Shown: positions 1 to 64,000 of the stretch, one piece after another
Numbering within the stretch: position 1 is the first letter of the stretch
Layout: every line of letters begins with the position of its first letter
Assembly: GCA_038245295.1 (NCBI GenBank)
Contig: JBBRSP010000007.1
Span: forward strand, 128,001-192,000
DNA from: Candidatus Binatia bacterium
Lineage (GTDB): Bacteria > Desulfobacterota > Binatia > HRBIN30
Direction: 5' to 3'
DNA length: 64,000 nucleotides
The notes under the pieces: model-generated
Seen by the model: the letters and a program-made list of their open reading frames with translations, nothing else
Told to the model about the DNA's origin: nothing
Database searches by the model: none
Made by a program: the position numbers and the translations under genes

Positions 1-448
1 GCTTGATGGAGTCGGGCAACGGCGTGCTGGGTAGAACCCACAACAAGCCCGAGATGATGAAGATCACCTGCCCCGTCGTTTGTGCCAGCTTGGCGACAGT
101 CATCGCGGCGATGATCTTGTTGTCCGGCGCCGCGCCTTGCAGGAAACGCAGGCGCACGAACTCGCCGCCGATCTGTGCCGTCGGAGTCAGGTAGTTGACC
201 GAGTCGCCCGCCATGCGCGCCGCCAGCATACGTCGGAATGGAATCACCGGCCGCGGCGGAGCGAACGATGCCCGCCAACCGAGGGTATTGAACGTGTAGG
301 CGAAGATCTCCTGGCCGATGCTCGGGATGATACCCCAACCGACCAAACGCAAGTCGTCGACGACGTTGCTCGCACCAAGCTTGTAGATGAGAAAAACGAG
401 CAAGCCGGCACCACAAGCGAACAGGGCTCGCTCGAGGAACCGACTCAT
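1..448 (-). CDS. Lysylphosphatidylglycerol-synthase TM / HpnL-like flippase-domain membrane protein (3' end beyond window)
   Basis: Absent from the ORF track. Manual translation from ATG 448 gives MSRFLERALFACGAGLLVFLIYKLG...LGWR...AGDSVNYLTPTAQIGGEFVRLRFL..., the N-x-x-x-P-x3-GGE motif of LPG_synthase_TM/HpnL proteins. ATGA overlap with the upstream gene's stop. Confidence 0.82.
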   Translation of the reverse strand, partial: MSRFLERALFACGAGLLVFLIYKLGASNVVDDLRLVGWGIIPSIGQEIFAYTFNTLGWRASFAPPRPVIPFRRMLAARMAGDSVNYLTPTAQIGGEFVRLRFLQGAAPDNKIIAAMTVAKLAQTTGQVIFIISGLLWVLPSTPLPDSIK

Positions 449-1626
449 TCGGCGTCTCGCCAGAGGTAGACCAGCACCAGGAGCAAGGCGAAGCCGTAGG
501 TGCCGAATGCCGCGCCCCAGAAGAACCAGTGCAATTTCCCGAACAGCGCCAATCCGAGCAGGATGTAGGCGAAGTCGCGATTCATCATCGCTTCCATGCC
601 GCCGAGAATTCTCTGCCGCACTCTGCCCTTGCGAGTCTTGGGCGGCCCGCCACTGCTGGCAAAGTCGGGGCGATGCACCAGGAAGAAGTATGTCGCCACA
701 CTCGTGCAGGCGAATCCACCGAGCAAGATAAGAATCAACGTCTTGTACGGTCCGTTCGGATCCTGCCGGTACAGACCGGCTGCCAGGCCGAGGAAGATCG
801 TCACGTGCACGATGTTGTCGGTGGTCACATCGAACTTCTGCCCGAAGGACGACTCGCGATACGTCAGGCGTGCCACTTCGCCATCGCAGCCGTCGATGAT
901 CGTTGTAGCCAGGAACAACAGAGTACCAACGACACCGGACCAGTAGGCGCCGACACCAAGGAACGCCGAGGCGATCAACCCGAGAGATGTGCCGATGATG
1001 GTGATGTGATTCGGTCGCAGCCGCGTATGACGCACGATACGCCGACTGATCGCCAGCGACACCCGTCGATCAAGCCAATGCGCCAGCGGGCCATCACTGA
1101 CAGCACTGTCGCGGCGCATCTTCTCGCACAAGGCCTGCTCGGCCAGCGCCACCGACGCGGTGTCGGTGACCGGGAGATTCACTTCCGACTCCACGGTCAC
1201 GGGCTCGCTGTCCCTCTGATGCAGACGCGCCCACAACCCGCCTAGCGGCTCCGGCGAGCTGTCGGCGGATGGCGCGACAAGCTCCGGCGCATAAACACCG
1301 ACGCTCTGATTGAACACGGCGGGTTTGCCGTTCAGCGCAAAGGTGCGCGCCTGGCGCAGCGTGCCGGTCGTTACCAACCGATCCGGCGGCACGACCGTCA
1401 CCTGGGCGCCATACAGAGGTGGCAGGCTGCGACAGACCTCAATCGAGTGGGTGCGCTCATCACCGCGAAGCAAGGCCCGTACGTCCTCGAAGTTTTCGCC
1501 GGCGGCGACGACGATGCGATCGTAGTCGGCACGAATTGCCGAGAGAACGGCGCGTTGGACCAAGGTGAGTCCCCCGACTCGCAGGAGACTGGTCGATTGA
1601 TCGGCGAGGACAAGCGCGGTGGTCAT
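445..1626 (-). CDS. CDP-alcohol phosphatidyltransferase with degenerate N-terminal nucleotidyltransferase-like domain (IPCT/DIPPS-like architecture)
   Basis: Signature DGCDGEVAR-x6-GQKFDVTTD, RPNHIT helix and TM segments. N-terminus LLRVGGLTLVQRAV resembles NTP-transferases. Start 1626 chosen from the ATGA overlap. Confidence 0.88.
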   Translation of the reverse strand: MTTALVLADQSTSLLRVGGLTLVQRAVLSAIRADYDRIVVAAGENFEDVRALLRGDERTHSIEVCRSLPPLYGAQVTVVPPDRLVTTGTLRQARTFALNGKPAVFNQSVGVYAPELVAPSADSSPEPLGGLWARLHQRDSEPVTVESEVNLPVTDTASVALAEQALCEKMRRDSAVSDGPLAHWLDRRVSLAISRRIVRHTRLRPNHITIIGTSLGLIASAFLGVGAYWSGVVGTLLFLATTIIDGCDGEVARLTYRESSFGQKFDVTTDNIVHVTIFLGLAAGLYRQDPNGPYKTLILILLGGFACTSVATYFFLVHRPDFASSGGPPKTRKGRVRQRILGGMEAMMNRDFAYILLGLALFGKLHWFFWGAAFGTYGFALLLVLVYLWRDAE

Positions 1627-2651
1627 GCAGCCGCCTCCTCGCGCAGGTCCAACGCCAACGAACCGCGGCGCGCCGACGCGTAGGCTTGCGTCAAGAGGCG
1701 CAGGCACATCTCGGCCTCGGCCAGACTGCGGCCGCGGACAGCGGGCGTTTCGATTTCGATCCGGAAGTCATCGACCACGGCACTGAACCAGTCGGGATGA
1801 TGCGAGCTGGCAGTCAGTCCGCTCGCCAACTGTTGTCGCACGACGCCATCGGGCGACTCGATGGTCAGCCGGTCATCCTCGACTTCGATTTGTCCCCGAG
1901 TCCCGATCACTTGCCAACGCGTGCGGCGCCCCGATGCGGCCCAGGTCAGCATGATCTCGCCGCGTACCGTCGGGAACTCGATCGTGCAGTCCACCGTGTC
2001 CTCGACCGCCGCATCGACGAAGCGACGATTCTCGAGTCGCGCGCCGATGCGTTGCGGCTCTTCGGCCGCCAGCCCCATCATCAGGTAGAACGCATGCCAA
2101 CCGTGATCGACGAGGATGCCGCCACCGGCCACTGCCGCATCGATACGCCAGTTCTCGCCGGTCGAGGCCGAGCAGCCGTCACGCCAGGTGTCGAAGCGCA
2201 CCTTTTCGACCTTGCCGATTCGGCCGGCGTCAATCGCCGACTGAATGCTGCGATAGGCCTCGGAACTCTTCCAGTTATGCACGCTGACTAGGGCCACACG
2301 GGCAGCGGTTGCCGCCTGCCGCATGCTCGCAAAGTCGGTCAGTGATGTTGTCAGCGGCTTCTCGCAAAGAATGTGGCAGCCTTTGGCCGCGGCGGCGATG
2401 ACCGCATCGGTATGCCAGGCCGGAGGTGAGGCAACGTCGACGAAATCAAGGCTCTCTCTCGCCAGCAGCTCTTCATGGCTGCCGTAAAGCGCCACACCGG
2501 GGCACAATTGCTCGGCGAGGGCTCGCCGCCGCGGATCGGGATCGGCGACGGCGACGATTTCGAAATCGGAGCGCAGCCGCCATCCCGGCACGTGGCCGTT
2601 GGCGGCGACGTTGCCGAAGCCGATGATTGCGCCTCGCCGGACGCGTCTCAT
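1623..2651 (-). CDS. Gfo/Idh/MocA family NAD(P)-dependent oxidoreductase
   Basis: GAIIGFGNVA Rossmann motif, HILCEKPL, GGGILVDHGWH; ATGA overlaps at both ends. Confidence 0.9.
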   Translation of the reverse strand: MRRVRRGAIIGFGNVAANGHVPGWRLRSDFEIVAVADPDPRRRALAEQLCPGVALYGSHEELLARESLDFVDVASPPAWHTDAVIAAAAKGCHILCEKPLTTSLTDFASMRQAATAARVALVSVHNWKSSEAYRSIQSAIDAGRIGKVEKVRFDTWRDGCSASTGENWRIDAAVAGGGILVDHGWHAFYLMMGLAAEEPQRIGARLENRRFVDAAVEDTVDCTIEFPTVRGEIMLTWAASGRRTRWQVIGTRGQIEVEDDRLTIESPDGVVRQQLASGLTASSHHPDWFSAVVDDFRIEIETPAVRGRSLAEAEMCLRLLTQAYASARRGSLALDLREEAAA

Positions 2652-4003
2652 TGCCGCCAAGCGTTGTCGCGCGCGATCTCGCCGAACACTTCGTCGAGGA
2701 TGGCCACACCGTCGCGCGCTTCGCTTTCGGTGATGATGAGCGGTGGATTGATACGCATGCGCGAGAAGTAACCCATAACGAGAAGGCCGCGGCGCAGCGA
2801 TTCCAGAAAGATCCGTTCGGTGATCTTGGGATCGAGTGGCTCCTTGGTGGCGCGATTCTTGACGAGATCCAAGCCCAGCAATAGGCCGGCGCCACGCACG
2901 TCACCGATGAACTCGTATTTCTCTTGCAGCTTCTTGAGCTCGCGCAGCATGAACGCTCCGACGCGGGCCGAATTCTCGACCAGATCGTCGTCCAGAATCG
3001 TCTCGATCACCGTCAGCGCCGCCGCCGAGGCGAGCGGGTTGCCACCGTAACTCGAGGAGGATGAGCTCGGCTTGGCGAACGGGAACGAGCTGGTGATTTC
3101 GTCGGTGGAAATCAGGCCGGTGATGGGGAAACCGTTGCCGAAGCCTTTGCCGACAGTCATGACGTCGGGCACCGTCTCGGTATGGTCGCAGCCAAACATC
3201 TTGCCGGTACGTCCGAAGCCGGTGATCATCTCATCGGCGATCAACAGCGCTCCGTGGTCCTTGGCAATCGACTGCACGGCCGGCAGAAATTCCTTCGGCG
3301 GCACGACGTTGCCGGCGGTACCTTGGATCGGCTCGATGATGATGGCGGCAATCATCCCGGCGGTGGTGACTCGCAGCTGTTGGCGCATGAAGTCGACACA
3401 CGCCATGCCGCAGCTCGGATACTCCAGCTTGAACGGGCAGCGATAACAATCGGCATAGGGCACGAGATGGGTGCCCGGCATGAGCGGACCCCACTTCTGC
3501 TTCCACTCGTCGCCGATCAACCCCATCACGCCGCTGGTCTTGCCGTGGAAGCCACCCCAGAAGCCGACCACTTCGAATTTCTTCGTGTACGACTTCGCCA
3601 AGCGGATCGCCGCTTCGACGGCCTCGGCGCCGCCGCTGTAAAGCTGCGTGCGCTTGAGGGCACCCGGGGCAAGCTCGGCCATGTGTTTGAGAAGTTGCAG
3701 ACGCGGCTCGCTGGTAAAGCTGCCAACCGCAAGCTTCTCGACTTGCGAGGTCAAGGCTTTGACGAATCGCGGGTGCGAATGGCCAAGGCTGGCGACGGCG
3801 ACGCCGGCGAAGAAGTCGAGATACTCCTTGCCATCGACGTCGGTGAGACGGCAGCCGTGCCCCTCTTTCATCGCCAACTGCGACAACTGCGCGATGCGTT
3901 GGATGCCTGGCGCGATGTAGGCGCTTTCTTCGGAAACCATGGCCAACGACCTCGCACCTGCCACGGCAGCAGGGCGTGATGCTTCCTTGCTTGTTTCTTT
4001 CAC
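2648..4003 (-). CDS. Class III PLP-dependent aminotransferase
   Basis: YLDFFAG, SGGAEAVE, FHGKT, IIEPIQG, LIADEMITGFGRTG, VGKGFGNG (PLP Lys); GTG start overlapping the upstream TGA. Confidence 0.92.
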   Translation of the reverse strand: MKETSKEASRPAAVAGARSLAMVSEESAYIAPGIQRIAQLSQLAMKEGHGCRLTDVDGKEYLDFFAGVAVASLGHSHPRFVKALTSQVEKLAVGSFTSEPRLQLLKHMAELAPGALKRTQLYSGGAEAVEAAIRLAKSYTKKFEVVGFWGGFHGKTSGVMGLIGDEWKQKWGPLMPGTHLVPYADCYRCPFKLEYPSCGMACVDFMRQQLRVTTAGMIAAIIIEPIQGTAGNVVPPKEFLPAVQSIAKDHGALLIADEMITGFGRTGKMFGCDHTETVPDVMTVGKGFGNGFPITGLISTDEITSSFPFAKPSSSSSSYGGNPLASAAALTVIETILDDDLVENSARVGAFMLRELKKLQEKYEFIGDVRGAGLLLGLDLVKNRATKEPLDPKITERIFLESLRRGLLVMGYFSRMRINPPLIITESEARDGVAILDEVFGEIARDNAWRQ

Positions 4004-4818
4004 GATGGTTCCAGCTCTTGGTGTGCGTCTTTGATGTATTCGGCAATCGCCCGCGCCGCATCGGCGCGGCAGCGCGAGTAACTCGGCCAGTCATTCAGAT
4101 CGATCAGCGTCACTTCCCCGTTTGTCCCTACGACGGCATCGCCGCCGTAGATTTCAACATTCAACCGCATCGCGGCGCGTTGCCCGATAGCATCGATCTG
4201 ACGCAAGGTTTCGGGGCTCAGCGTCATGCCGTCGGACGGCAGGGCGTGAAAGTAGCGGCCGCGCACGGCGTAGAACTTCACCACAACACCGGGCACGTGC
4301 TTCTGAATCACTGCCAACGGCACACCGCGATCGGAGAACCGGCGCAGAGCGGCACGAGCTTCTTCGCTGCTGCTCATTTTGGTCACGTCGTCGGCTTGCG
4401 TCGCATGCACATCGCCGCGTTTGACCCAGGCGCCCTCGCGCACCCACTCGGGAACATCGTGCCCATTCCCGGTGGTGACTATGACGCTCTCGGGGAAGGC
4501 GACCCCGCTTCGTGTCAGCAGCGGCACCGTACGGTGACGCTGGCAATTGAGAATGCCCTCGGGTGAGTTGAGAACGCGCACACCGGCGGCTTGCCATTCC
4601 TGCAGCTGCGCCAGCGATTTGTCTCCCTGGGCCATGGTAAAAACGATGGCCCCGGGCCGCGGCGTCGGGAACCAGGTGCACTCGCCGGCGTGCAATTCCA
4701 CATCGTGCCCGGCATCACGCAGGTGTGCCGCCGTCTCCAACAGGATGAGCGTATCGTCCTCGACCTTGCCCGGCGAGAACACCGGTTCGCGTGTCACTCC
4801 CAAAAATCGCTTCATCAT
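4000..4818 (-). CDS. ATP-grasp fold protein with ITPK1-like motifs (putative cyclitol kinase or ligase)
   Basis: VLNSPEGILNC, WVKRGD, VIQKHVPGVVVKFYAV, IYGGDAV and IDLNDWPSY follow the ATP-grasp layout; the terminal motif is D-x-N rather than E-x-N. Confidence 0.72.
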   Translation of the reverse strand: MMKRFLGVTREPVFSPGKVEDDTLILLETAAHLRDAGHDVELHAGECTWFPTPRPGAIVFTMAQGDKSLAQLQEWQAAGVRVLNSPEGILNCQRHRTVPLLTRSGVAFPESVIVTTGNGHDVPEWVREGAWVKRGDVHATQADDVTKMSSSEEARAALRRFSDRGVPLAVIQKHVPGVVVKFYAVRGRYFHALPSDGMTLSPETLRQIDAIGQRAAMRLNVEIYGGDAVVGTNGEVTLIDLNDWPSYSRCRADAARAIAEYIKDAHQELEPS

Positions 4819-5531
4819 TGATACCCGCCGCGGATGAACGCTTCAGCCGTCGCTATGTCCTCGGGCCGATCCACGTCCACCGTCTTTCCCACAGATGCCG
4901 CCGCGACACGATAGCCGCGTGCCAAGAGATGTGCCAGGAACTGCCGCAATGCCGTAAAGCCAGCGGTGCGCGCTGCTTCCACCTCGTCGTAGATGCGGTT
5001 TGCGTACACATAGAAGCCGGCCGTCACCAAGCCACTGCCGCGGGCGGCGTCGCCCAGGGCCGTGACGCGGCCGTCGTCGCTGCACTGCACCCAGAGAGGT
5101 TTCTCGTCGTCGATATAATCTGTCACTGCCAACACGACATCGGCATCGATGCAGCGCGTCGCCGCATCGATGAACCCACGCAGGACTCGCGGCGGCAGGA
5201 TGGCGTCGACTGTAAGCAGAATGAAGCGATCCGCCTGACCATCGAGGCCGAGCAAGGGTCGCAGGGTAAACAAGCTTTCCATGGAGCTCGGTGTCGTGCG
5301 CCGCACGAAGTTGAAGTCGAGACTCGGCCAGGCCGTCCGGCAATGATCCTCAATGCCACGAGACTGTTCATTGACGATACACGCAACATTCGTCAGGCCA
5401 CTGGCTTCGATCGCCGCCAACACGTGATCGATGAGCGGCCGGCCGGCAACTGGAACCAACGGCTTCGGCTGTAGATATCCGCCGGCCTGCAGGCGCTCGC
5501 CGTGCCCTGCCGCGATGATTCCGACATTCAT
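4815..5531 (-). CDS. Nucleotidyltransferase (NTP_transferase family)
   Basis: MNVGIIAAGHGERL...PKPLVPVAGRPLIDH, and DVDRPEDI at the C-terminus; true start is ATG 5531 inside the longer ORF-track frame. Confidence 0.9.
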   Translation of the reverse strand: MNVGIIAAGHGERLQAGGYLQPKPLVPVAGRPLIDHVLAAIEASGLTNVACIVNEQSRGIEDHCRTAWPSLDFNFVRRTTPSSMESLFTLRPLLGLDGQADRFILLTVDAILPPRVLRGFIDAATRCIDADVVLAVTDYIDDEKPLWVQCSDDGRVTALGDAARGSGLVTAGFYVYANRIYDEVEAARTAGFTALRQFLAHLLARGYRVAAASVGKTVDVDRPEDIATAEAFIRGGYQ

Positions 5532-5592
5532 GGGTGGGCGCTCTGTAAGCAGTGCCTCGTGGCAGCGGCAAGAGCGTGGGACAAGGCCGCCG

Positions 5593-6105
5593 CTACGGGT
5601 TTTCGAGATCGGCGAAGCGTTCCTCGAAGACTTGTCGCAGCTGGGCTGGCACCGCGTACTTGCTGGCGCGCAGGATGAAGTTTCCGTAGGTTTTCGCTCC
5701 GTTGCGAAAGGTCCAATCGGAAATGTCGTCGGCGGCCGTCTGCCATTCCTGCCCGGCGCGCAGGTGGCGCGCCGCCGCCGGCGGCTGACTGATACGACCC
5801 TGCACATGATCTCCGTCAACCTTGACCTGGTCGAGCCACACATGAGCCGTGTCGCTACCGATCGGTACGGGGACCTTCACCGCAAAGCCGTGATCCCCGG
5901 CCTGAGGCGCATTTAGCCGGAGCACGAAACCGGCAAAGTTGAGGCGCGCTAACTGCATGGCCTGCGCAAACATCACCGGGTCCTGAAATGGATCGTAGGT
6001 GTCCTCGCTGCGACCAACCAAGCGACGCAGGCGCCGATAGAACAGTGCTGCCGCCACGACGAGCAACGCGACGAATGCCAGGGCGATCGGTGTCATGAGC
6101 TCCAT
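5593..6105 (-). CDS. DUF2314/YegJ-like membrane-anchored protein
   Basis: N-terminal TM helix; FAVKVP..HVWL..VQGRI..ISDW..YGNFILR pattern typical of DUF2314. Confidence 0.7.
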   Translation of the reverse strand: MELMTPIALAFVALLVVAAALFYRRLRRLVGRSEDTYDPFQDPVMFAQAMQLARLNFAGFVLRLNAPQAGDHGFAVKVPVPIGSDTAHVWLDQVKVDGDHVQGRISQPPAAARHLRAGQEWQTAADDISDWTFRNGAKTYGNFILRASKYAVPAQLRQVFEERFADLENP

Positions 6106-6263
6106 GTTGACCCACCGGCGACGATGGCGACTGCCGCAACAGCCAGCCCGAACGGAACAGTCATCACGCCTCCCTTCGCGTTCTCAGGGAAGCGTTCCTG
6201 CCACAACTCCGGGCCGCCTGCCACTGGAACTGGGGGGAAGTCTCCGATGCCGCGAATCGCCGG

Positions 6264-7961
6264 CTAACGTCGCGCCAGCAGGGCATAACGCAGCCCGAGA
6301 GTCGCCCCGAGGGCGTAAAACCAGAACGATAGGACCGGCAGTCCAAGAATAGTATAGGTTCCATAGTTGAGCGCCAGCGTGCCGCAGATGGCGCATGTCC
6401 CGGCCAGTGCGCCCAGCATCGTGCGATGCTGCGTGCGCTGATAACTCTGGCGCAACAGATCCAACTGGGCACTCTCGACGTTGACCACGGTGCGGCCGGC
6501 GCGCAGGTCTTCGAGAATGCCGCGCGCCGTGTCCGGCATAGTGCCCAACGCATCGGCCAGTTCGCGAACCGCGGCATAACCAGACTCCAACAGCCGTCGC
6601 GGCTGGTAACGTTCCGCCACCAAGCGCAGCATGAAAGGCTGCGCCGCGGCGAGCAGGTCGAGATTGGGACGCAGCTGCTTGCCAACGCCCTCCATTGTGA
6701 TCACCGCCTTGAAGGTCATCGTGTAATCCGGCGGCAAGCGCAGACGATGGCGCAACGACAACGTGATCAGGTCCTTGAGAACAACGCTGAACTCGACCTC
6801 AGCCATCGTCTTGCCGGCAAACCAGCGCTGCGCATGTTCGATGATGTCGCGTTCGAAGACGTCGTAGTCGGCGGTCGACTCCTTGCTGTGAATGGCCATC
6901 ACCCAGAACCGACGCGCCACCGCCTCCCAGTCGTGCCGCACGACGGCAACCAGAAGGTCGGTGAGCAGATCGCGCTGGCGCGGGCTCAAGCGGCCGACGA
7001 GACCGACATCGATGAAACACACCGTGCCGTCGTCGCGGATCAACACGTTTCCAGGATGGACGTCGCCGTGAAAGAACCCGTCGCCGTAGATCATCTGCAA
7101 CACGGCTTCCAAGGCGGTGTGCAGCACAGCATCGACATCGATTCGCGCCTCGTCGATGTTGGTGATCTTGGCACCGACGATGCGCTCCATGGTGAGGACA
7201 CGGGCGCTCGACAGGCCGCGCCGCGGTTCCGGGAAGCGCACACGGGGATTGTCGGCGAAGTTCAGCCGGAAGCGCTCGAGGTTCTCCAACTCGTTGTGAA
7301 AGTCGATCTCCTTGAGGATCGCCTTTTCGAACTCGGCCACCATGCCGGCGGGCGAAAACATGCGCGTCTCAGGGAAATTGGTTTCGAGTACTCGCGCCAC
7401 CAGCGCCATAATCTCAAGATCAGCGGCGATCTGGGGCTCGAGGTTGGGGCGCTGGATCTTCACCACGACATCGGCGCCGTCCTCGTGGAGCCGCGCCGTA
7501 TGTACCTGGGCGATCGACGCCGTCGCCAGGGGTTCACGGTTGAAGTCGCGGAACAGCGTATCGACGTCGGCGCCCAGCTCGCTTTGCACCATGGCGGCGA
7601 CTTCTTCGAAGGGCAGCGACGGCACGTCATTTTGCAATGTCTGAAGCTCTTGAATCAGCGAGGGCGGGAACAGATCAGGCCGGGTCGACACCATCTGTCC
7701 AAGCTTGATGAAGGTAGGGCCGAGGTCTTGCAGGGTGTGGACGATACGGCGTTCGAGAGGAACCGATTCGACCTCGCGGCTGACCCGCCAGTCGCGTAGC
7801 GTCGTGGCAACCCAATTGTCCTGCACCTCGAGGGCCTGCACGACGGCCCCAAAGCCGTGGCGCACCAAGACAGCAACGATCTGCCGCAGACGACCGACAT
7901 CGCGCAGCACGGCTTGGCCGGTGCGCACATTGTCATAGGCGCGGCGCAGAGAAGTCGGCAT
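6264..7961 (-). CDS. ABC1/UbiB/AarF family atypical kinase
   Basis: LGPTFIKLGQ, ASIAQVH, VVKIQRP, FFHGDVHPGN, IDVG; two C-terminal TM helices. Confidence 0.93.
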   Translation of the reverse strand: MPTSLRRAYDNVRTGQAVLRDVGRLRQIVAVLVRHGFGAVVQALEVQDNWVATTLRDWRVSREVESVPLERRIVHTLQDLGPTFIKLGQMVSTRPDLFPPSLIQELQTLQNDVPSLPFEEVAAMVQSELGADVDTLFRDFNREPLATASIAQVHTARLHEDGADVVVKIQRPNLEPQIAADLEIMALVARVLETNFPETRMFSPAGMVAEFEKAILKEIDFHNELENLERFRLNFADNPRVRFPEPRRGLSSARVLTMERIVGAKITNIDEARIDVDAVLHTALEAVLQMIYGDGFFHGDVHPGNVLIRDDGTVCFIDVGLVGRLSPRQRDLLTDLLVAVVRHDWEAVARRFWVMAIHSKESTADYDVFERDIIEHAQRWFAGKTMAEVEFSVVLKDLITLSLRHRLRLPPDYTMTFKAVITMEGVGKQLRPNLDLLAAAQPFMLRLVAERYQPRRLLESGYAAVRELADALGTMPDTARGILEDLRAGRTVVNVESAQLDLLRQSYQRTQHRTMLGALAGTCAICGTLALNYGTYTILGLPVLSFWFYALGATLGLRYALLARR

Positions 7962-8181
7962 GCAGAGGACAAGCTAGCGCACAACGCTGGGCGAAGACAA
8001 AGCCGCACCGCGGGCGCGCGCGTTCCACGCCCGTGATTCATCCTAACCGCAGAGTTTACCGAACCGGCATCGCTCTTAACCGGCCCTCCTCCTAGGATAC
8101 GTTTCCATCGAGGCTGCTCGAAAACGACACCGCCGTACTGCGGCACAACCGACCTTCCGGGTCGTAAGGAGACACAGGACC

Positions 8182-9003
8182 ATGAGCCAACCATACAGGT
8201 ATCACACGCTGATCATCGCCATGGCTTGCCTCAGCGCCGCAAGGTCAGGCAGCGCCGCGATGCTGCGATGTCCATCAGACTCCGTAAGGGTTGGCAACGT
8301 CTGTATCGACAAGTACGAGGCGAGCGTCTGGGACATTCCGCCGTCGAACACCGCGCTCATCCGGCGCGTCCAGCTGGGCAGAGTCACAGTCGCGGAGCTG
8401 ACCAACGGCGGCGCCACGGAGCTGAGCCCCAGCCAGTCGTGCAGCCCGGCATTCCCGGCGACGTTCGGCGCCAACGGGAACTGGACCAAACCCGTCTATG
8501 CGGTGTCCATACCGGGCGTGCGTCCGGCCGGGTGTGTCACGTGGCTCCAGGCAGAACAGGCGTGTGCACTCGCCGGAAAGCGACTGCTGACGAACCAGGA
8601 ATGGCAACGCGCCGCCGCCGGAACGCCGGATCCTGGCGCCGACGACGGTGAAACGGACTGCAACGTCGGTGGTCTCAATCGGCCAGTCGAGGCCGGCTCG
8701 CGATCGAAGTGTGTGTCGAGCTGGGGCACGTTCGACATGGTGGGGAATGTCGAGGAGTGGGTCGCGGACTGGGTGGCGCAGACGACGGCGTGTCCGGGCT
8801 GGGGCTCGTTCAGCGACGACGTCATGTGCCTTTCGGGTGCGAATACGACTGGGACCGGTCCTGGAGCCTTGGTTCGCGGCGGTTCCTACACCGACTTCAC
8901 GGCAGCTGGAGTCTTCGCCATCGACGCCGGCCCGGCACGCGGAACAATCGGCAACACGCCGGTCGCGGCCCGCCCGAGTCTTGGTTTCCGCTGCGCGCGC
9001 TAG
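8182..9003 (+). CDS. Secreted FGE-sulfatase/SUMF1 (C-type lectin fold) domain protein
   Basis: Signal-like N-terminus; CIDKYEAS, GKRLLTNQEW, FDMVGNVEEW, RGGSY, GFRCAR; AAGGAG RBS. Confidence 0.85.
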   Translation: MSQPYRYHTLIIAMACLSAARSGSAAMLRCPSDSVRVGNVCIDKYEASVWDIPPSNTALIRRVQLGRVTVAELTNGGATELSPSQSCSPAFPATFGANGNWTKPVYAVSIPGVRPAGCVTWLQAEQACALAGKRLLTNQEWQRAAAGTPDPGADDGETDCNVGGLNRPVEAGSRSKCVSSWGTFDMVGNVEEWVADWVAQTTACPGWGSFSDDVMCLSGANTTGTGPGALVRGGSYTDFTAAGVFAIDAGPARGTIGNTPVAARPSLGFRCAR

Positions 9004-9087
9004 TCGGTTCTGACGGCAACAACGCTCGCTTGGCTTTGCGCCGACGCTCAGAAGTTGTAGCGTGCCGGCGCAACACCGAGGGAGCGT

Positions 9088-10767
9088 ATGACGATCGTAA
9101 AAGACGACGAACTACCATTGGCACGTGCCTATCGCTGGGAGCGTGAGCGACCGAACCAAGTATTCTTGACGCAGCCGAAGAACGGCGTCGCCCGGGATTG
9201 GACCTGGGCGCAGGCGATGGACGAGGCGCGACGGCAGGCGGCTTACCTCAAGGCGCAGAATTTCCCGCCGGGGTCGCGCATCGTCATCATCGCCAAGAAC
9301 TGCGCCTGGTGGATCATGGCCGACCTCGCCATCTGGATGGCGGGGCACGTCAGCGTCCCCGTCTATCCGTCGCTGGCAGGCAGCACGGTGCGACAGATCC
9401 TCGACCATGCCGAGGCAAGCCTGGCGTATATCGGTGAGCTCGACGACTGGAAGAGTATGCAGTCCGGCATTCCCGCCGAGCTGCCGTGTATCGGCATGCC
9501 GAACGCGCCGGAAGCGATCAAAACCCGTTGGGACGACATCCTGGCGAAAACGCCGCCCATGAGTGGCGAGACGCGGCGCAATGCCGACGATCTCGCGACC
9601 ATCATCTACACCTCGGGAACAACGGGAATACCGAAGGGCGTCATGCACGCCTTCACCAGCTTCGCCATCGCCGGGCAATTGTTTGCCAACCTCATCAAGG
9701 CAACCCCCGATGAGCGCATTCTTTCCTACTTGCCATTGGCGCACGTTGCGGAGCGCGCGCTGATCGAATCGCCGTCCATTTACGCCGGCACCCATATCTA
9801 CTTCACGGAAGGGTTGAGTACGTTCCTCGTCGATCTGCGGCGGGCACGGCCAACCGCATTCTTTTCGGTGCCGCGACTGTGGGTCAAGTTCCAGCACGGC
9901 GTATTCGAAAAGCAGCCGCCAAAGAGGCTGAACTTCTTGATGCGCCTGCCGATTGTGGGTCGCTTGGTCAAGAAGAAGATCCTGACCCAACTCGGCCTCG
10001 AGACCGTGCGGTTCGCCGGCTGTGGCGCGGCACCGATGCCGCCGGAGTTGCTCCAATGGTATCGCCGCCTCGGCCTCGAGCTGCTCGAAGGCTACGGGAT
10101 GAGCGAGAACTTCGGCTTGTCCCACAGCTCGCGGCCAGGCCAGGCGCGTGTGGGATACGTTGGGCAACCATGGGACGGCATGCAGCATAAGTTGTCTCCC
10201 GAGGGGGAAGTCCTGGTCCGCTGCCCGACCAACATGATGGGATACTTCAAGGAGCCGGAGAAAACGCGCGAGGTGTTTACCGACGACGGGTTTCTGCGCA
10301 CCGGTGATCTCGGACAGATCGACGAAGCCGGACGGCTACGCATCGTCGGGCGTGCCAAGGAGCAGTTCAAGACGAGCAAGGGCAAGTATGTCGCGCCGTC
10401 GCCTATCGAGAACAAATTATCGGCGCACCCGCGTGTCGAGGCCGTCTGCGTCACGGGTCCGGGCTACCCGCAGCCGTTCGCCATCGTCGTCTTATCGAAG
10501 AGCGAACCTGGCGACGGTTTGCCGCCGGCAGCCGAACGAGAAGAGCTCAGCCGGTCGTTGACTGCCCATCTCAAGTCGGTGAACGCCGACCTCGATCCGC
10601 ACGAAGAGCTCGATTTCATCGCTGTCGTCGGCCAGCACTGGAGCGTCGAATCCGGATTCATCACACCGACGCTGAAGATCAAACGCCCTGTGGTCGAAGG
10701 TTTCTACGAGCGCCATTTCGAAGAGTGGGCACGCCAACGTAAGCCGGTGGTGTGGCACGAGGGCTAG
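9088..10767 (+). CDS. Long-chain fatty-acid--CoA ligase (AMP-binding)
   Basis: YTSGTTGIPKG, EGYGMSE, RTGDLG, GRAKEQFKTSKGKYVAP, TPTLKIKR. Confidence 0.92.
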   Translation: MTIVKDDELPLARAYRWERERPNQVFLTQPKNGVARDWTWAQAMDEARRQAAYLKAQNFPPGSRIVIIAKNCAWWIMADLAIWMAGHVSVPVYPSLAGSTVRQILDHAEASLAYIGELDDWKSMQSGIPAELPCIGMPNAPEAIKTRWDDILAKTPPMSGETRRNADDLATIIYTSGTTGIPKGVMHAFTSFAIAGQLFANLIKATPDERILSYLPLAHVAERALIESPSIYAGTHIYFTEGLSTFLVDLRRARPTAFFSVPRLWVKFQHGVFEKQPPKRLNFLMRLPIVGRLVKKKILTQLGLETVRFAGCGAAPMPPELLQWYRRLGLELLEGYGMSENFGLSHSSRPGQARVGYVGQPWDGMQHKLSPEGEVLVRCPTNMMGYFKEPEKTREVFTDDGFLRTGDLGQIDEAGRLRIVGRAKEQFKTSKGKYVAPSPIENKLSAHPRVEAVCVTGPGYPQPFAIVVLSKSEPGDGLPPAAEREELSRSLTAHLKSVNADLDPHEELDFIAVVGQHWSVESGFITPTLKIKRPVVEGFYERHFEEWARQRKPVVWHEG

Positions 10768-10777
10768 CGGGCGCGGG

Positions 10778-11452
10778 TTATGGACGACCTAGATCATCCA
10801 GGCGTCGCAGGACCAGGTCGACCAGCGACGGATCTGGACACGACAGATCGCGCTCGCCGGTGAACCAGGCCGTCTTCAGCCCGGCCCCACGCGCGCCGCG
10901 TACATCCTTGTCGAAGGAATCTCCCACGTAGAGCACTTCGTGGGCGGCACAGCCCATTTGTTCGACGGCCATCTGGAAGATCGCCGGATCCGGCTTGCTG
11001 ACACCGACACAGTTGGAATCGATGATGCTGCTCAACATCGGACTGAGCCCGGCTTCGTCGAGCAATCGGTCGACGTTGCCGTAGAAGTTCGAAATGACTC
11101 CCAGTGTGTAGCGTTGGCGCAAGCGTTTCAGGACCTGACGGCTGGCTGCCAAAGAGGCCCGCGCTTGATTGACGAAGTCGGTGATTACGCGCAGGCGCAC
11201 CTGCTCGTCGTCCAGCTTCAACCGTTCGAGCTGGCGATCGACATGGAACTCGATCAACGGCTGCAGCTCGAGGTCGGCGACGGCCATATCGCGGTAGGCC
11301 GATTGCGTCGCGAAGTCGAAAGCATCGCGGATCGTCGCCCAGGAGTAGTCGCAGCCGGCGGCACGGTAGAGCTCGGCGAAACGTTCGAGCCAGTGAATGC
11401 CGGGAGCGTCGAGAGTACCGCCGAAATCGAAACAGATGCCGCGCACTTCCAT
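10778..11452 (-). CDS. HAD family phosphatase
   Basis: FDFGGTLD (motif I variant), ISNFYG, KPDPAIF, VGDSFDKD. Confidence 0.88.
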   Translation of the reverse strand: MEVRGICFDFGGTLDAPGIHWLERFAELYRAAGCDYSWATIRDAFDFATQSAYRDMAVADLELQPLIEFHVDRQLERLKLDDEQVRLRVITDFVNQARASLAASRQVLKRLRQRYTLGVISNFYGNVDRLLDEAGLSPMLSSIIDSNCVGVSKPDPAIFQMAVEQMGCAAHEVLYVGDSFDKDVRGARGAGLKTAWFTGERDLSCPDPSLVDLVLRRLDDLGRP

Positions 11453-11550
11453 GGTGCTGTTCGTTAAGCAGCCGTGCCGCGCAGCGGCAACGAGGGTGAC
11501 GGCGCTTTTTCCTCGAAATAGCGGCCTGCTTGCGTTAAAGACGCGGCCAC

Positions 11551-13245
11551 ATGGCCAGATTGAATGAGTTCTCGGCGGCGACGCGACAGCGCAACCTGGA
11601 AGCTCTGTCGCGCGACACGTTTGATCTTCTGATCATCGGCGGCGGAATCACGGGTGCGGGCATCGCGCGCGACGCGACACTACGCGGCCTCAGGGTTGCG
11701 CTGGTCGAACAACGCGATTTTGCTTCCGGCACCAGCAGTCGTTCCTCGAAGCTAGTGCACGGCGGATTGCGCTATCTGGCGCAGGGCGACGTCGGCCTGG
11801 TGATGGAAGCCGCGAACGAACGTCGGACGCTGCGCCGCATCGCGCCCTATCTGGCGCGACCCCTGCAAATGCTCGTGCCGGTGCACGGCCGCTCGGGCTA
11901 CATGACGATCAGTGCCGGGTTATTCACCTACGACAAAATGGCGCGCGTCGAAAAGGAGCATCGCAACCAGATGCTCGGACGCGACGATACTCTTGCCAAA
12001 GAGCCACTGCTGCGCCGCGACAAAGTGTACGGCGCCGGGTTCTACTACGAGTGCCTGACGGACGACGCACGTCTGGTCATCGAGAACATCAAGACCGCCG
12101 CCGCTCTCGGTGGCATCGCCGCCAACTACACCGAGGTTGTCTCCTTCCGCACCGAAGGTGGACGCTTGAGCGGCGCGGTGGTTCGCGACCGCCTCGGTGG
12201 TGGCGAATTCGAAGTGCGCGCCCATGTGACGGTCAATGCTGCCGGCCCGTGGGTCGACGCCGTGCGTCTACTGCAGGGCGAGAGCGAAAAGCCGCGGCTG
12301 CATCTGACCAAGGGAATTCATCTGGTCGTCCCGAAGGAGCGGCTGCCGGTGCAGCACTGCGTCGTAATGACGACACCCGACAAACGGTCGATCTTCGTCG
12401 TGCCGCGCGGCGACATCGTCTACCTCGGCACCACCGACACCAATTACGAGGGCCGACTCGACGAGCCGGCAATCACCGTCGAGGACGGCGAGTACCTGCT
12501 GCAGACCACCAACGCGACATTCGACATCGAGCCGTTACGCCTCAGCGATACCGTCGGCGCCTGGGCTGGGCTGCGCCCCCTGTTGCATCAGGAAGGAAAG
12601 AAGCCTTCCGAAATCTCGCGACGCGACGAGATCATGGTGGGGCCAAGCGGGCTGCTGTCGATCGCCGGCGGCAAACTCACGGCCTATCGCCGTATGGCTG
12701 AACGAATCGTCGAGAACGTCGCAGAGATTCTCACCGAACGCGGCCACTCGGTACGACCGGACCCGGGGAACAGCGCGACCGAACTGTTGAGTGGTGGTGC
12801 GACGGGTGAAGACGTTGAGGCGTTCGCTGCACGACTGAAGAGTAAGTGGTCGCGCCTGCCTGCCGACATCGTCGAACGCCTGGTCACGGTCTACGGCAGC
12901 AATGCCGAACGGATGGTCGAGGGCATGGCCACCGACCCGCAATTGGCACTTCGGTGCGCCCCGGAGTCGGCCGTCACGCAGAGCGAGGTCGCCTACGCCG
13001 TGCGCGAAGAGATGGTCATGACCCTTGTCGACTTCCTCGAACGCCGCTCGCGTCTCTTCTTGTGGGATCGCGCCAACGGGCTGGGCGTGGCGAGCCAGGT
13101 GGCACACCTCATGGCACCGATGCTGGGTTGGGATACGACGCGGGTAGACCGCCAAATACGCGAGTATGGTGAGCATGTTGCTGCGGTGAAACACTTCGTG
13201 TCGCCAGAATCAGACATCGTCGAGAAAAAGGTGGCACATGCCTGA
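11551..13245 (+). CDS. glpD: FAD-dependent glycerol-3-phosphate dehydrogenase/oxidase
   Basis: IIGGGITGAG, DFASGTSSRSSKLVHGGLRYL, DDARL, GTTDT, WAGLRPL, GGKLTAYRRMAE. Confidence 0.92.
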   Translation: MARLNEFSAATRQRNLEALSRDTFDLLIIGGGITGAGIARDATLRGLRVALVEQRDFASGTSSRSSKLVHGGLRYLAQGDVGLVMEAANERRTLRRIAPYLARPLQMLVPVHGRSGYMTISAGLFTYDKMARVEKEHRNQMLGRDDTLAKEPLLRRDKVYGAGFYYECLTDDARLVIENIKTAAALGGIAANYTEVVSFRTEGGRLSGAVVRDRLGGGEFEVRAHVTVNAAGPWVDAVRLLQGESEKPRLHLTKGIHLVVPKERLPVQHCVVMTTPDKRSIFVVPRGDIVYLGTTDTNYEGRLDEPAITVEDGEYLLQTTNATFDIEPLRLSDTVGAWAGLRPLLHQEGKKPSEISRRDEIMVGPSGLLSIAGGKLTAYRRMAERIVENVAEILTERGHSVRPDPGNSATELLSGGATGEDVEAFAARLKSKWSRLPADIVERLVTVYGSNAERMVEGMATDPQLALRCAPESAVTQSEVAYAVREEMVMTLVDFLERRSRLFLWDRANGLGVASQVAHLMAPMLGWDTTRVDRQIREYGEHVAAVKHFVSPESDIVEKKVAHA

Positions 13246-14650
13246 CAACACTTCAGCACAGCATCGACAAGCACTGGCCACGCGTCTCGGCGCGGAACGG
13301 GTGAGTTGGGACGACGGAACACTCGCCGAACACAGCCGCGATTACTGGTCGCTCTCGGCCCTGCGGCGCATGCAGGGTCGACAAGACAATCGACCCTTGT
13401 GTGTCGTCACACCAGAAAACACCGCACAGGTCAGCACGCTTCTCGAATATGCCAACACCCAACGCATCCCGGTCGTTCCGTTCGGCGCCGGCTCCGGCGT
13501 CTGCGGCGCCGTGTTACCGGATAGCCGCAGCATCGTCGTCGACCTGCGCGGCATGAACCGCATCCTCGAGCTCAACGAGAACTCTCTCTACGTGCGCGTC
13601 CAGGCGGGCATGATGGGCGGTGTCTTCGAAGCGGAGCTCAACAAAGCGAAGTACTCGGCGCGCCACTTTCCGCAATCGATCGACGTCTCGACCGTCGGCG
13701 GCTGGGTGGCCACACGGGCCGCCGGCCAATACTCGACGCGCTACGGCAACATCGAAGACATTCTGCTCGGCGTTGAAGGAGTGCTGCCCGATGGGCGCAT
13801 CGTGAGCACACGACTGGGCGTTCGCTCCGCCGCCGGCCCCGATCTGCGGCATGTGTTCCTCGGCGCCGAAGGCACGATGGGTATCATCACGGAGGTTACC
13901 CTGCGCCTCGTACCGCTACCGGAGACGACGGTTGGCTACTCCTTCAGCTTCGCGTCGATGGACGCCGGCCTCGAGGCGATTCGCAAGATCATGCGCGACG
14001 GGTGGCGGCCACCTGTGGTGCGGCTCTACGACGCCATCGAAGCGGCGCGTTTGTTTCCCGATGTCAGCGACACGACCAACGCGTTGCTGTTGCTGCTGTC
14101 CGAGGGACCGCGCGGTATGACCGACGCCGAAGTAGCCGGCTGCAGCGCGATCTGCACCGAAAATGGCGGCACGTCGACGGGCGCCGGACCCGTGGAGCGC
14201 TGGAGCCACGAGCGCAATCACGTGCCGGGTTTTGACAAGTTCCTCGAACGCGGCCTGGTTCTCGATACGATCGAGGTCGCCAGCACATGGGATCGTGTCG
14301 GCGCCATGTATCGCGAAGTCGTAGCGGCGATGCAGAACGTGCCCGGCACCCTGATAGCCTCGGGCCACAGCTCGCACAGCTACGCCCAGGGAACGAATAT
14401 CTACTTCACGTTCGTCGCCAAGCCGGAAGATCCGGCGGGCGGTGAGGCGACCTACCTCGCCTGCTGGGCGGCAGCGATGGAGGCGACGTTGCGATGCGGC
14501 GGTACGATCGCGCATCACCATGGTATCGGCCGCTTGCGCCGCGACTGGATGAAAGAGGAGCTCGGGTCGAGCCTCGAGATGTTGCGCGCCCTCAAGCGTG
14601 CGATCGACCCGAACGGCATCATGAACCCCGGCGTTCTCATCCCCGACTGA
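13238..14650 (+). CDS. FAD-binding oxidoreductase, alkyl-DHAP synthase (AGPS)/YgcU-like
   Basis: PFGAGSGV, HFPQSIDVSTVGGWVATRAAGQYSTRYG, GHSSHSY, AHHHGIG, DPNGIMNPG; overlaps the glpD stop. Confidence 0.85.
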   Translation: MPDNTSAQHRQALATRLGAERVSWDDGTLAEHSRDYWSLSALRRMQGRQDNRPLCVVTPENTAQVSTLLEYANTQRIPVVPFGAGSGVCGAVLPDSRSIVVDLRGMNRILELNENSLYVRVQAGMMGGVFEAELNKAKYSARHFPQSIDVSTVGGWVATRAAGQYSTRYGNIEDILLGVEGVLPDGRIVSTRLGVRSAAGPDLRHVFLGAEGTMGIITEVTLRLVPLPETTVGYSFSFASMDAGLEAIRKIMRDGWRPPVVRLYDAIEAARLFPDVSDTTNALLLLLSEGPRGMTDAEVAGCSAICTENGGTSTGAGPVERWSHERNHVPGFDKFLERGLVLDTIEVASTWDRVGAMYREVVAAMQNVPGTLIASGHSSHSYAQGTNIYFTFVAKPEDPAGGEATYLACWAAAMEATLRCGGTIAHHHGIGRLRRDWMKEELGSSLEMLRALKRAIDPNGIMNPGVLIPD

Positions 14651-14665
14651 CCGGAACGGACAGCC

Positions 14666-16126
14666 ATGAAGCCGTACGTTCTCGCCATCGACGAAGGCAC
14701 GACGGGAGTCCGCGCCCACGTATTCGACAGCGCCGGCACCTTGTGTGGTGCTGCCTATCAAGAGCTCAGCGCCAGCTATCCGCACCCAGGCTGGATCGAA
14801 CAGGATCCCCTCGCCATCTGGCGCACCGCCCAGGCGGTGACGGAGCGCGCCTTGGCAAAGGCGAAGTTACGGGCCAGCGACATCGACGCGATCGGCATCT
14901 GTAACCAGCGCGCCAGCGTGCTGGTCTGGGATCGGCGCACGTCGGAGCCGGTCTACCCAGCCATCGTATGGCAAGACACACGCACGGCGGCGCGCATCCC
15001 GCAGTTGCTGGAGCAGGGTTTCTTCACCAACAGCCTGGCGTCGGCGACCAAACTCGAATGGATCTTGCAGAACATTCCCGACGGCGTGTCACGCGCCGCG
15101 GCTGGCGACCTGTGCTTCGGGACGGTCGATAGTTGGCTGGCGTGGAAGCTTAGCGGTGGCAAACTGCACGTGACCGACTACTCCAACGCCTCGTGCACAA
15201 CGCTGTTCGACGTGTTGCAGGCGATCTGGGACGTCAACGCGCTGCAGCTCCTCGACATCCCCGCAGCGATCTTGCCGCGCGCCGCGCAATCGTCGGAGAT
15301 CTACGGCATGTCGTCGGCAGAGGCGTTCGGCGCTGAAGTGCCGATTGCGGGTATGGCGGGCGACCAGCAAGCCGCCATGTTCGGCGAGATGTGTGTCGAT
15401 CCCGGCAGCGTGAAGATCACCTATGGCACCTCCGGCATGGCCGACATTCACACGGGTGAATACCCGGTGATGTCGCTCCGCGGAGCCTACCCGCTCATTC
15501 TGTGGGGGATCGACGGCCAGCGTTCGTTCTGCCTGGAAGGTACGACGGTCACCGCGGGCGCCGCGGTGCAATGGCTGCGCGATGGGCTGGGCGTATTGCG
15601 CGATCTGGACGAGAGCGGTCCACTGGCTGCTTCCGTGCCCGACAACGGCGGCGTGTGGGCGGTTCCGGCGTTCCAGGGGCTCGGCACACCACACATGGAC
15701 CCGGGAGCCCGCGCCCTGATCGGCGGCTTGTCGCGCGGCAGCACGCGGGCGCACGTCGTACGAGCGGTTCTCGAGGGTATTGCCTACCGCAGTCGCGAAG
15801 TTCTCACCACGCTGCTCGAAGACTCCGGCAACGCGCCGCCAGCGCGCTTGCGTGTTGACGGTGGGGCGGCGGCCAACGACTTTCTGTTGCAGCATCTCTC
15901 GAACGTGCTCGGCTTACCGGTCGAGCGCCCGCGATCGGTGCAAGCCTCGGCACTCGGTGCCGCCTACCTCGCGGGGTTGGCCGTCGGCGTGTGGAAATCC
16001 GTCGACGAGCTGCGGCACACGTATCGCTCCGGCAAAGTGTTCGAACCTCAATGGGATGCCGATCGGCGCGACACGGCTTTCGCGCTTTGGCAACGCAACG
16101 TCGCGGCGGCGCGACAACCTTCCTGA
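14666..16126 (+). CDS. glpK: Glycerol kinase-like FGGY carbohydrate kinase
   Basis: LAIDEGTTG, GWIEQDP, NQR, WQDTRT, GDQQAA, KITYGT, RVDGG. Confidence 0.85.
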   Translation: MKPYVLAIDEGTTGVRAHVFDSAGTLCGAAYQELSASYPHPGWIEQDPLAIWRTAQAVTERALAKAKLRASDIDAIGICNQRASVLVWDRRTSEPVYPAIVWQDTRTAARIPQLLEQGFFTNSLASATKLEWILQNIPDGVSRAAAGDLCFGTVDSWLAWKLSGGKLHVTDYSNASCTTLFDVLQAIWDVNALQLLDIPAAILPRAAQSSEIYGMSSAEAFGAEVPIAGMAGDQQAAMFGEMCVDPGSVKITYGTSGMADIHTGEYPVMSLRGAYPLILWGIDGQRSFCLEGTTVTAGAAVQWLRDGLGVLRDLDESGPLAASVPDNGGVWAVPAFQGLGTPHMDPGARALIGGLSRGSTRAHVVRAVLEGIAYRSREVLTTLLEDSGNAPPARLRVDGGAAANDFLLQHLSNVLGLPVERPRSVQASALGAAYLAGLAVGVWKSVDELRHTYRSGKVFEPQWDADRRDTAFALWQRNVAAARQPS

Positions 16127-16265
16127 AGCAAACCGTCATGCAGGGGCATCGAGCCCTGCAACACCCTGCGGCCACCGTGCAAACCCGTGCAGGGTGACGT
16201 CGACCTGTGAGCAGACCCAGAACATCGACGATCGACGGAATATGTCTTGCTGGTATGATCCTTTG

Positions 16266-18362
16266 ATGAAGTCCCAACTGCACCTCGGTATCGTCACGAC
16301 CCTACTCCTAGTCCCGCGCTACGCCTTGGCCTGGCATGTCTTGGCTTGGAGCACCCGCGGCGTGCACGAGGCGGATACCGACTTCTCGGCCGCGGCGATG
16401 ACGCCACCAGGTGTCACGCTGCGCGCCCAGGTGATCGACAATCTCGGGCACCTTGTAACTCAACCGGGTGATCTTCACGTGACGTACAGCGCGGTCGCCG
16501 ATCCGGACGGCTCAATCAACCGCACGTCGGCAACCAAGACCAACTTCTGGCAGTTTGTGAAGCAACTATTCGGGCGCGACGTGGCCGTAGACGTTGGCCT
16601 CGAGGGTACGGCCATGCCCGGCACACAGAACCAACCGCAGCCGATGACGTTCGCGGCGCAAGATCGATCGTTCGTCGCCGCGGGGATTCCGCTCACGCCG
16701 CGTGATGATGCGGGGGCGCTCAAGCGCCTGCCGCTCTTCCGTGTCAGTGCCCGCGATGCGTCGGGAACCCTGTTGGCCTCGGTCGATGTTGCCGTTGGCG
16801 TCTCGGATTCGCCGACCTGCAACACCTGCCATGCTTCGGAATCCAACCCGGCGGCACGGCCGCTGGATGGATGGGTCGCCGACGCCGATCCACTGCGTGA
16901 CATCTGGCTCAACATCTTGCGACTGCATGACGACCGCGAGCTCGGCAACCAAGCGTACCTCGATGCCCTACAAACCTCGAGCTTCGATGCGGCCGGCCTT
17001 TACGCCACGGCGTTGCGGCCCCAGCCGATCTTGTGCGGTAGCTGCCACGCGTCGAGCGGATCCGGACTGGCCGGCTTGCCGGGCATCAGTACACTGTCGC
17101 GCGCCGTTCATCATCGTATGGCGTCGACCTACGATCCGGTCACATCGATGATCCTCGACGACCCGGCCAACGTAACGAAGTGTGAACGTTGCCATGGCAG
17201 CGTCGGTGATCATGCCGTGCGCAGCGCCATGGGACGCAGTACCAACCCCGATGGTGCGCGGGCGATTCGCTGCCAAAGCTGCCATGGCGAGATTGCCGCG
17301 GTTGCCGCGACTGAACGGACCCCCTGGTCCGTCGAGCCTGCCTGCCAGAGTTGCCACACCGGCTCCGCCGTGCAGAACGCCGGGGGGCTGCGCTTCACTG
17401 ACGTTCTCGATACGAATGGCATGCTGCGCGCACCCGTGACCGCTCAGTTCGCCACCGGAGCGATTGGTGTAACCCCGGCACCCTTGTTCGAGACGGCGCG
17501 CGAACACGGCGGCTTGGCCTGCGCCGCCTGTCATGGCTCGCCACACGCCGAGTTCCCGACCTTCGAACGCAACGACAACCTGCGCAGCATGTCCCAACAG
17601 GGGCATCCGGGGGCGCTGGCGGAATGCACGAGTTGTCATGGGTCGTCGCCGATCACGGTCACCGGCGGACCGCACGGTATGCATCCGGTCGGCGCGGCAT
17701 GGGTCCAGAATCACAGCGACGCGGCCGAGGGCGGTGGCAATGCCTGCCGCCAATGCCACGGCGCCGACTATCGCGGAACCGTCTTGTCGCGAGCCCTGGG
17801 CGACCGCTCGCTGAACACACGCTTCGGCCAGAAGGCGTTCTTCCGCGGTGCCATCATCGGTTGCTACGCCTGCCACAACGGGCCGAACAGCGAGAGCGCC
17901 AACCCGAACCACCCCGCCGTCGTCGCCGACACCCAACAAACGGCGACCGCAGACGGCACAGCCTTACTCGCTCTCTCCGCGTCAGATGCCGACCACAACA
18001 CGCTGACACTACGTGTCGTCGACCCACCGGCGCACGGGACCCTGGTGATCGACGGCACTACGGCAACGTACCGTGCCGACGCTGGATTCAGCGGTGCCGA
18101 TCGGGCCACCTACGCGGCGTGGGACGGCGCCATCGATTCCAATCTCGCGACAATCACCATCAACGTACCGGCCACGTGTGCGGGTGACTGCGATAGCTCC
18201 GGTGGCGTAACGATCGATGAGTTGGTGCTGCTCGTACGTGTGGCGCTCGGTGATGCCGACGTCAGCACCTGCAGCGCAGGCGATCTAAATCACGACGGAA
18301 TAATCTCGATCGACGAGATCCTGCGTGGCGTACTGGCGACTCTGAACGATTGTCTTCCATAG
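16266..18362 (+). CDS. Secreted multiheme cytochrome c (9 CxxCH) with Ig/cadherin-like and C-terminal dockerin-like domains
   Basis: Signal peptide MKSQLHLGIVTTLLLVPRYALA; CNTCH, CGSCH, CERCH, CQSCH x2, CAACH, CTSCH, CRQCH, CYACH; DADHNTL..PAHGTL..FSGAD Ig-like domain; duplicated DxDxxGxVxIDE EF-hand at the C-terminus. Confidence 0.88.
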   Translation: MKSQLHLGIVTTLLLVPRYALAWHVLAWSTRGVHEADTDFSAAAMTPPGVTLRAQVIDNLGHLVTQPGDLHVTYSAVADPDGSINRTSATKTNFWQFVKQLFGRDVAVDVGLEGTAMPGTQNQPQPMTFAAQDRSFVAAGIPLTPRDDAGALKRLPLFRVSARDASGTLLASVDVAVGVSDSPTCNTCHASESNPAARPLDGWVADADPLRDIWLNILRLHDDRELGNQAYLDALQTSSFDAAGLYATALRPQPILCGSCHASSGSGLAGLPGISTLSRAVHHRMASTYDPVTSMILDDPANVTKCERCHGSVGDHAVRSAMGRSTNPDGARAIRCQSCHGEIAAVAATERTPWSVEPACQSCHTGSAVQNAGGLRFTDVLDTNGMLRAPVTAQFATGAIGVTPAPLFETAREHGGLACAACHGSPHAEFPTFERNDNLRSMSQQGHPGALAECTSCHGSSPITVTGGPHGMHPVGAAWVQNHSDAAEGGGNACRQCHGADYRGTVLSRALGDRSLNTRFGQKAFFRGAIIGCYACHNGPNSESANPNHPAVVADTQQTATADGTALLALSASDADHNTLTLRVVDPPAHGTLVIDGTTATYRADAGFSGADRATYAAWDGAIDSNLATITINVPATCAGDCDSSGGVTIDELVLLVRVALGDADVSTCSAGDLNHDGIISIDEILRGVLATLNDCLP

Positions 18363-18455
18363 TTGGAAGGGGGTTGTGGGTCGGGCGGCCGCCGACCGAT
18401 GAACGCACCAGATTTTCCAAGCGAGCCAAGGGGTCTCTTTTACGCCGCACAAACG

Positions 18456-18485
18456 ACAACGGGCGCCCCGAAGGGCACCCGTTGT
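18456..18485 (-). terminator. Intrinsic terminator-like hairpin between convergent genes
   Basis: Minus strand ACAACGGGTGCCC-TTCG-GGGCGCCCGTTGT followed by CGTTT, just downstream of the DUF4215 gene stop. Confidence 0.7.
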
Positions 18486-18511
18486 TGGTTTGAACTATTT
18501 GAAGCGACTGA

Positions 18512-20101
18512 CTAGCGTCGGAGGCGGCGGCGTCCGCCGATCAGCAGGCCCGCGGCGCTGAGGGCGAGCGCAACCAGCGACATCGCCGGCGCATGCTGTT
18601 CCGGCCCTTGCAAGATGACTGGTTTACCGGGGAGGCAATCGTTGTTGCAGCCGTCGCGGTTGATCAGGTTACCATCGTCGCACTCTTCGGGAGCCGTCAC
18701 GACACCATCGCCGCAGATCGTGCAGGAGTTGGTGCACCCGTCGGTTGTCACGTGGTTACCGTCGTCGCACTGTTCCGGCGGGGTCAGGATGCCGTTACCA
18801 CAGGCCGTCCGCGTGCAGTTGTTGTCGCAACCGTCGCCGTTGACCTGGTTTCCGTCGTCACACTGCTCAGGGCTAGTGGCGACACCATTGCCGCAGCCGG
18901 TCGGCGTGCAATTCGTATCGCAACCGTCGCCGTTGATCAGGTTTCCGTCGTCGCATTGCTCGCCCGAGGTCAGAGCGCCGTTGCCGCAACGGGTCGTCTT
19001 GCAGTTGATGTCGCAACCGTCGCCGCTGGTGGTGTTGCCATCGTCGCACTCTTCACCGGCGCTGACGACACCGTTGCCGCACGCCGTCTGCGTACAATTG
19101 TTGTCGCAACCGTCACCGTTGAGCGTATTGCCGTCGTCACACTGCTCGCCGGTCGTGACAACGCCGTTTCCACAGCGGGTTGTCTTGCAGTTCGAGTCGC
19201 AGCCGTCGCCGCTGATCGTATTGCCATCATCACACTCTTCACCCGTGTTGAGGGCACCATTACCGCATCGTGGCAAGGTCGACGGGGCACTGGCGGCTTG
19301 CGCATCGGCCGTAACGACGCGACCGGTGGCGCCGAAACACGTCGCGTTCGCATCGTCGTCGACACCGAAGCCGGCGGCACCATTGGTAAAGCCCGACATG
19401 CTGAGGCTGTGATTGTAGATGAAGATGACCAACTCGCCCTTGTTCAGGGTGAAGCCGTCGCTCGGCGGCGGAGCGCAGACCGTGGTGTTGGTCGTCGGAG
19501 CGCTGGTACAGGCCGGTGGGTTACCCGAGTTCGGGAGGCCAAAGCCATACGTCGTAAACTGGCTCGAGCCGCCGCAAGCCGCCGTCGTGCCCGTGCGCAC
19601 GCAGGCTGCAGGGACATTTCCACCGGTGCTCGAAAGTGGAAAGGTGGTCTGCGGGTTCGGTGCGCCGACACAATCGGCGGCATCGCGACAGACGGTTACA
19701 CGGTTCGGTCCGGTACCGATCGTAAAACGACCGCCATGGCCAGGATCGAAATCAACCGTGAAACCACCCGGAGGGGCAAGAATCCCGGAACGGACGGTGG
19801 AGGCGTAGTCATGCAGCGTCTGATTGGCGATTGGGTTGACGCCGACCAGCGCCGAGATGGGCGTGCCCGATGAGACCGGCGGGCTCGTGCAGGCAAAGGC
19901 TCCGGTTGGTCCGCCGGCCACCGATGTGATGCGCAGGCGGTCAACGCCACCGAGGAGATTTGTATTGTCGACGGCCAAGACCTCATAGACGGTTCCGTCT
20001 TCGGCGCGCTGGGTGAGACCCATATTGATCTGAGCCGCGGCAGGCAGTGCGGCGACGACAAGCGAGCCGACCAGTATGCCAATCCTCGAAAACTTCTGCA
20101 T
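18512..20101 (-). CDS. Secreted protein with DUF4215 (Myxococcus Cys-rich) repeats and a C-terminal sorting signal
   Basis: Signal peptide ...LPAAA; seven CG(N/D)G..E(E/Q)CDDGN...DGC repeats; C-terminus APAMS + hydrophobic helix + RRRLRR; GGAGGGAG RBS. Confidence 0.88.
   Translation of the reverse strand: MQKFSRIGILVGSLVVAALPAAAQINMGLTQRAEDGTVYEVLAVDNTNLLGGVDRLRITSVAGGPTGAFACTSPPVSSGTPISALVGVNPIANQTLHDYASTVRSGILAPPGGFTVDFDPGHGGRFTIGTGPNRVTVCRDAADCVGAPNPQTTFPLSSTGGNVPAACVRTGTTAACGGSSQFTTYGFGLPNSGNPPACTSAPTTNTTVCAPPPSDGFTLNKGELVIFIYNHSLSMSGFTNGAAGFGVDDDANATCFGATGRVVTADAQAASAPSTLPRCGNGALNTGEECDDGNTISGDGCDSNCKTTRCGNGVVTTGEQCDDGNTLNGDGCDNNCTQTACGNGVVSAGEECDDGNTTSGDGCDINCKTTRCGNGALTSGEQCDDGNLINGDGCDTNCTPTGCGNGVATSPEQCDDGNQVNGDGCDNNCTRTACGNGILTPPEQCDDGNHVTTDGCTNSCTICGDGVVTAPEECDDGNLINRDGCNNDCLPGKPVILQGPEQHAPAMSLVALALSAAGLLIGGRRRLRR
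18635..19267 (-). repeat. Seven tandem ~93-bp coding repeats (DUF4215)
   Basis: ~31-aa units such as CGNGALNTGEECDDGNTISGDGCDSNCKTTR. Confidence 0.9.
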
Positions 20102-20297
20102 GAGCACTCCCTCCAACACCAAACAAAGCGCGAATCCACGTCACGCCCGGCCCCGATCATCCCGCGATGCCGCAACCGATAACAACTCGGTTTGCGTCTT
20201 GAGCCCGTCCCCTGCGCTATAATGAGCCCAACGGTCGCAAACCTACTCGGCCGAATAGTCCCGGCCCGATGGCGAGTCAATCAACAATCCCCACTGA

Positions 20298-20933
20298 TTA
20301 CGACGTTGGCGTCGCCCCTTCGGCCTTCGCCTCGGGCTTACGACCGATCACAACCACGTACGCTTGGTCGTCCGCCATGTCGAAACCGATCCAACCCGGG
20401 TTGTCCGCCTTCTTCGTTTTGTAGAATTCGCGGTAACCCGTGCCCGAGGTGACCGTCAGCCCGATGCCCTCTAACGCTTCGACGGCATTGCCGACAAAGT
20501 TCGGCGGCTGTTCATCGGCCGAGAAGACGAAGATGCCGGGTTTGATCGGGAAACGGACTGGGACGTTGCCGCGGATCTTCCAACCGGCTTCTTCGAACGC
20601 CGACTGGAGCTGCTTCTGGAACGCTGCGGCTTCAGGGTTGTTCGGCGCTGTCGCAAACCAGACCGGGTTGGAAAGGCTGGAGTTCGGCCCGCCCAGTTTT
20701 TCGATCAGCGTCTTCCGCTGGTCTGCCGTGAGCACACGCGGGTCGACGACCGGTGCGGCTGGGGCGGCCGCCGCGGCCGCCGCGGCGGGCTTCGCCACGG
20801 TCGGCGAGGCCGCTGGCACTGGCGCCGGGCGCTGCTGCAATAGGCTGATCTGATTCTGTTGGTATACGATGTATCCGATCAGGCCGATCACGAGGACCGC
20901 GGCTACGGCAAAAAGGCTCTGCTTCTCATTCAT
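20298..20933 (-). CDS. Hypothetical membrane-anchored exported protein
   Basis: N-terminal TM helix (SLFAVAAVLVIGLIGYIVY), Ala/Pro linker, then a globular domain; coding-like codon usage. Confidence 0.7.
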   Translation of the reverse strand: MNEKQSLFAVAAVLVIGLIGYIVYQQNQISLLQQRPAPVPAASPTVAKPAAAAAAAAPAAPVVDPRVLTADQRKTLIEKLGGPNSSLSNPVWFATAPNNPEAAAFQKQLQSAFEEAGWKIRGNVPVRFPIKPGIFVFSADEQPPNFVGNAVEALEGIGLTVTSGTGYREFYKTKKADNPGWIGFDMADDQAYVVVIGRKPEAKAEGATPTS

Positions 20934-21076
20934 GGGGGTGTCTATTGGCGCAGCCGCGCGCACAAGTCTACGGGGCGCGTTCACAGACCGCGCTCGCGGG
21001 ATCATCTTCGGTACCCTCGTTGAACCGACTGCCGAAATGCGGCAAGGATCGCACCCGTCGCGCGCGAGGAGGCTCC

Positions 21077-22261
21077 ATGGATCTTGCCTATACTGCAGAA
21101 CAACAAGCATTCAGCCGTAAAGTGCGCGGCTGGATCAAGGACAACATCCCGAAAAAAGAGAAGGGGGCGGCGCCTCTCGAGGCAACCGACCCGCGACGTA
21201 TCCAAGCGATGAAGGATTGGCAGGCCAAGCTCTTCAAAGCCGGCTACGTCGCCATGGGTTGGCCGAAGGAGTATGGCGGTCGCGCCGCGGATATCGTCGA
21301 GCAAACGATCCTCAACGAAGAGCTGCTGACAGGGCGCGCCCCTGGACTCATCGGCATGATGGGTATCCAGATGGTCGGGCCAACCCTCATTCAACACGGC
21401 AGCGAGGAGCAGAAACGGCGCTTCCTGCCAAAGATCCTGTCGGCCGAAGAGATTTGGTGCCAGGGCTACTCCGAGCCGGGCTCCGGTTCCGACCTCGCAT
21501 CGCTGAAAACCCGCGCCGAGCTGGTCGGTGATGAGTTCATCGTCAACGGCCAAAAGGTCTGGACATCCAACGCTCAATACGCCGACTGGATGTTCTGCCT
21601 GGTGCGCACCGACGCCAATGCCCCGAAACACAAAGGCATCTCGTACCTGCTGATCGACATGAAGAGCCCGGGTGTCACCGTGCGCCCACTCGTGCAGATG
21701 ACCGGTGATGCCGGCTTCAACGAAGTATTCTTCGAAGACGTGCGGGTGCCGCGCAAGAACCTCGTCGGCGAACTGAACCAGGGCTGGGTCGTTGCCAACT
21801 CGACGTTGGCGCACGAACGTAACATGCTCGGCTCGACGATTCGTACGCAACAGATGCTGCAAGGCCTCATCCGCCTGGCGCAACACCGCGAACGCTACGG
21901 CCGCCCGGCCTCGAAGGACCCTGTGTTGCGCCAGAAGCTCAGCGACCTGACGATCCGCGTCGAAGCCATGAAATATCACGCCTTCCGTCAGCTGACCGAT
22001 GGCATCAAGAAGCGCTCCGCAGGGATCTATGCGTCGGTCAACAAACTCGTGTCGACCGAGCTCAATCACGACATCGCCGGAATGGCATTGGAGATCATGG
22101 GGTCGCACGGCATGCTGGCGCGCAACTCGAAGCGCGTCATCGACAACGGCACCTGGCCGATCGAATTCATGTTCACCCTCGGCTTGATCATTGGCGGCGG
22201 CACATCGCAGATCCAGAAGAACATCATCAGCGAGCGCGGCCTCGGCATGCCGCGCGAGTAA
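21077..22261 (+). CDS. Acyl-CoA dehydrogenase (catalytic-type subunit)
   Basis: WCQGYSEPGSGSDLASL, NGQKVWTS, FNEVFFEDV, LAHER, IGGGTSQIQKNIISERGLG; GAGGAGG RBS. Confidence 0.93.
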   Translation: MDLAYTAEQQAFSRKVRGWIKDNIPKKEKGAAPLEATDPRRIQAMKDWQAKLFKAGYVAMGWPKEYGGRAADIVEQTILNEELLTGRAPGLIGMMGIQMVGPTLIQHGSEEQKRRFLPKILSAEEIWCQGYSEPGSGSDLASLKTRAELVGDEFIVNGQKVWTSNAQYADWMFCLVRTDANAPKHKGISYLLIDMKSPGVTVRPLVQMTGDAGFNEVFFEDVRVPRKNLVGELNQGWVVANSTLAHERNMLGSTIRTQQMLQGLIRLAQHRERYGRPASKDPVLRQKLSDLTIRVEAMKYHAFRQLTDGIKKRSAGIYASVNKLVSTELNHDIAGMALEIMGSHGMLARNSKRVIDNGTWPIEFMFTLGLIIGGGTSQIQKNIISERGLGMPRE

Positions 22262-22300
22262 GACGCCACCGGTTCGCAGGGGAAGCAGAGGATTTGGGGA

Positions 22301-23431
22301 ATGGATTTCGGACTTTCAGAAGAGCAAGAATTGCTGCAACGCTCGGCGCGCGACTTTCTGGCGCAAGAGTGTCCAACCGCCTTTGTACGTGAGTCGGCCA
22401 AGACCAGCGACGGCTTCTCGCGCGCCTTCCACGACAAGCTCGCCGTGATGGGCTGGACCGGCCTGGTCATCCCGGAAGCGTTCGGCGGACTCGGCTTGGG
22501 CATGCTCGATCTCGCGGTCCTCAGCGAAGAGATGGGTCGCACCGTCACGCCGGGTGCGTTTTTCTCCTCGACCCTGGCGGCGATCACACTGACGCAGAGC
22601 AAGGCCTCGGCCCTGAAGAAGGCCTGGCTGCCGAAGCTTGCCGATGGACTCGTCGTCGGCAGCCTGGCGTTCCTCGAGGAGAGCGAACGCCTCGATGCCG
22701 ACGGTATCACCCTCAAGTGTCAGAAGACGCGGCAGGGCTACCGTTTGTCGGGCACGAAACTGTTCGTCCAGGACGCCGAGGTTGCCGAATTTTTCATTGT
22801 CGCGGCGCGCACGAACGGTCGAGGCGAGGCCGGCCTCATCGTCTTGTTGGTGCCGCGCGATACACCGGGTATCAAGATCGAGCCGCTGCTCAATCTCGAC
22901 CTGACCCGCAAGACCTATGAAGTCACCTTCGACGCCGTCACCGTCCAAGCCGGCAATCTCGTCGCCGATGAGGGTAAGGCCTGGAAGCTGCTCAGTCGTG
23001 TCCTCGATGCGGCCGCCGTCATCCTCGCCGCCGACGGTCTCGGCGGCGCCCAGCGCGCTCTCGAGCTCAGTGTCGAGTATTCGAAAGTCCGACAACAATT
23101 CGGTCGGCCGATCGGCTCGTTTCAGGCGGTCAAACACATCGCCGCCGAAATGGCGAGCGAGATCGAGCCGGCGCGCTCGCTGGTCTGGTATGCCGCCTAC
23201 GCCTATGACGCCGAGCCGCGGCACGCGGCTCGTGCCGCGGCGATGGCCAAAGCGAGAATGAGCGACGTCTACTCGCGCACCGCCAATCGTGCCGTGCAAA
23301 TCCACGGCGGCATTGGCTTCACCTGGGAACACGACATGCACCTGTGGTTCAAACGCGCCAAGTGGAATGAGCTGGCATTCGGCGATGCTAGCTATCACAG
23401 AGAACGGCTAGCGGTGCTTGACGGTCTCTGA
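22301..23431 (+). CDS. Acyl-CoA dehydrogenase (partner subunit)
   Basis: MDFGLSEEQ, LSGTKLFV, RQQFGRPIGSFQAVKH, QIHGGIGFTWEHD. Confidence 0.92.
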   Translation: MDFGLSEEQELLQRSARDFLAQECPTAFVRESAKTSDGFSRAFHDKLAVMGWTGLVIPEAFGGLGLGMLDLAVLSEEMGRTVTPGAFFSSTLAAITLTQSKASALKKAWLPKLADGLVVGSLAFLEESERLDADGITLKCQKTRQGYRLSGTKLFVQDAEVAEFFIVAARTNGRGEAGLIVLLVPRDTPGIKIEPLLNLDLTRKTYEVTFDAVTVQAGNLVADEGKAWKLLSRVLDAAAVILAADGLGGAQRALELSVEYSKVRQQFGRPIGSFQAVKHIAAEMASEIEPARSLVWYAAYAYDAEPRHAARAAAMAKARMSDVYSRTANRAVQIHGGIGFTWEHDMHLWFKRAKWNELAFGDASYHRERLAVLDGL

Positions 23432-23500
23432 GGCGCCGCGGAGCGGCGCGCTCCGCCTGCGTTGGAGGGCGCCACTCCGTGGCACCCTTTGTGGTGACCA

Positions 23501-24790
23501 ATGCTGATCCGCGACCCCATACACGGCGACCTGAGCCTCAACGCGATCGAGCAGCAGGTGCTCGACACACCGGTCGTGCAGCGCATGCGCGGCATCAAAC
23601 AGCTCGGCACGGCGAGCTACGTATACCCCGGCGCCCTGCACACGCGCTTCGATCATTCACTCGGCGTCAATGCTGTGGCCAAGCGGATCATCGGCCATCT
23701 GCGCGAGTCGGGTGTAGCCATCGACCTCGAGCTCGAGACCGTCATCGGCGTCGCGGCGCTGCTCCACGACGTGACCCACGTCCCGTTTGGCCACACCCTC
23801 GAAGATGAACGGCGACTGTTCCAACGCCACGACAAGGGCGATCGGCTGACTCGGCTGCTCGAGGGGCCGTTGGGAGAGACGTTATCCCAACTCGACATCA
23901 AACAGCCTGTCGCCGCGATGTTCGCAACAGCCCCAGAAGCAAACACGGCGATCCCGCAATGGGCCCGCGAGATCGTCTCGAGTACGATCGACGCCGACTT
24001 GCTCGACTACCTGCGGCGCGATTCCTATTTTGCCGGCCTGGCGCAGCGCTACGACGATCGCATCTTGCGTGCCTTTTGCGTCGACACCGGGCATCTGGCG
24101 ATCAACATGAGCAAACACGGCATGGAGCGCCAGGATGCGCGCTCGGAGACTGTGCAGTTGCTGCGGATGCGCTACTTCCTCACCGAGCGCGTCTACTACC
24201 ATCACACGAAAGTCACCGCGGGGGCCATGGTGTCCAAGGCCGTCGAGTTGGCGCACGAGCACGAGCGTCTCGGCGAGGACGAGCTCATGGTGTTGAACGA
24301 CGGGCAGCTCTTCGAGGCATTGCGACGCATCGCCGAGGCGCCGCAACCCGACCGGCGCATCGGCCGATTGCTCGAGCGACTCGAACGACGACAGCTCCTC
24401 AAGCGCGGTTACGTCCTATCGGCGCTCACCGTCGAGGAGAATGCGCGGCGCGCCCTGGTCGAGCGTTTTCATCATTCGGCTACCAATCGACGCGCGGCGG
24501 AGGAACACCTTGCGCGGCGGCTCGGCTGCGACGCATCGGAAGTCATCGTCTACTGCCCTGCCCTGACCGTCATGAAAGAAGCCGCCGCTCTCGTGCGCGG
24601 GGCGCGCGGCCTGATGGCACTGAATCAGACCAGTGCCGGCGCCACCAGCGAAATCGCCGCTCTGCAGTCGCGTTACGCCGAGCTGTGGCGTTTCTACGTC
24701 TTCGTGCCTGGCGAGTTTGCCGACAGCTCAGCGCCGATCGCCAAGGAGATTTTCGGCTACCCCAGTGAACACCACGTGACCACAGCTTGA
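23501..24790 (+). CDS. HD-domain phosphohydrolase, SAMHD1/YwfO-like
   Basis: IRDPIHG, QRMRGIKQLG..YPGALHTRFDHSLG, LLHDVTHVPFGH, DADLLDYLRRD, RVYYHH. Confidence 0.88.
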   Translation: MLIRDPIHGDLSLNAIEQQVLDTPVVQRMRGIKQLGTASYVYPGALHTRFDHSLGVNAVAKRIIGHLRESGVAIDLELETVIGVAALLHDVTHVPFGHTLEDERRLFQRHDKGDRLTRLLEGPLGETLSQLDIKQPVAAMFATAPEANTAIPQWAREIVSSTIDADLLDYLRRDSYFAGLAQRYDDRILRAFCVDTGHLAINMSKHGMERQDARSETVQLLRMRYFLTERVYYHHTKVTAGAMVSKAVELAHEHERLGEDELMVLNDGQLFEALRRIAEAPQPDRRIGRLLERLERRQLLKRGYVLSALTVEENARRALVERFHHSATNRRAAEEHLARRLGCDASEVIVYCPALTVMKEAAALVRGARGLMALNQTSAGATSEIAALQSRYAELWRFYVFVPGEFADSSAPIAKEIFGYPSEHHVTTA

Positions 24791-24866
24791 TTGGCCGCCG
24801 ATCGTCGAAAGCTGACGTTGAACCGTTGTCTTGACTCGGCGACGGCATCAGACAACGATCCGCGCC

Positions 24867-27800
24867 ATGCACTGCCCTCAATGCGGAACCCAAGTGCTGG
24901 AAGGCAAATCCTTCTGCCACGCCTGCGGCACCCGCCTCGGCGAGCAATGCAAAAGCTGCGGGGCGACGGTCGAGCCTGGATTCAAGTTCTGCCCCGACTG
25001 CGGCCAACCCCTGCAAGCCGCCAATGGCGCGCAGCCGCCGTCACCGCTCGCCAAACCGGCGGCCGCGGCGCCCCCGGTGGCCCCGCCCAGCGTTGATATC
25101 CCGGAAGCGTTGGCCCAGAAAATTCGCGCCTCACGAGACGCGATCGAAGGTGAGCGTAAGCTGGTGACGGTCTTGTTCTGCGACCTCGCCGGCTCGACGG
25201 CGATGGCGGAGAAACTCGATCCGGAAGAATACCACGACCTGCTGGACGAGTATCTGGAGATCGCCTTCCGCGAGATCTACCGCCTCGAGGGAATCGTCAA
25301 CCAGATCGCCGGCGATGGATTCATGGCTTTGTTCGGAGCCCCCATCGCGCACGAAGATGCGCCGCAACGCGCCGTGCGCGCCGCCATCGAGATTCATCAC
25401 AACCTCTTCGAGCTGGACGGGCGACTGCAGCGTACGCGCGGGCTGGCCCTGAACGCTCGCGTCGGCATCAATACCGGCCCCGTCGTGGTTGGCAGTGTCG
25501 GCAGCGACTTGCGCATGGATTACAGCGCCATTGGCGACACGACCAATCTGGCGGCGCGCCTCGAATCGTTGGCGCAGCCCGGCTCGATCCTCGTCAGCGA
25601 GTCGACGCACCGGCTGCTGCGCGGATCATTCATCACCGAGTCGGTCGGCCCGCTGACTGTCAAAGGCAAGAGCGAAGCGGTGTCGGCGTTCAGGATCATC
25701 GGCGAGCGCGTCGTATCGCCCGGCACCGCCGACCTGGCGCATTCGGCCGACGGCGGCCTGACACCGTTCGTCGGCCGCGACGCCGAGATCCAGCAGATGC
25801 TCAGCTGCTTCGATCGCGTCAGCGAAGGCCTGCCTCAATTGGTCACCATCGTATCCGAAGCCGGGCTGGGGAAGTCGCGCCTCGTCTACGAGTTCAAGGA
25901 GCTTTTGCAGGACAAACGGGTCGTCTGGTTCGAAACACGCTGCTCGGCCTGGAATCAGATGGCGCCTTATTACCCGTGGGTGACCATGCTGCGCCGCTTT
26001 TTCGACGTCGGCGCCGAGGATCCGCCCGAGCTCGTGCGGGCAACGATCGCCAAGCGCATCAAGGCCTGGGATCCAAATCTGTCCAACGCCTATCCTTGGC
26101 TCTGTCGCCTCCTGGCTGTTTGGGATGGCTCCGATTCGACACCGACCGAGGAAGGCAAGCTGCGTAGTTTCGAAGCGATCACGCAGTTGGTGTTCTCCGA
26201 AGGCGACATGACGAGCCCGGTCGTGATGGTGATCGAAGACCTGCACTGGATGGATGAAGCGTCGCTCGAAATGATCAACGAGGCGACATCGCGCATGGGC
26301 TCCGGACCGATCATGATGGTGCTGACGCACCGACCAGACTTCCATCATCCCTGGAGGACACACGCCGCGTTTACGCAAATGCGTTTGCGACGCCTGAGCG
26401 ACGCGCACGTCGCGGAATTGCTGAACGGGTTGACGGGTGGGCTGCCGGGTGATCTCGAAGCGCGCATCCGCGAGAAGGCCGAGGGCAGCCCCTTCCTCAT
26501 CGAGGAAATCACGCGCTCGCTGATTGAGGACGGCACCCTGTCGTGTGATGGTGATCGCTGTCATCTGACGCGGCCCGTCGAAGAAATCCGTCTGCCCGGA
26601 ACCGTGCAAGAAGTCATCGCAGCTCGGCTCGATCGCCTGGAGAACAATGCCAAGCGGGTGCTGCAGGTCGCCGCCGTGCTCGGACGGCAATTCTCGCGCT
26701 CCCATCTGAAACGCTTATTCGAGGACGAATTCGTAGACGTCGACGCCGAGTTGGCCGACCTGGAGCGCCGCGGCATCGTGCATCGCCGCAACTTGTTCTC
26801 GCAGGACGAGTTCCGCTTCGGCGAGAGCCTGACCCAAGAGGTCGCCTACGAAGGGTTGCTGCTGAAGCAGCGACGACAATTGCACGAGCGGATCGGGCGC
26901 CTGCTGGAGTCGGCTGCGGGCGCCGCCGACGCCGAACGCACCGCGTTGATCACGCATCACTTCGGCCGTAGCGACAACCTGAGCAAATCCATTCACGCCA
27001 TGTTGCATTCGGCGCGCGAGGCCGAAACGGTGCCTGCCTATGCGACCGCCGCAAAACTCTACCGCGATGCGTGGGACAGCGCGTTGCTCGCCATGGAGCG
27101 CGGCGAGAAGGGTGAGTTTCGCGATCTGGCGCTTCAGGCCGTCAACGGCGTCGGGCGCATGGCCGTGATCTACAATGTTCCCGATCCCGGCGACAATAAA
27201 GCGGTGGTCGCACGCGCCGCCGAGCTCGCCGAAGAAGCCGGCAGCGTCGGCATGCTGGCGAGCATTCGCACCTTCCAGGGAATGATGATGATGCGCGGCG
27301 ACGCCGTTGCCTTTGCGCGCGGGCTGGCGCTCGCCGAGGACGGCTTGGCAATCGCGCAGAAGGCGGGCCTGCGCGACGTGGCGGCGTTCCAGGCCCGCGG
27401 GGTTGCCTGGGCCTACACCCTCGATGCGCGCTTCGATATCGCCTTGCGCATGATTGATTGGGCGCTCGCCGAGATGGAGGAAAAGGGTCCGGCGGCGCGC
27501 GCCACGGACATCTATTGCTCAGCCCGCTGGATGCGCGAACGCATTTGCTTTTATGCCGACAATTTCGAATCCCCCATCGCGGCGTTCCCCAGTTGCTACG
27601 CGCTCGCCGAATCGATCGGCAACCGTACGATCCGCAGCGCCTCGTCGTCGGCGATGTCCCATCTCTGCTTGATTCAGGGCAAGTACGAAGAAGCCTTGGT
27701 ACACGCAGAACGTAGCCTGGAGATTGCCTTGGCATTAGGCCACGCCGTCAGCGCCGCCACGCCGGCGGCGGTTTCGATCATCGCCTCGCGCGAGATCGGC

Positions 27801-28292
27801 CGGCAGATTTCGACGCAACGGATGGTGGCGATCATGGAGAAATCGCAGGTGTCGGGTGCCGATGTCGCCCTCAATTCACCGATCTGTGTCGAGGCACTGC
27901 TGGCCGTTGGCCTCATCGCCCAGGCCGAAGAGTGGGCGACGATGTCGGAGGTCTCAGGAGGAGGTGCGCTGCAACGCATGCACACGGCCCTGGCCGTCGC
28001 TGAAGTGGCCTGCGCCGGTGGCCGTGATGGTCTCAGCGAAGCCCACCGCGCCTTCGAGCGCGCCATCGAGCTGGCCGAAGCGGCCAACGTGCGCAGCGTC
28101 ATAGCGCAAGCGCGCCTGGGGCTTGCCAACATTGCCTTCCAGAGTGGCAATACACGCGGTGGCATCGATCAACGCAACCGCGCCGTTGCTATCGCCCGCG
28201 AACTCGGCCTCGAGCATCTCGTGCGTCGCGCTGCCCGGCTCGACGCCGAACGGCTCGAAGGCGAACCGGCGGCCAATGACCTGGCCATCTAA
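24867..28292 (+). CDS. Double zinc-ribbon / class III adenylate-guanylate cyclase / STAND ATPase / helical-repeat protein
   Basis: Four CxxC pairs; LFCDLAGST, GDG, GDTTNLAARLE; Walker A EAGLGKS; Walker B VIEDLHW. Confidence 0.9.
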   Translation: MHCPQCGTQVLEGKSFCHACGTRLGEQCKSCGATVEPGFKFCPDCGQPLQAANGAQPPSPLAKPAAAAPPVAPPSVDIPEALAQKIRASRDAIEGERKLVTVLFCDLAGSTAMAEKLDPEEYHDLLDEYLEIAFREIYRLEGIVNQIAGDGFMALFGAPIAHEDAPQRAVRAAIEIHHNLFELDGRLQRTRGLALNARVGINTGPVVVGSVGSDLRMDYSAIGDTTNLAARLESLAQPGSILVSESTHRLLRGSFITESVGPLTVKGKSEAVSAFRIIGERVVSPGTADLAHSADGGLTPFVGRDAEIQQMLSCFDRVSEGLPQLVTIVSEAGLGKSRLVYEFKELLQDKRVVWFETRCSAWNQMAPYYPWVTMLRRFFDVGAEDPPELVRATIAKRIKAWDPNLSNAYPWLCRLLAVWDGSDSTPTEEGKLRSFEAITQLVFSEGDMTSPVVMVIEDLHWMDEASLEMINEATSRMGSGPIMMVLTHRPDFHHPWRTHAAFTQMRLRRLSDAHVAELLNGLTGGLPGDLEARIREKAEGSPFLIEEITRSLIEDGTLSCDGDRCHLTRPVEEIRLPGTVQEVIAARLDRLENNAKRVLQVAAVLGRQFSRSHLKRLFEDEFVDVDAELADLERRGIVHRRNLFSQDEFRFGESLTQEVAYEGLLLKQRRQLHERIGRLLESAAGAADAERTALITHHFGRSDNLSKSIHAMLHSAREAETVPAYATAAKLYRDAWDSALLAMERGEKGEFRDLALQAVNGVGRMAVIYNVPDPGDNKAVVARAAELAEEAGSVGMLASIRTFQGMMMMRGDAVAFARGLALAEDGLAIAQKAGLRDVAAFQARGVAWAYTLDARFDIALRMIDWALAEMEEKGPAARATDIYCSARWMRERICFYADNFESPIAAFPSCYALAESIGNRTIRSASSSAMSHLCLIQGKYEEALVHAERSLEIALALGHAVSAATPAAVSIIASREIGRQISTQRMVAIMEKSQVSGADVALNSPICVEALLAVGLIAQAEEWATMSEVSGGGALQRMHTALAVAEVACAGGRDGLSEAHRAFERAIELAEAANVRSVIAQARLGLANIAFQSGNTRGGIDQRNRAVAIARELGLEHLVRRAARLDAERLEGEPAANDLAI

Positions 28293-28312
28293 GTAGGCCA
28301 TCCGGCCCGTGG

Positions 28313-29278
28313 TCAAATGATCAACGCGGCCTTGCCGGTGACGCGACGGCCCAGCTGATCGTGCAGGGCGCGCGCCGCATCGGCGAGCGCATACTCGTGC
28401 GGGGCGATGGGCGACAGTTTGCGGTCGCCGATCTGCTGCAACACGTCGCGCAGCAGGGCACGGTTGGCGTCCGGGTCAGACATCGACCAGGCTCCCCAGT
28501 CAACACCGATCACCGATCGATTGCGCAGCAGGATGTGATTGAGCGGCAGACGTGGGATGGGTCCGGCGGCAAACCCGATCACCAGGAAGCGGCCCCCTGG
28601 AGCTAATACACGCAGGCCAACCTCCGAGAGATCACCACCGACGGGATCATACACAACGTCGATGGTTCCCAGCTGGCGAATTCGATCCTTCAGATCGCCG
28701 GCCGTCGAGTCGATCACCGCATCCGCACCGGCGGCCGCGGCGGCGACGCGTTTCTCCTCTGAGGAAGCGGCGGCGATGACACGTGCTCCCAACATCTTGC
28801 CGACATCGACGGCGGCTAGCCCGACACCGCCGCCGGCCCCGAACACCAGCAGGGTTTCACCAGCGCCGAGGGCGATCCGGCGCGTCAAAGCGAACCACGC
28901 GGTGCAATAACTCTGCATACACGTGGCGGCGCGCGCGAAGTCGAGCTCGGCTGGAATCTTCATCGCTTGCTCGGGGAAGACGGCGATCTGCTCAGCGAAT
29001 CCACCAAGCCCCGTCGTCGCCAAGACGCGATCACCGGCGGCAAACGCAGTCACACCGTCACCCACGGCGCTCACAACCCCGGCCACTTCGCTGCCGGGCG
29101 TAAACGGCAACGGCGGTTTGATCTGGTACTTGCCCATGACAAACAATCCGTCCACGAAGTTGACGCCGGCTGCTTTGACGTTGATGAGGATCTGCCCCGG
29201 CCGAGCTTCCAGCGCCGGTCGTTCTTCGATCTCGAGGAGATCCGGCGAACCGATCTCCGTGCAAACAACAGCGCGCAT
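28313..29278 (-). CDS. NADPH:quinone oxidoreductase (MDR family)
   Basis: AAGVNFVD, PFTPGSEVAG, GAGGGVGLAA, DPVGG, GFAAG; AGGAGG RBS. Confidence 0.92.
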   Translation of the reverse strand: MRAVVCTEIGSPDLLEIEERPALEARPGQILINVKAAGVNFVDGLFVMGKYQIKPPLPFTPGSEVAGVVSAVGDGVTAFAAGDRVLATTGLGGFAEQIAVFPEQAMKIPAELDFARAATCMQSYCTAWFALTRRIALGAGETLLVFGAGGGVGLAAVDVGKMLGARVIAAASSEEKRVAAAAAGADAVIDSTAGDLKDRIRQLGTIDVVYDPVGGDLSEVGLRVLAPGGRFLVIGFAAGPIPRLPLNHILLRNRSVIGVDWGAWSMSDPDANRALLRDVLQQIGDRKLSPIAPHEYALADAARALHDQLGRRVTGKAALII

Positions 29279-29306
29279 GGTGTCTCTCCTCCTGGCGCGG
29301 CTCGTC

Positions 29307-29921
29307 TCAGGCAAGCAGCGGAATCAGCTCAGGGAGTCTGGTGACGCGGATGTCGCCCGGTCCGTGCTCGCCAAAGCCGACAAAATGCATGCCCGCCGCC
29401 TGCGCCGCCTGTTGATCCGTCGGCGCGTCGCCGACATAGACGGCGCTGCCCGGCGCCACACCCATGGTCTGCAGACAGTGCAGCAGCATGTCGGGATGCG
29501 GTTTTGGGCGCGGCACGTCATTAATCCCGACGACGCATTCGAAGAGCGGCGCCAAACCAAACCGGCGCGCCACTTCGGCCGCGGTGAAACCTCGGTTAGT
29601 CGCCATGGCGAGGCGGTAGCGCGTTCGCAGCTGCGCCAGCGTCGCATGCAGATCGGCCATCGGCTGCATCATTAAGTAAAACGGCTCGTAGTCGGTGGCC
29701 AAGGCGACACGCCGGGCTTCGACGACGCGCTCCCTGTCATCACCAAACAAGCGTTCGAACAACTGCTGTGACGACAACTGGTGTCCGACACGCTCCAACT
29801 CCGCGGTCATCGGCGCGCAGCCGAGCGCGGCCAAGACAGCATTGTAATAGGCGACGTTGGCTGCGAGCGAGTCGAACAGCACCCCATCGCAATCGAAGAT
29901 GACCGCCTCGACCTGTTTCAT
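29307..29921 (-). CDS. HAD family hydrolase (phosphoglycolate-phosphatase-like)
   Basis: IFDCDGVLFDS, ATNR, KPHPD, YVGD; ATGA overlap with the upstream gene. Confidence 0.88.
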   Translation of the reverse strand: MKQVEAVIFDCDGVLFDSLAANVAYYNAVLAALGCAPMTAELERVGHQLSSQQLFERLFGDDRERVVEARRVALATDYEPFYLMMQPMADLHATLAQLRTRYRLAMATNRGFTAAEVARRFGLAPLFECVVGINDVPRPKPHPDMLLHCLQTMGVAPGSAVYVGDAPTDQQAAQAAGMHFVGFGEHGPGDIRVTRLPELIPLLA

Positions 29922-30460
29922 CGGCGTGTCGCTTGCGCAGTGCCCTTGTCGATCGGCGCGGGCGGCATCTGCAGTTGCCACAAGCTGCTGAGCTCGGGAT
30001 ACGTCACGGCAAACCAAAGACCCAGCGGACCGACGACAAACGCCACGAGGCCCGAGAACACACCGAGGGTATCCTTGAGAGTATTCGGGTCGTTCATGAT
30101 GACCGGATACAACAGGACAATCACGACATGGATCAGGAAGAAACCGAGCACGCCCAGACTGGTAGCAATCAGCATGCGGCGCGGCCGCAACCCTGGTGTG
30201 GCTACAATGAGCGCGACAAGCGGCATGAGCGCCATGGAGAGAGCGGTAAGCTGGATCTGCAGCGGCATCTCGATCCCGGCATGGCGAAAGACTTCCTTGT
30301 TCGGACCGTATTCCAGAAACCACCCATTGAGGTACGGGCTCACCACGGCGGCGCACGCCAAGACGGCATTGCGATAGGCGCCGGCGACATCGACGGCGTG
30401 CCACACACCCACCATGACGGCAAAACTTCCGAGGAACAGCAGAGCGAAACGTCCCTTCAT
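29918..30460 (-). CDS. Exosortase-associated membrane protein (exosortase H-associated-like)
   Basis: Multi-TM protein with P(L)VALIVATPG..RR..LG...H pattern; coupled (ATGA) to the exosortase gene. Confidence 0.65.
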   Translation of the reverse strand: MKGRFALLFLGSFAVMVGVWHAVDVAGAYRNAVLACAAVVSPYLNGWFLEYGPNKEVFRHAGIEMPLQIQLTALSMALMPLVALIVATPGLRPRRMLIATSLGVLGFFLIHVVIVLLYPVIMNDPNTLKDTLGVFSGLVAFVVGPLGLWFAVTYPELSSLWQLQMPPAPIDKGTAQATRR

Positions 30461-30939
30461 CGACGCGCCCACTCCACCCAGGTAATCGAGTAGAGAGTCA
30501 CCATCATCAGGAAGATTCCCTGCCACACATACTCGTGGAAGTAGACGAACATCGATGGGTAGTACTCCACGAGTCGTACAAGCGTGGCGATGCGCAGAAT
30601 GTTCACCAACGTCAGAGCGACGATGCCGACGGCAATCCCGGCGAGCCGCATGCCCCAACGCGCCGGGTAGGCGACGATGAAACTGATGAGCACGAAGAAA
30701 ACGAAAATGCCGGTGCACTCGTGGTTGATGTTCAGGCTCATGCCCTGAACGCTGATGTAGTTCCCGTCCACTATTTGCGCTGGGCTGCCGGTAAGGCGCG
30801 CCAACCACGTTGATGCGGCAGCGATGGATTCTTCGAGCAAACGGAGATGGTTCTGCAGGTCGACGACCACCGCGAAGACGCTGAAGCCCAGAAGGCATAA
30901 GAAGAAGACGGCAGCAAAGCGGCTGATCGAGCGATTCAT
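30457..30939 (-). CDS. Exosortase/archaeosortase family protein (XrtH-like)
   Basis: Cys-Arg-His triad motifs INHECTG, VNILRI, FHEYVWQ; AYP motif; short multi-TM protein. Confidence 0.85.
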   Translation of the reverse strand: MNRSISRFAAVFFLCLLGFSVFAVVVDLQNHLRLLEESIAAASTWLARLTGSPAQIVDGNYISVQGMSLNINHECTGIFVFFVLISFIVAYPARWGMRLAGIAVGIVALTLVNILRIATLVRLVEYYPSMFVYFHEYVWQGIFLMMVTLYSITWVEWARR

Positions 30940-31103
30940 GAAGTGCCGAACCTAGTCGGTGTGGCAACCGGCGGCAAGCGATCACCCGCGCCCGCGTACA
31001 AACGGTAGGGGTCTAAGCTACAACGTACAGGTGCGCTCCGAAGCGGATGTGAATCTGTTCCCGTCGCAGGGTCGGTAAACACGCAACAGGATCGTGTGTG
31101 AAC

Positions 31104-31137
31104 AAGGGGCGCGGATGGCAAATCCGCGCCCCTTTGT
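31104..31137 (+). terminator. 13-bp hairpin with short T tract upstream of the TauE-family gene
   Basis: AAGGGGCGCGGAT-GGCAA-ATCCGCGCCCCTT-TGT. Confidence 0.55.
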
Positions 31138-31153
31138 GCTCTAGTCCGGCCCA

Positions 31154-31915
31154 ATGTCCGAAGCCCTGGCATGGTTTGGCTTCACGCCCGTCGAGGCGTT
31201 GGCGGCGACGCTCGTCCTGTTCGTCGCGGCGCTCGTGCGGGGCTTCGGGGGCTTCGGTTTTTCGATGGTGGCCGTGACCGGGATGTCGTTGTTCTACCCA
31301 CCGGCGCACGTCATTCCGATGGTGTTGTTGCTGGAGGTCCTCGCCAGTGTGCACATGCTGCCGAGTACCTGGCGCCATATCGACTGGCATTCCCTACGTT
31401 GGCTATTGATGGGTGCGCTGATCGCCACACCGCTGGGCGTGTGGGCCCTGGCAATCGCACCGCCCAACGCGATGCGCGCCGTAGTTTCGCTAGCCGTACT
31501 GGTCGGCGCGATCGCCCTGCGCAGCGGTTGGAAACCTCAGCGCGCCCCCAGCAACGGAGAGATTCTGGCCGCCGGTGCGTTATCCGGCCTTCTCAACGGC
31601 GCCGCTTCCATCGGCGGGCCGCCGGTAATTCTCTTCTACTTCTCGTCGCCGGCGGCAATCAGCGTGTCGCGAGCATCCTTAATCGCCTATTTCATGTTCA
31701 GCGACATCATCGCCCTGGGTTGGGGTAGCGTCTTCGGTCTACTCGACGGCAGCGCTGTCTCGAGAGCCTCGCTGCTCGCCATCCCGGTCGCCGCAGGTAT
31801 CGCCCTCGGTCAGCACCGCTTCCGCGCAACGGAGGCCGATGCTTTCCGGCGCGCCGTCTTACTCATCCTGATCGTGCTCTCCGCGCTCGGCGTCGGGCGG
31901 GCCCTCCTCGGCTAA
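31154..31915 (+). CDS. Sulfite exporter TauE/SafE family permease
   Basis: VRGFGGFGFS and SGLLNGAASIGGPP motifs; about 8 TM helices. Confidence 0.88.
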   Translation: MSEALAWFGFTPVEALAATLVLFVAALVRGFGGFGFSMVAVTGMSLFYPPAHVIPMVLLLEVLASVHMLPSTWRHIDWHSLRWLLMGALIATPLGVWALAIAPPNAMRAVVSLAVLVGAIALRSGWKPQRAPSNGEILAAGALSGLLNGAASIGGPPVILFYFSSPAAISVSRASLIAYFMFSDIIALGWGSVFGLLDGSAVSRASLLAIPVAAGIALGQHRFRATEADAFRRAVLLILIVLSALGVGRALLG

Positions 31916-31930
31916 CAAAGCGGGCGTCGA

Positions 31931-32809
31931 TCAGGCAAGCTCGCCACGAGCGCTGAGAATCACGCGCCCACCAACCTCCACGGTAACAGCCCCGGCGTCG
32001 CGTCGCGCTTTGACGCGCAAGAGTGATGGACGGTTGATCTCGTAACCCTGCTCGACATTCACATCGACCACGTCTGTCTCGAGGTGTTCGAGGAGGTAGC
32101 GACCGAGGCAGGCATTGGCGCTGCCGGTGGCCGGATCTTCCGGAATGCCGAATACGTCGGCGAACAAGCGGGCATGTAGGTGATTTTCTGCGGCAATGGC
32201 TTCGCGACAGAACAGGAAGATGCTCGGGTGAAACCCAAGATGCGCGACGCGATCGTAGGCAACGCGATCGAAGCGCGCTCGCCGCACCCCTTCGAGGTGA
32301 CGCACCGGGATGAATGTGAAATTGACGCCGACCGACATCTCTTGCACGGGAAGATCGGAGTCGAGATCGACCGGCGCCAGCCCGATGACCGGCGCCAGCG
32401 TGGCGCCATCGAGCACGCGTTGCAAACTAACGTCGGGGGAACGCAGCCACGCCAGATCCGCCCCGTCGGCGCGTGGCTTGAATGTTACCGGGACCCGGCC
32501 GATCTTCAGATCGAGATCAATCGTCGTCGCCTGCGATGCCAGCTCGCTACGGATGACCCACGCTGTTCCAAGTGTGGGATGGCCGGCAAAGGGCATCTCA
32601 CCGGCGGGCGTAAAGATGCGCACGGCATACCCCTTGGGGCTCGGCTGCTTGGAAAGAACAAAAGTCGTCTCTGAGAAGTTGGTCTCGCGGGCGATGCGCT
32701 GCATCTCCTCGGTTCCGAGCCCTTCACAATCTAGAACGACGGCGAGCTGGTTACCGGCCCACTTCTCTTCCGCAAAGACATCGACGATCACAAAGCGACG
32801 CATCTCCAA
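31931..32809 (-). CDS. PhzF family isomerase/epimerase
   Basis: VDVFA..GNQLAV, NFSETTF, RIFTP..EMPFAGHPTLG, EDPATGSA. Confidence 0.92.
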   Translation of the reverse strand: MEMRRFVIVDVFAEEKWAGNQLAVVLDCEGLGTEEMQRIARETNFSETTFVLSKQPSPKGYAVRIFTPAGEMPFAGHPTLGTAWVIRSELASQATTIDLDLKIGRVPVTFKPRADGADLAWLRSPDVSLQRVLDGATLAPVIGLAPVDLDSDLPVQEMSVGVNFTFIPVRHLEGVRRARFDRVAYDRVAHLGFHPSIFLFCREAIAAENHLHARLFADVFGIPEDPATGSANACLGRYLLEHLETDVVDVNVEQGYEINRPSLLRVKARRDAGAVTVEVGGRVILSARGELA

Positions 32810-32952
32810 CCTCCTCGAAGATGCTGCAACGTGTCACGCCGTGGCGCCATCGGGAAGGTCCCAGGCAACGCAGCGTTGCTACAGATGTGGAGCGGGACAT
32901 GGGATTGTTTGGCAATTTTGAAATGTGGCCATTTTCCATTTGGCTATTTCGT

Positions 32953-34443
32953 CTAGCGAACCTGCACATCATATTGGCCGGAGACCGACACCAGAGCTCG
33001 ATAACCGCCTTCGACCGGCACGAGTGTCACCGCACCACCGCCGGTGACGACGGGTGTGCGTTCGCCGCGCGCTGGCACCCAGAGATCGAGTGTACCGACG
33101 CCTTCGCCCTGGACGCGCATCGTAGCGGCGTCGCCGTCGCTTTCGAGCGACTTGATGTGTCCCGGCGCGGCACGCGGGAACGGGCGTGAGACGATGGCCG
33201 CCCACTCGGGAACCGGCTCAAGGTCGACGTCACCAGGGCAGCTCGAATACAAGAAATGAGTCAGGTGCGACGGCGGCGTCCCGCCGGTGGAGCCGATGCT
33301 GTGTGGATCGCCGCAGGCCTGTTTCCATTGCCACCAGGCACTGCTGATCAGCAGGCGATCCTCTTCGCGCGCGTAGCGGATCAGGCGCGCCTTGTTATTG
33401 CCGGCATCACCGAACCAGCCGTATTCACCGATCCACAGAGTCGTACCGTAGGTGGCGGCGTCCTCGCTCGCACGTGCGAACAGTTGCTCGATGGTCAGCG
33501 AATTCAGACCCGTGATCGATTCGGCGTAGTTGTGAGGCGCATAGACAATGTTGGTGTCATCGGTGAAGGATGGGTCGGGTGCCGTCCCCGTTACGGGGAA
33601 GAGGGCGATCGGCTCGAAGAAGACGATATGCGAAAAGCCACCGGCCTGACGTTCAGCGGTACGAATCGCGTTGATCGCATGCGCCGAGTACGAGGCCAGC
33701 TTCGGCGTGCTGCCGACCAACGCCGCGCCGAAGTGGGGTTCGTTCAGGAGATCATAGCCGGCCACGGCCGGCTCCTTGGCGAAGTGGGCCGCCACGAATG
33801 CCCAGGCATGAACCAGCTCTGTCTGGATACCATCCCGGTCATCGTAGAAACTGGCGAACGCCGTACTGACAGCAGGAGCAAGCTCCCGCACACCGGCCGA
33901 ACGGCAGGTGCTACGGTTGTCGGTGATCGTCGCCCACTCCGGCGCGCCATCCCAACCGATCGCCGGCTCGCGACCCGCGGGACAGGTGGTACCCGGCGGC
34001 GAAGCGATATACTTGCCCCACGCGTCCTGGTGCATGTCGAGCACCACGTACACGCCCGCCGCCTTGGCCGTGGCCACGGCCCGACGAACCCTTTCCATAT
34101 ACGCCTCGTCGAACTGTCCACGCTGCGGTTCGACCGACGACCAACTGAGAATCAGGCGCACCCCGTTCAGCCCGAACGAGGCCATCCGCGGGAGGTCGCG
34201 GTCGTTGATCGGAATCACCTGGGGATAGGCCGGGTTGCCCTGGAAATAGTCGCCCAAGGAGTTGAGGTTCATCGAATGCAGCAGGACCTGGCGACCCTCG
34301 CTGTCGAAGATGCCGGGTGCCGCACCGCGCGTCGCATGCAGCGGCAGTAACTCCGGCAAGGCTGTCGAGGAACCCGACTCACCGTCGTCGCCGCAAGCGG
34401 CTAGAAGCAGCAAGAACACGAATAGCAATGAGCGAATGCGCAT
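32953..34443 (-). CDS. GH5 endoglycoceramidase-like lipoprotein
   Basis: Lipobox LLLAAC; LDMHQD, LLNEP (acid/base), IGEYG (nucleophile), RPFPRA..G C-terminal domain. Confidence 0.82.
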   Translation of the reverse strand: MRIRSLLFVFLLLLAACGDDGESGSSTALPELLPLHATRGAAPGIFDSEGRQVLLHSMNLNSLGDYFQGNPAYPQVIPINDRDLPRMASFGLNGVRLILSWSSVEPQRGQFDEAYMERVRRAVATAKAAGVYVVLDMHQDAWGKYIASPPGTTCPAGREPAIGWDGAPEWATITDNRSTCRSAGVRELAPAVSTAFASFYDDRDGIQTELVHAWAFVAAHFAKEPAVAGYDLLNEPHFGAALVGSTPKLASYSAHAINAIRTAERQAGGFSHIVFFEPIALFPVTGTAPDPSFTDDTNIVYAPHNYAESITGLNSLTIEQLFARASEDAATYGTTLWIGEYGWFGDAGNNKARLIRYAREEDRLLISSAWWQWKQACGDPHSIGSTGGTPPSHLTHFLYSSCPGDVDLEPVPEWAAIVSRPFPRAAPGHIKSLESDGDAATMRVQGEGVGTLDLWVPARGERTPVVTGGGAVTLVPVEGGYRALVSVSGQYDVQVR

Positions 34444-34593
34444 GGGGCGATCGAAACACAGAGGACCGGATCGATCAATGCGCCGTCTTCCCGGCGAAGG
34501 CCGCAAGCCCGACGCCGAACCGGTGTCCTGAGCGGCTAGTGCAAGGCGGCGCCGCGTTGACTCACGAACGTCGCCCCACTAGCGTCGGCACCG

Positions 34594-35766
34594 ATGCCCC
34601 AAGACGATTTCATCACCCGCGAACTGGCGGCACAGGCTGCCGCCGGGCTCAGCCGGCGCATGCGGACGGTCGATGGGCCACAGGACTCGTGGATCACGGT
34701 CGAAGGCAAACGGGCGTTGCTCCTGTGCTCCAACAACTACCTTGGCCTGGCCAACCATCCCGCTCTCATCGAAGCATCGCAACGCGCCGCCGCCGAATTC
34801 GGGGTCGGCTCCGGGGCTTCACGACTGATCTCCGGCTCGATGCGTTTGCATCATGATCTCGAGGAACGCCTGGCCGAGTTAAAACGGTGCGAACGCGCCT
34901 TGCTCTTCACGTCGGGCTATCAGGCAAACATTGGTGTCATCGGCGCCCTGGTCGGCAACAGCGACGCGGTCTTCAGCGATGAGCTCAATCACGCCAGCTT
35001 GATCGACGGCTGTCGCTTGTCGCGCGCTCGGGTGCACATCTATCCGCACTGCGACACCGAGGCGCTGGCCGAGCAACTGCGAACCAGCCAGGCACGTCGC
35101 AAACTGATCGTCACGGATTCGATCTTCAGCATGGATGGAGACACGGCCCCGTTGCGGAAAATTTGCACGCTCGCCGAGGAGCATGACGCGATGGTGTTGG
35201 TCGACGAGGCACACGCCACGGGCTGCATCGGGCCACACGGCGCCGGCGTTGTCGCCGCCGAGGGATTGCAGGATCGGGTCACCGTTCAAATGAGCACGTT
35301 GGGCAAGGCGCTCGGCACCTTCGGCGCGTTTGTGGCGGCGCGGCGGCCGATCATTGAACTGTTGGTGAACAAGGCCCGCAGCTTTATCTTCACCACAGCA
35401 CTGCCGCCGCCGATCGTGGCAGCCGCTCACGCCGGGCTCGATCTCGCCATTCGCGATGCGCCGCGGCGGCGACAGCTGGCCGACAATGCAGCGTTTCTAA
35501 CGCAGCAACTGCGCCAGAGCGGACTGCCGGTCGGCGAGGGAGCCTGTCACATCTTGCCCGTTCTGATCGGTGACTCGCGCCGCACCATGCAGCTCTCGGA
35601 GGCACTGCTCGATTCAGGTGTCTTCGTGCAGGGTATTCGACCACCCACCGTGCCCAACGGCACAGCTCGCCTGCGTATCACCGTAATGGCGACACACACC
35701 ACCGAAGACCTGCGCTTTGCCGTCAAAATGTTCCAGCGCGCCTTTGCCGCGGAGCAAGCGGCATGA
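34594..35766 (+). CDS. bioF: 8-amino-7-oxononanoate synthase
   Basis: CSNNYLGL, SGYQAN, DELNHASLIDG, FSMDGD, DEAHATG, TLGKALG, IRPPTVP. Confidence 0.95.
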   Translation: MPQDDFITRELAAQAAAGLSRRMRTVDGPQDSWITVEGKRALLLCSNNYLGLANHPALIEASQRAAAEFGVGSGASRLISGSMRLHHDLEERLAELKRCERALLFTSGYQANIGVIGALVGNSDAVFSDELNHASLIDGCRLSRARVHIYPHCDTEALAEQLRTSQARRKLIVTDSIFSMDGDTAPLRKICTLAEEHDAMVLVDEAHATGCIGPHGAGVVAAEGLQDRVTVQMSTLGKALGTFGAFVAARRPIIELLVNKARSFIFTTALPPPIVAAAHAGLDLAIRDAPRRRQLADNAAFLTQQLRQSGLPVGEGACHILPVLIGDSRRTMQLSEALLDSGVFVQGIRPPTVPNGTARLRITVMATHTTEDLRFAVKMFQRAFAAEQAA

Positions 35767-37124
35767 GTCGCCGCGCCAACCCCGAAGAGCTGGCGGCGTG
35801 GGACCACGCCTATCTGTGGCATCCCTTCACGCAGATGCAGGAGTGGATGGCGCAACCGCCGCTGATCATCGAGCGCGGCGAAGGGCCCTATCTCTACGAC
35901 GTGCACGGGCGCCGCTATCTCGATGGTGTGTCGTCGTTGTGGTGCAATGTCCACGGCCACCATCATCCGAAATTGGACGCCGCCCTTCGAGACCAGTTGG
36001 AACGCGTCGCCCACACGACGTTGCTCGGCTTGGCGAGCCCGCCATCCATCGAGTTGGCCAAACGCCTGGTCGAACTGGCACCACGCAACCTGACACGCGT
36101 CTTCTACTCCGACGCCGGCGCCACGGCAGTCGAAATCGCCCTCAAGATAGCCTTCCAATACCAGCAGCTGCGCGGCGAAACCCAACGCACCAGCTTTGCC
36201 TCACTGACCGAGGCGTACCACGGCGACACCATCGGGGCGATCAGTGTTGGTTACTCGGAGGCCTTCCATCGTCACTTCAAGCCGCTGCTCTTCCCCTGCC
36301 ACAAGCTAAACCCGCCGCATGTCTTTCGCTGGGAGCGGGGCATGGATGAATCCGCCGCTGTCGATGCGGCCGTAGCCGAAGCCGAGTTGCTGTTACGCGA
36401 GCATGGTCACGAACTCGCAGCCCTGATCATCGAGCCGGTGATGCAGGGTGCCGCCGGCATGTGGGTGCAGCCCGCCGGCTACGTGCGCGCGCTGCGTGAT
36501 CTGACCCAGCGCCATGACGTGCTGCTGATCTGCGACGAAGTGGCGACGGGCTTCGGCCGCACGGGAACCATGTTCGCCGTGGAGCAGGACGGCGTCGAGC
36601 CCGACCTCCTGTGCGTCGGCAAAGGCATCACCGGGGGATACCTACCCCTGGCCGCCACGTTTGCCAGCGACGAGATCTTTCAAGCGTTCGTCGCCCCCTA
36701 CGATCAGTTCAAAACCTTCTTCCACGGCCATACCTACACTGGTAATGCCCTCGCCTGCGCCGTCGCCCTTGCCAACCTCGAGGTGTTCGAGGAACAACAC
36801 GTGCTCGCCAACGTGGCTCGCAGGGCGACTCAGGTCGCCGACTACTTACAACACGAAATCAGCACCTTGGATCACGTCGGCGACATCCGACGGGCAGGTC
36901 TCATGGTGGGTATCGAACTCGTCAAAGACCGCCGGACCCGCAGCTCCTACGCAACCGCCGAACGCATGGGAATGCAGGTGACCTACGAGGCGCGCAAGCA
37001 TGGCGTAATCCTGCGACCGCTTGGAAATGTGATCATCTTGATGCCGCCGTTGTGCATCACGGAAGCCCAAACGGCCGATCTCTGCCGGGTCACCCGCGAC
37101 GCGATCGTCACCACCACCGTCTGA
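35763..37124 (+). CDS. bioA: Adenosylmethionine--8-amino-7-oxononanoate aminotransferase
   Basis: LWHPFTQM, SSLWCNVHGH, YHGDT, DEVATGFGRTG, GKGITGGYLP, LRPLG; ATGA overlap with bioF. Confidence 0.95.
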   Translation: MSRRANPEELAAWDHAYLWHPFTQMQEWMAQPPLIIERGEGPYLYDVHGRRYLDGVSSLWCNVHGHHHPKLDAALRDQLERVAHTTLLGLASPPSIELAKRLVELAPRNLTRVFYSDAGATAVEIALKIAFQYQQLRGETQRTSFASLTEAYHGDTIGAISVGYSEAFHRHFKPLLFPCHKLNPPHVFRWERGMDESAAVDAAVAEAELLLREHGHELAALIIEPVMQGAAGMWVQPAGYVRALRDLTQRHDVLLICDEVATGFGRTGTMFAVEQDGVEPDLLCVGKGITGGYLPLAATFASDEIFQAFVAPYDQFKTFFHGHTYTGNALACAVALANLEVFEEQHVLANVARRATQVADYLQHEISTLDHVGDIRRAGLMVGIELVKDRRTRSSYATAERMGMQVTYEARKHGVILRPLGNVIILMPPLCITEAQTADLCRVTRDAIVTTTV

Positions 37125-37285
37125 CAGCCCATACAACTGTCTCAATTTAAGGATAGTGGTGTCGCAATATTTTCCGGATTGCAGACATCCCTACAACTGC
37201 ATGAGGACACCTGCCCATTCGTAACAACCAAACGAACTCCGGCACGGCGCTTGCTGAGTAACACTACAGAGAAAGGAGCCGCAAA

Positions 37286-37447
37286 ATGCAACTTACCTAT
37301 CACGAACCGATGCCTGTGCGGCTGGAAGACCGATTCGCTCCCGAACAGACCCGCAATATCCCGTTCCTCGGGTTCGCCACGGCGACAGTCCTGAGTGCGG
37401 GGATCTGGGCCTGGGTTGTTTGGGCATTTTGGTCGGTTCTCGTCTGA
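37286..37447 (+). CDS. Small (53 aa) single-TM protein, below the ORF-track cutoff
   Basis: AAAGGAG RBS upstream of ATG 37286; MQLTYHEPMPVRLEDRFAPEQTRNIPFLGFATATVLSAGIWAWVVWAFWSVLV*. Confidence 0.65.
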   Translation: MQLTYHEPMPVRLEDRFAPEQTRNIPFLGFATATVLSAGIWAWVVWAFWSVLV

Positions 37448-37592
37448 GATCGAAGGTACAATGGTGTCGGGTGTGGCTGCTATGGCGGCCACCCCGACGA
37501 CCGTAACAGCCTGAGACCATAACTCCCCCCTCCCCGTTTCCCTTGCCCGAATTACCGGCGTTGCTAATCGTTGCAGCGCGAATCCCGGGTTC

Positions 37593-38315
37593 ATGGTTTT
37601 TAAAAGTCTTTTCGTCACCGGAACCGACACTGGTTCGGGCAAGACTACTGTTTCGTGCGCCATCTTGGCCGCACTAGCCGCGCGTGGGAAGCGGATCGGT
37701 GTGCTCAAGCCGGCCGAAACAGGATGTCTCCGTGGCGCTGACGGCACCCTGATTGCGGAAGACGCTGAGCGGTTGCGTTTCTTTGCTGGCCTTCAGCAAG
37801 ATCGACAGAGTGTCTGTCCGTATAAGATGAGCCAACCTCTGGCTCCCGTCGTGGCCGCCGGGTTGGACGGGATTACGATCGACCCGCAATATATCCGCAC
37901 CATCCACGACGGCCTGACGGCAACCCACGATCTTACCCTCGTAGAGGGCGCCGGCGGGTTGCTGGTTCCCCTGACAAGCTCGCTTACGTTTTGTGACTTT
38001 GCCGCCGCCTTGCACCTACCGGTTCTCATTGTCGTCGGCTCGAAGCTCGGCTGCATCAATCACGCACTGCTTACCTATCGGGCGGCGCGTGCCGCCGGAT
38101 TGCACGTAATCGGGTACGTGATGAATGCTCTCGCCGCGGAGGGCGACCTGTCGAGCCGGACAAACAGCGAAGTCCTCACCCAATGGCTGGGCCCACCATT
38201 GGGGCACCTGCCGTTTCTCGACACGATTGGGATGGACGAAACGTCACGGGCTCGGCTGGCCGCGGCGGCGGAAGCCAACCTCACCCTCGATCAACTCGGA
38301 AGTCGTCCTGGCTGA
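37593..38315 (+). CDS. bioD: Dethiobiotin synthetase
   Basis: FVTGTDTGSGKT, KPAETG, VEGAGGLLVP, LGCINHALL. Confidence 0.95.
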   Translation: MVFKSLFVTGTDTGSGKTTVSCAILAALAARGKRIGVLKPAETGCLRGADGTLIAEDAERLRFFAGLQQDRQSVCPYKMSQPLAPVVAAGLDGITIDPQYIRTIHDGLTATHDLTLVEGAGGLLVPLTSSLTFCDFAAALHLPVLIVVGSKLGCINHALLTYRAARAAGLHVIGYVMNALAAEGDLSSRTNSEVLTQWLGPPLGHLPFLDTIGMDETSRARLAAAAEANLTLDQLGSRPG

Positions 38316-39514
38316 TCGGCTGCGGTTCCAGCCGCCGCCACCGCCGCGGCAAACACATCGCGAATCGGCACCTGGTGCTCGCGCGCCAGGCGATGACAAT
38401 CGTCGTATTCTGGGGCGACATTGACGCCGCCGTCGGGCCGCTGCGCAAATTTGACGCGTACCGTCCCGAACGGCGTTGCCACCTCGCGCACCTGCCGCGG
38501 CAGGATCATGCGCTCGGCCCGCGAGAACCGAACCCCGATGGCCGATGTCTCATTGAGAAGAATCGCCGCCAGCTTGTCGCGGTCCGCCGGCACGGCCATT
38601 ACCGTGAGCACGACGCCCGGGCGATTTTTCTTCATCTGCACAGACGTCAGGAACACATCGCGGGCTCCCGCCTCGAACAGGCGACTACTGATATGGTCGT
38701 AGAACTCGGGATTCAGGTCATCGATGTTGGTTTCGATCATGACGATCTCATCCTGACCGACGGCAGCCGTATCACCCACCACAACACGCAAAAGGTTGGG
38801 GCGATCGTGCTGCGCACGCGTGCCGGCACCGTAGCCAATTCGGCTGGCCAGGAAGGACGGAGGCGGCTCGGCGCTGGCGAGCGCGGCAATGATCGCCGCA
38901 CCGGTCGGCGTAACCAGTTCTCCTTCACCATCGCCAGCTCGCGTGACGAAGCCCTTGAGCAATTCGGCCGTCGCCGGGGCCGGAACCGGAATCATGCCAT
39001 GCTGCGACTTGATCACGCCGGAGCCAAGCGGCAAGGCGGAGACATAGATTCGCTCCAGGCCCAACGTTTCGATCGCGATGGCGGTCGCGACGATATCGAC
39101 AATTGAATCGATGGCGCCCACTTCATGGAAGGTTACCTCGTCGATCGGCACGCCGTGGATGTGCCCCTCGGCGCGCGCCAGTACGTCGAAGATGCGCCGC
39201 GCCGTTGCCTTGATCCCGTCGCTCAAGCTGCTGGCTGCGATGATGGCGCGAATGTCGCGATAGGCGCGGTGTGTGTGCGCGCTCTCGTCATGATGATGAT
39301 CGTGTCCGTGGTGTTGGTGTGCCAGGTGAACATTGAACTTGGTAGCACCGATTCCGTTGACCTGACGCGGCTCGGCGGTCACGTGATACCCGTCGATGCC
39401 GAGCAGACGTAGCGAAGTCTGAAGATGCTCGAAGGACACACCCGCGTCCAACAGCGCGCCAACCGTCATATCGCCGCTGATTCCGGCAAACGCATCGAAG
39501 TAGAGAATTCGCAT
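38291..39514 (-). CDS. larC: Nickel pincer cofactor biosynthesis protein LarC
   Basis: YFDAFAGISGDM, His-rich linker, FHEVGAIDSIVD, ELVTPTG, ETNIDD, MKKNRPG, PEYDDC. Confidence 0.93.
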   Translation of the reverse strand: MRILYFDAFAGISGDMTVGALLDAGVSFEHLQTSLRLLGIDGYHVTAEPRQVNGIGATKFNVHLAHQHHGHDHHHDESAHTHRAYRDIRAIIAASSLSDGIKATARRIFDVLARAEGHIHGVPIDEVTFHEVGAIDSIVDIVATAIAIETLGLERIYVSALPLGSGVIKSQHGMIPVPAPATAELLKGFVTRAGDGEGELVTPTGAAIIAALASAEPPPSFLASRIGYGAGTRAQHDRPNLLRVVVGDTAAVGQDEIVMIETNIDDLNPEFYDHISSRLFEAGARDVFLTSVQMKKNRPGVVLTVMAVPADRDKLAAILLNETSAIGVRFSRAERMILPRQVREVATPFGTVRVKFAQRPDGGVNVAPEYDDCHRLAREHQVPIRDVFAAAVAAAGTAADQPGRLPS

Positions 39515-39549
39515 CGTGTCTGAATCACTCCATAGACGAGAACGCCGCT

Positions 39550-40062
39550 TCACACAGCCGAAAACGGCAGCGCATAGATCACCGTGCCGCGCACACCATC
39601 GAGCGCTTCCGGAAAAAGCTCGCATACCTTGAATGAATCGGCATTCACCGGGAACGGTGCAGCAATGCCGCGCGGATTGGCCGGCAAGAATCCGAAGCGG
39701 GGGTAGTAGGTCGCGTGGCCCAGCACAACAACGATGGAATGGCCGAGGCGTCTCGCCTCGCTTAGTCCGAAACGCGAAAGCGCCGATCCAAGGCCGAGAT
39801 TCTGATGGCTCAGGTGCACGGCGAGCGGCGCCAGCGCCAAGCCAGGAGTCGTCTCCGCGCCATCGGCGATCACGATGCGGGTAAACAAGATGTGGGCGAC
39901 GATTCGGGAATTGTCTTCGGCAACCAGGGAGAGTTGCGGGATGCAGGAGGCATCGCGGCGCAACGCATCGACAAGCTTCGCCTCGCCTTCGCGGCCGAAC
40001 GCGCTGGCGACCACGGCATGAACCGCTTCACGGTCCCGCTCTTCTTCCCTTCGCAGATGCAT
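39550..40062 (-). CDS. GNAT N-acetyltransferase (YhbS-like)
   Basis: LAPLAV...QNLGLGSAL, VLGHATYYPRFGF. Confidence 0.88.
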   Translation of the reverse strand: MHLRREEERDREAVHAVVASAFGREGEAKLVDALRRDASCIPQLSLVAEDNSRIVAHILFTRIVIADGAETTPGLALAPLAVHLSHQNLGLGSALSRFGLSEARRLGHSIVVVLGHATYYPRFGFLPANPRGIAAPFPVNADSFKVCELFPEALDGVRGTVIYALPFSAV

Positions 40063-40138
40063 GCGGCGTTTCTTGCTACCGCCGTGACGCGCCACGCAAC
40101 GCGACAAGGCCGCGGCGCGTGTGCTACGAGGGCGGCCC

Positions 40139-41107
40139 ATGGAAATCTCCTGCAGTTTCCCGCCACGACCGGATGTCGTTGATTTGGCGCGCCTCGCCGA
40201 GGATCTCGGGTACAAGCGTGTTTGGATCTACGACTCGCCGGCTTTCTACGGCGACGTCTGGATCACCTTGGCGCGGATTGCCGAGCACACGCGTCGCGTC
40301 GAAATCGGCCCCGCGGTTCTGGTCCCGAGTTTGCGCCACGTCGCCACCCAGGCAGCCGCCATCGCCTCTCTGGTCGAGTTGGCACCCAAGAGAGTCGTGG
40401 TTGCGCTCGGTTCGGGGTTCACCGGGCGTATGGCGCTCGGCAAGAAGGCTCTGCGCTGGTCGTTTGTCGAGACCTACATTCGCCAGCTGAAAGCGCTTTT
40501 GCGCGGTGAGACCGTCGAAGTCGATGGCGCCGCGGTGAAGCTCCTCCACCCGCCGGGATTCAGCGCACCCTTTCCGATCGATGTGCCGATCATCGCGGCT
40601 GCCAACGGACCCAAGGGCCTGGCCGTCGCGCAGGAGCTCGGCGACGGTGTGATGTGTGTCGGCAATCCGCAACCGGGGTTCAAGCGCTGCAGCTTACTGG
40701 CCTTCGGGACCGTTCTCGATCCCGACGAAGCAGCAGACTCCGAACGTGCCTTTGCCGCCGCCGGCCCTGCTCTGAGTGCTGCCTATCACGGCATCTACGA
40801 GGCAGGAGGCGAAAGCGTCGACAATTTCCCCGGCGGCGCCGAATGGCGCGCGCGCCTCGAAGCCTTGCCCTCGAGAACGCGCCATCTGGCCTTGCACGAA
40901 GGGCACCTGGTGTATGTCAACGAGCGCGATCGCCCGCTTTTGAACGGCGACATGCTGCGTGCACTCACGTGGACCGGGACCCGCGAAGAAGTGCGGCAGC
41001 GCGTCGAGTTGGCCGCCGGGCAAGGAGCAACAGAAATCTTGTACGCGCCCATGGGCCCGGATGTAGCGCGCGAGTTGCGCGAGTTCGCGACGGCGGCCGG
41101 CTTGTAG
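40139..41107 (+). CDS. LLM class flavin/F420-dependent oxidoreductase
   Basis: AEDLGY..WIYDSP, IGPAVLVP..RH, AANGPKG. Confidence 0.88.
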   Translation: MEISCSFPPRPDVVDLARLAEDLGYKRVWIYDSPAFYGDVWITLARIAEHTRRVEIGPAVLVPSLRHVATQAAAIASLVELAPKRVVVALGSGFTGRMALGKKALRWSFVETYIRQLKALLRGETVEVDGAAVKLLHPPGFSAPFPIDVPIIAAANGPKGLAVAQELGDGVMCVGNPQPGFKRCSLLAFGTVLDPDEAADSERAFAAAGPALSAAYHGIYEAGGESVDNFPGGAEWRARLEALPSRTRHLALHEGHLVYVNERDRPLLNGDMLRALTWTGTREEVRQRVELAAGQGATEILYAPMGPDVARELREFATAAGL

Positions 41108-41192
41108 TTCCGGGGGCTCTGGCCCCGGCTGGCCCAGCGAGCTGCCGCGTGACAAGAGAATACAATTCAATCGTTGTTCGGAGGTGTTTCCA

Positions 41193-42221
41193 ATGCGCGC
41201 AGCGATCATGCGAAACCGACAGATGGTGGTCGACACGATCCCCGATCCGGTCCCTCAATCCGGCGAGGTTCTGGTCAAGACGTTGGCCTGTGGGATTTGT
41301 GGCTCCGACCTGCACGCCCTCAAACACGCCGACAAGATGATCGACGCCATGATCGACTCGGGTTTCCCGAGCTCGATGGATCTGTCGCGCGACCTGGTCA
41401 TGGGTCACGAGTTCTGCGCCGAGGTGGTCGACTACGGGCCCGACACGGCGCCGACGATCAACCCGGGCGAGCGCGTCGTGTCGATGCCCCTCAGTTTCCG
41501 CAACGGCACGCCGGCCGCCGTTGGCTACAGCAACGATGTACCCGGAGGCTACGGCGAAGCGATGGTGTTGTCGGCCTACACCATCTTGACAGTGCCAAAT
41601 GGCCTATCGACCGAGCACGCAGCACTCACCGAGCCGATGGCGGTCGGTGTACACGCCGTAAACAAGGGCAACCTGCAGGCGGGTGATGCGCCGTTGGTCG
41701 TCGGCTGCGGGCCGGTTGGCCTGGCGGTGATCGCCGCCCTGAAGATGCGTGGTGCCAGCCCGATCATCGCTGCCGACTACTCTCCGAAGCGCCGGGCCCT
41801 CGCCGAGCGCATGGGTGCTGATGTCGTCATCGATCCGGCTGTGCGGCCGACCTATGAGGCCTACAAGGAGGCGTCTAACCTGGCGCCGTCCTTGATCTTC
41901 GAGTGTGTCGGCGTTGCCGGCATCCTGCAGCAGATTTTGCGCGGTGCCCCGCTGGGAGCGCGCGTTGTTGTCGTCGGTGTCTGCATGGACGACGATACGA
42001 TCCGCCCGATCTACGCCATCAACAAGGAGATCAACCTGCAGTTTGTCCTGGGGTACACACCCGAGGAGTTCGCCAATACCCTGCGCGCCTTGTCCGAAGG
42101 GCAAATCGACGCCACGCCACTGATCACCGGGCAGATTGGCATTGATGGTGTGCCGGAGGCGTTCGAGATGCTCGCCAATCCGGAGAAACACGCCAAGATT
42201 TTGGTTCAGCCCGGACGCTGA
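41193..42221 (+). CDS. Zinc-binding alcohol/polyol dehydrogenase
   Basis: CGICGSDLH, GHEF, LTEP, GCGPVG; GGAGG RBS. Confidence 0.9.
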   Translation: MRAAIMRNRQMVVDTIPDPVPQSGEVLVKTLACGICGSDLHALKHADKMIDAMIDSGFPSSMDLSRDLVMGHEFCAEVVDYGPDTAPTINPGERVVSMPLSFRNGTPAAVGYSNDVPGGYGEAMVLSAYTILTVPNGLSTEHAALTEPMAVGVHAVNKGNLQAGDAPLVVGCGPVGLAVIAALKMRGASPIIAADYSPKRRALAERMGADVVIDPAVRPTYEAYKEASNLAPSLIFECVGVAGILQQILRGAPLGARVVVVGVCMDDDTIRPIYAINKEINLQFVLGYTPEEFANTLRALSEGQIDATPLITGQIGIDGVPEAFEMLANPEKHAKILVQPGR

Positions 42222-42287
42222 TTCATTCGACGGCGCTTCCCGCAAGAGCATGACTTCGTCCAGTGCAACGGCTACAGGAGCGCGCCT

Positions 42288-42860
42288 ATGGTGACCGCAG
42301 GAGATTTGAAGCGTGGTGGTCGGATCGTCATCGATGGCGATCCGTTTGTGGTTCTTGATTTGCACATGCAGTCGCCGTCGGCGCGCGGTGCGAGTACGCT
42401 TGCCAAGGTGAAACTACGGAATCTGCGCAACGGCAATTTTGCCGAGCGTACCTTCAAAGCAGCCGACAAGCTCGAAGAGGCCCAGGTTGAGCTGCGGCCG
42501 GTGCAGTTCCTGTATTCGGATGCCGATGGCTTCCACTTCATGGATACAAATTCTTACGAACAGTTCATGCTGACGACGGACGCGCTCGGCGACGACGCCG
42601 GCTACCTCCTCGAAGGGCTCGCCGGAATTCGCTCCGTCGTTTTCAACGGCAACGTCATGAACATCGACCTGCCGCAATCGGTCGTGCTGCGCGTGACCAT
42701 GACCGATCCGGCCATCAAGGGCGCCACGGCGCAGGCACAGACCAAAGCCGCCACGCTCGAGACCGGCCTCATCATCCAGGTGCCGTCGTACATGGAAACG
42801 GGCGACGCCGTGCAGGTGGACACGCGCGAAAAGCGCTTCATCGCTCGCGCCAAGGTCTAA
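42288..42860 (+). CDS. efpL: Elongation factor P-like protein (EfpL/YeiP type)
   Basis: EF-P motifs (QFLYSD, KAATLETG, VDTR) with loop QSPSARG (Arg33) instead of PGKG. Confidence 0.82.
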   Translation: MVTAGDLKRGGRIVIDGDPFVVLDLHMQSPSARGASTLAKVKLRNLRNGNFAERTFKAADKLEEAQVELRPVQFLYSDADGFHFMDTNSYEQFMLTTDALGDDAGYLLEGLAGIRSVVFNGNVMNIDLPQSVVLRVTMTDPAIKGATAQAQTKAATLETGLIIQVPSYMETGDAVQVDTREKRFIARAKV

Positions 42861-42875
42861 GGAACAGGTTGCGCG

Positions 42876-44342
42876 GTGTCTGCTCAACGCTTTCAACCGA
42901 CACTTCGCAGCCTCAAGCGTCATCGTCTGCCGACCTGGTACGACGATGCGAAGTTCGGCATTTTTATCCACTGGAGCGTGTCGTCGGTTGCCGGCTTCGC
43001 GCCGCGCGACAAAGACATCAACGAACAGCTACGCCACAACTACGATAACGCGAACGTCTACATGCCCTACACCGAGTGGTATGAGAACTCGCTGCGCTTC
43101 CCCGAAAGCCCGGTCTCCGAATTCCACCGACGCACCTACGGAGCGCGATCGTACGCGTCACTCGCCGAAGAATTCACCAAGGCCATCGACGAACAGTGGG
43201 ATCCGGTCGCCTGGGCGAAGCACTTCCGCGCCGCCGGCGCGCAGTACGTCGTCTTCGTCACCAAACATCACGACGGCTTTTGCCTATGGCCAAGCCGGGT
43301 CGCCAATCCCCGCAAATCCGGGTGGCACACGCGTCGCGATTGCGTGCGCGAGCTCGCCGACGCCGTGCGCGCCGAAGGCATGCGGTTCGGCGTCTACTAC
43401 TCCGGTGGTCTCGATTGGACCTTCGAACCCAGACCGATGCGCACCATGGCCGATGTGCTGGCCGCCGTGCCGCGCGGTGACTACCCGGCCTACGCCGAAG
43501 CGCAGGTCCGCGAACTAATGGCGCATGTTCAGCCCGACGTCCTGTGGAACGACATCGCCTGGCCGGCAACAGCAAAGGAGCTCTACCGCCTGTTCGCCGA
43601 CTACTATGCCGCAATACCCGACGGCGTGATCAACGATCGCTGGGTGGCATGGTCACAAGTCATGGGCGCTTTTCGCTACCCGATCGTCCGTCGCATGTTC
43701 GATGCCTACATGCGGCGCAACTTCCGCAGGCCGGATGCCGGCCTGACGCCACCGGGCATTGGCTACTTCGACTACCAGACACCCGAGTACACCGTGTTCC
43801 CCGACGTGCGTCAGCGGAAATGGGAATGTGTGCGCGGCATGGATAAGAGCTTCGGCTTCAACCGCAACTCTCTCCCGGAAGACTTCATCTCACGCCAGGA
43901 ATTGATTCACTCGCTCATCGACATCACGGCGAAGAACGGCAATCTCCTGCTGAATGTCGGACCGCGCGGCGAAGACGCAGCTATCCCGGACGAGCAAATC
44001 ACCCGTCTGCGTTGGCTCGGCGAGTGGCTCGGCATCAACGGCGAGGCGATCTACTCGACGCGTCCGTGGACGCTCGCCGGCAGTCGCAGCGCCGATGGCA
44101 CCGAGATCCGCTTCACCGCACGCGGACATACTGTCTACGCCATCTTCTTGGGCACGCCACCGGGCGGGCGAGTTGTGGTGTCGTCCTTGCGGGTAACGCC
44201 GACAACTTCGGCACGTCTGCTCGGCGGCGGTGCGTTGACGGTGGAGGGCGGTGAACGCGGGCTGACCATCACTCTACCGGCCCTGCCGAACAGTCCGGCT
44301 CATGTCGTCGCTTTCACCGACGTTGCTTGCGCATCCGTCTAG
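42876..44342 (+). CDS. Alpha-L-fucosidase (GH29)
   Basis: WYDDAKFGIFIHW, YTEWY, TKHHDGF, LWNDI, GNLLLNVGP, NGEAIY. Confidence 0.92.
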   Translation: MSAQRFQPTLRSLKRHRLPTWYDDAKFGIFIHWSVSSVAGFAPRDKDINEQLRHNYDNANVYMPYTEWYENSLRFPESPVSEFHRRTYGARSYASLAEEFTKAIDEQWDPVAWAKHFRAAGAQYVVFVTKHHDGFCLWPSRVANPRKSGWHTRRDCVRELADAVRAEGMRFGVYYSGGLDWTFEPRPMRTMADVLAAVPRGDYPAYAEAQVRELMAHVQPDVLWNDIAWPATAKELYRLFADYYAAIPDGVINDRWVAWSQVMGAFRYPIVRRMFDAYMRRNFRRPDAGLTPPGIGYFDYQTPEYTVFPDVRQRKWECVRGMDKSFGFNRNSLPEDFISRQELIHSLIDITAKNGNLLLNVGPRGEDAAIPDEQITRLRWLGEWLGINGEAIYSTRPWTLAGSRSADGTEIRFTARGHTVYAIFLGTPPGGRVVVSSLRVTPTTSARLLGGGALTVEGGERGLTITLPALPNSPAHVVAFTDVACASV

Positions 44343-44359
44343 GCGGCGGAACAAGTATC

Positions 44360-46669
44360 GTGACACCTCCCGACGCTTTCTCACGGTATCTTGAGCTTCT
44401 CGAACGCAAAGCGCCCCGTCCCCTGTCGATCGATGACATGGTGCGGGCCTTGGCGATCGACGACTACGACCGTCGCACGTTGAAGAAAGCTCTCGAAGAG
44501 CAGGTTTCTCAAAAGCGCCTGCGGCGCATCGGCAAGACACGCTACCAATGGCTGCGCGATGTCGATCGGCCGACGCCAAAGACGACGGGAAGCTCGTCGC
44601 TGCACCAGCCACGACGCACAAAGCAGCGTGGTAGCAGCCAGCGCATCGAAGGGCGTTTCATCCGCACTCGTTCGGGTTTCTCGTTCGTCGAGCCACTGAC
44701 ACGACGCGGAGAACAGTTCAGCCGCGACATTCTCATCCCCCTGGGCCTGGAGAAGGGCGCGTTGCATGGAGACCGCGTCGAGGTGGAGATCACGCGGCGT
44801 GACCCGCGGACACGCCGCTGGGTCGGACAAGTCGTCGCCGTCACCGTCGCGGTGCACAGCGAGATTGTCGGAACCTTGGCGAGCGATCGACGCGGCTGGG
44901 TGCTGTTGCCGGAGAATTCCCTCCTGCCACCCATTCGCCTACTTGGCAGTACTCGCCCCGAACCAGCCCAGGAGGGCTTAGTAGCTCGCGTTCGCCTCAC
45001 ACGCGCCGGATCTGAGCACCAGGAGCCGGGCGGCGAGCTTGATGCGGTACTGGGCGCGGTCGACGATCCGGAAGTTCAGTTCATCATCATCACGACGGAG
45101 TACGGGCTGCGGGTGGACTTCCCTGATGAGGTCGTCGCCGAGGCGAAGCGATTCCCGGCCGACCCAGCCGAGCCGACAGACTACGAACGGCGCGACGACC
45201 TGCGCCATCTCCACTTCGTAACCATCGACGGTGAGACGGCGCGCGACTTTGACGATGCCGTCTGCCTAGAATCTCTCCCCACTGGGGGCAGCCGACTATG
45301 GGTCGCGATCGCCGATGTCGCCCACTACATCAGCCCGGGATCGGCACTCGACCTCGAAGCTCTTCGCCGCGGCAACAGTGTCTACTTTCCCGATCGTGCC
45401 ATCCCGATGCTTCCTCACGAGCTGTCGGCCGGCTTGTGCTCACTGATGCCGCAGCGCGACCGGCTCGTGCAGTATGCCGAGATGGAGTACGACCCAAGTG
45501 GTCGACGCAGGTCGGCGCGGTTTGGACGCGGCGTAATTCGCAGCCGCGCTCGCCTGACGTACACCGAAGTGGCGGCGCATCTGGCCGCGGCGACCAGCGA
45601 ATCATCCGCCGAGGAGATGTGGCGCGCGCAGCTCAATCCGATGGCGGCATTGATGCGACAACTCCTCACGCATCGCGTCGGCGACGGCGCCCTCGATCTG
45701 GATTTGCCCGAGGCAGTCGTCGAGCTGTCACCTGAAGGCCGTTGCATTGGTATCGGCGTCGTCGACCGCAACGACGCACACCGGCTCATCGAGGAGTTCA
45801 TGCTCGAAGCCAATCGCGCTGTCGCGACGCGGCTGCGCGACAAGGGTTATGCATTGCCTTACCGCGTACATGAGCCACCCGACCCTGACGACATCGATAC
45901 GCTGAACGGGTTTCTCCACGCCTTTGGTTTTGCGGTTGAACACGAGCAGGTCGTGCGCCCGGCCGACGTGCAACGGTTACTGCGCCAACTGGCGCGCCAT
46001 CCCTTGTCGCGCGTCTTGTCGCGCCACATCCTAAGAGCCCTGGCGAAAGCAAAGTACAGTACCAGCAATGCCGGCCACTTCGGCCTCGCCTTTCCGATCT
46101 ATTGTCACTTCACGTCACCGATCCGCCGCTATCCGGATCTACTGGTGCATCGTCAGCTCACCCGTCTACTCCATGGTGAAGCAGCCGAGGAAGAAGAAAC
46201 GGCGGTCATCGAAGCGGCATGTGTGCAGAGCTCACAGTGTGAGCGCCAGGCCATGGAAGCCGAGCGCGCCATGACCGATCTGAAGAAGTGCGAGTTCATG
46301 CAGGGGCATCTGCAGGAGCCACACGAGGGAACAATCGTCTCCGTCACCAAGTTCGGTTTCTTCGTTGAGCTCGACGCCTATCCTGTCGAGGGATTGGTTC
46401 GCGTCGCCGATCTGCCCGACGCCTATACCTTCATCGAAGCCGAGCAGATGCTGAAGGGAAGCCGCAAACGCAATCGCTTTCGCGTTGGCGGTCGGGTCCG
46501 CGTCAAGCCAATTGAGGTCTCGCTGCGAACGCGGCAGATCACCCTAGGCTTGATCGAGGACGAGAACGCGGCCGAGGTGCCGATCCGTCCGGAACATCGA
46601 CGCGGCAAGCCGCCAAAACGAGTCGGCAAGCTGCGACGCGGCAAGAACAAGAAGGAGAAGCAGCGATGA
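44360..46669 (+). CDS. rnr: Ribonuclease R
   Basis: TIDGETARDFDDA, VAIADV, LIEEFM, HFTSPIRRYPDL, S1 domain, basic tail; GTG start approximate. Confidence 0.93.
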   Translation: MTPPDAFSRYLELLERKAPRPLSIDDMVRALAIDDYDRRTLKKALEEQVSQKRLRRIGKTRYQWLRDVDRPTPKTTGSSSLHQPRRTKQRGSSQRIEGRFIRTRSGFSFVEPLTRRGEQFSRDILIPLGLEKGALHGDRVEVEITRRDPRTRRWVGQVVAVTVAVHSEIVGTLASDRRGWVLLPENSLLPPIRLLGSTRPEPAQEGLVARVRLTRAGSEHQEPGGELDAVLGAVDDPEVQFIIITTEYGLRVDFPDEVVAEAKRFPADPAEPTDYERRDDLRHLHFVTIDGETARDFDDAVCLESLPTGGSRLWVAIADVAHYISPGSALDLEALRRGNSVYFPDRAIPMLPHELSAGLCSLMPQRDRLVQYAEMEYDPSGRRRSARFGRGVIRSRARLTYTEVAAHLAAATSESSAEEMWRAQLNPMAALMRQLLTHRVGDGALDLDLPEAVVELSPEGRCIGIGVVDRNDAHRLIEEFMLEANRAVATRLRDKGYALPYRVHEPPDPDDIDTLNGFLHAFGFAVEHEQVVRPADVQRLLRQLARHPLSRVLSRHILRALAKAKYSTSNAGHFGLAFPIYCHFTSPIRRYPDLLVHRQLTRLLHGEAAEEEETAVIEAACVQSSQCERQAMEAERAMTDLKKCEFMQGHLQEPHEGTIVSVTKFGFFVELDAYPVEGLVRVADLPDAYTFIEAEQMLKGSRKRNRFRVGGRVRVKPIEVSLRTRQITLGLIEDENAAEVPIRPEHRRGKPPKRVGKLRRGKNKKEKQR

Positions 46670-47043
46670 AACACAGCCCTGGGTTCTTGCAGATCGTCAA
46701 TGCGGCCCGCTCTCGCGTGCGCGAATGCACCGTGTCCGATGTCAAAGCCATGCTCGATGCCGGCGAAACGTTCGAGCTGATCGACGTCCGTGAAGAGAGC
46801 GAATGGAACAACGGCCACCTGCCGCGGGCGCGTCATCTGTGCAAAGGCATCATCGAACGCGACATCGAGACCGCCATTGCCGATCACGGCGCCAAGATCG
46901 TGCTCTACTGCGGCGGGGGCTTCCGCTCGGCGCTTGCCGCCGACAATCTGCAGCAGATGGGGTACACGAATGTGATTTCGATGGATGGGGGCTGGCGTGG
47001 ATGGACGGAAGCGGGAATGCCGGTTGAGCGGCAGGGTGGCTAG
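46666..47043 (+). CDS. Rhodanese-like domain protein
   Basis: IDVRE..EW..GHLP, YCGGGFRS, MDGGWRGW; ATGA overlap with rnr. Confidence 0.9.
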   Translation: MKHSPGFLQIVNAARSRVRECTVSDVKAMLDAGETFELIDVREESEWNNGHLPRARHLCKGIIERDIETAIADHGAKIVLYCGGGFRSALAADNLQQMGYTNVISMDGGWRGWTEAGMPVERQGG

Positions 47044-47062
47044 CACTGTCGTGCTGCGCTGC

Positions 47063-47082
47063 CCGCAGGCTTCAGCCTGCGG
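47063..47082. repeat. REP-like palindrome between convergent genes
   Basis: CCGCAGGCT-TC-AGCCTGCGG. Confidence 0.5.
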
Positions 47083-47099
47083 CGTGGCCTGATTGAACG

Positions 47100-47354
47100 T
47101 CAGGCCTCCAGCAGCTTATCCAACTCGCCCGCCTGTTCGAGAGCGTTGAGCTCGTCGAAACCACCAATTGGCTTTTCATTGATGAAGATTTGCGGCACCG
47201 TGCGACGGCCCGAATCGTTCACCATCTTCTCGCGTAGCGCGTCATCATCCGTGACATCAATCTCATCGTAGGCGACGCGCTTGTGTTGCAGCAGCCGCTT
47301 GGCGCGCACGCAGTAAGGACAGACCTGAGTCGTATACATCACAACCTTCGCCAT
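47100..47354 (-). CDS. grxC: Glutaredoxin 3
   Basis: CPYC, TVPQIFI, GGFD. Confidence 0.93.
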   Translation of the reverse strand: MAKVVMYTTQVCPYCVRAKRLLQHKRVAYDEIDVTDDDALREKMVNDSGRRTVPQIFINEKPIGGFDELNALEQAGELDKLLEA

Positions 47355-47542
47355 GGGTTTCAGTGCTCCGTCCGCGGAACATACGGACGGTCCGAGGCTC
47401 AGGCAAGGGAGAAGCTGCAAGTCTAGGGTCTATAGTTGCTAGTTGACGGTGGCGCTCTCGACCCTGAACTGTCGACTCTAAACTCGCCTCCGGCCCACCG
47501 ACCCACTACCTGCCGCTCGCATTGTCTGCCATACGAGCGACC

Positions 47543-48325
47543 ATGACTCCCGGCGAAGCGTTCACACAATTGGTCGACATCATGGCGCGGCTGCGGGCTC
47601 CGGGCGGTTGCCCGTGGGATCGCGAACAGGACCACGCCTCCATCAAGCCCTACCTGATCGAAGAGGCATACGAAGTAGCCGAGGCGATCGAAGACAACGA
47701 CATGCGCGAGTTGTGCGTCGAGCTCGGCGACCTGCTCCTACAGATCGTCTTCCACGCGCAAATGGCACAAGAGGCCGGCAACTTCGCCGTCGTCGATGTC
47801 TGCCGCGCCATCTCCGAGAAGATGATTCGGCGTCATCCACATGTTTTTGGCGACGTTGAGGTCAAGGATTCCGACGAGGTGTTGCGCAACTGGGCCAGGA
47901 TCAAGACAGAGGAGCGCAAAGACAAGGCCGACAACTCGGTCCTGACCGGTGTGCCGCGCGCCCTTCCCGGTCTCCTACGTGCCCACCGCCTTGGCGAGAA
48001 GGCGGCACACGTTGGCTTCGATTGGACGGCGACGCGCGATGTACTGGCCAAGGTTCACGAGGAGATCGCCGAGTTGGAAGAAGCAATCGCCGCGCAGGAC
48101 ACCGCCGCGAGCGAAGCCGAGCTTGGCGATGTCCTATTCGCTCTTTCGTCGCTCGGACGTCATCTCAACACCCACAGCGAAGACGCCCTGCATCGCGCCA
48201 GTGATCGTTTCATCCACCGGTTTCACTTCATCGAAGAGCAGCTCGCAACCAAAGGCGAAGACATCCACAGCACGACACCGCAGCGCATGAACGAGCTGTG
48301 GGAAGAAGCGAAGCGGCGGCCTTAG
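47543..48325 (+). CDS. mazG: Nucleoside triphosphate pyrophosphohydrolase MazG
   Basis: GCPWDREQ, EEAYEV, ELGDLL, RRHPHVF, second ELGDVLF domain. Confidence 0.95.
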   Translation: MTPGEAFTQLVDIMARLRAPGGCPWDREQDHASIKPYLIEEAYEVAEAIEDNDMRELCVELGDLLLQIVFHAQMAQEAGNFAVVDVCRAISEKMIRRHPHVFGDVEVKDSDEVLRNWARIKTEERKDKADNSVLTGVPRALPGLLRAHRLGEKAAHVGFDWTATRDVLAKVHEEIAELEEAIAAQDTAASEAELGDVLFALSSLGRHLNTHSEDALHRASDRFIHRFHFIEEQLATKGEDIHSTTPQRMNELWEEAKRRP

Positions 48326-48390
48326 GATCCGCACCGCCAATCGGGCTTCCGTGGAAATGGGCGGGGGTCCGAAACGCAGCAGGAGGACGT

Positions 48391-49269
48391 ATGGGACGAC
48401 CGACACGAGTTCTTGCCGAAGGGATCTATTTCGGGGAAGGACCGCGCTGGCACGATGGGCGATTGTGGTTCAGCGACTTCTTCGCTTACGCCGTAAAGTC
48501 GGCGTCGCTGGCCGGCGATGTACGCACCGAAATCGAACTCGACGACCGGCCCTCGGGTCTCGGGTGGATGCCGGATGGCTCGCTGCTCGTCGTCTCGATG
48601 ACAAAGCGCCAGCTTCTGCGCCGCACTGGGGCGGGGGCGCTTGTCATTCATGCCGATCTGTCCGACATCGCGACCTTCCACTGCAATGATATGGTCGTCG
48701 ATTCGGTTGGTCGCGCCTACGTCGGCAACTTCGGATTCGATCTCGACACCGCATTGGCCGAGCGAGGTGTTGCATCCGTCCTCGCGGATCACATCGCCGC
48801 AAAGGTCGCTCTTGTATTGCCGGACGGCAAAGCGAGTGTCGCGGCCATCGACATGCACTTCCCCAACGGCACGGTGATCACGCCAGACGGCAAGACTCTC
48901 ATCATCGGCGAAACTCTCAGCGCTCAGCTGACGGCGTTCGACATCCAGGCGGACGGCAGCCTGGCGAATCGTCGCGTGTGGGCTTCGACCGGCAGCCGCG
49001 TCCCCGACGGTATCGCCCTCGACAGCAACGGCCATATCTGGGTCGCCAACCCAATCGCCCCAGAGTGTGTTCTGTTTGCCGAAGGTGGCGACGTGGTCGA
49101 GGTCGTCGATACAGAGCAGCCTTGTTACGCCTGCATGCTGGGCGGCAACGACGGACGCACCCTGTTCATGTTGACGGCGCCGACCTCGATCGCCCATGAG
49201 GCCGCCGTGGCGCCCAAAGGAAAGGTGCTGATCGCCACCGTCGAGGCACCGCACGCCGGTCTGCCGTAA
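48391..49269 (+). CDS. SMP-30/gluconolactonase/LRE family protein
   Basis: FGEGPRWH, NDMVVD, FPNG, PDGIALD; AGGAGG RBS. Confidence 0.9.
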   Translation: MGRPTRVLAEGIYFGEGPRWHDGRLWFSDFFAYAVKSASLAGDVRTEIELDDRPSGLGWMPDGSLLVVSMTKRQLLRRTGAGALVIHADLSDIATFHCNDMVVDSVGRAYVGNFGFDLDTALAERGVASVLADHIAAKVALVLPDGKASVAAIDMHFPNGTVITPDGKTLIIGETLSAQLTAFDIQADGSLANRRVWASTGSRVPDGIALDSNGHIWVANPIAPECVLFAEGGDVVEVVDTEQPCYACMLGGNDGRTLFMLTAPTSIAHEAAVAPKGKVLIATVEAPHAGLP

Positions 49270-49379
49270 AACCGTCTCAAGCCGACCCGCATAACACGTG
49301 ACACCAACCTCTCGCGTCGAAGGCAGGACCATTTGGACATAGCCTTCAGGACCTACCACTGCCGCCGTCGCTCGTTGCG

Positions 49380-51035
49380 TTATGCGACGTCCGGACCCGA
49401 GGGGTTGCGGCGGCGGCGAATCTGGCGAATCACGGCGCCGATCTCCTCGCTTCCGAGTGCTCCCTGCACCACCGCATAGGTGGCGATCCCGGCGGCAACC
49501 GCGGCGAAGAGATCTGTTGCCCTGGCGACCAGACCCGGACTCGCTGCCCAGTCGATACAGCCGCTGATGTAGACTACCGGCACAACCATCGCGGCCGCTG
49601 CAACGGCCGAGCGCCCAAGGGACGGCAGGATCTCACGCAACTCCAGGGTGCCGAGTTTGCCCCGCAGTAACCAGGTCAGCAGGATCAGATTCACCGTCGC
49701 CGCCAGCGATGTCGACAGCGCCAATCCGGAGTGGCGCAGATCGAAGACCGCCAAATGCTGCGACACCGAAGCAATCATGCCGGCGACCGGTGAATCGTTG
49801 GTGGCAAGAACAGGGCCCATCAAAACGAGACTGAAGATGACATTAGCGACGAAAGCGGCGGCGGCGGTTACCACCGGCGTTCGCGTGTTCTGCAACGCGT
49901 AGAAGGCGGGAATCACCAGACGTACCATCGCGACCGGCCACAATCCTACGGAGAACGCCCCCAGAGCCTGGCCTGTCAGGAGCACCTGTGGGTAGCCGAA
50001 GGCGCCGCGTTGGAAGAGCACCGAGGTAATCGGCACGGCCAACAGGTAGATGCCTACAGCGGCAGGCATGACGATGAAGTTGGTGAGACGCATCGCAAAG
50101 AGCAGGCTCTGACGCATCTCGTCGAGTGCACCACGCGCCGCTTGCGCCGCGAAGCTCGGCAGGGCTGCGGTTCCCAGGGCAATCGCAAATACGCCCAGGG
50201 GAAACTCGAAGACGCGGTCGGCATACCAGAGATACGACACGCTACCGGTCGGCAACATCGAGGCAAGGATCGTGTCGACCATGAGGTTGATCTGATAGAC
50301 GGCGGCGCCGAACACCATCGGCCCCATCAAGCGCATGGTGCGGCGGACCGCGGCGTGTTGAGGATTCCAGATCGGTCGCAGGCGGACACCGAGTCGGAAC
50401 ATGGCGGGGACCTGCAACAAAAGTTGCGCCACGCCGCCAATCAGAACGCCGGCCGCCAATCCATAGACGGGAGTGCTCAAGCGCGGCGCGATCAGCAGAA
50501 TCGAGGCGATCATCGCCAAGTTGAGGAATACCGGCGACAAGGCCGGCGCCGTGAAGTGCCGCAGCGAGTTCAGAATACCGCTACACAGGGCCACCATGCT
50601 GACGAGGAAAATGTACGGGAAGCACCAGCGGGTCAGCGAAACAGTGAGCTCATACTTGCCTGCTTCACCGACAAAACCTGGCGCAAACCAGCTCGTCAGC
50701 TGCGGCGAGAAGAGGGTTCCAAGAGCGGTCACGACCGCCAATACCGCGGCCATGAATGTCGCAAGCACAGAGGCCGCCTCGAGGGCCTCCTCACGCGTGC
50801 GGGTGGTCCAATAGTCGGTGAAGACCGGAATGAAGGCCGTGCTCATCGCGCCTTCCGCAACGAAACGTCGCAAGAGATTGGGAATACGAAAGGCGACGAA
50901 GAAGGCATCGGCGGCAACGCCGGTCCCGAAGTAGTACCCCATCACCGAATCGCGAACCAAGCCGGCGACACGACTCACGAGAGTAAAGAAGCCAACTGTA
51001 CCCGCCGCCTTGGCGATCGCGCGGTTCTCACTCAT
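49380..51035 (-). CDS. murJ: Lipid II flippase MurJ (MviN)
   Basis: SRVAGLVRD, AFRIPNLLRRFVAEGA..AFIP, ADRVFEFPLG, FYA..NTRTP. Confidence 0.95.
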   Translation of the reverse strand: MSENRAIAKAAGTVGFFTLVSRVAGLVRDSVMGYYFGTGVAADAFFVAFRIPNLLRRFVAEGAMSTAFIPVFTDYWTTRTREEALEAASVLATFMAAVLAVVTALGTLFSPQLTSWFAPGFVGEAGKYELTVSLTRWCFPYIFLVSMVALCSGILNSLRHFTAPALSPVFLNLAMIASILLIAPRLSTPVYGLAAGVLIGGVAQLLLQVPAMFRLGVRLRPIWNPQHAAVRRTMRLMGPMVFGAAVYQINLMVDTILASMLPTGSVSYLWYADRVFEFPLGVFAIALGTAALPSFAAQAARGALDEMRQSLLFAMRLTNFIVMPAAVGIYLLAVPITSVLFQRGAFGYPQVLLTGQALGAFSVGLWPVAMVRLVIPAFYALQNTRTPVVTAAAAFVANVIFSLVLMGPVLATNDSPVAGMIASVSQHLAVFDLRHSGLALSTSLAATVNLILLTWLLRGKLGTLELREILPSLGRSAVAAAAMVVPVVYISGCIDWAASPGLVARATDLFAAVAAGIATYAVVQGALGSEEIGAVIRQIRRRRNPSGPDVA

Positions 51036-51040
51036 GGCAC

Positions 51041-51256
51041 TTGGCCATTTTGCCATTTGGCCAAGTGGCCAGGTGGTGGTCTTCGCGCGCGGCGGGCATT
51101 CTGGGTCGGAGCGATTAGCCGTTCGTGAGGCGGAAGACACGGGCCTGCCGAAAACACTCGGTAAGCGCTCTAGGCAAAGGCGTGCCGCGTTACGGGAACC
51201 CCAATCGCCAAATGGCAAATGGCCAAAGGGCCAGGTGGCCAAAGGGCCAAATGGTC
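51041..51256. repeat. Intergenic element with inverted octamer tandem-repeat arms (GGCCATTT/AAATGGCC)
   Basis: Left arm TTGGCCATTTTGCCATTTGGCCAAGTGGCCAGGTGG; right arm CCAAATGGCAAATGGCCAAAGGGCCAGGTGGCCAAAGGGCCAAATGG. Confidence 0.7.
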
Positions 51257-51674
51257 AGAGTTTCGCTTCGAGCTCGGCGCGCTGCTCCGCCGACAGCTCG
51301 CCGATGAGAAAGTCGACAATGTTCATGAGTTGGGCGGCGCGGAAGGGTTTGGTCAAGTAGTAGTCGGCACCGGCGGCGTACGCGGCAACCAGATCTTCGT
51401 CCGAGTCCAACGCCGTCAGCATGATGACGGGCAAGGTTGGGAACCCGCCTTCGCGTAGCTTCTCAATCGTTTCGATGCCGCTCATCTCGGGCATCATGAG
51501 GTCGAGGACCAGAAGGTCGACGCGTTCCGCTTTGCAGTACTCCAGGGTTTGGCGGCCGCCGTCGGCCTCCAACACCTTGTGTCCGCGCTGGGCGATGATC
51601 GCCGCCGTCACAGCCCGCAGGTCGGCGGTGTCGTCGGTAACCACCACAGTCTTTCCAGTCGGCGCAGCAGCCAT
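51255..51674 (-). CDS. Single-domain response regulator receiver
   Basis: VTDD, LDLMMPEMSG, MLTA, YLTKPF. Confidence 0.92.
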   Translation of the reverse strand: MAAAPTGKTVVVTDDTADLRAVTAAIIAQRGHKVLEADGGRQTLEYCKAERVDLLVLDLMMPEMSGIETIEKLREGGFPTLPVIMLTALDSDEDLVAAYAAGADYYLTKPFRAAQLMNIVDFLIGELSAEQRAELEAKL

Positions 51675-51744
51675 CAGTTCCTCCCGTGCGTATGCTGAAC
51701 GATTTCACCGCCACGGTCTACTGAAAATACACGGCGTGAAAAAA

Positions 51745-52644
51745 CTACGCGTTGATCGCACGACCGAGCTCTTCGATCGCGTGCTCACGTGCCGCATCGA
51801 TCGCTGCTTCCCAGGTCGCTCGCGAGTCGGTGGCCGCTGCCTTCGGGAATAGGAGTCCGCGCGACGAGTTGACAATGCCACCTTCGGCGCCACGCGGTCC
51901 GGGGACGAAACCGGCAACCGCGTCGGTCGCACCGCCACCTTGGGCGCCGTAGCCGGGGACCAGGAACAGCGCGTCCGGCAACAGAGCTCGGATGCGTCGA
52001 CTTTGCTCGGGATGAGTGGCGCCCACGACCACACCGAGGCTCGACCAACCCGTCTGACCACGCAAATCCGTCGCGAATGAAGTGAGGGAGTCGGCGATTC
52101 GTTCGTAGAGCGGTCGCCCATCAATGAGTTGATCTTGATAGTCATGAGAGCCTGGGTTGCTCGTCTTGACCAGGATGAAGACACCACGCCCGTGATCACG
52201 GCAGCAGTCGAGGAACGGCGCAAGCGTATCACGGCCGAGGAAGGGATTGACGGTGAGAGCATCGACGCCAAGTGCCGAATCCGGATCAAGGTACGTGGCA
52301 TAGGCCGCCGCCGTCGAGTCGATATCACCGCGCTTCGCGTCCAGGAGAACCAACAGGCCCATCTGGCGGGCGCGCGCCACGATTCGATCGAGTAACGCGA
52401 TGCCACGCCAACCCAACTGCTCGAAGAAGGCGCTTTGCGGTTTCACGACTGCGACCTTGCCGACGTAACGTTCGAGAACGGCCAGGAGAAACGTCTCGGC
52501 CGCATGCATTGTTTTGGGATCACGGCGCTCCATGGATCCGGAACGGAACAATGGGGGGATGAGCGACAGATGCGGGTCGAGCCCAAGACAAAGCGGATGA
52601 CCCAGCTCCCGTGTGCGCGTGATCAGTCGATCGGCGAAGTGCAC
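51745..52644 (-). CDS. pyrF: Orotidine-5'-phosphate decarboxylase (long type)
   Basis: CLGLDP, KPQSAFFE, DAKRGDI, KTSNPGS, VVGAT, PGYGAQG, VNSSR. Confidence 0.95.
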   Translation of the reverse strand: MHFADRLITRTRELGHPLCLGLDPHLSLIPPLFRSGSMERRDPKTMHAAETFLLAVLERYVGKVAVVKPQSAFFEQLGWRGIALLDRIVARARQMGLLVLLDAKRGDIDSTAAAYATYLDPDSALGVDALTVNPFLGRDTLAPFLDCCRDHGRGVFILVKTSNPGSHDYQDQLIDGRPLYERIADSLTSFATDLRGQTGWSSLGVVVGATHPEQSRRIRALLPDALFLVPGYGAQGGGATDAVAGFVPGPRGAEGGIVNSSRGLLFPKAAATDSRATWEAAIDAAREHAIEELGRAINA

Positions 52645-52743
52645 GGCTTATGAGACTAGCGCATCACTGCGATGGTGGCGACCCTGCTTTACCCCAAATG
52701 AGCGTGTTGCTCCCGATCGGCTTGCTACGATAAACAGGCGGCT

Positions 52744-53478
52744 GTGTTAGTAGCGCGCATCGGCTCGACCGTCTTCTGGGGCTCCATCCTTTTCACCTCG
52801 ATGATCCTCTTCCCCGTGGCTTTTGTGATCTGGGTGGCGACGGCGATCTTTGATCGCCGCTTGCGGCTGCTGCATCAGTTCACCTGTTTCTGGGCCTCGC
52901 TCTACACGTGGTTCAACCCGGTCTGGCGCGTCGTCGTCGAGGGGCGCGAGAAGATCCGCAATAACACCACCTACGTCATGGTGGCCAATCACATGTCGCT
53001 CCTCGACATCCTAGTGTTGTTCCGCCTGTTCGCTCACTTCAAATGGGTGTCGAAGATCGAGAACTTCCGCATTCCGTTCGTCGGCTGGAACATGTCGCTC
53101 AACCGTTACATCAAGCTGCGCCGCGGCGACAAAGAAAGCATCGATCGGATGATGCGCGCCTGCGAGCAAACTCTGACCGAAGGCAACTCGATCATGATGT
53201 TTCCGGAAGGCACACGCTCGGAGGACGGCAGACTCAAAGACTTCAAACACGGGGCCTTCATCCTAGCCAAGACTCAGCGCATCCCCGTGCTGCCGATCGT
53301 CATCGAAGGCACTTCCAATGCCCTGCCGAAGCGCGGGTACGTGTTGCGCGGGCGTCACCAGATCACCGTGCGCATCCTCGAAGAAATTCCGGCCGAGTCG
53401 TTTCGCGACAAATCGGCCGAGACTCTCGCCAACGACGTGCGCGGCGTCATTCTCGACGCGCTCGGCCAACGCCCCTGA
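52744..53478 (+). CDS. plsC: 1-acyl-sn-glycerol-3-phosphate acyltransferase family protein
   Basis: NHMSLLD, FPEGTRS, FKHGAF. Confidence 0.85.
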   Translation: MLVARIGSTVFWGSILFTSMILFPVAFVIWVATAIFDRRLRLLHQFTCFWASLYTWFNPVWRVVVEGREKIRNNTTYVMVANHMSLLDILVLFRLFAHFKWVSKIENFRIPFVGWNMSLNRYIKLRRGDKESIDRMMRACEQTLTEGNSIMMFPEGTRSEDGRLKDFKHGAFILAKTQRIPVLPIVIEGTSNALPKRGYVLRGRHQITVRILEEIPAESFRDKSAETLANDVRGVILDALGQRP

Positions 53479-53482
53479 AGGC

Positions 53483-53650
53483 CTACGGCACCGTCAGGTG
53501 CGACGGTACACAGAATCGCTTGAGACTGTTCACGTTCACCTTGGCGACGCCGAACTGACCATTGACGAAGGCACGCCCGACGGAGACGGCCTCCCGAGGT
53601 AACGTGTAACAGAGCAAGGCCGCATCCGGGGTTACAGTCTTCGATCGAGT
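53483..53650 (-). pseudogene. Orphan C-terminal fragment of a secreted-protein domain
   Basis: LLCY...NGQFG..V.V..LKRFCVPS resembles the NQFG/LCVPS domain I recall from secreted proteins; no credible start or signal peptide. Confidence 0.4.
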
Positions 53651-53666
53651 AACGACGAGAGCCGAT

Positions 53667-53687
53667 ATTGTCATACCAGTTGACAAT
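53667..53687 (+). promoter_or_regulatory. Palindromic GntR/FadR-type operator overlapping a TTGACA -35 box
   Basis: ATTGTCA-TACCAGT-TGACAAT about 30 bp upstream of the FadR-family gene; TTGACA at 53680-53685. Confidence 0.65.
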
Positions 53688-53718
53688 CGGACGATCGTGG
53701 CGCTACACGCGCCACCCC

Positions 53719-54477
53719 ATGAGTGAATCCGTCGCGATCCGTCAGCTGCGCCCGGTGCAGCGCCAAGCCCTCTCCGATGCCGTCTACGAACAGTTGCGGC
53801 ATCAGATCGTCAGCGGCGAACTGGCTGCCGGTGATCCGCTACCGGCCGAGCGACTCCTCTGCGAAGCCTTGGGGGTGAACCGCGGCTCGGTGCGCGAAGC
53901 GCTGCGCCGCCTGCAACAGGCACGCCTTGTCGATGTGCGTCATGGCGGGACATCGCGTGTTCTCGACTACCGTCAGTCGGCCGGTCTCGATTTTCTGGCG
54001 AGCTTGCTGCTCACCGCAACCGGGGACTTCGATCCCGACGTCGTCCGCAGTGTCATGGAGATGCGTTCGGCGCTTGCACCCGATATCGCGCGCCTGGCGG
54101 CGCTTCGCGGTCGCGACGTCGCCGCGAAACTGCACTCCCTGGTCGAAGCGATGGGGAACGCCCACGACGACGCGGCGCAGCTGCAGACACTGGCCGCCGA
54201 GTTCTGGTCGCGTCTCGTCGATGCCGCCGACAACGTTGCCTATCGGCTCGCCTACAACTCCTTGCTGGAAACCTACGAGCGCTGCCGACAGCTACTGGTT
54301 CAGGTCCTGGGCGACGAGCTGCGCGACCAGGCAAGCTACGCGGCGATTACCAAAGCCGTCGCCAGTGGTGACGCGGCGGCGGCCGAGGCACGAGCGCGCG
54401 AGTTGGTGCGCCGCGGCGAGAGCGGGATCAATCGTGTACTCGGTCAAATCAAGCCAGCGCGGAGGACGCGAACATGA
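53719..54477 (+). CDS. GntR/FadR family transcriptional regulator
   Basis: LPAERLL...GVNRGSVREAL..L HTH followed by a FadR-type C-terminal domain. Confidence 0.92.
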   Translation: MSESVAIRQLRPVQRQALSDAVYEQLRHQIVSGELAAGDPLPAERLLCEALGVNRGSVREALRRLQQARLVDVRHGGTSRVLDYRQSAGLDFLASLLLTATGDFDPDVVRSVMEMRSALAPDIARLAALRGRDVAAKLHSLVEAMGNAHDDAAQLQTLAAEFWSRLVDAADNVAYRLAYNSLLETYERCRQLLVQVLGDELRDQASYAAITKAVASGDAAAAEARARELVRRGESGINRVLGQIKPARRTRT

Positions 54478-55172
54478 GCAGTCTGACAGCTACCGTCCGT
54501 GATCAGCCAGCAATGCCGGGGCTCGCCGCATCCGACAGCCCGCGCACAATGGGCCAAGCATTACCGGTTTTTCTCCGCCACGGCAGCCCGCGTATCTTGC
54601 TCGTGCTGTGCGCCGCAAGCCTGATCTGGCGTGCCAAACTCGGGGGCTTCTCGTGGTGGGACATCCTTCCGGTGGTTGGCATTCTGGCCATCTGGCCGAT
54701 CCAGGAGTGGATGATTCATGTGTTCATCCTGCACTTCAAACCGATCCGACTCGGGCGCCGGACGATCGACTTTCGCGTGCCGAAGAAACACCGGGAGCAC
54801 CACAGCGATCCGTGGAACTACGATATCCTCTTCATCCCGATGCAGTCGTTTCTCTACAGCGTCCCGCTGGTGGCGGCAGTGTGGTACGCGGTGATGCCGA
54901 CCACCGAGCTGGCGTGGACCGGGATCACGGCACACCTGCTTCTTTCTCTCCACTACGAGTGGATCCACTACATGGTGCACACGCGTTACACGCCGACGAC
55001 GCGCTACTACCAGCGCCTCTGGAAGAACCATCGCCTGCACCACTTCAAGAACGAGAAGTTCTGGTACGGCGTCACCCGCTTGGAAGGCGACTGGCTGCTG
55101 CGCACCCAGCCGGCGGCGAAAGAGGTTCCCCTGTCGCCAACCGCGAAGTCACTGCTTGGCCAGGCGGCCTGA
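54474..55172 (+). CDS. Fatty acid hydroxylase / sterol desaturase family protein
   Basis: His boxes EWMIHVFILH, HREHH, YEWIHYMVH, HRLHHF; ATGA overlap with the regulator. Confidence 0.9.
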   Translation: MSSLTATVRDQPAMPGLAASDSPRTMGQALPVFLRHGSPRILLVLCAASLIWRAKLGGFSWWDILPVVGILAIWPIQEWMIHVFILHFKPIRLGRRTIDFRVPKKHREHHSDPWNYDILFIPMQSFLYSVPLVAAVWYAVMPTTELAWTGITAHLLLSLHYEWIHYMVHTRYTPTTRYYQRLWKNHRLHHFKNEKFWYGVTRLEGDWLLRTQPAAKEVPLSPTAKSLLGQAA

Positions 55173-55734
55173 TCAGCGTCGGATGTTCGCTTCGATCCAC
55201 ACGGCGAAGGCCTGCATGAACTTCTGCAGGTATGCCGTCGTGCCTTCATTGGTGATCTTTCCGGCGTCGTCGAAGAGCTTCGCCGCGTTACCGATGTAGG
55301 CCTCGGGCTTGCTGCAGCGTCGGCACGTTCAGAAAGACAAGCGACTGTCGCAGCACCTGGTTGGCGCCGAATCCACCCATCGCGCCAGGCGAGACACTCA
55401 TCACCGCACCCGGCTTACCGTCCCAGGCGCTCTGGCCGTAAGGCCGCGAGGCAACGTCGATGGCATTTTTCAGCACACCCGGGATCGATCGATTGTATTC
55501 AGGAGTGACGAACAGAACCGCGTCGGCAGCCTTCACCTGTTGCTTGAAGACTACCCAGGCCGGCGGCGGGGACTCATCGAGGTCTTGGTTGTACAGTGTC
55601 AACTGGTCGATCTCGACGATCTCGAGTTTCAACGAACTCGGCGCCAACTCCGCCAGAGCTTTGGCCATCTTACGGTTGAACGACTCCTTGCGGAGGCTGC
55701 CGACGATTACGGCAACGTTGCGGGTTGTACTCAT
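55173..55734 (-). pseudogene. NAD(P)H-dependent FMN reductase (ChrR-like), frameshifted
   Basis: GSLRKESFN, PEYNRSIPGVLKNAID. Removing one base at ~55309-55310 restores QQPEAYIGNAAKLFDDAG...FAVWIEANIRR* ending at 55173. Confidence 0.8.
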
Positions 55735-55806
55735 CGGCGCATCTTTCCAATCGTTACCGAGTGCGTCAACCGTCTAACCAATCCTAATGTGACAATCTCA
55801 TTCTTA

Positions 55807-55952
55807 ACCGCAGAGGCGCAGGGCCGCAGAGAGCGCCGCCAAAAGCGCGTACCGAACGGGCAAAGTAAACATCATTCAAAATGAACTGATCAGGTGCGGA
55901 CACCGCAGGGCATTCACACGCAGGGGCTCTGCGCGCTCTGCCCCTCTGCGGT
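55807..55952. repeat. Inverted-repeat mini-element (ACCGCAGAGGCGCAG...CTCTGCCCCTCTGCGGT)
   Basis: ~27-bp imperfect terminal inverted repeats flanking an A-rich core. Confidence 0.65.
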
Positions 55953-55989
55953 GAGGTCTTTTGTCACATTGGAGTTAATTGCCTCGCCA

Positions 55990-56811
55990 TCACGCCTCGC
56001 GGCGGTTGGCGAGCAACGCCGCACCGGTTAGCGCCAGAAGCATGGAGACCGGCCGCACAAAGCCGAAGCGGCCGCTGCCAATGAGCGGCTCCCCGAAGAC
56101 CATGGCGCCGCCGGCGATCGGAACAATGTTGGAAATCACCGAGAAGATTGGCACAACCACCACTCCGCGACCGCCCTGCAACGTCGCTTGCATGGCAGCA
56201 AACCCGGCCGCATTGGTCAGCAGCGTCGTCCACAGGGGCCCGGCCAGAGCCTCCGCAAATGAGTCGACCGCCGATAGCTGCTTGGCGAACAAACCGGCGA
56301 GGCCCAGCAACACACCCGCCGCAACGGCCCAGCCGATCTCGCGGCGCGGGCGGCGGTCACCCCAGACCGCGAATACCGAGATTCCGATCGATAACACGGA
56401 GAAGAAGGTGATCGACAGTCCGGCGGCCGGAGCGGACGCGTGTTCCTCGAGGGTTGATCCAAGCAGCACTAGACCAATGGTTACGGCGACAACGCCAACC
56501 CATTCGACCCCACGCAACCGCTCGCCCAGCCCGATTACGGCCATCAGCACAAAGACGGCGATGCCACCATCCATCGCCGTGTGGACGATGGAGAGCGGCG
56601 CCCAACGCAGCGCGAGGATGTAAACACCATAGGCGAATGTCTGCAGCGCAACACCGAAGACCCACCAGCGATTACGCGCAAACGCGGCCCAGGCTTTGGC
56701 GCTCAGCCCGCCTCGGATCGGCGGCAAGCCCTCCGCCTCGCGCTTCATGTAGTACAAGCCCACCGACATCGTGGTGCTCGCGAAGATCGAGAGAAGAACC
56801 GAAAGAAGCAT
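55990..56811 (-). CDS. DMT/EamA superfamily transporter
   Basis: About 9-10 TM helices; ALRWAPLSIV, LGERL...EW.G, VFGE motifs. Confidence 0.8.
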   Translation of the reverse strand: MLLSVLLSIFASTTMSVGLYYMKREAEGLPPIRGGLSAKAWAAFARNRWWVFGVALQTFAYGVYILALRWAPLSIVHTAMDGGIAVFVLMAVIGLGERLRGVEWVGVVAVTIGLVLLGSTLEEHASAPAAGLSITFFSVLSIGISVFAVWGDRRPRREIGWAVAAGVLLGLAGLFAKQLSAVDSFAEALAGPLWTTLLTNAAGFAAMQATLQGGRGVVVVPIFSVISNIVPIAGGAMVFGEPLIGSGRFGFVRPVSMLLALTGAALLANRREA

Positions 56812-56822
56812 CGTAGAAATGC

Positions 56823-56848
56823 GAAACGCCCTGTTGCCAGGGCGTTTC
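56823..56848 (-). terminator. Hairpin downstream of hpnJ
   Basis: Minus strand GAAACGCCCTG-GCAA-CAGGGCGTTTC followed by GCATTTCT. Confidence 0.55.
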
Positions 56849-56882
56849 ACGTATCAGGGTGGGTTACCGGTATAAGTCGCGC

Positions 56883-58331
56883 CTACACGGCTCCCGGCGT
56901 CGCCGGGGTGCGCGATGAGTTGCGCCGCTTGCGCATCGTCGTCAGAAACTCGCCGGCTTCGCGCATCAAGCGCTTGCGCTCGTCGGAGCTGCCGATCATC
57001 TTCTTGGCCGCCTTTATGAAGTACTTCGGACGGAAGTAGTACGAGCGGTAGACACGTTCGACCGCGTCGAAAATTTCCTGCGATGACAGGCCGGGGTAGC
57101 TGACGGTGCACTTTTGGTAGCCGGCTTCGTCATTGTAGACGTCCTGCACCAGGAAGCCGTTCTCTTTGACGTAGTTGTAGAAATGCGTGCCCGGGTATGG
57201 CGAAGCCAGCGAAACCTGCAGAGTTTCCGGGTTCATTTCACGCGCGAACTTGATCGTCTCGTTGATGGTTTCCATCGTCTCGCCCGGCAGACCGACGATG
57301 AACGTGCCATGGATCAGGATGCCGATCTCGTGGCAGTCCTTGGTGAAGCGGCGGGCGCGTTCGACACTCACACCCTTCTTGATGTTCTTGAGGATCTCTT
57401 CGTTACCCGACTCGTAACCGACGACGAAAAGGCGCAAGCCGCCGTCCTTCATCGATTTCAACGTCTCACGATCGACGTTGGCTCGGGCGTTGGTCGACCA
57501 ACAGAGGTTCTGCGTCTTGAACAAGTCGGCTAGCTGGCGGGCTCGCAGGGGGTCGGCCGTGAACGTGTCGTCGTCGAAGAAGATCTCTTTCATCTTCGGG
57601 AAACGCCGCGGCATCTCCTTCACTTCCTCGAAAACATTCTCAGGGCTCCGCGTGCGATACGAATGCCCCGTGGTCACCTGTGGCCACAGGCAGAACGTGC
57701 AACGCGCCGGACAACCGCGGCCGGTGTAAAGTGAAACGTACGGATATTGGCAGTAGGGACTGTTGTACTTGAGATAGTCGAGATCGCGTTCGTAGATCTG
57801 CGTCACGAACGGCAGCGCATCGAGTTGCTCACGCGTCATCGGTGCCGAATCTGGATTGTGCGTGATGACGCCGTTCTTGCGGTAGCTTAGACCTGGGATC
57901 GAGGCCCAGTCCTTGCCGGCAGCAAGGTCGACCAGCGCGTGATCGAACTCTTTGCGGGCGATGACATCGATCGCGTCGCCGAAGTCGAGCGATTCCTGCG
58001 GCTGCGCCGTGACGTGGCCGCCGACAAACGCAATCGTCGCCTTGGGATTCAGATCCTTGATCATCCGCGCCGTGCGCACATCGAGTTTGAACGATGGCGT
58101 GCTGGTGTGCAGGACCACGAAATCATACTTCGAAGCCGTAGAGACCACCTCGGCCTGCTTCAGGTGCTCCGGCGGCGCGTCGAGCAAACGCGCCCCTTCG
58201 ATCATTCCAGCCGGATAAGCGAGCCAGGTGGGATACCAGAACGACCAGACTTCACGCGTCGCCTGGTAGCGGGAACCCGCTCCACCATCAAAATCGTCGT
58301 AGGAGGGCGGATTAAGAAGGATAGTCTTCAT
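56883..58331 (-). CDS. hpnJ: Hopanoid biosynthesis-associated radical SAM protein HpnJ
   Basis: NPPSYDDFDGGAGSRYQATRE..SFWYPTWLA N-terminus; GRGCPARCTFCLWPQ; FFDDDTFT. Confidence 0.93.
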   Translation of the reverse strand: MKTILLNPPSYDDFDGGAGSRYQATREVWSFWYPTWLAYPAGMIEGARLLDAPPEHLKQAEVVSTASKYDFVVLHTSTPSFKLDVRTARMIKDLNPKATIAFVGGHVTAQPQESLDFGDAIDVIARKEFDHALVDLAAGKDWASIPGLSYRKNGVITHNPDSAPMTREQLDALPFVTQIYERDLDYLKYNSPYCQYPYVSLYTGRGCPARCTFCLWPQVTTGHSYRTRSPENVFEEVKEMPRRFPKMKEIFFDDDTFTADPLRARQLADLFKTQNLCWSTNARANVDRETLKSMKDGGLRLFVVGYESGNEEILKNIKKGVSVERARRFTKDCHEIGILIHGTFIVGLPGETMETINETIKFAREMNPETLQVSLASPYPGTHFYNYVKENGFLVQDVYNDEAGYQKCTVSYPGLSSQEIFDAVERVYRSYYFRPKYFIKAAKKMIGSSDERKRLMREAGEFLTTMRKRRNSSRTPATPGAV

Positions 58332-58414
58332 GAGAATATTTCCCCTCGAGTGCGGCGGACACTAACCGAGCACTCAGGGTCAATCAAGACAAGAAAGGTC
58401 TAGATTGAACCCGT

Positions 58415-58526
58415 CGGTAGGCATCAGACGGTAGACGGCGATTCGTCGGCGGGGATGGGATACGACCCTCGTGCCTGCGCCATCCGGGGCGTCGATGAAC
58501 AACCGTCTACCCTCTGCGACCTACCG
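58415..58526. repeat. Long imperfect hairpin (24-bp arms, 20/24 matching)
   Basis: CGGTAGGCATCAGACGGTAGACGG ... CCGTCTACCCTCTGCGACCTACCG. Confidence 0.65.
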
Positions 58527-58537
58527 TGGGGAAGGCA

Positions 58538-58852
58538 TCAGTGCATCGTTGCATGGCAACAGCGAGTGCAGAGATGATTGGTTCCGGTATCGTGAACAAT
58601 GGTCAGATGAACACCGCAAGCCGAGCAGTGATCGTCAACACCCGGCTGAGGGTGGAACGCGCGCCAATGATGGCTGCCAAGGGTTACATCGACCCAGCTC
58701 TCGTGCCGCGCCCGGTTGGTGATGTGCTCAAACACCATCTGCCAATCGTAGTCGGTATGGATCGACATCACCAACCCGCCATGCGGGGTCCTTAGCCTCA
58801 CGTTCTGGTTCGTCTTCATGGTGCCGTGTGACGTGTGCAACTCAGGTGCCAT
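58538..58852 (-). CDS. Small His/Cys-rich hypothetical protein (possible zinc finger)
   Basis: C-terminal HCSAC...LCTRCCH; start could be 58819; fills an otherwise empty intergenic gap. Confidence 0.5.
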   Translation of the reverse strand: MAPELHTSHGTMKTNQNVRLRTPHGGLVMSIHTDYDWQMVFEHITNRARHESWVDVTLGSHHWRAFHPQPGVDDHCSACGVHLTIVHDTGTNHLCTRCCHATMH

Positions 58853-59032
58853 TCATGTCCGACGTGTCAAAGGCCCCAACCTCCGGCACAAGCGTCGCGC
58901 TGGCGGACCACCTGTGCTGCTCAGACTACAGACACTGCCCCGGTGGCAGGCGGCGCTTCAGGAGGCGAGAGTCTAGACAACGTGCCGCGTAGGACGGGCA
59001 ATGCCAGCCCTACGCGGCGTCGTTTCACACAT

Positions 59033-60436
59033 CTACTTCTTCACGTTGATGACCTGGATTGCCGTGAACTCGTTGTAGCCCCAGCGGCCGTTCTCGTAGC
59101 CGATTCCACTCCACTTTGAGCCGCCGAACGGCGTGTACGGCGTGAGGTCCAGATGATGGTTGACCCACCCCGTACCGGAGTCGAGCTCCTGCACCAGCTC
59201 AGCTCCCTTCTGGGGGTCCGATGTCCATACGGAAGCGCCCAGCCCGAAATGTGTGCGATTGGCCTGGGCGACGGCGTCTTCGACCTTGCTGTAGCGAATC
59301 ATCGGCAACGCCATGCCGAACTGCTCCTCGTCGACCAGACGCATGCCTTCTTCCGCCCCACTGACGATCGTCGGCGGGTAAAAATACCCCGAGCCCTCGA
59401 GACGCACGCCGCCCGAATCGACACTGGCACCGGCCTTACGAGCATCGTCGACCAGCTCCATGACTTTATTGAGCTGCATCGAGTTGTTCATCGGTCCGAG
59501 CTGAGTCTCGGGGTCGCTACCCGGCCCGACCCGCACCGACTTGGCACGCGCCACAAGGGCAGCTCGGATGGGTTCGTAAACGCTATCGTGAACATACAAG
59601 CGCTTGATCGCCGCGCAGACTTGCCCCGAGTTCTGAAACGCGCCCCAGAACAGACCTTCGGCGACGGCTTCCGGGTTCACATCGGGCAAGACGATCGCCG
59701 GATCATTGCCGCCGAGCTCGAGGGTGACGCGCTTCAAGTCATCCGCCGCGGCGTGCATGATGCGTTTGCCCGTCGCCACACTGCCGGTGAAGGAGATCTT
59801 ACGCGGCGTCGGATGGGCCGTCATCAGACCACCCAGCTCGTTGCCGCCCGGCACGATGTTGATAACGCCCTTGGGCAAGACATCCTTCAAGATGTCGAAC
59901 AGCAGTAGCGACGACAGCGGCGTGTAGGGCGATGGCTTGGCAACGATGGTGTTGCCGGCGAGCAGGGCCGGAGCCAGCTTCCAACACATGAGGATGACCG
60001 GGAAGTTCCACGGCGTGATGGCCGCCACGACCCCGAGAGGCTTGCGGATAATGGTGATCTTCTTCTCGCTGTCGTCCTGCAGGACTTCCGGTTCGAGCTG
60101 CAGCGACGCGAAGTAGCTGAACCAGATCGACGCCCCGAAGACTTCAGCCATCGCCGCCGTGATCGGCTTGCCCTGCTCCAAACTCAGCAAGGCAGCCAGA
60201 TCTTGCACACGTCCCTGGATCGCCATGGCGCATTCGCCCAGCTTGGCGCGCCGGAGATTCTCGTCTTTGCGCCATTCGCCGAACGCCGCGTTGGCCGCCA
60301 GCATGGCTTGGTCGACATGTTCCTTGGTGGCACGAGCGCAGGTCGCAAACGGCTCGCCCTTGGCGGGGTCGATGACCGGATCCTGCTCCGTCGTGTTTAT
60401 CAACTCACCATTGATCAACATCGGGTAAGACTGCAT
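59033..60436 (-). CDS. Aldehyde dehydrogenase
   Basis: PWNFP, FTGSVATG, LELGGNDP, NSGQVCAA, EEQFG, PFGGSKWSGIG; AAGGAG RBS. Confidence 0.95.
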   Translation of the reverse strand: MQSYPMLINGELINTTEQDPVIDPAKGEPFATCARATKEHVDQAMLAANAAFGEWRKDENLRRAKLGECAMAIQGRVQDLAALLSLEQGKPITAAMAEVFGASIWFSYFASLQLEPEVLQDDSEKKITIIRKPLGVVAAITPWNFPVILMCWKLAPALLAGNTIVAKPSPYTPLSSLLLFDILKDVLPKGVINIVPGGNELGGLMTAHPTPRKISFTGSVATGKRIMHAAADDLKRVTLELGGNDPAIVLPDVNPEAVAEGLFWGAFQNSGQVCAAIKRLYVHDSVYEPIRAALVARAKSVRVGPGSDPETQLGPMNNSMQLNKVMELVDDARKAGASVDSGGVRLEGSGYFYPPTIVSGAEEGMRLVDEEQFGMALPMIRYSKVEDAVAQANRTHFGLGASVWTSDPQKGAELVQELDSGTGWVNHHLDLTPYTPFGGSKWSGIGYENGRWGYNEFTAIQVINVKK

Positions 60437-60580
60437 GGCTGTCTCCTTCTTTTGCGTGACGGATTCTTCGATAGGGGCGGGCGACGACATAGCGGTTCGC
60501 GAACGCCGAGGAAACAACCAGCCCGCTCGCGCTGGCGCCGCTGGTTGCGGGTCCATTTGAAACCCGAAGCGGCGAGGATG

Positions 60581-60823
60581 CGTCATTCCGGCGAACGAGA
60601 CTGTCGTAAAACCAAAGTGGAGCAACGTCATCCCGGTGAAAACCGGGATCTCCCCTGCTGGAAGCCTCGAAAGCTGGCGAGATACCGGCTTTCGCCGGTA
60701 TCTCGGAGGTGGTTGCGCAGTTTCAAACGAAGAATCAGAGAAAATCGGCACACTCGAAAGCCGGAATCTCGCCGGCCTTCCCAGGCTCCACTTGAGGAGA
60801 TCCCGGCTTTCGCCGGGATGACG
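60581..60823. mobile_element. Nested palindromic mini-element (CGTCAT(T/C)CCGGCGAAAGCCGG(A/G)ATCTC family)
   Basis: The outer copy is split at CGAA (60592-60595 / 60755-60758) by a ~160-bp insert that contains a second copy (60626-60705). Confidence 0.7.
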
Positions 60824-61009
60824 TCGCCTACCCCCTCGAAATCAAACGGACCCCACTACCGCTCCGCTGCTCCCCTTTGCCGCCCATCACAGGAAATGGT
60901 ACACCCCCGGACTTTGCAGACCGTCGGCGGCCACGAGAAGGGACATTGAGCGAATGAGGCGATCAACGCGGCTTTCGTTGCGCTTGGCGATCATTTCCCC
61001 GAGCTGATC

Positions 61010-63256
61010 ATGCGTCTGGGCCGGCTCATCGTCGTCGCAATCGCCGCCTGCGCCCTGCGAGGCACGGTGGCCGCCGCACCGACGCCGGCCATTCAACTCC
61101 CTGGTGCGGCGCCGTTTGACGCTGCCTTCCAATCACAACTCCGCGAAGCCTGGAAGAAATCGCCTGTCTACAAGTCCGACAGCTCCCCAAAGTTCATCAA
61201 CCGGTTGATCTTCGCCTCGAGCCCCTACCTGCAGCAACACTCCCTCAACCCCGTAAATTGGTATCCGTGGGGCGACGAGGCCTTTGCCGCCGCCAAGCGC
61301 GATAACAAGCCTGTCTTCCTGTCGATCGGTTACGCCACCTGCCATTGGTGCCACGTCATGGAAGAGGAGAGCTTTAAAAATCCGCAGATCGCCCGCCTCC
61401 TCAACGAGGGGTTCATCTCAATCAAAGTCGACCGCGAGGAGCGCCCCGATATCGATGCCCTCTATATCGCCGCCGTGGAAAAGCTGACCGGCGGCGGGGG
61501 CTGGCCGCTCAACGTCTTCCTCGATCCCGAACGTCAACCGTTCTATGGCGGCACCTACTTCCCACCCAGCGACCGCGGCGGCCGGCCCGGCCTGCCGAAG
61601 GTCCTGCAACAGATCAGCGAGACGTGGAAGTCCGGCCCCGACACGGCGCGCAGCGCGGCCGTATCACTCCTCAAAACCCTCGCCCCTCAGCCGGCGAGCC
61701 CGACCGAGCTGAGCGAGGCAACACTCGCCAAGGCGGCGGCAGATTTCGGCCGCGCCTTCGATGCAACCAACGGTGGCTTCGGCCGAAGTACCAAGTTTCC
61801 GCAACCGCACACCCTCGTGTTCCTGCTGCGGTACGGTGCCCGAGCCAAGGATGCGCAAGCCACCCAGATGGCCGAAACCACGCTCAATCATATGGCAGCC
61901 GGCGCCATCCACGACATTCTGGGCGGTGGCTTCCATCGTTACTCCGTAACCCCCGACTGGACCCAGCCACACTACGAAAAGATGCTCTACGATCAGGCCG
62001 GCATCGCGCGCGCCTACCTCGAAGCATCGCAAGCCCTGCGGCCGCAGTATGGCGAGGTGAGCCGCTTCATCTTTGAGTATGTCCTACGCGACCTGCATTC
62101 GCCGGAGGGCGCCTTCTTCACGGCGGAGGATGCCGACAGCGAAGGCGAAGAGGGACGCTTCTATCTCTGGACCAGGGCGCAGGTCATCAAAGCGCTCGGA
62201 CAAAACAACGGGGCGCTTGTGGCCGACTTCTACAGCCTCACCGAAACGCCGCGGCCACTGGTGATGACCGGGTCGCAGGCGACATTTGTTGAGACGCACA
62301 AGATTGGCAGCAAAGAGTTCGAGAAGGTCATCAACGAGGCGCGTCAGGCGTTGTTGGCGGTGCGTAACCAGCGACCGCGACCGCGCCGCGACGACAAGAT
62401 CATCACCGCCTGGAACGGCTTGATGATCGCCGACCTGGCGCGTGCCGGCGCCATGGAGAGTGCTCCGGATCTCGGCGCGGCGGCGGCGAAGGCGGCCGAT
62501 TTTCTCCTGCGACAGTCACAACGCAACGGCCGGCTGATGCGCAGCTGGCGCAACGGCGTCCTCGGTGTGCCCGGATTTCTCGATGACTATGCATTTCTCA
62601 TCTCGGGTCTGCTCGAGCTCTACGAATCGACCTTCGACCCACGCTGGTTGCGCGAGGCGACGCGGCTGTCGAACGACATGCTGCGTTTGTTCGCCGACCC
62701 TTCAAATGGCAGCCTGCGTTATCGCGCCAGCGACCACGAGGCCTTGGTGGCAACCACGGAGTCACTCGACGATGCGGCGCTGCCGGCGGCTCAATCGGTT
62801 GCCGCCGACGTGCTGTTGCGGCTCGGACGCATGACCACCAATGCCGAGTACGAAAAGGTTGGCCATGCGTTGCTGGCTGCCAACTCCGCCGACGTGGCGC
62901 GATCCCCCACCGCCTATGCGGCGCTGCTGCAAGCGCTGATGTTTGCGCTCGGCCCGTCGAAGGAGATCGTCATCATCGGGCCGCGCGACAGCAAGGATAC
63001 GCAGATCCTCATCGCCATCGCGCACGTCGCCTACTTACCGAATGCCGTCCTCTTGCAGAGCTCTCCGGGCGACACCGAGATCACCAAGCTGGCCCCGTTT
63101 GTCGCCAAGCAGCCGATGCTCGACGGCAAGGCGACGGCTTACGTGTGCGAGAACTATGTGTGCAAGCGCCCGACGAACGACCCGAAACAGTTCGCCATTT
63201 CGCTCGGCGTCCTCAACGCGGCAGCACCGCCGCCGACTCCGGCTGCAGCTCGGTAA
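61010..63256 (+). CDS. YyaL/SSP411 thioredoxin-domain protein (DUF255) with signal peptide
   Basis: [64 protein letters not shown]. Confidence 0.92.
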
Positions 63257-64000
63257 CATACTTCACCTCGCCCGACGTGTTGCGTACCTCGATAAACGCA
63301 TTGCCGACGGCGTCGATGCGCATCTCACCGAACGTGAACCACGTCTTGGCTTCTTCGAAATCGACGCCCGCCTTGAAGGCCGGATACGTCAGCAAGCGCT
63401 GCGGCTTCAACGTATCGTCCCACTCGTGGCCAGGGTAGACACCAGCCTGCAGTGGCCCAACTTCCAACTCTAGAAAGTGAAACCACGGCGCGTCGTCGAA
63501 GGGTTGATAACGCGTCACCGCCGTGTAGTGGACGTCGGTCGACAGCCACACGGTGTTGTTGATCTTGTGATCGCGCAGGAATCGGACGATGGCGAGCAAC
63601 TCCTGCTCGAAGCCGGTCGTCGTATCGAAGTTGGCCCAGCCATCGCGGCCATGCAGGCGGCCGCCGGTCGGAATCGACAGCGGCACACTCGTCACGATGA
63701 CTTTCCAGGTCGCATCGGAGTTGGCCAGACCATCCAAGAGCCATTGCCGCTGTGCCGGGCCGAGCATGGTTTTCGGATGATCGGGGCTGTCGATCATGGC
63801 GTTCGGGTCGCGGAAGCTGCGCGTATCGAGGAAGAAGACCTCCAGATGCTTGCCCCAGCGCACGTTGCGGAAAAACGGCGCGCCGTCACGCAACGGATTG
63901 TAGTCGCCGAAGGCTTTGACACCCGGCGCAAACAAATGGCGCCCGGCCTCATCGGTATCCTCCGTCGGTCCCGCATCGTTGCGTACTTCGTGGTCGTCGT
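63213..64000 (-). CDS. Alkaline phosphatase D family protein (5' end beyond window)
   Basis: Frame is open to the window edge with [34 protein letters not shown]. Confidence 0.88.

Follow-up and report, generated by a model that had tools for sequence, protein, structure and literature searches.

A likeness to the locus is found in the putative 'alternative inositol-lipid cluster' of Bacteroides (Phocaeicola) vulgatus and Prevotella, in which genes for an NTP-transferase, a CDP-alcohol phosphotransferase (CDP-AP), a HAD hydrolase and an LPG-synthase-like protein occur with ino1. B. vulgatus and P. veroralis are producers of inositol lipids, for which this kind of cluster has been proposed as the route, being the sole candidate; the ATP-grasp gene of the cluster goes unmentioned in that report (Heaver et al. 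2022, PMC9246714). Archaeoglobus fulgidus IPCT/DIPPS and AF2299 (PDB 4MND, 4O6M) share with the locus the CDP-AP motif, a two-domain architecture and the use, predicted here, of a CDP-polyol donor that a nucleotidyltransferase supplies. According to PMC4634129, lipids are not substrates of AF2299 and DIPPS, and CDP-APs with six helices take soluble acceptors. Conversion of a secondary alcohol to an amine by a dehydrogenase-transaminase pair is established (PMC4340712), and the streptidine/inosamine and GenD2-GenS2 chemistry of the aminoglycosides has in common with the locus such a pair for turning a ring hydroxyl into an amine. In the cyclitol-ether tailoring of hopanoids by hpnIJK(L), the known steps, which are GlcNAc transfer, deacetylation and ring contraction, do not involve CDP (PMC12583986). 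Finally, the inositol phosphate kinases ITPK1 and ITPK4 have the ATP-grasp fold, with KFY and D-x-N-x-x-P-x-Y/F motifs.

The locus lies at the left edge of the window, the whole stretch of 64,000 nucleotides that was analysed. Its genes, and the other genes of the window relevant here, are as follows.

1..448, minus strand: 5' part of an LPG-synthase-TM/HpnL-like membrane protein, 333 aa in full (PF03706; TIGR00374 above cut-off)
445..1626, minus strand: CDP-AP of AF2299/DIPPS architecture, 393 aa (signature motif; PDB matches)
1623..2651, minus strand: Gfo/Idh/MocA dehydrogenase, predicted inositol dehydrogenase, 342 aa (PF01408/PF22725)
2648..4003, minus strand: class-III PLP aminotransferase, predicted inosose aminotransferase, 451 aa (PF00202)
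4000..4818, minus strand: ATP-grasp protein, predicted ITPK-like cyclitol kinase, 272 aa (ATP-grasp fold of the predicted model)
4815..5531, minus strand: NTP-transferase, predicted cytidylyltransferase, 238 aa (PF12804)
5593..10767, strand not assigned: four genes (DUF2314, ABC1 kinase-like, FGE-like, AMP-binding; family searches)
10778..11452, minus strand: HAD hydrolase, displaced first gene of the operon
55990..58331, minus strand: hpnJ (C7:184922-186331 on the contig; TIGR03471 above cut-off) and a membrane gene that we take to be EamA-like

The ORF coordinates and junction sequences bear out the six coupled genes of the preliminary description, all five junctions being 4-bp overlaps (in order ATGA, GTGA, ATGA, ATGA, ATGA). 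Five of its family assignments stand on Pfam matches (NTP_transf_3, Aminotran_3, GFO_IDH_MocA, CDP-OH_P_transf and LPG_synthase_TM); Pfam gives no match for the ATP-grasp protein, which has only a weak RimK-family match and whose fold was confirmed on a predicted model (pLDDT 95.5). The operon had also been said to continue past the left edge, which is not the case: the overhang is the remainder of the sixth gene, in full C7:127447-128448 and ending 553 bases left of the window. Further left there is an HI0074/MntA toxin-antitoxin pair on the opposite strand and then, across this insertion and 1.1 kb past the end of the HpnL-like gene, hpnK (TIGR03473 above cut-off). Neither ino1 nor pepM was present among the genes after the sixth gene. 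Promoter and terminator scans returned nothing usable.

The missing member of the operon is the HAD gene upstream, seventh of the set. It is 5.2 kb upstream here and immediately precedes the NTP-transferase gene in 38 of 40 related loci, and it scores 335 bits against the profile of the relatives' HAD proteins while the other HADs of this genome score below 100. The four genes between HAD and NTP-transferase have no counterpart in the 40 related loci and are outside the conserved set. Among the clustered related loci, hpnJ occurs in 14 and the EamA-like gene, which had no family match in the searches, in 13, both converging there on hpnK at the operon end.

The six-gene order is unbroken in 30/40 related loci, the eight-gene order HAD-NTP-ATPgrasp-AT-Gfo-CDPAP-HpnL-HpnK in 28/40, and the ATP-grasp gene adjoins the aminotransferase gene in all 40. 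Given the first and last of these counts, the gene order is not due to chance. Distant relatives were retrieved using an alignment-based search of genome contigs, a single-protein query having yielded none, and with them the gene set is seen to be kept across many bacterial phyla, as the preliminary description had proposed to look for; carriers across GTDB amount to about 2,800 contigs. Fusions among the 12 proteins scanned were NTP-ATPgrasp (5), HAD-NTP-ATPgrasp (1) and ATPgrasp-CDPAP (1). The core consists of NTP-transferase, ATP-grasp protein, CDP-AP, flippase-like protein and HAD, often with ino1, and some loci have the ATP-grasp gene but no aminotransferase gene. To this core the dehydrogenase and aminotransferase are added as a pair, seen under ten phylum labels; in 160 loci the Gfo gene never occurred without the aminotransferase, save at one locus where the aminotransferase is frameshifted.

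The kinship with the Bacteroidetes inositol-lipid cluster that had been suggested is upheld by this core make-up. Loci of B. finegoldii, P. distasonis and Phocaeicola sp. stood in for the B. vulgatus proteins. The annotated B. finegoldii locus has the same core with ino1 and, there and in P. distasonis, the unannotated gene between NTP-transferase and CDP-AP encodes an ATP-grasp homologue (34-36% identity). NTP-transferase, CDP-AP and HAD are clustered in our locus too, the HAD gene displaced, but the Gfo dehydrogenase and class-III aminotransferase are added, the CDP-AP is of AF2299 type rather than of the Bacteroides subfamily, ino1 is unlinked, hpnK is attached and ceramide genes were not found in the genome.

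The NTP-transferase gave full-length PDB profile matches in which the inositol-1-phosphate cytidylyltransferases 2xme and 4mnd tie with sugar-phosphate nucleotidyltransferases, and its NF041135 score is far under the cut-off. The CDP-AP has the motif D-x2-DG-x2-AR-x8-G-x3-D-x3-D intact and its best PDB matches, by sequence and by fold, are AF2299 and IPCT/DIPPS; about six membrane helices are seen in its predicted model. It differs from these proteins in that its N-terminal cytidylyltransferase-like domain is degenerate, without the G-x-G-x-R motif, a separate NTP-transferase being encoded, and in the extra amination, kinase-like, HAD and flippase-like genes around it. The CDP-APs of Bacteroidota and Ignavibacteria score about 45-70 bits against the Binatia CDP-AP profile and have no N-terminal domain. 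The HpnL-like protein reaches 173.7 bits against the HpnL model TIGR03476, under the cut-off of 195.65.

The aminotransferase is 57-78% identical across the relatives, and other class-III paralogues in this genome are at most 34% identical to it. It falls below all NCBIfam equivalog cut-offs among the matches listed, no HpnO model was among the best 25 NCBIfam matches listed, and a homologue search returned generic names only. IolG is the best NCBIfam match of the dehydrogenase (76.6 bits, cut-off 355), and the EKP motif, D182 and H186 of this enzyme do not vary among 28 sequences. Neither the Gfo nor the NTP-transferase profile singles out inositol enzymes. In the streptomycin route inositol is converted to scyllo-inosamine phosphate, and the aminotransferase of aminoglycoside pathways is of DegT type whereas that found here is of class III. 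The locus differs from those pathways also in having a candidate ATP-grasp kinase and in an output that would pass via CDP to a membrane enzyme and not into an antibiotic.

By whole-fold comparison, the best structural matches of the ATP-grasp protein are RimK, ArgX and LysX, the RimK/LysX ligases reaching Z 21-22 versus 18.7 for ITPK1 (2qb5; rmsd 3.1 Å, 250 residues aligned). A profile of the C-terminal half, however, ranks ITPKs first. Residues K133, K181, D227, D240 and N242 hardly vary, each being present in 126-127 of 127 sequences (K181 127/127, D240 126/127, N242 127/127), and in alignments with ITPK4 and ITPK1 the motifs KFY and D-x-N-x-x-P-S-F/Y are matched, where RimK and PsnB have R and E. 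In these few alignments the catalytic motifs are inositol-kinase-like, and they may mark a kinase. Identity to ITPK1/ITPK4 is 13-18%, and the protein is bacterial and encoded beside a cytidylyltransferase. Weak matches to PF05770 were given by 13/52 family members (best E 4e-4), with RimK/LysX higher by fold, and the ESM Atlas returned unnamed clusters plus one with 14% RimK.

One position of the ATP-grasp protein follows the amination genes. Residue 64, which is presumably near the substrate site, is Q or E in 57/58 loci with the aminotransferase and in 40/40 Binatia sequences (Q64 here) but R in 67/69 loci without it, the exceptions including two with Q, namely L154, which has no aminotransferase, and L100, which has none in the locus. 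The residue switches within the Ignavibacteria clade too, and on a quick tree, in which L123 is mislabelled as lacking the aminotransferase, some two or three independent changes account for the split. Variation at NTP-transferase and HAD positions tracks phylogeny and not the presence of the aminotransferase. A change from Arg to Gln/Glu would fit a substrate that gains a positive charge.

We infer, with a probability of roughly one half, that the six genes belong together with the displaced HAD gene in a single conserved module, which likely makes an amino-inositol (inosamine) phosphate, likely activates it with CDP and likely attaches it to a membrane lipid. Inositol 3-phosphate would be supplied by ino1, located elsewhere in the genome, and the HAD protein would remove its phosphate (or, alternatively, would act last). 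The Gfo enzyme would oxidise a hydroxyl of inositol to give an inosose, which the class-III aminotransferase would convert to an inosamine. The ATP-grasp protein, as an ITPK-like kinase, would phosphorylate the aminated ring, the NTP-transferase would form CDP-inosamine and the AF2299-type CDP-AP would transfer phospho-inosamine to a lipid alcohol. The HpnL-like protein may then flip the product or pass it on. Genomic context supports these elements of the preliminary description: amination by the dehydrogenase-aminotransferase pair, CDP activation and transfer, and an inositol-type substrate, the last through ino1 inside the cluster in several phyla. The cationic head group that it had envisaged must be amended, since an inosamine phosphodiester would be zwitterionic and not net cationic.

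The ino1 gene, sought with a profile made for this analysis, is within 44 of 80 genome loci. Where the aminotransferase is present, it is in the locus in 11/29 genome and 8/25 metagenome cases, and it is co-oriented inside the aminotransferase-bearing cluster in Ignavibacteria, Bacteroidota, Acidobacteriota and one delta-proteobacterial locus. In the present genome it is on another contig (C5). It was found in 42/43 related and 36/38 distant carrier genomes but also in 14/18 related non-carriers, and presence at the genome level is therefore not discriminating. An initial result with PF07994, that many carriers are without ino1, was largely an artefact as this model misses the short type of ino1, and PF01658 recovered most of them. 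The gene was not found in G004 (100% complete, six of the genes kept), G071 or G088.

These three genomes and the unlinked ino1 here would suit a pathway in which a sugar or other polyol, rather than inositol, is aminated. A Gfo enzyme, an aminotransferase and a HAD protein also make up the kanosamine-like logic of NtdABC, and the top PDB matches of the dehydrogenase are sugar and aminoglycoside dehydrogenases. Set against the co-orientation of ino1 in the four groups named above, such a substrate appears distinctly unlikely. An aminopentanetetrol head was considered as well. The amine itself would be absent if the class-III protein were an epimerase or lyase and the add-on altered the stereochemistry of inositol or removed a group. 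Amino-acid racemases, Ile 2-epimerase and ethanolamine-phosphate phospho-lyase are indeed among its closest solved relatives, yet its strict pairing with the dehydrogenase and the change at residue 64 make this very improbable. If, on the other hand, the ATP-grasp protein were an amide ligase of RimK/LysX type acylating the new amine, the head would be an N-aminoacyl-inosamine. Its structural matches and its invariable position next to the aminotransferase among the 40 relatives can be read in this way. However, 69 loci retain the family though no aminotransferase is in view, and there would be no amine there to acylate; the catalytic motifs are also ITPK-like, and we consider a ligase quite improbable.

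The same head chemistry might instead serve to decorate a surface glycan, or yield a soluble phosphodiester, in which case the product would be an amino analogue of di-myo-inositol phosphate or of glycerophospho-inositol. The resemblance of the CDP-AP to AF2299 and DIPPS and its six or so helices are in keeping with the soluble acceptors described above. The operon nevertheless carries a flippase-like gene, the Ignavibacteria cluster contains MlaE/F/D genes, that of Verrucomicrobia has SPT- and CerS-like genes next to it, and the Bacteroides form, though it has another CDP-AP subfamily, is tied to lipids in PMC9246714; we regard a non-lipid product as unlikely. NTP-transferase, CDP-AP and HpnL-like genes are, finally, also contained in phosphonolipid clusters. 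A distant locus, L104, does have a PEP-mutase-family gene 2 kb away, but this gene scores best as a methylisocitrate lyase, under all cut-offs. The preliminary description had pointed to pepM as a gene to look for: none is above cut-off in this genome, whose best TIGR02320 match (87.5 bits, cut-off 319.55) is on another contig, and no pepM cluster is among the conserved neighbours. An ordinary phosphonolipid cluster is thus largely refuted, with scarcely any probability left to it.

If the module does build an inosamine lipid, phospho-inosamine is probably received in this bacterium by diacylglycerol, an ether glycerol or the polyol of a hopanoid, and probably not by ceramide. Ceramide is not supported as the acceptor in this genome, where bioF, with bioA/bioD-like neighbours, is the only SPT-like match and the one CerS-like query was blank. 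The acceptor may be a hopanoid. The genome has shc, hpnH, hpnI, hpnJ and hpnK, and shc is in 31/43 related carriers versus 6/18 non-carriers, with neither shc nor hpnH found in 8 carriers (draft genomes). Among distant loci, shc is in the genomes of 10/10 with the AF2299-type CDP-AP versus 0/16 with only the Bacteroides type. In several phyla hpnJ, hpnK, hpnD-like or dxs genes directly adjoin the cluster, and Desulfoferrobacter suflitae (locus L110) has ino1, shc and hpnJ. As in hpnIJK(L) systems, hpnK is co-oriented at the operon end, hpnJ is nearby and an HpnL-like gene is inside. However, one genus has four genomes in which the locus lacks the seven-gene module but keeps hpnK, beside glpD, which weakens the case for hpnK as part of the chemistry, and the module also occurs in lineages where shc was not found. 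A divergent glpD/FAD-oxidase/glpK group, which may supply an ether lipid, is upstream in 16/40 related loci and likewise persists where the module is lost. A tentative and rather doubtful extension is that the AF2299-type CDP-AP puts phospho-inosamine on the hopanoid polyol side chain, one module (HAD, ITPK-like kinase, cytidylyltransferase, with or without the amination pair) being served by interchangeable CDP-APs. If so, there would be a phosphodiester-linked amino-inositol hopanoid, a function for HpnL and a bacterial ITPK-like kinase.

No report of an amino-inositol lipid or of a bacterial ITPK-like kinase was found in the open-access literature, and the lipid head proposed here would be of such an unreported kind. 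Were the main reading true, many soil and sediment phyla would make a zwitterionic amino-inositol phospholipid. An amino-inositol phosphate head has the formula of a hexosamine phosphate and could therefore be mistaken for one in lipidomics. The ATP-grasp enzyme would have been overlooked in the putative inositol-lipid route of gut Bacteroidales too, and may be the bacterial counterpart of the eukaryotic ITPK kinases. Residue 64 (R64 versus Q/E64) offers a one-residue test, and Desulfoferrobacter suflitae is a cultured carrier of the cluster.

All six ORFs named in the preliminary description were found on the minus strand, encoding an NTP-transferase, an ATP-grasp protein, a class-III aminotransferase, a Gfo dehydrogenase, a CDP-alcohol phosphotransferase (CDP-AP) and an HpnL-like (LPG-synthase-TM) protein. 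The five junctions are 4-bp overlaps whose stop-start reads ATGA, GTGA, ATGA, ATGA and ATGA. Family searches agree with the gene families given in that description, the ATP-grasp assignment requiring a structure model, and the nearest named homologues are from Candidatus Binatia. On contig C7 of the source genome the window spans 128001-192000. The operon had also been expected to continue past the left edge; the sixth gene does extend 553 bases to the left but is followed there by an opposite-strand toxin-antitoxin pair and then hpnK. Two 42-nt repeats with inverted arms, 97 nt apart, lie beside this pair.

L001:12767-13478 and 12482-12651 (source-genome locus, just left of the window), opposite strand to the operon: HI0074/MntA (HEPN/MNT) toxin-antitoxin pair, an insertion that separates hpnK from the HpnL-like gene
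Window 10778-11452: HAD hydrolase gene, separated from the NTP-transferase gene by four genes
Window 11551-16126, plus strand: glpD, FAD-linked oxidase and glpK-like triad, divergent from HAD in 16/40 relatives

The ATP-grasp gene was present in 43 of 61 genomes searched, counting the source genome, and up to 20 kb around it was compared for 40 of the 42 other carriers, two short contigs being omitted. The six-gene order is kept in 30 of these 40 related loci. HAD adjoins the NTP-transferase in 38, and the order HAD-NTP-ATPgrasp-AT-Gfo-CDPAP-HpnL-HpnK is whole in 28 (one with CDP-AP and HpnL fused); many of the others stop at contig edges. The four genes separating HAD from the NTP-transferase occur in none of the 40. 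The basic unit thus comprises seven genes together with hpnK, and the source genome breaks it twice. A membrane gene and hpnJ converge on hpnK in 13-14 related loci; in the source genome these two are together, ∼57 kb from hpnK. The FAD-linked oxidase of the triad is presumably alkyl-DHAP-synthase-like, and ether-lipid metabolism is a possible role for the triad.

A profile search with the ATP-grasp protein gave 1,595 clusters at 50% identity. The best 80 of an estimated 2,800 genome contigs were retained, together with 80 metagenome loci; one unpublished genome (G071, locus L099) is included in the counts of core and add-on genes, ino1, shc versus CDP-AP type, and residue 64. Among these best 80 genome loci, CDP-AP is present in 73, NTP-transferase in 72, HAD in 71, ino1 in 44 and HpnL-like in 39, and in most Bacteroidota loci this core is present but aminotransferase and Gfo are not. 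The annotated genes of Bacteroides finegoldii are ino1, NDP-sugar synthase, a hypothetical protein (the ATP-grasp homologue), CDP-AP, LPG-synthase-TM and HAD, the composition that Heaver et al. (PMC9246714) put forward as an alternative inositol-lipid cluster. Neither BVU_RS13100 nor an ATP-grasp protein is mentioned in its supplements; a Rhodothermus CDP-inositol route is cited in PMC9246714 and PMC10191378.

The aminotransferase occurs in 29 of the best 80 genome loci and 25 of the 80 metagenome loci. Gfo accompanies it in 46 of these 54, the remaining eight being short contigs, and across all 160 loci the one case of Gfo without an intact aminotransferase is L123, whose aminotransferase gene carries a frameshift. 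Carriers of the pair belong to Ignavibacteriota, Bacteroidota, Acidobacteriota, Elusimicrobiota, Verrucomicrobiota, Gemmatimonadota, Methylomirabilota, Thermodesulfobacteriota, Pseudomonadota and Binatia. Aminotransferase and ino1 share a locus in 11/29 genome loci (10 by the ino1 profile, L147 by PF01658) and 8/25 metagenome loci. A search of the open literature gave no report of an amino-inositol lipid or of a bacterial ITPK-like kinase.

The chief argument for inositol as the substrate is that ino1 lies within the cluster. By genome, ino1 is present in 42/43 related carriers and 36/38 distant genomes, and in 14/18 related non-carriers as well. The Gfo and NTP-transferase profiles fit inositol enzymes yet do not select them over others. 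In Tannerella forsythia (L167) and a Parabacteroides (L158) the core is present and two families found no ino1; these organisms would need inositol uptake, which a kinase would make possible, and are candidates for inositol salvage.

The ATP-grasp protein is a core member, because it is fused in 7 of 12 proteins scanned (to NTP-transferase, to HAD and NTP-transferase, or to CDP-AP) and its gene is retained in loci without aminotransferase. By fold its model is closest to RimK/LysX (Z 21-22; ITPK1, Z 18.7), while by sequence the catalytic half places ITPK4 (E 4e-5) and ITPK1 (1.5e-3) ahead of RimK (0.034). K181 and D240-x-N242 agree with ITPK kinases; the corresponding residues of RimK and PsnB are R and E. 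Leaving aside 33 loci of undetermined aminotransferase state, residue 64, in a loop which we take to be at the substrate site, is Q in 53 and E in 4 of 58 loci with aminotransferase, and R in 67/69 loci without it, in which CDP-AP comes directly after ATP-grasp. It is Q in all 40 Binatia sequences and in nine aminotransferase-bearing Ignavibacteria/Bacteroidota, and R in four related loci without aminotransferase. Since arginine is lost where the substrate would gain an amine, the sequences suggest, from few independent changes, that the predicted kinase acts after amination.

We put at about even odds (0.5) a pathway in which inositol would be oxidised to inosose, aminated to inosamine, phosphorylated to inosamine phosphate, activated to CDP-inosamine and transferred to a lipid. 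We infer all of these reactions and their order; what the analysis shows are the genes and how they are coupled and conserved, together with their fusions, folds, motifs and patterns of co-occurrence. Streptidine and NtdABC are among the systems for comparison. HpnL is known from a phosphonolipid context; an ordinary phosphonate cluster is opposed by the pepM search, the check suggested earlier, which gave no match over the cut-off. With its motif intact, the CDP-AP is built like AF2299 and DIPPS. According to Clarke et al. (PMC4634129), neither of those two enzymes processes lipids and six-helix CDP-APs use soluble acceptors; this favours either a solute product or an acceptor with a polyol head. 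A solute is opposed by the flippase-like gene in the operon, MlaEFD within Ignavibacterial clusters, and the SPT- and presumed CerS-like genes adjoining Verrucomicrobial clusters. In the source genome no ceramide route was found.

Could the lipid be a hopanoid? Among 38 distant genomes, shc is present in 10/10 with an AF2299-type CDP-AP (at least 199 bits) and in 0/16 whose sole type is that of Bacteroides; this comparison leaves out 12 genomes that carry both types, neither, or an intermediate. In Syntrophobacteraceae HAD comes immediately after hpnJ, one Myxococcota locus is bordered by dxs and an hpnD-like gene, and dxs stands ahead of the Acidobacterial clusters. Several points speak against a hopanoid acceptor: the CDP-AP split tracks phylogeny; shc was found in just 31/43 related carriers; the full operon occurs in four genomes of 95-99% completeness in which shc and hpnH were both not found; and hpnK remains where the module is lost. 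In two near-complete genomes (G027, G028) hpnK is over the cut-off and shc and hpnH were not found, so the substrate of HpnK in Binatia may be a lipid other than a hopanoid. No function is known for HpnL (bioRxiv 10.1101/2025.07.29.667474; PMC12583986).

Several related loci depart from the usual arrangement. In genus g18 (L253, L256, L258, L259) the seven-gene module is gone and hpnK is divergent from glpD. In family f3 (L252, L254) another kind of module adjoins hpnK: an AF2299-type CDP-AP with two genes that weakly resemble NTP-transferases, joined in L254 by an HpnL-like gene, and no ATP-grasp, aminotransferase or Gfo in either locus. L050 retains HAD, NTP-transferase, ATP-grasp, aminotransferase, Gfo and HpnL-like without CDP-AP; in its genome, G004, ino1, hpnK and shc were not found and a more distant CDP-AP is on a different contig. 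A Gfo orthologue (296 bits) away from the module heads an hpnH-shc-hpnK cluster in L262 (genome G058). In L264 (G000:C23:33000-53000), the genes next to shc and hpnH resemble by eye a mevalonate pathway (HMG-CoA reductase, IPP isomerase, kinases).

Follow-up and report, generated by a model that had tools for sequence, protein, structure and literature searches.

The window analysed here, a stretch of 64,000 nucleotides from a Candidatus Binatia bacterium, contains an operon in which an ATP-grasp protein is encoded between a nucleotidyltransferase and a class III aminotransferase (Table 1), which raises the question of what a member of this fold contributes to such a gene set. The original prediction was a bacterial inositol or cyclitol kinase with ITPK1-like signatures. 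The open reading frame (4818 to 4000 on the minus strand) is a real gene, because it has many relatives (870 among 5992 candidates, and 1312 cluster representatives at E ≤ 0.001), a predicted structure with a pLDDT of 97, and a 4-base overlap with the neighbouring gene at both its start and its stop. The motifs that led to the prediction are all in place: VIQKHVPGVVVKFYAV at amino acids 170–185 (nt 4311–4264), YGGDAV at 224–229, and IDLNDWPSY at 239–247. They are not due to chance, since all 132 diverse family members compared share K181 and N242, and D227 and D240 are conserved in 131. No promoter or terminator match was found 5' of the operon.

Table 1. Features of the operon and of the ATP-grasp gene, with their positions in the window
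Feature	Position	Strand	Remarks
LPG_synthase_TM / HpnL-like membrane protein	1..448	(-)	truncated by the start of the window (full length 333 aa); putative flippase; HpnL 173.7 bits, cut-off 195.65
CDP-alcohol phosphotransferase	445..1626	(-)	catalytic motif intact; most like AF2299 and IPCT/DIPPS
Gfo/Idh/MocA dehydrogenase	1623..2651	(-)	predicted myo-inositol dehydrogenase; best NCBIfam match IolG, below cut-off
Class III PLP aminotransferase	2648..4003	(-)	predicted inosose aminotransferase; 51–78% identical across 70 loci
ATP-grasp protein, predicted free-cyclitol (inosamine) kinase	4000..4818	(-)	272 aa, 30 kDa, soluble
YGGD...D-x-N-D-W-P-S metal-binding stretch	4078..4149	(-)	D227, D240, N242
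Lys181 codon	4276..4278	(-)	aligned with R189 of RimK, the Arg of amide ligases, and with the catalytic Lys of ITPKs (PMC4431377, PMC10092738)
Gln64 codon, substrate-loop residue	4627..4629	(-)	Gln/Glu with the aminotransferase pair, Arg without
Nucleotidyltransferase (NTP_transf_3)	4815..5531	(-)	predicted CDP-inosamine maker, nucleotide choice inferred
HAD phosphatase	10778..11452	(-)	predicted inositol-monophosphate phosphatase; top match in the genome for the HAD profile of the cluster

The protein belongs to an unnamed family. Searches of Pfam and the PDB with the single sequence gave no match, and a search of mainly open-access literature found no paper on the family; a scan of viral contigs for the family motifs returned no matches. 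The closest neighbours in the ESM Atlas are unnamed clusters of its own, followed by named clusters that are a mixture of RimK and PF05770. Membership in the ITPK1 family, as originally suggested, does not hold: the protein stays below the cut-off of PF05770, shows no match to the pre-domain PF17927, and lacks several basic residues of the ITPK pocket. Weak matches to PF05770 occur in 21 of 132 relatives (best E 0.0022), and none exceeds the cut-off in the one genome searched. The RimK model TIGR00768 also remains below its cut-off (23.7 of 143.4 bits, aa 58–117 only), and RimK HMM matches are confined to aa ~55–125.

A structural comparison of ITPK with RimK/GshB, proposed as a check of the prediction, placed the ligases RimK, LysX, and ArgX first. 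RimK (Z 21.8, rmsd 3.2, 252 residues aligned with the whole model) precedes maize ITPK1 (Z 19.8, 3.1, 246) and human ITPK1 (Z 18.3, 3.1, 250), which has the three-domain ATP-grasp fold in common with the model, and the C-terminal domain alone gives Z 8–9.7 for ligases and about 6 for ITPKs. Profile–profile comparison of the whole protein is likewise closer to RimK-like proteins (E 7.6e-21) than to eukaryotic ITPKs (E 6.1e-9, with an ITPK profile built from only 4 sequences). When the profile of the C-terminal domain is searched against the PDB, the first six matches are ITPKs (AtITPK4, E 4e-7; human, 1e-4), and RimK follows from E 0.024. Fold searches with the predicted model rank the ligases first but do not decide between kinase and ligase. 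In a quick tree of all columns, the split between RimK and the rest has an SH-aLRT of 95, which drops to 57/58 once the diagnostic columns are removed; a common ancestor with ITPK is therefore not claimed as shown. The tree without these columns is unresolved; it groups the family with ITPK at 64/62, with a long-branch warning.

The top fold and whole-profile matches to RimK, LysX, and PsnB would be compatible with a RimK-like ligase that joins an amino acid or acyl carboxylate to a cyclitol head group, forming an amide on inosamine (forms with Gln at position 64) or an ester on inositol (forms with Arg), but the catalytic residues render this improbable. The Arg common to amide-forming ATP-grasp enzymes (PMC4431377), which in RimK binds glutamate (R189; PMC10092738), is a Lys in all 132 family members. 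In each of 32 members sampled, Lys181 stands where ligases have the Arg, and D240 where they have the Glu of E-x-N; the Arg is found in 25 and the Glu in 29 of 30 RimK-like controls, and the Lys in four of four eukaryotic ITPKs. The Gly-rich small loop and the large loop ('RxNxxxGG') of the ligases are also absent, and the family has a KRGDVHA..DV loop. K181, D227, D240, and N242 align with the catalytic Lys (first strand of the C-terminal domain), the Asp, and the D-x-N of ITPKs. The catalytic columns are presumably those occupied by K188 and D288 of AtITPK1. The K188A and D288A variants of that enzyme are inactive (PMC7115839).

Not every signature originally taken to indicate a kinase is diagnostic. 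The non-kinase CDC123 also has a D-x-N (D246xN248; PMC4431377), which removes this motif as a kinase mark and is consistent with a ligase as well; the Lys in place of the ligase Arg is the better marker. Placement in the R2K/CDC123 clade failed, as the clade keeps the ligase Arg and loses a basic linker residue (PMC4431377), whereas the family has K181 and, in 130 of 132 members, the linker residue R94. The supposed resemblance to the Q.F..H of ITPK1 is limited to Q172; the His of QKHV (His174) aligns with the ITPK Phe, and the ITPK His has no counterpart. The Q/F/H hinge residues of human ITPK1 bind adenine (PMC11927698), so they are uninformative about the substrate. Q.F..H was rejected as a kinase diagnostic.

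In ITPKs, the Lys of HKLTD, a His, and the Arg of RPS have a phosphate-binding role. These invariant basic residues (K63, H171, and R216) correspond by alignment to M62, D144, and no residue, respectively, and the pocket has four conserved acidic residues (Asp22, Asp136, Asp144, and Asp243). Inositol phosphates are probably not the substrate. Recombinant ITPK1s are inactive on free inositol but use Ins1P and Ins3P (PMC6900528), which counts against a kinase of free inositol and would be in line with a kinase acting on the monophosphate of inositol or inosamine. The monophosphate comes straight from MIPS, R10 aligns with an N-terminal ITPK Lys, and the Arg64 present in forms without amine genes could bind the phosphate; the HAD phosphatase would then remove the first phosphate from the resulting bisphosphate, in effect moving the phosphate around the ring. 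Given the lost basic residues, the conserved Asp residues of the pocket, and the lack of a basic residue at position 64 in the Gln/Glu forms, this scenario is quite unlikely.

The genomic context argues for a role in the activation of a cyclitol. The ATP-grasp gene is a core gene of a cluster that encodes an NTP transferase, a CDP-alcohol phosphotransferase, a HAD phosphatase, and MIPS. Neighbours in 80 loci include the NTP transferase (76), HAD (74), aminotransferase (70), CDP-alcohol phosphotransferase (65), dehydrogenase (58), LPG-TM protein (52), and MIPS (25); dehydrogenase and aminotransferase are jointly present or absent in all 62 loci with sufficient flanks. Of 11 long relatives scanned, nine are fusions with the NTP transferase, with HAD plus NTP transferase, or with the CDP-alcohol transferase; the NTP transferase is a fusion partner in eight. 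In the window, four other genes separate the HAD phosphatase from the rest of the cluster, and MIPS is encoded outside the operon on another contig. All five kinase-bearing genomes tested possess MIPS, so no case of obligatory inositol salvage was seen among them. The cytidylyltransferase originally proposed as a neighbour is indeed an adjoining NTP_transf_3 protein, although its preference for CTP is deduced from the downstream CDP-alcohol phosphotransferase; two window proteins remain far below the cut-off of NF041135 (IPCT/DIPPS), with 45.7 and 63.8 of 580 bits.

Among 201 genomes of Bacteroidales, the NTP transferase of the cluster is present in 28 and is accompanied by the ATP-grasp gene in 27 of these; the ATP-grasp gene never occurs without it. 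One genome (G071) has a fusion of NTP transferase and CDP-alcohol phosphotransferase, and no kinase was found. A profile search for the members from Bacteroidales retrieved mainly proteins of Muribaculaceae or without a name. Twenty wide loci encode the NTP transferase (20), CDP-alcohol phosphotransferase (20), HAD (19), MIPS (17), and LPG-TM protein (8). An ortholog of the aminotransferase was detected in none of the 26 genomes with the ATP-grasp cluster that were tested, and the enzyme therefore requires no amine partner.

The presence of the amine genes is reflected in a single residue of the ATP-grasp protein, located in a loop (61–66) that aligns with the substrate-binding residues R64–S68 of RimK (PMC10092738). 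Residue 64 is Gln in all 71 loci with the aminotransferase and Arg in 35 of the 36 others, so that 106 of 107 loci fit; the single exception has an aminotransferase ortholog elsewhere in the same genome. In 50 new genomes (excluding G473, which is flagged unpublished, and the first-round duplicates G695, G897, and G985), a copy with Gln or Glu is present in 43 of the 44 with an aminotransferase, the remaining one having Arg copies only; the pattern holds in three of the six without, the other three having Gln. Five genomes carry tandem Arg and Gln copies ahead of the aminotransferase. Independent switches are few (three pairs; sign test, p 0.25), and no column of the partner proteins tracks the amine pair as well (0.91 against ≤0.76). 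A residue that tracks the amine would also fit the nucleophile pocket of a ligase.

The reading that we consider reasonably likely is a kinase that acts on free inositol in its Arg form and on inosamine in its Gln form, the one present in the window, and that feeds CDP-activation and transfer to a lipid. It retains the kinase and cyclitol parts of the original prediction, which gain from the gene context, the fusions, the Lys/D-x-N set, and the switch at residue 64, and gives up the fold test, the ITPK1 membership, and the D-x-N as a marker. MIPS would provide inositol monophosphate, and the HAD phosphatase would release free myo-inositol, which the dehydrogenase and the aminotransferase would convert to inosamine; the same sequence of MIPS, phosphatase, dehydrogenase, and aminotransferase has been proposed to yield the inosamine of hygromycin A (PMC10949010). 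The ATP-grasp enzyme, dependent on ATP and Mg, would transfer phosphate directly to a ring hydroxyl in the manner of ITPKs, with Gln64 or Glu64 accepting the amine; the Arg64 forms of Bacteroidales and others without amine genes would use plain inositol. The nucleotidyltransferase would then form CDP-inosamine, the phosphotransferase would pass phospho-inosamine to a lipid alcohol, and the LPG-synthase-like protein would flip the product. Because the HAD phosphatase of the cluster is predicted to strip the phosphate, a kinase would be required ahead of CDP-activation; with a ligase in its place, no phosphorylation step would be left. One inositol-lipid structure from a member of Bacteroidales that may carry the ATP-grasp gene also differs from a ligase product, as it contains plain 1-P-myo-inositol (PMC4587543).

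The kinase could also act on a different polyol or on an amino sugar, or the pathway could end not in a glycero- or sphingolipid but in a hopanoid conjugate or in a soluble phosphodiester solute of the kind made in DIP synthesis. The operon lacks MIPS, its phosphotransferase most resembles AF2299 and IPCT/DIPPS, HpnK is encoded immediately to the left of the window and HpnJ and squalene-hopene cyclase in the genome, and the PDB matches of the dehydrogenase are mixed sugar enzymes. Neither the dehydrogenase nor the aminotransferase has a close relative in the PDB that is characterised as a cyclitol enzyme, which counts against the preferred reading. Each of these alternatives appears unlikely in view of the MIPS genes in the loci of Bacteroidales and other relatives, the frequent flippase-like gene, and the sphingolipid-type genes that flank the loci of Verrucomicrobia; moreover, species with the matching cluster produce inositol sphingolipid (PMC9246714, PMC10056535).

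The cluster resembles the putative alternative inositol-lipid cluster of Bacteroides vulgatus and Prevotella described by Heaver et al. 2022 (PMC9246714), which likewise comprises an NTP transferase, a CDP-alcohol phosphotransferase, a HAD, a lysyl-PG-synthase-like gene, and MIPS, arranged as in the relatives from Bacteroidales. The match is one of family, gene order, and locus-tag spacing, with BVU_RS13095, BVU_RS13105, and BVU_RS13115 as putative counterparts and room for a gene between the first two. The searched parts of that report contain no mention of a kinase or ATP-grasp gene and place the HAD at the conversion of PI-DAG to PI-DHC, whereas in our loci the predicted kinase gene lies between those for the NTP transferase and the phosphotransferase, and the window adds the dehydrogenase and the aminotransferase. 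If the kinase reading is correct, this unconfirmed pathway of gut Bacteroidales would gain an overlooked phosphorylation step, and its HAD would become an inositol-phosphate phosphatase. Tannerella forsythia builds lipids from imported inositol, and an inositol kinase was sought there but not found (PMC4587543); the family would offer a candidate if this species carries the gene.

The CDP-inositol pathway (IPCT with DIPPS or BEPIS; Archaeoglobus and Rhodothermus) shares the CDP-activated head group and its subsequent transfer, but uses the product of MIPS directly, without phosphatase or kinase. The synthesis of streptidine, a part of streptomycin, includes a scyllo-inosamine 4-kinase step. 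Such aminocyclitol routes make antibiotics, whereas the genes in the window are linked with CDP-activation and with a phosphotransferase of the membrane; by gene family, one parallel is Hyg18/25/17/8 of hygromycin A (MIPS, phosphatase, Gfo/Idh dehydrogenase, and aminotransferase; PMC10949010). An amino-inositol phospholipid has not been reported in the mainly open-access literature searched, and the reading would predict such an undescribed lipid in bacteria of soil and water, with a head group about 0.98 Da lighter than phosphoinositol; Desulfoferrobacter suflitae is a cultured carrier of the Gln form. It is possible, if somewhat doubtful as a whole, that the family represents widespread ITPK-like kinases of free cyclitols with a one-residue switch between inositol and inosamine, whose Gln/Glu forms lead to a phospho-inosamine membrane lipid in Binatia, Ignavibacteria, Verrucomicrobia, Myxococcota, and Syntrophobacteria, whose Arg forms provide the inositol kinase still missing from gut and oral Bacteroidales, and which is a bacterial sister of the lineage behind ITPK1.

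ATP-grasp inositol kinases are known from eukaryotes and Asgard archaea and require a phosphorylated substrate (PMC8024741, PMC6900528), so that bacterial kinases of free cyclitols would extend the range of reactions known for this fold. Compared with ITPK1, the family lacks the QxFxxH hinge and the insert after the KVY strand, has motifs of its own (R-x4-SPG, KRGDxHA, GGD, and NDWPS), and would act on an unphosphorylated substrate that ITPK1 does not accept, feeding a CDP pathway instead of inositol polyphosphates. RimK, LysX, and ArgX are closest in overall fold and size and have a similar pre-ATP-grasp region, but differ in the ligase features named above. The free myo-inositol kinases TK2285 and plant MIK, which belong to the ribokinase family (PMC6900528), catalyse the reaction predicted here with an unrelated fold.

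The 272-aa ATP-grasp protein is very probably a kinase of some kind, and we place it with fair confidence in a pathway leading from MIPS to an inosamine lipid (inositol for the forms with arginine at residue 64). It is encoded by an open frame (4818 to 4000, minus strand) in which all three motifs of the original prediction (a stretch at aa 170–185, YGGDAV at aa 224–229, and IDLNDWPSY at aa 239–247) were confirmed in place. A Pfam search with the protein gave zero matches, RimK models aligning only below threshold and within aa 58–117, and a PDB search with the single sequence found no match. A total of 870 relatives were recovered among 5992 candidates, and the family comprises 1312 representatives after 50% clustering. 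The closest named relatives are Candidatus Binatia; 16 of the 21 genomes of the relatives search carry the gene, the window's own genome included. In the literature searched, we found no description of this family.

In the window, the gene belongs to a six-gene chain whose consecutive members are joined by 4-base start/stop overlaps. In most relatives, the HAD phosphatase gene directly adjoins that of the NTP transferase, unlike here. The single MIPS copy of the genome lies on a different contig. Among the genes divergent from HAD, the GlpD-like one alone was compared with Pfam, via a homolog; among the 80 loci scored for gene context, 8 have it beside the cluster.

Features of the cluster and its surroundings in the window
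Feature	Position	Strand	Remark
LPG_synthase_TM/HpnL-like protein (LPG-TM)			last of six-gene chain
CDP-alcohol phosphotransferase	445-1626	minus	same overlap chain
Gfo/Idh dehydrogenase	1623-2651	minus	same overlap chain
Class III aminotransferase	2648-4003	minus	same overlap chain
ATP-grasp protein	4000-4818	minus	
NTP transferase	4815-5531	minus	chained to ATP-grasp gene
DUF2314, ABC1/UbiB kinase, FGE-sulfatase-like, AMP-binding genes	5593-10767		four genes between HAD and NTP transferase
HAD phosphatase	10778-11452	minus	apart from chain
GlpD-like FAD oxidase, FAD-linked oxidase, glycerol-kinase-like genes	11551-16126		divergent from HAD
Large protein rich in CxxCH motifs; protein with repeated Cys-rich 'CDDGN' units	15780-20122		

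The predicted model (pLDDT 97) has a three-domain ATP-grasp fold. ITPK had been expected as the best structural match, but ligases came first, both for the whole model (RimK, Z 21.8; LysX, 21.6; ArgX, 21.5; versus maize ITPK1, 19.8; human ITPK1, 18.3; PPIP5K2, 18.0) and for the C-terminal domain alone (ligases, Z 8–9.7; ITPKs, about 6). The family profile matched PsnB (9e-9), AtITPK4 (1e-7), RimK (1e-6), and ITPK1 (7e-5). Because the fold does not settle the chemistry in the ATP-grasp superfamily, catalytic residues were compared. Lys181 and Asp240 occur together in 32/32 sampled members and 69/69 further copies; in a wide alignment of 132 sequences, they are present in 132 and 131, respectively. 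At the compared positions, 30 RimK-like proteins from databases have Arg (25/30) and Glu (29/30), and the Gly-rich and large loops of RimK are missing from the family. The protein is similar to RimK by fold but lacks its ligase features. Four eukaryotic database sequences above the PF05770 (ITPK) cut-off all carry the Lys; their D-x-N was part of the search pattern that selected them, and ITPKs in the PDB carry it independently. D-x-N alone is no proof of a kinase, since CDC123 also has it (PMC4431377). The ITPK-like signature holds for the Lys181/Asp240 set and for a C-terminal-domain profile whose first six matches were ITPK entries; the protein is nevertheless not an ITPK member, and its fold is nearest RimK. 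Several invariant basic residues of ITPKs are missing and four extra Asp are conserved, which would suit a neutral or cationic substrate. Trees leave the descent of the family unsettled.

The nearest profile neighbor (E 3.7e-29) is a second, large and unnamed bacterial ATP-grasp group with Lys and D-x-N-x-F-P (metagenome loci L134–L262, e.g., L141, L143, L213, L136, and L156). Many of its members exceed the PF05770 cut-off, they often form tandem pairs, and some carry a fused APH-type kinase or mannitol-dehydrogenase C-terminal domain; they are possibly further small-molecule kinases.

Gene context was scored in 80 loci retained from 591 matching stretches, using profiles built from those loci. 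The neighbors were NTP transferase (76), HAD (74), aminotransferase (70), CDP-alcohol phosphotransferase (65), dehydrogenase (58), LPG-TM (52), and MIPS (25), counts that are too low because contigs are short. Fusions to partners occur in 9 of 11 long relatives. Where the flanks sufficed, dehydrogenase and aminotransferase (the amine genes) were both present in 54 of 62 loci and both absent from the other 8. In the proposed pathway, MIPS would form inositol monophosphate, HAD would release inositol, and the dehydrogenase and aminotransferase would convert it to inosamine. The ATP-grasp kinase would then yield inosamine phosphate, the NTP transferase CDP-inosamine, and the phosphotransferase a phospho-inosamine lipid, to be flipped by LPG-TM. 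An inosamine kinase is part of streptomycin biosynthesis. Amination requires a free ring, which explains why a MIPS cluster would need both phosphatase and kinase; in Arg-form clusters, the two enzymes together could serve to shift the phosphate or to make imported inositol usable. The same order from MIPS through a phosphatase and a dehydrogenase to an aminotransferase is proposed for hygromycin A (PMC10949010).

The identity of residue 64 tracks the amine genes. It is Gln in 71/71 cases with an aminotransferase at the locus and Arg in 35/36 without; the lone exception (L068) has an ortholog (56% identity) elsewhere in its genome, and five Arg-form genomes contained no aminotransferase match above 38%. 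The best other column of the alignment makes 6 errors, and the partner proteins (NTP transferase, phosphotransferase, HAD, LPG-TM, and MIPS) have no column that follows the amine genes equally closely. Orthologs were scored genome-wide in 79 genomes. Among 50 new genomes sampled after the first round, a Gln/Glu copy was present in 43 of 44 with the ortholog, counting one (G912) whose copy is cut by a contig end; the six without had Arg only (3) or Gln (3). Loci L358, L359, and L360 hold Gln64 forms in genomes that lack the aminotransferase ortholog; L358 adjoins a class I/II PLP enzyme and a diacylglycerol-kinase-like gene. Five Ignavibacteria have tandem Arg and Gln copies ahead of the aminotransferase and one other has two Arg copies; in one myxobacterium, an Arg copy occurs together with HAD and NTP transferase, whereas the amine genes have a Glu copy next to them. 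The Arg state switches 8 times in the tree, but with only 3 independent pairs (p 0.25), formal statistics are weak for so strong a pattern. The loop at 61–66 aligns to R64–S68 of RimK, which bind substrate (PMC10092738); Arg64 would repel an ammonium group that Gln/Glu64 would accept. The substrate of the enzyme thus appears to be what the amine genes produce, where these are present, and the parent compound where they are absent.

Among 201 Bacteroidales genomes, 27 gave a strong ATP-grasp match, all within the 28 that have the cluster NTP transferase; in the odd one (G071), NTP transferase and CDP-alcohol phosphotransferase are fused, close to the start of a contig. A Bacteroidales fusion of this kind (L373:587-1894) is accompanied by LPG-TM and a short HAD-like frame, no ATP-grasp gene being found there, and may use the MIPS product directly. 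Twenty wide loci (20 of these 27) share the order NTP transferase, ATP-grasp, CDP-alcohol, (LPG-TM), HAD, MIPS, and none contains amine genes. Judged by this order, the cluster appears to be the 'alternative' inositol-lipid cluster of Heaver et al., whose B. vulgatus tags (13095, 13105, and 13115; PMC9246714) leave gaps in the numbering into which genes for the ATP-grasp protein and LPG-TM would fit. Inositol sphingolipid is known from B. vulgatus and P. veroralis (PMC9246714, PMC10056535). In P. distasonis and P. chinchillae, the alternative cluster occurs but lacks MIPS (PMC9246714), and T. forsythia, also without MIPS, makes 1-P-myo-inositol ceramides from imported inositol, with no candidate found for its inositol kinase (PMC4587543). 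At one locus (L120, G022:C8:11300-24200), inositol-lipid genes of the BT_1523/BT_1522 type sit inside the alternative cluster, combining both routes.

Clues to the lipid acceptor differ among lineages, with sphingolipid-type genes flanking Verrucomicrobia loci and hopanoid genes flanking Binatia loci. Nine Verrucomicrobia loci (L020, L021, L028, L029, L032, L035, L049, L065, and L079) have an SPT-like enzyme, a GNAT, a KdsR-like reductase, and a second NTP transferase/CDP-alcohol pair in the flank, which suggests a sphingolipid island. The SPT-like gene of the window scores as BioF. HpnJ (56886-58361) and, immediately left of the window, HpnK (G000:C7:125477-126346) both exceed their cut-offs, and squalene-hopene cyclase is on contig C23 of the same genome; HpnK comes after the cluster at 17 of the 80 loci. 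In Ignavibacteria (including L024, L027, and L030), an MlaE-MlaF-MlaD lipid transporter lies between NTP transferase and ATP-grasp gene, an insertion present in 17–19 of the 80 loci, with Omp85-type genes close by.
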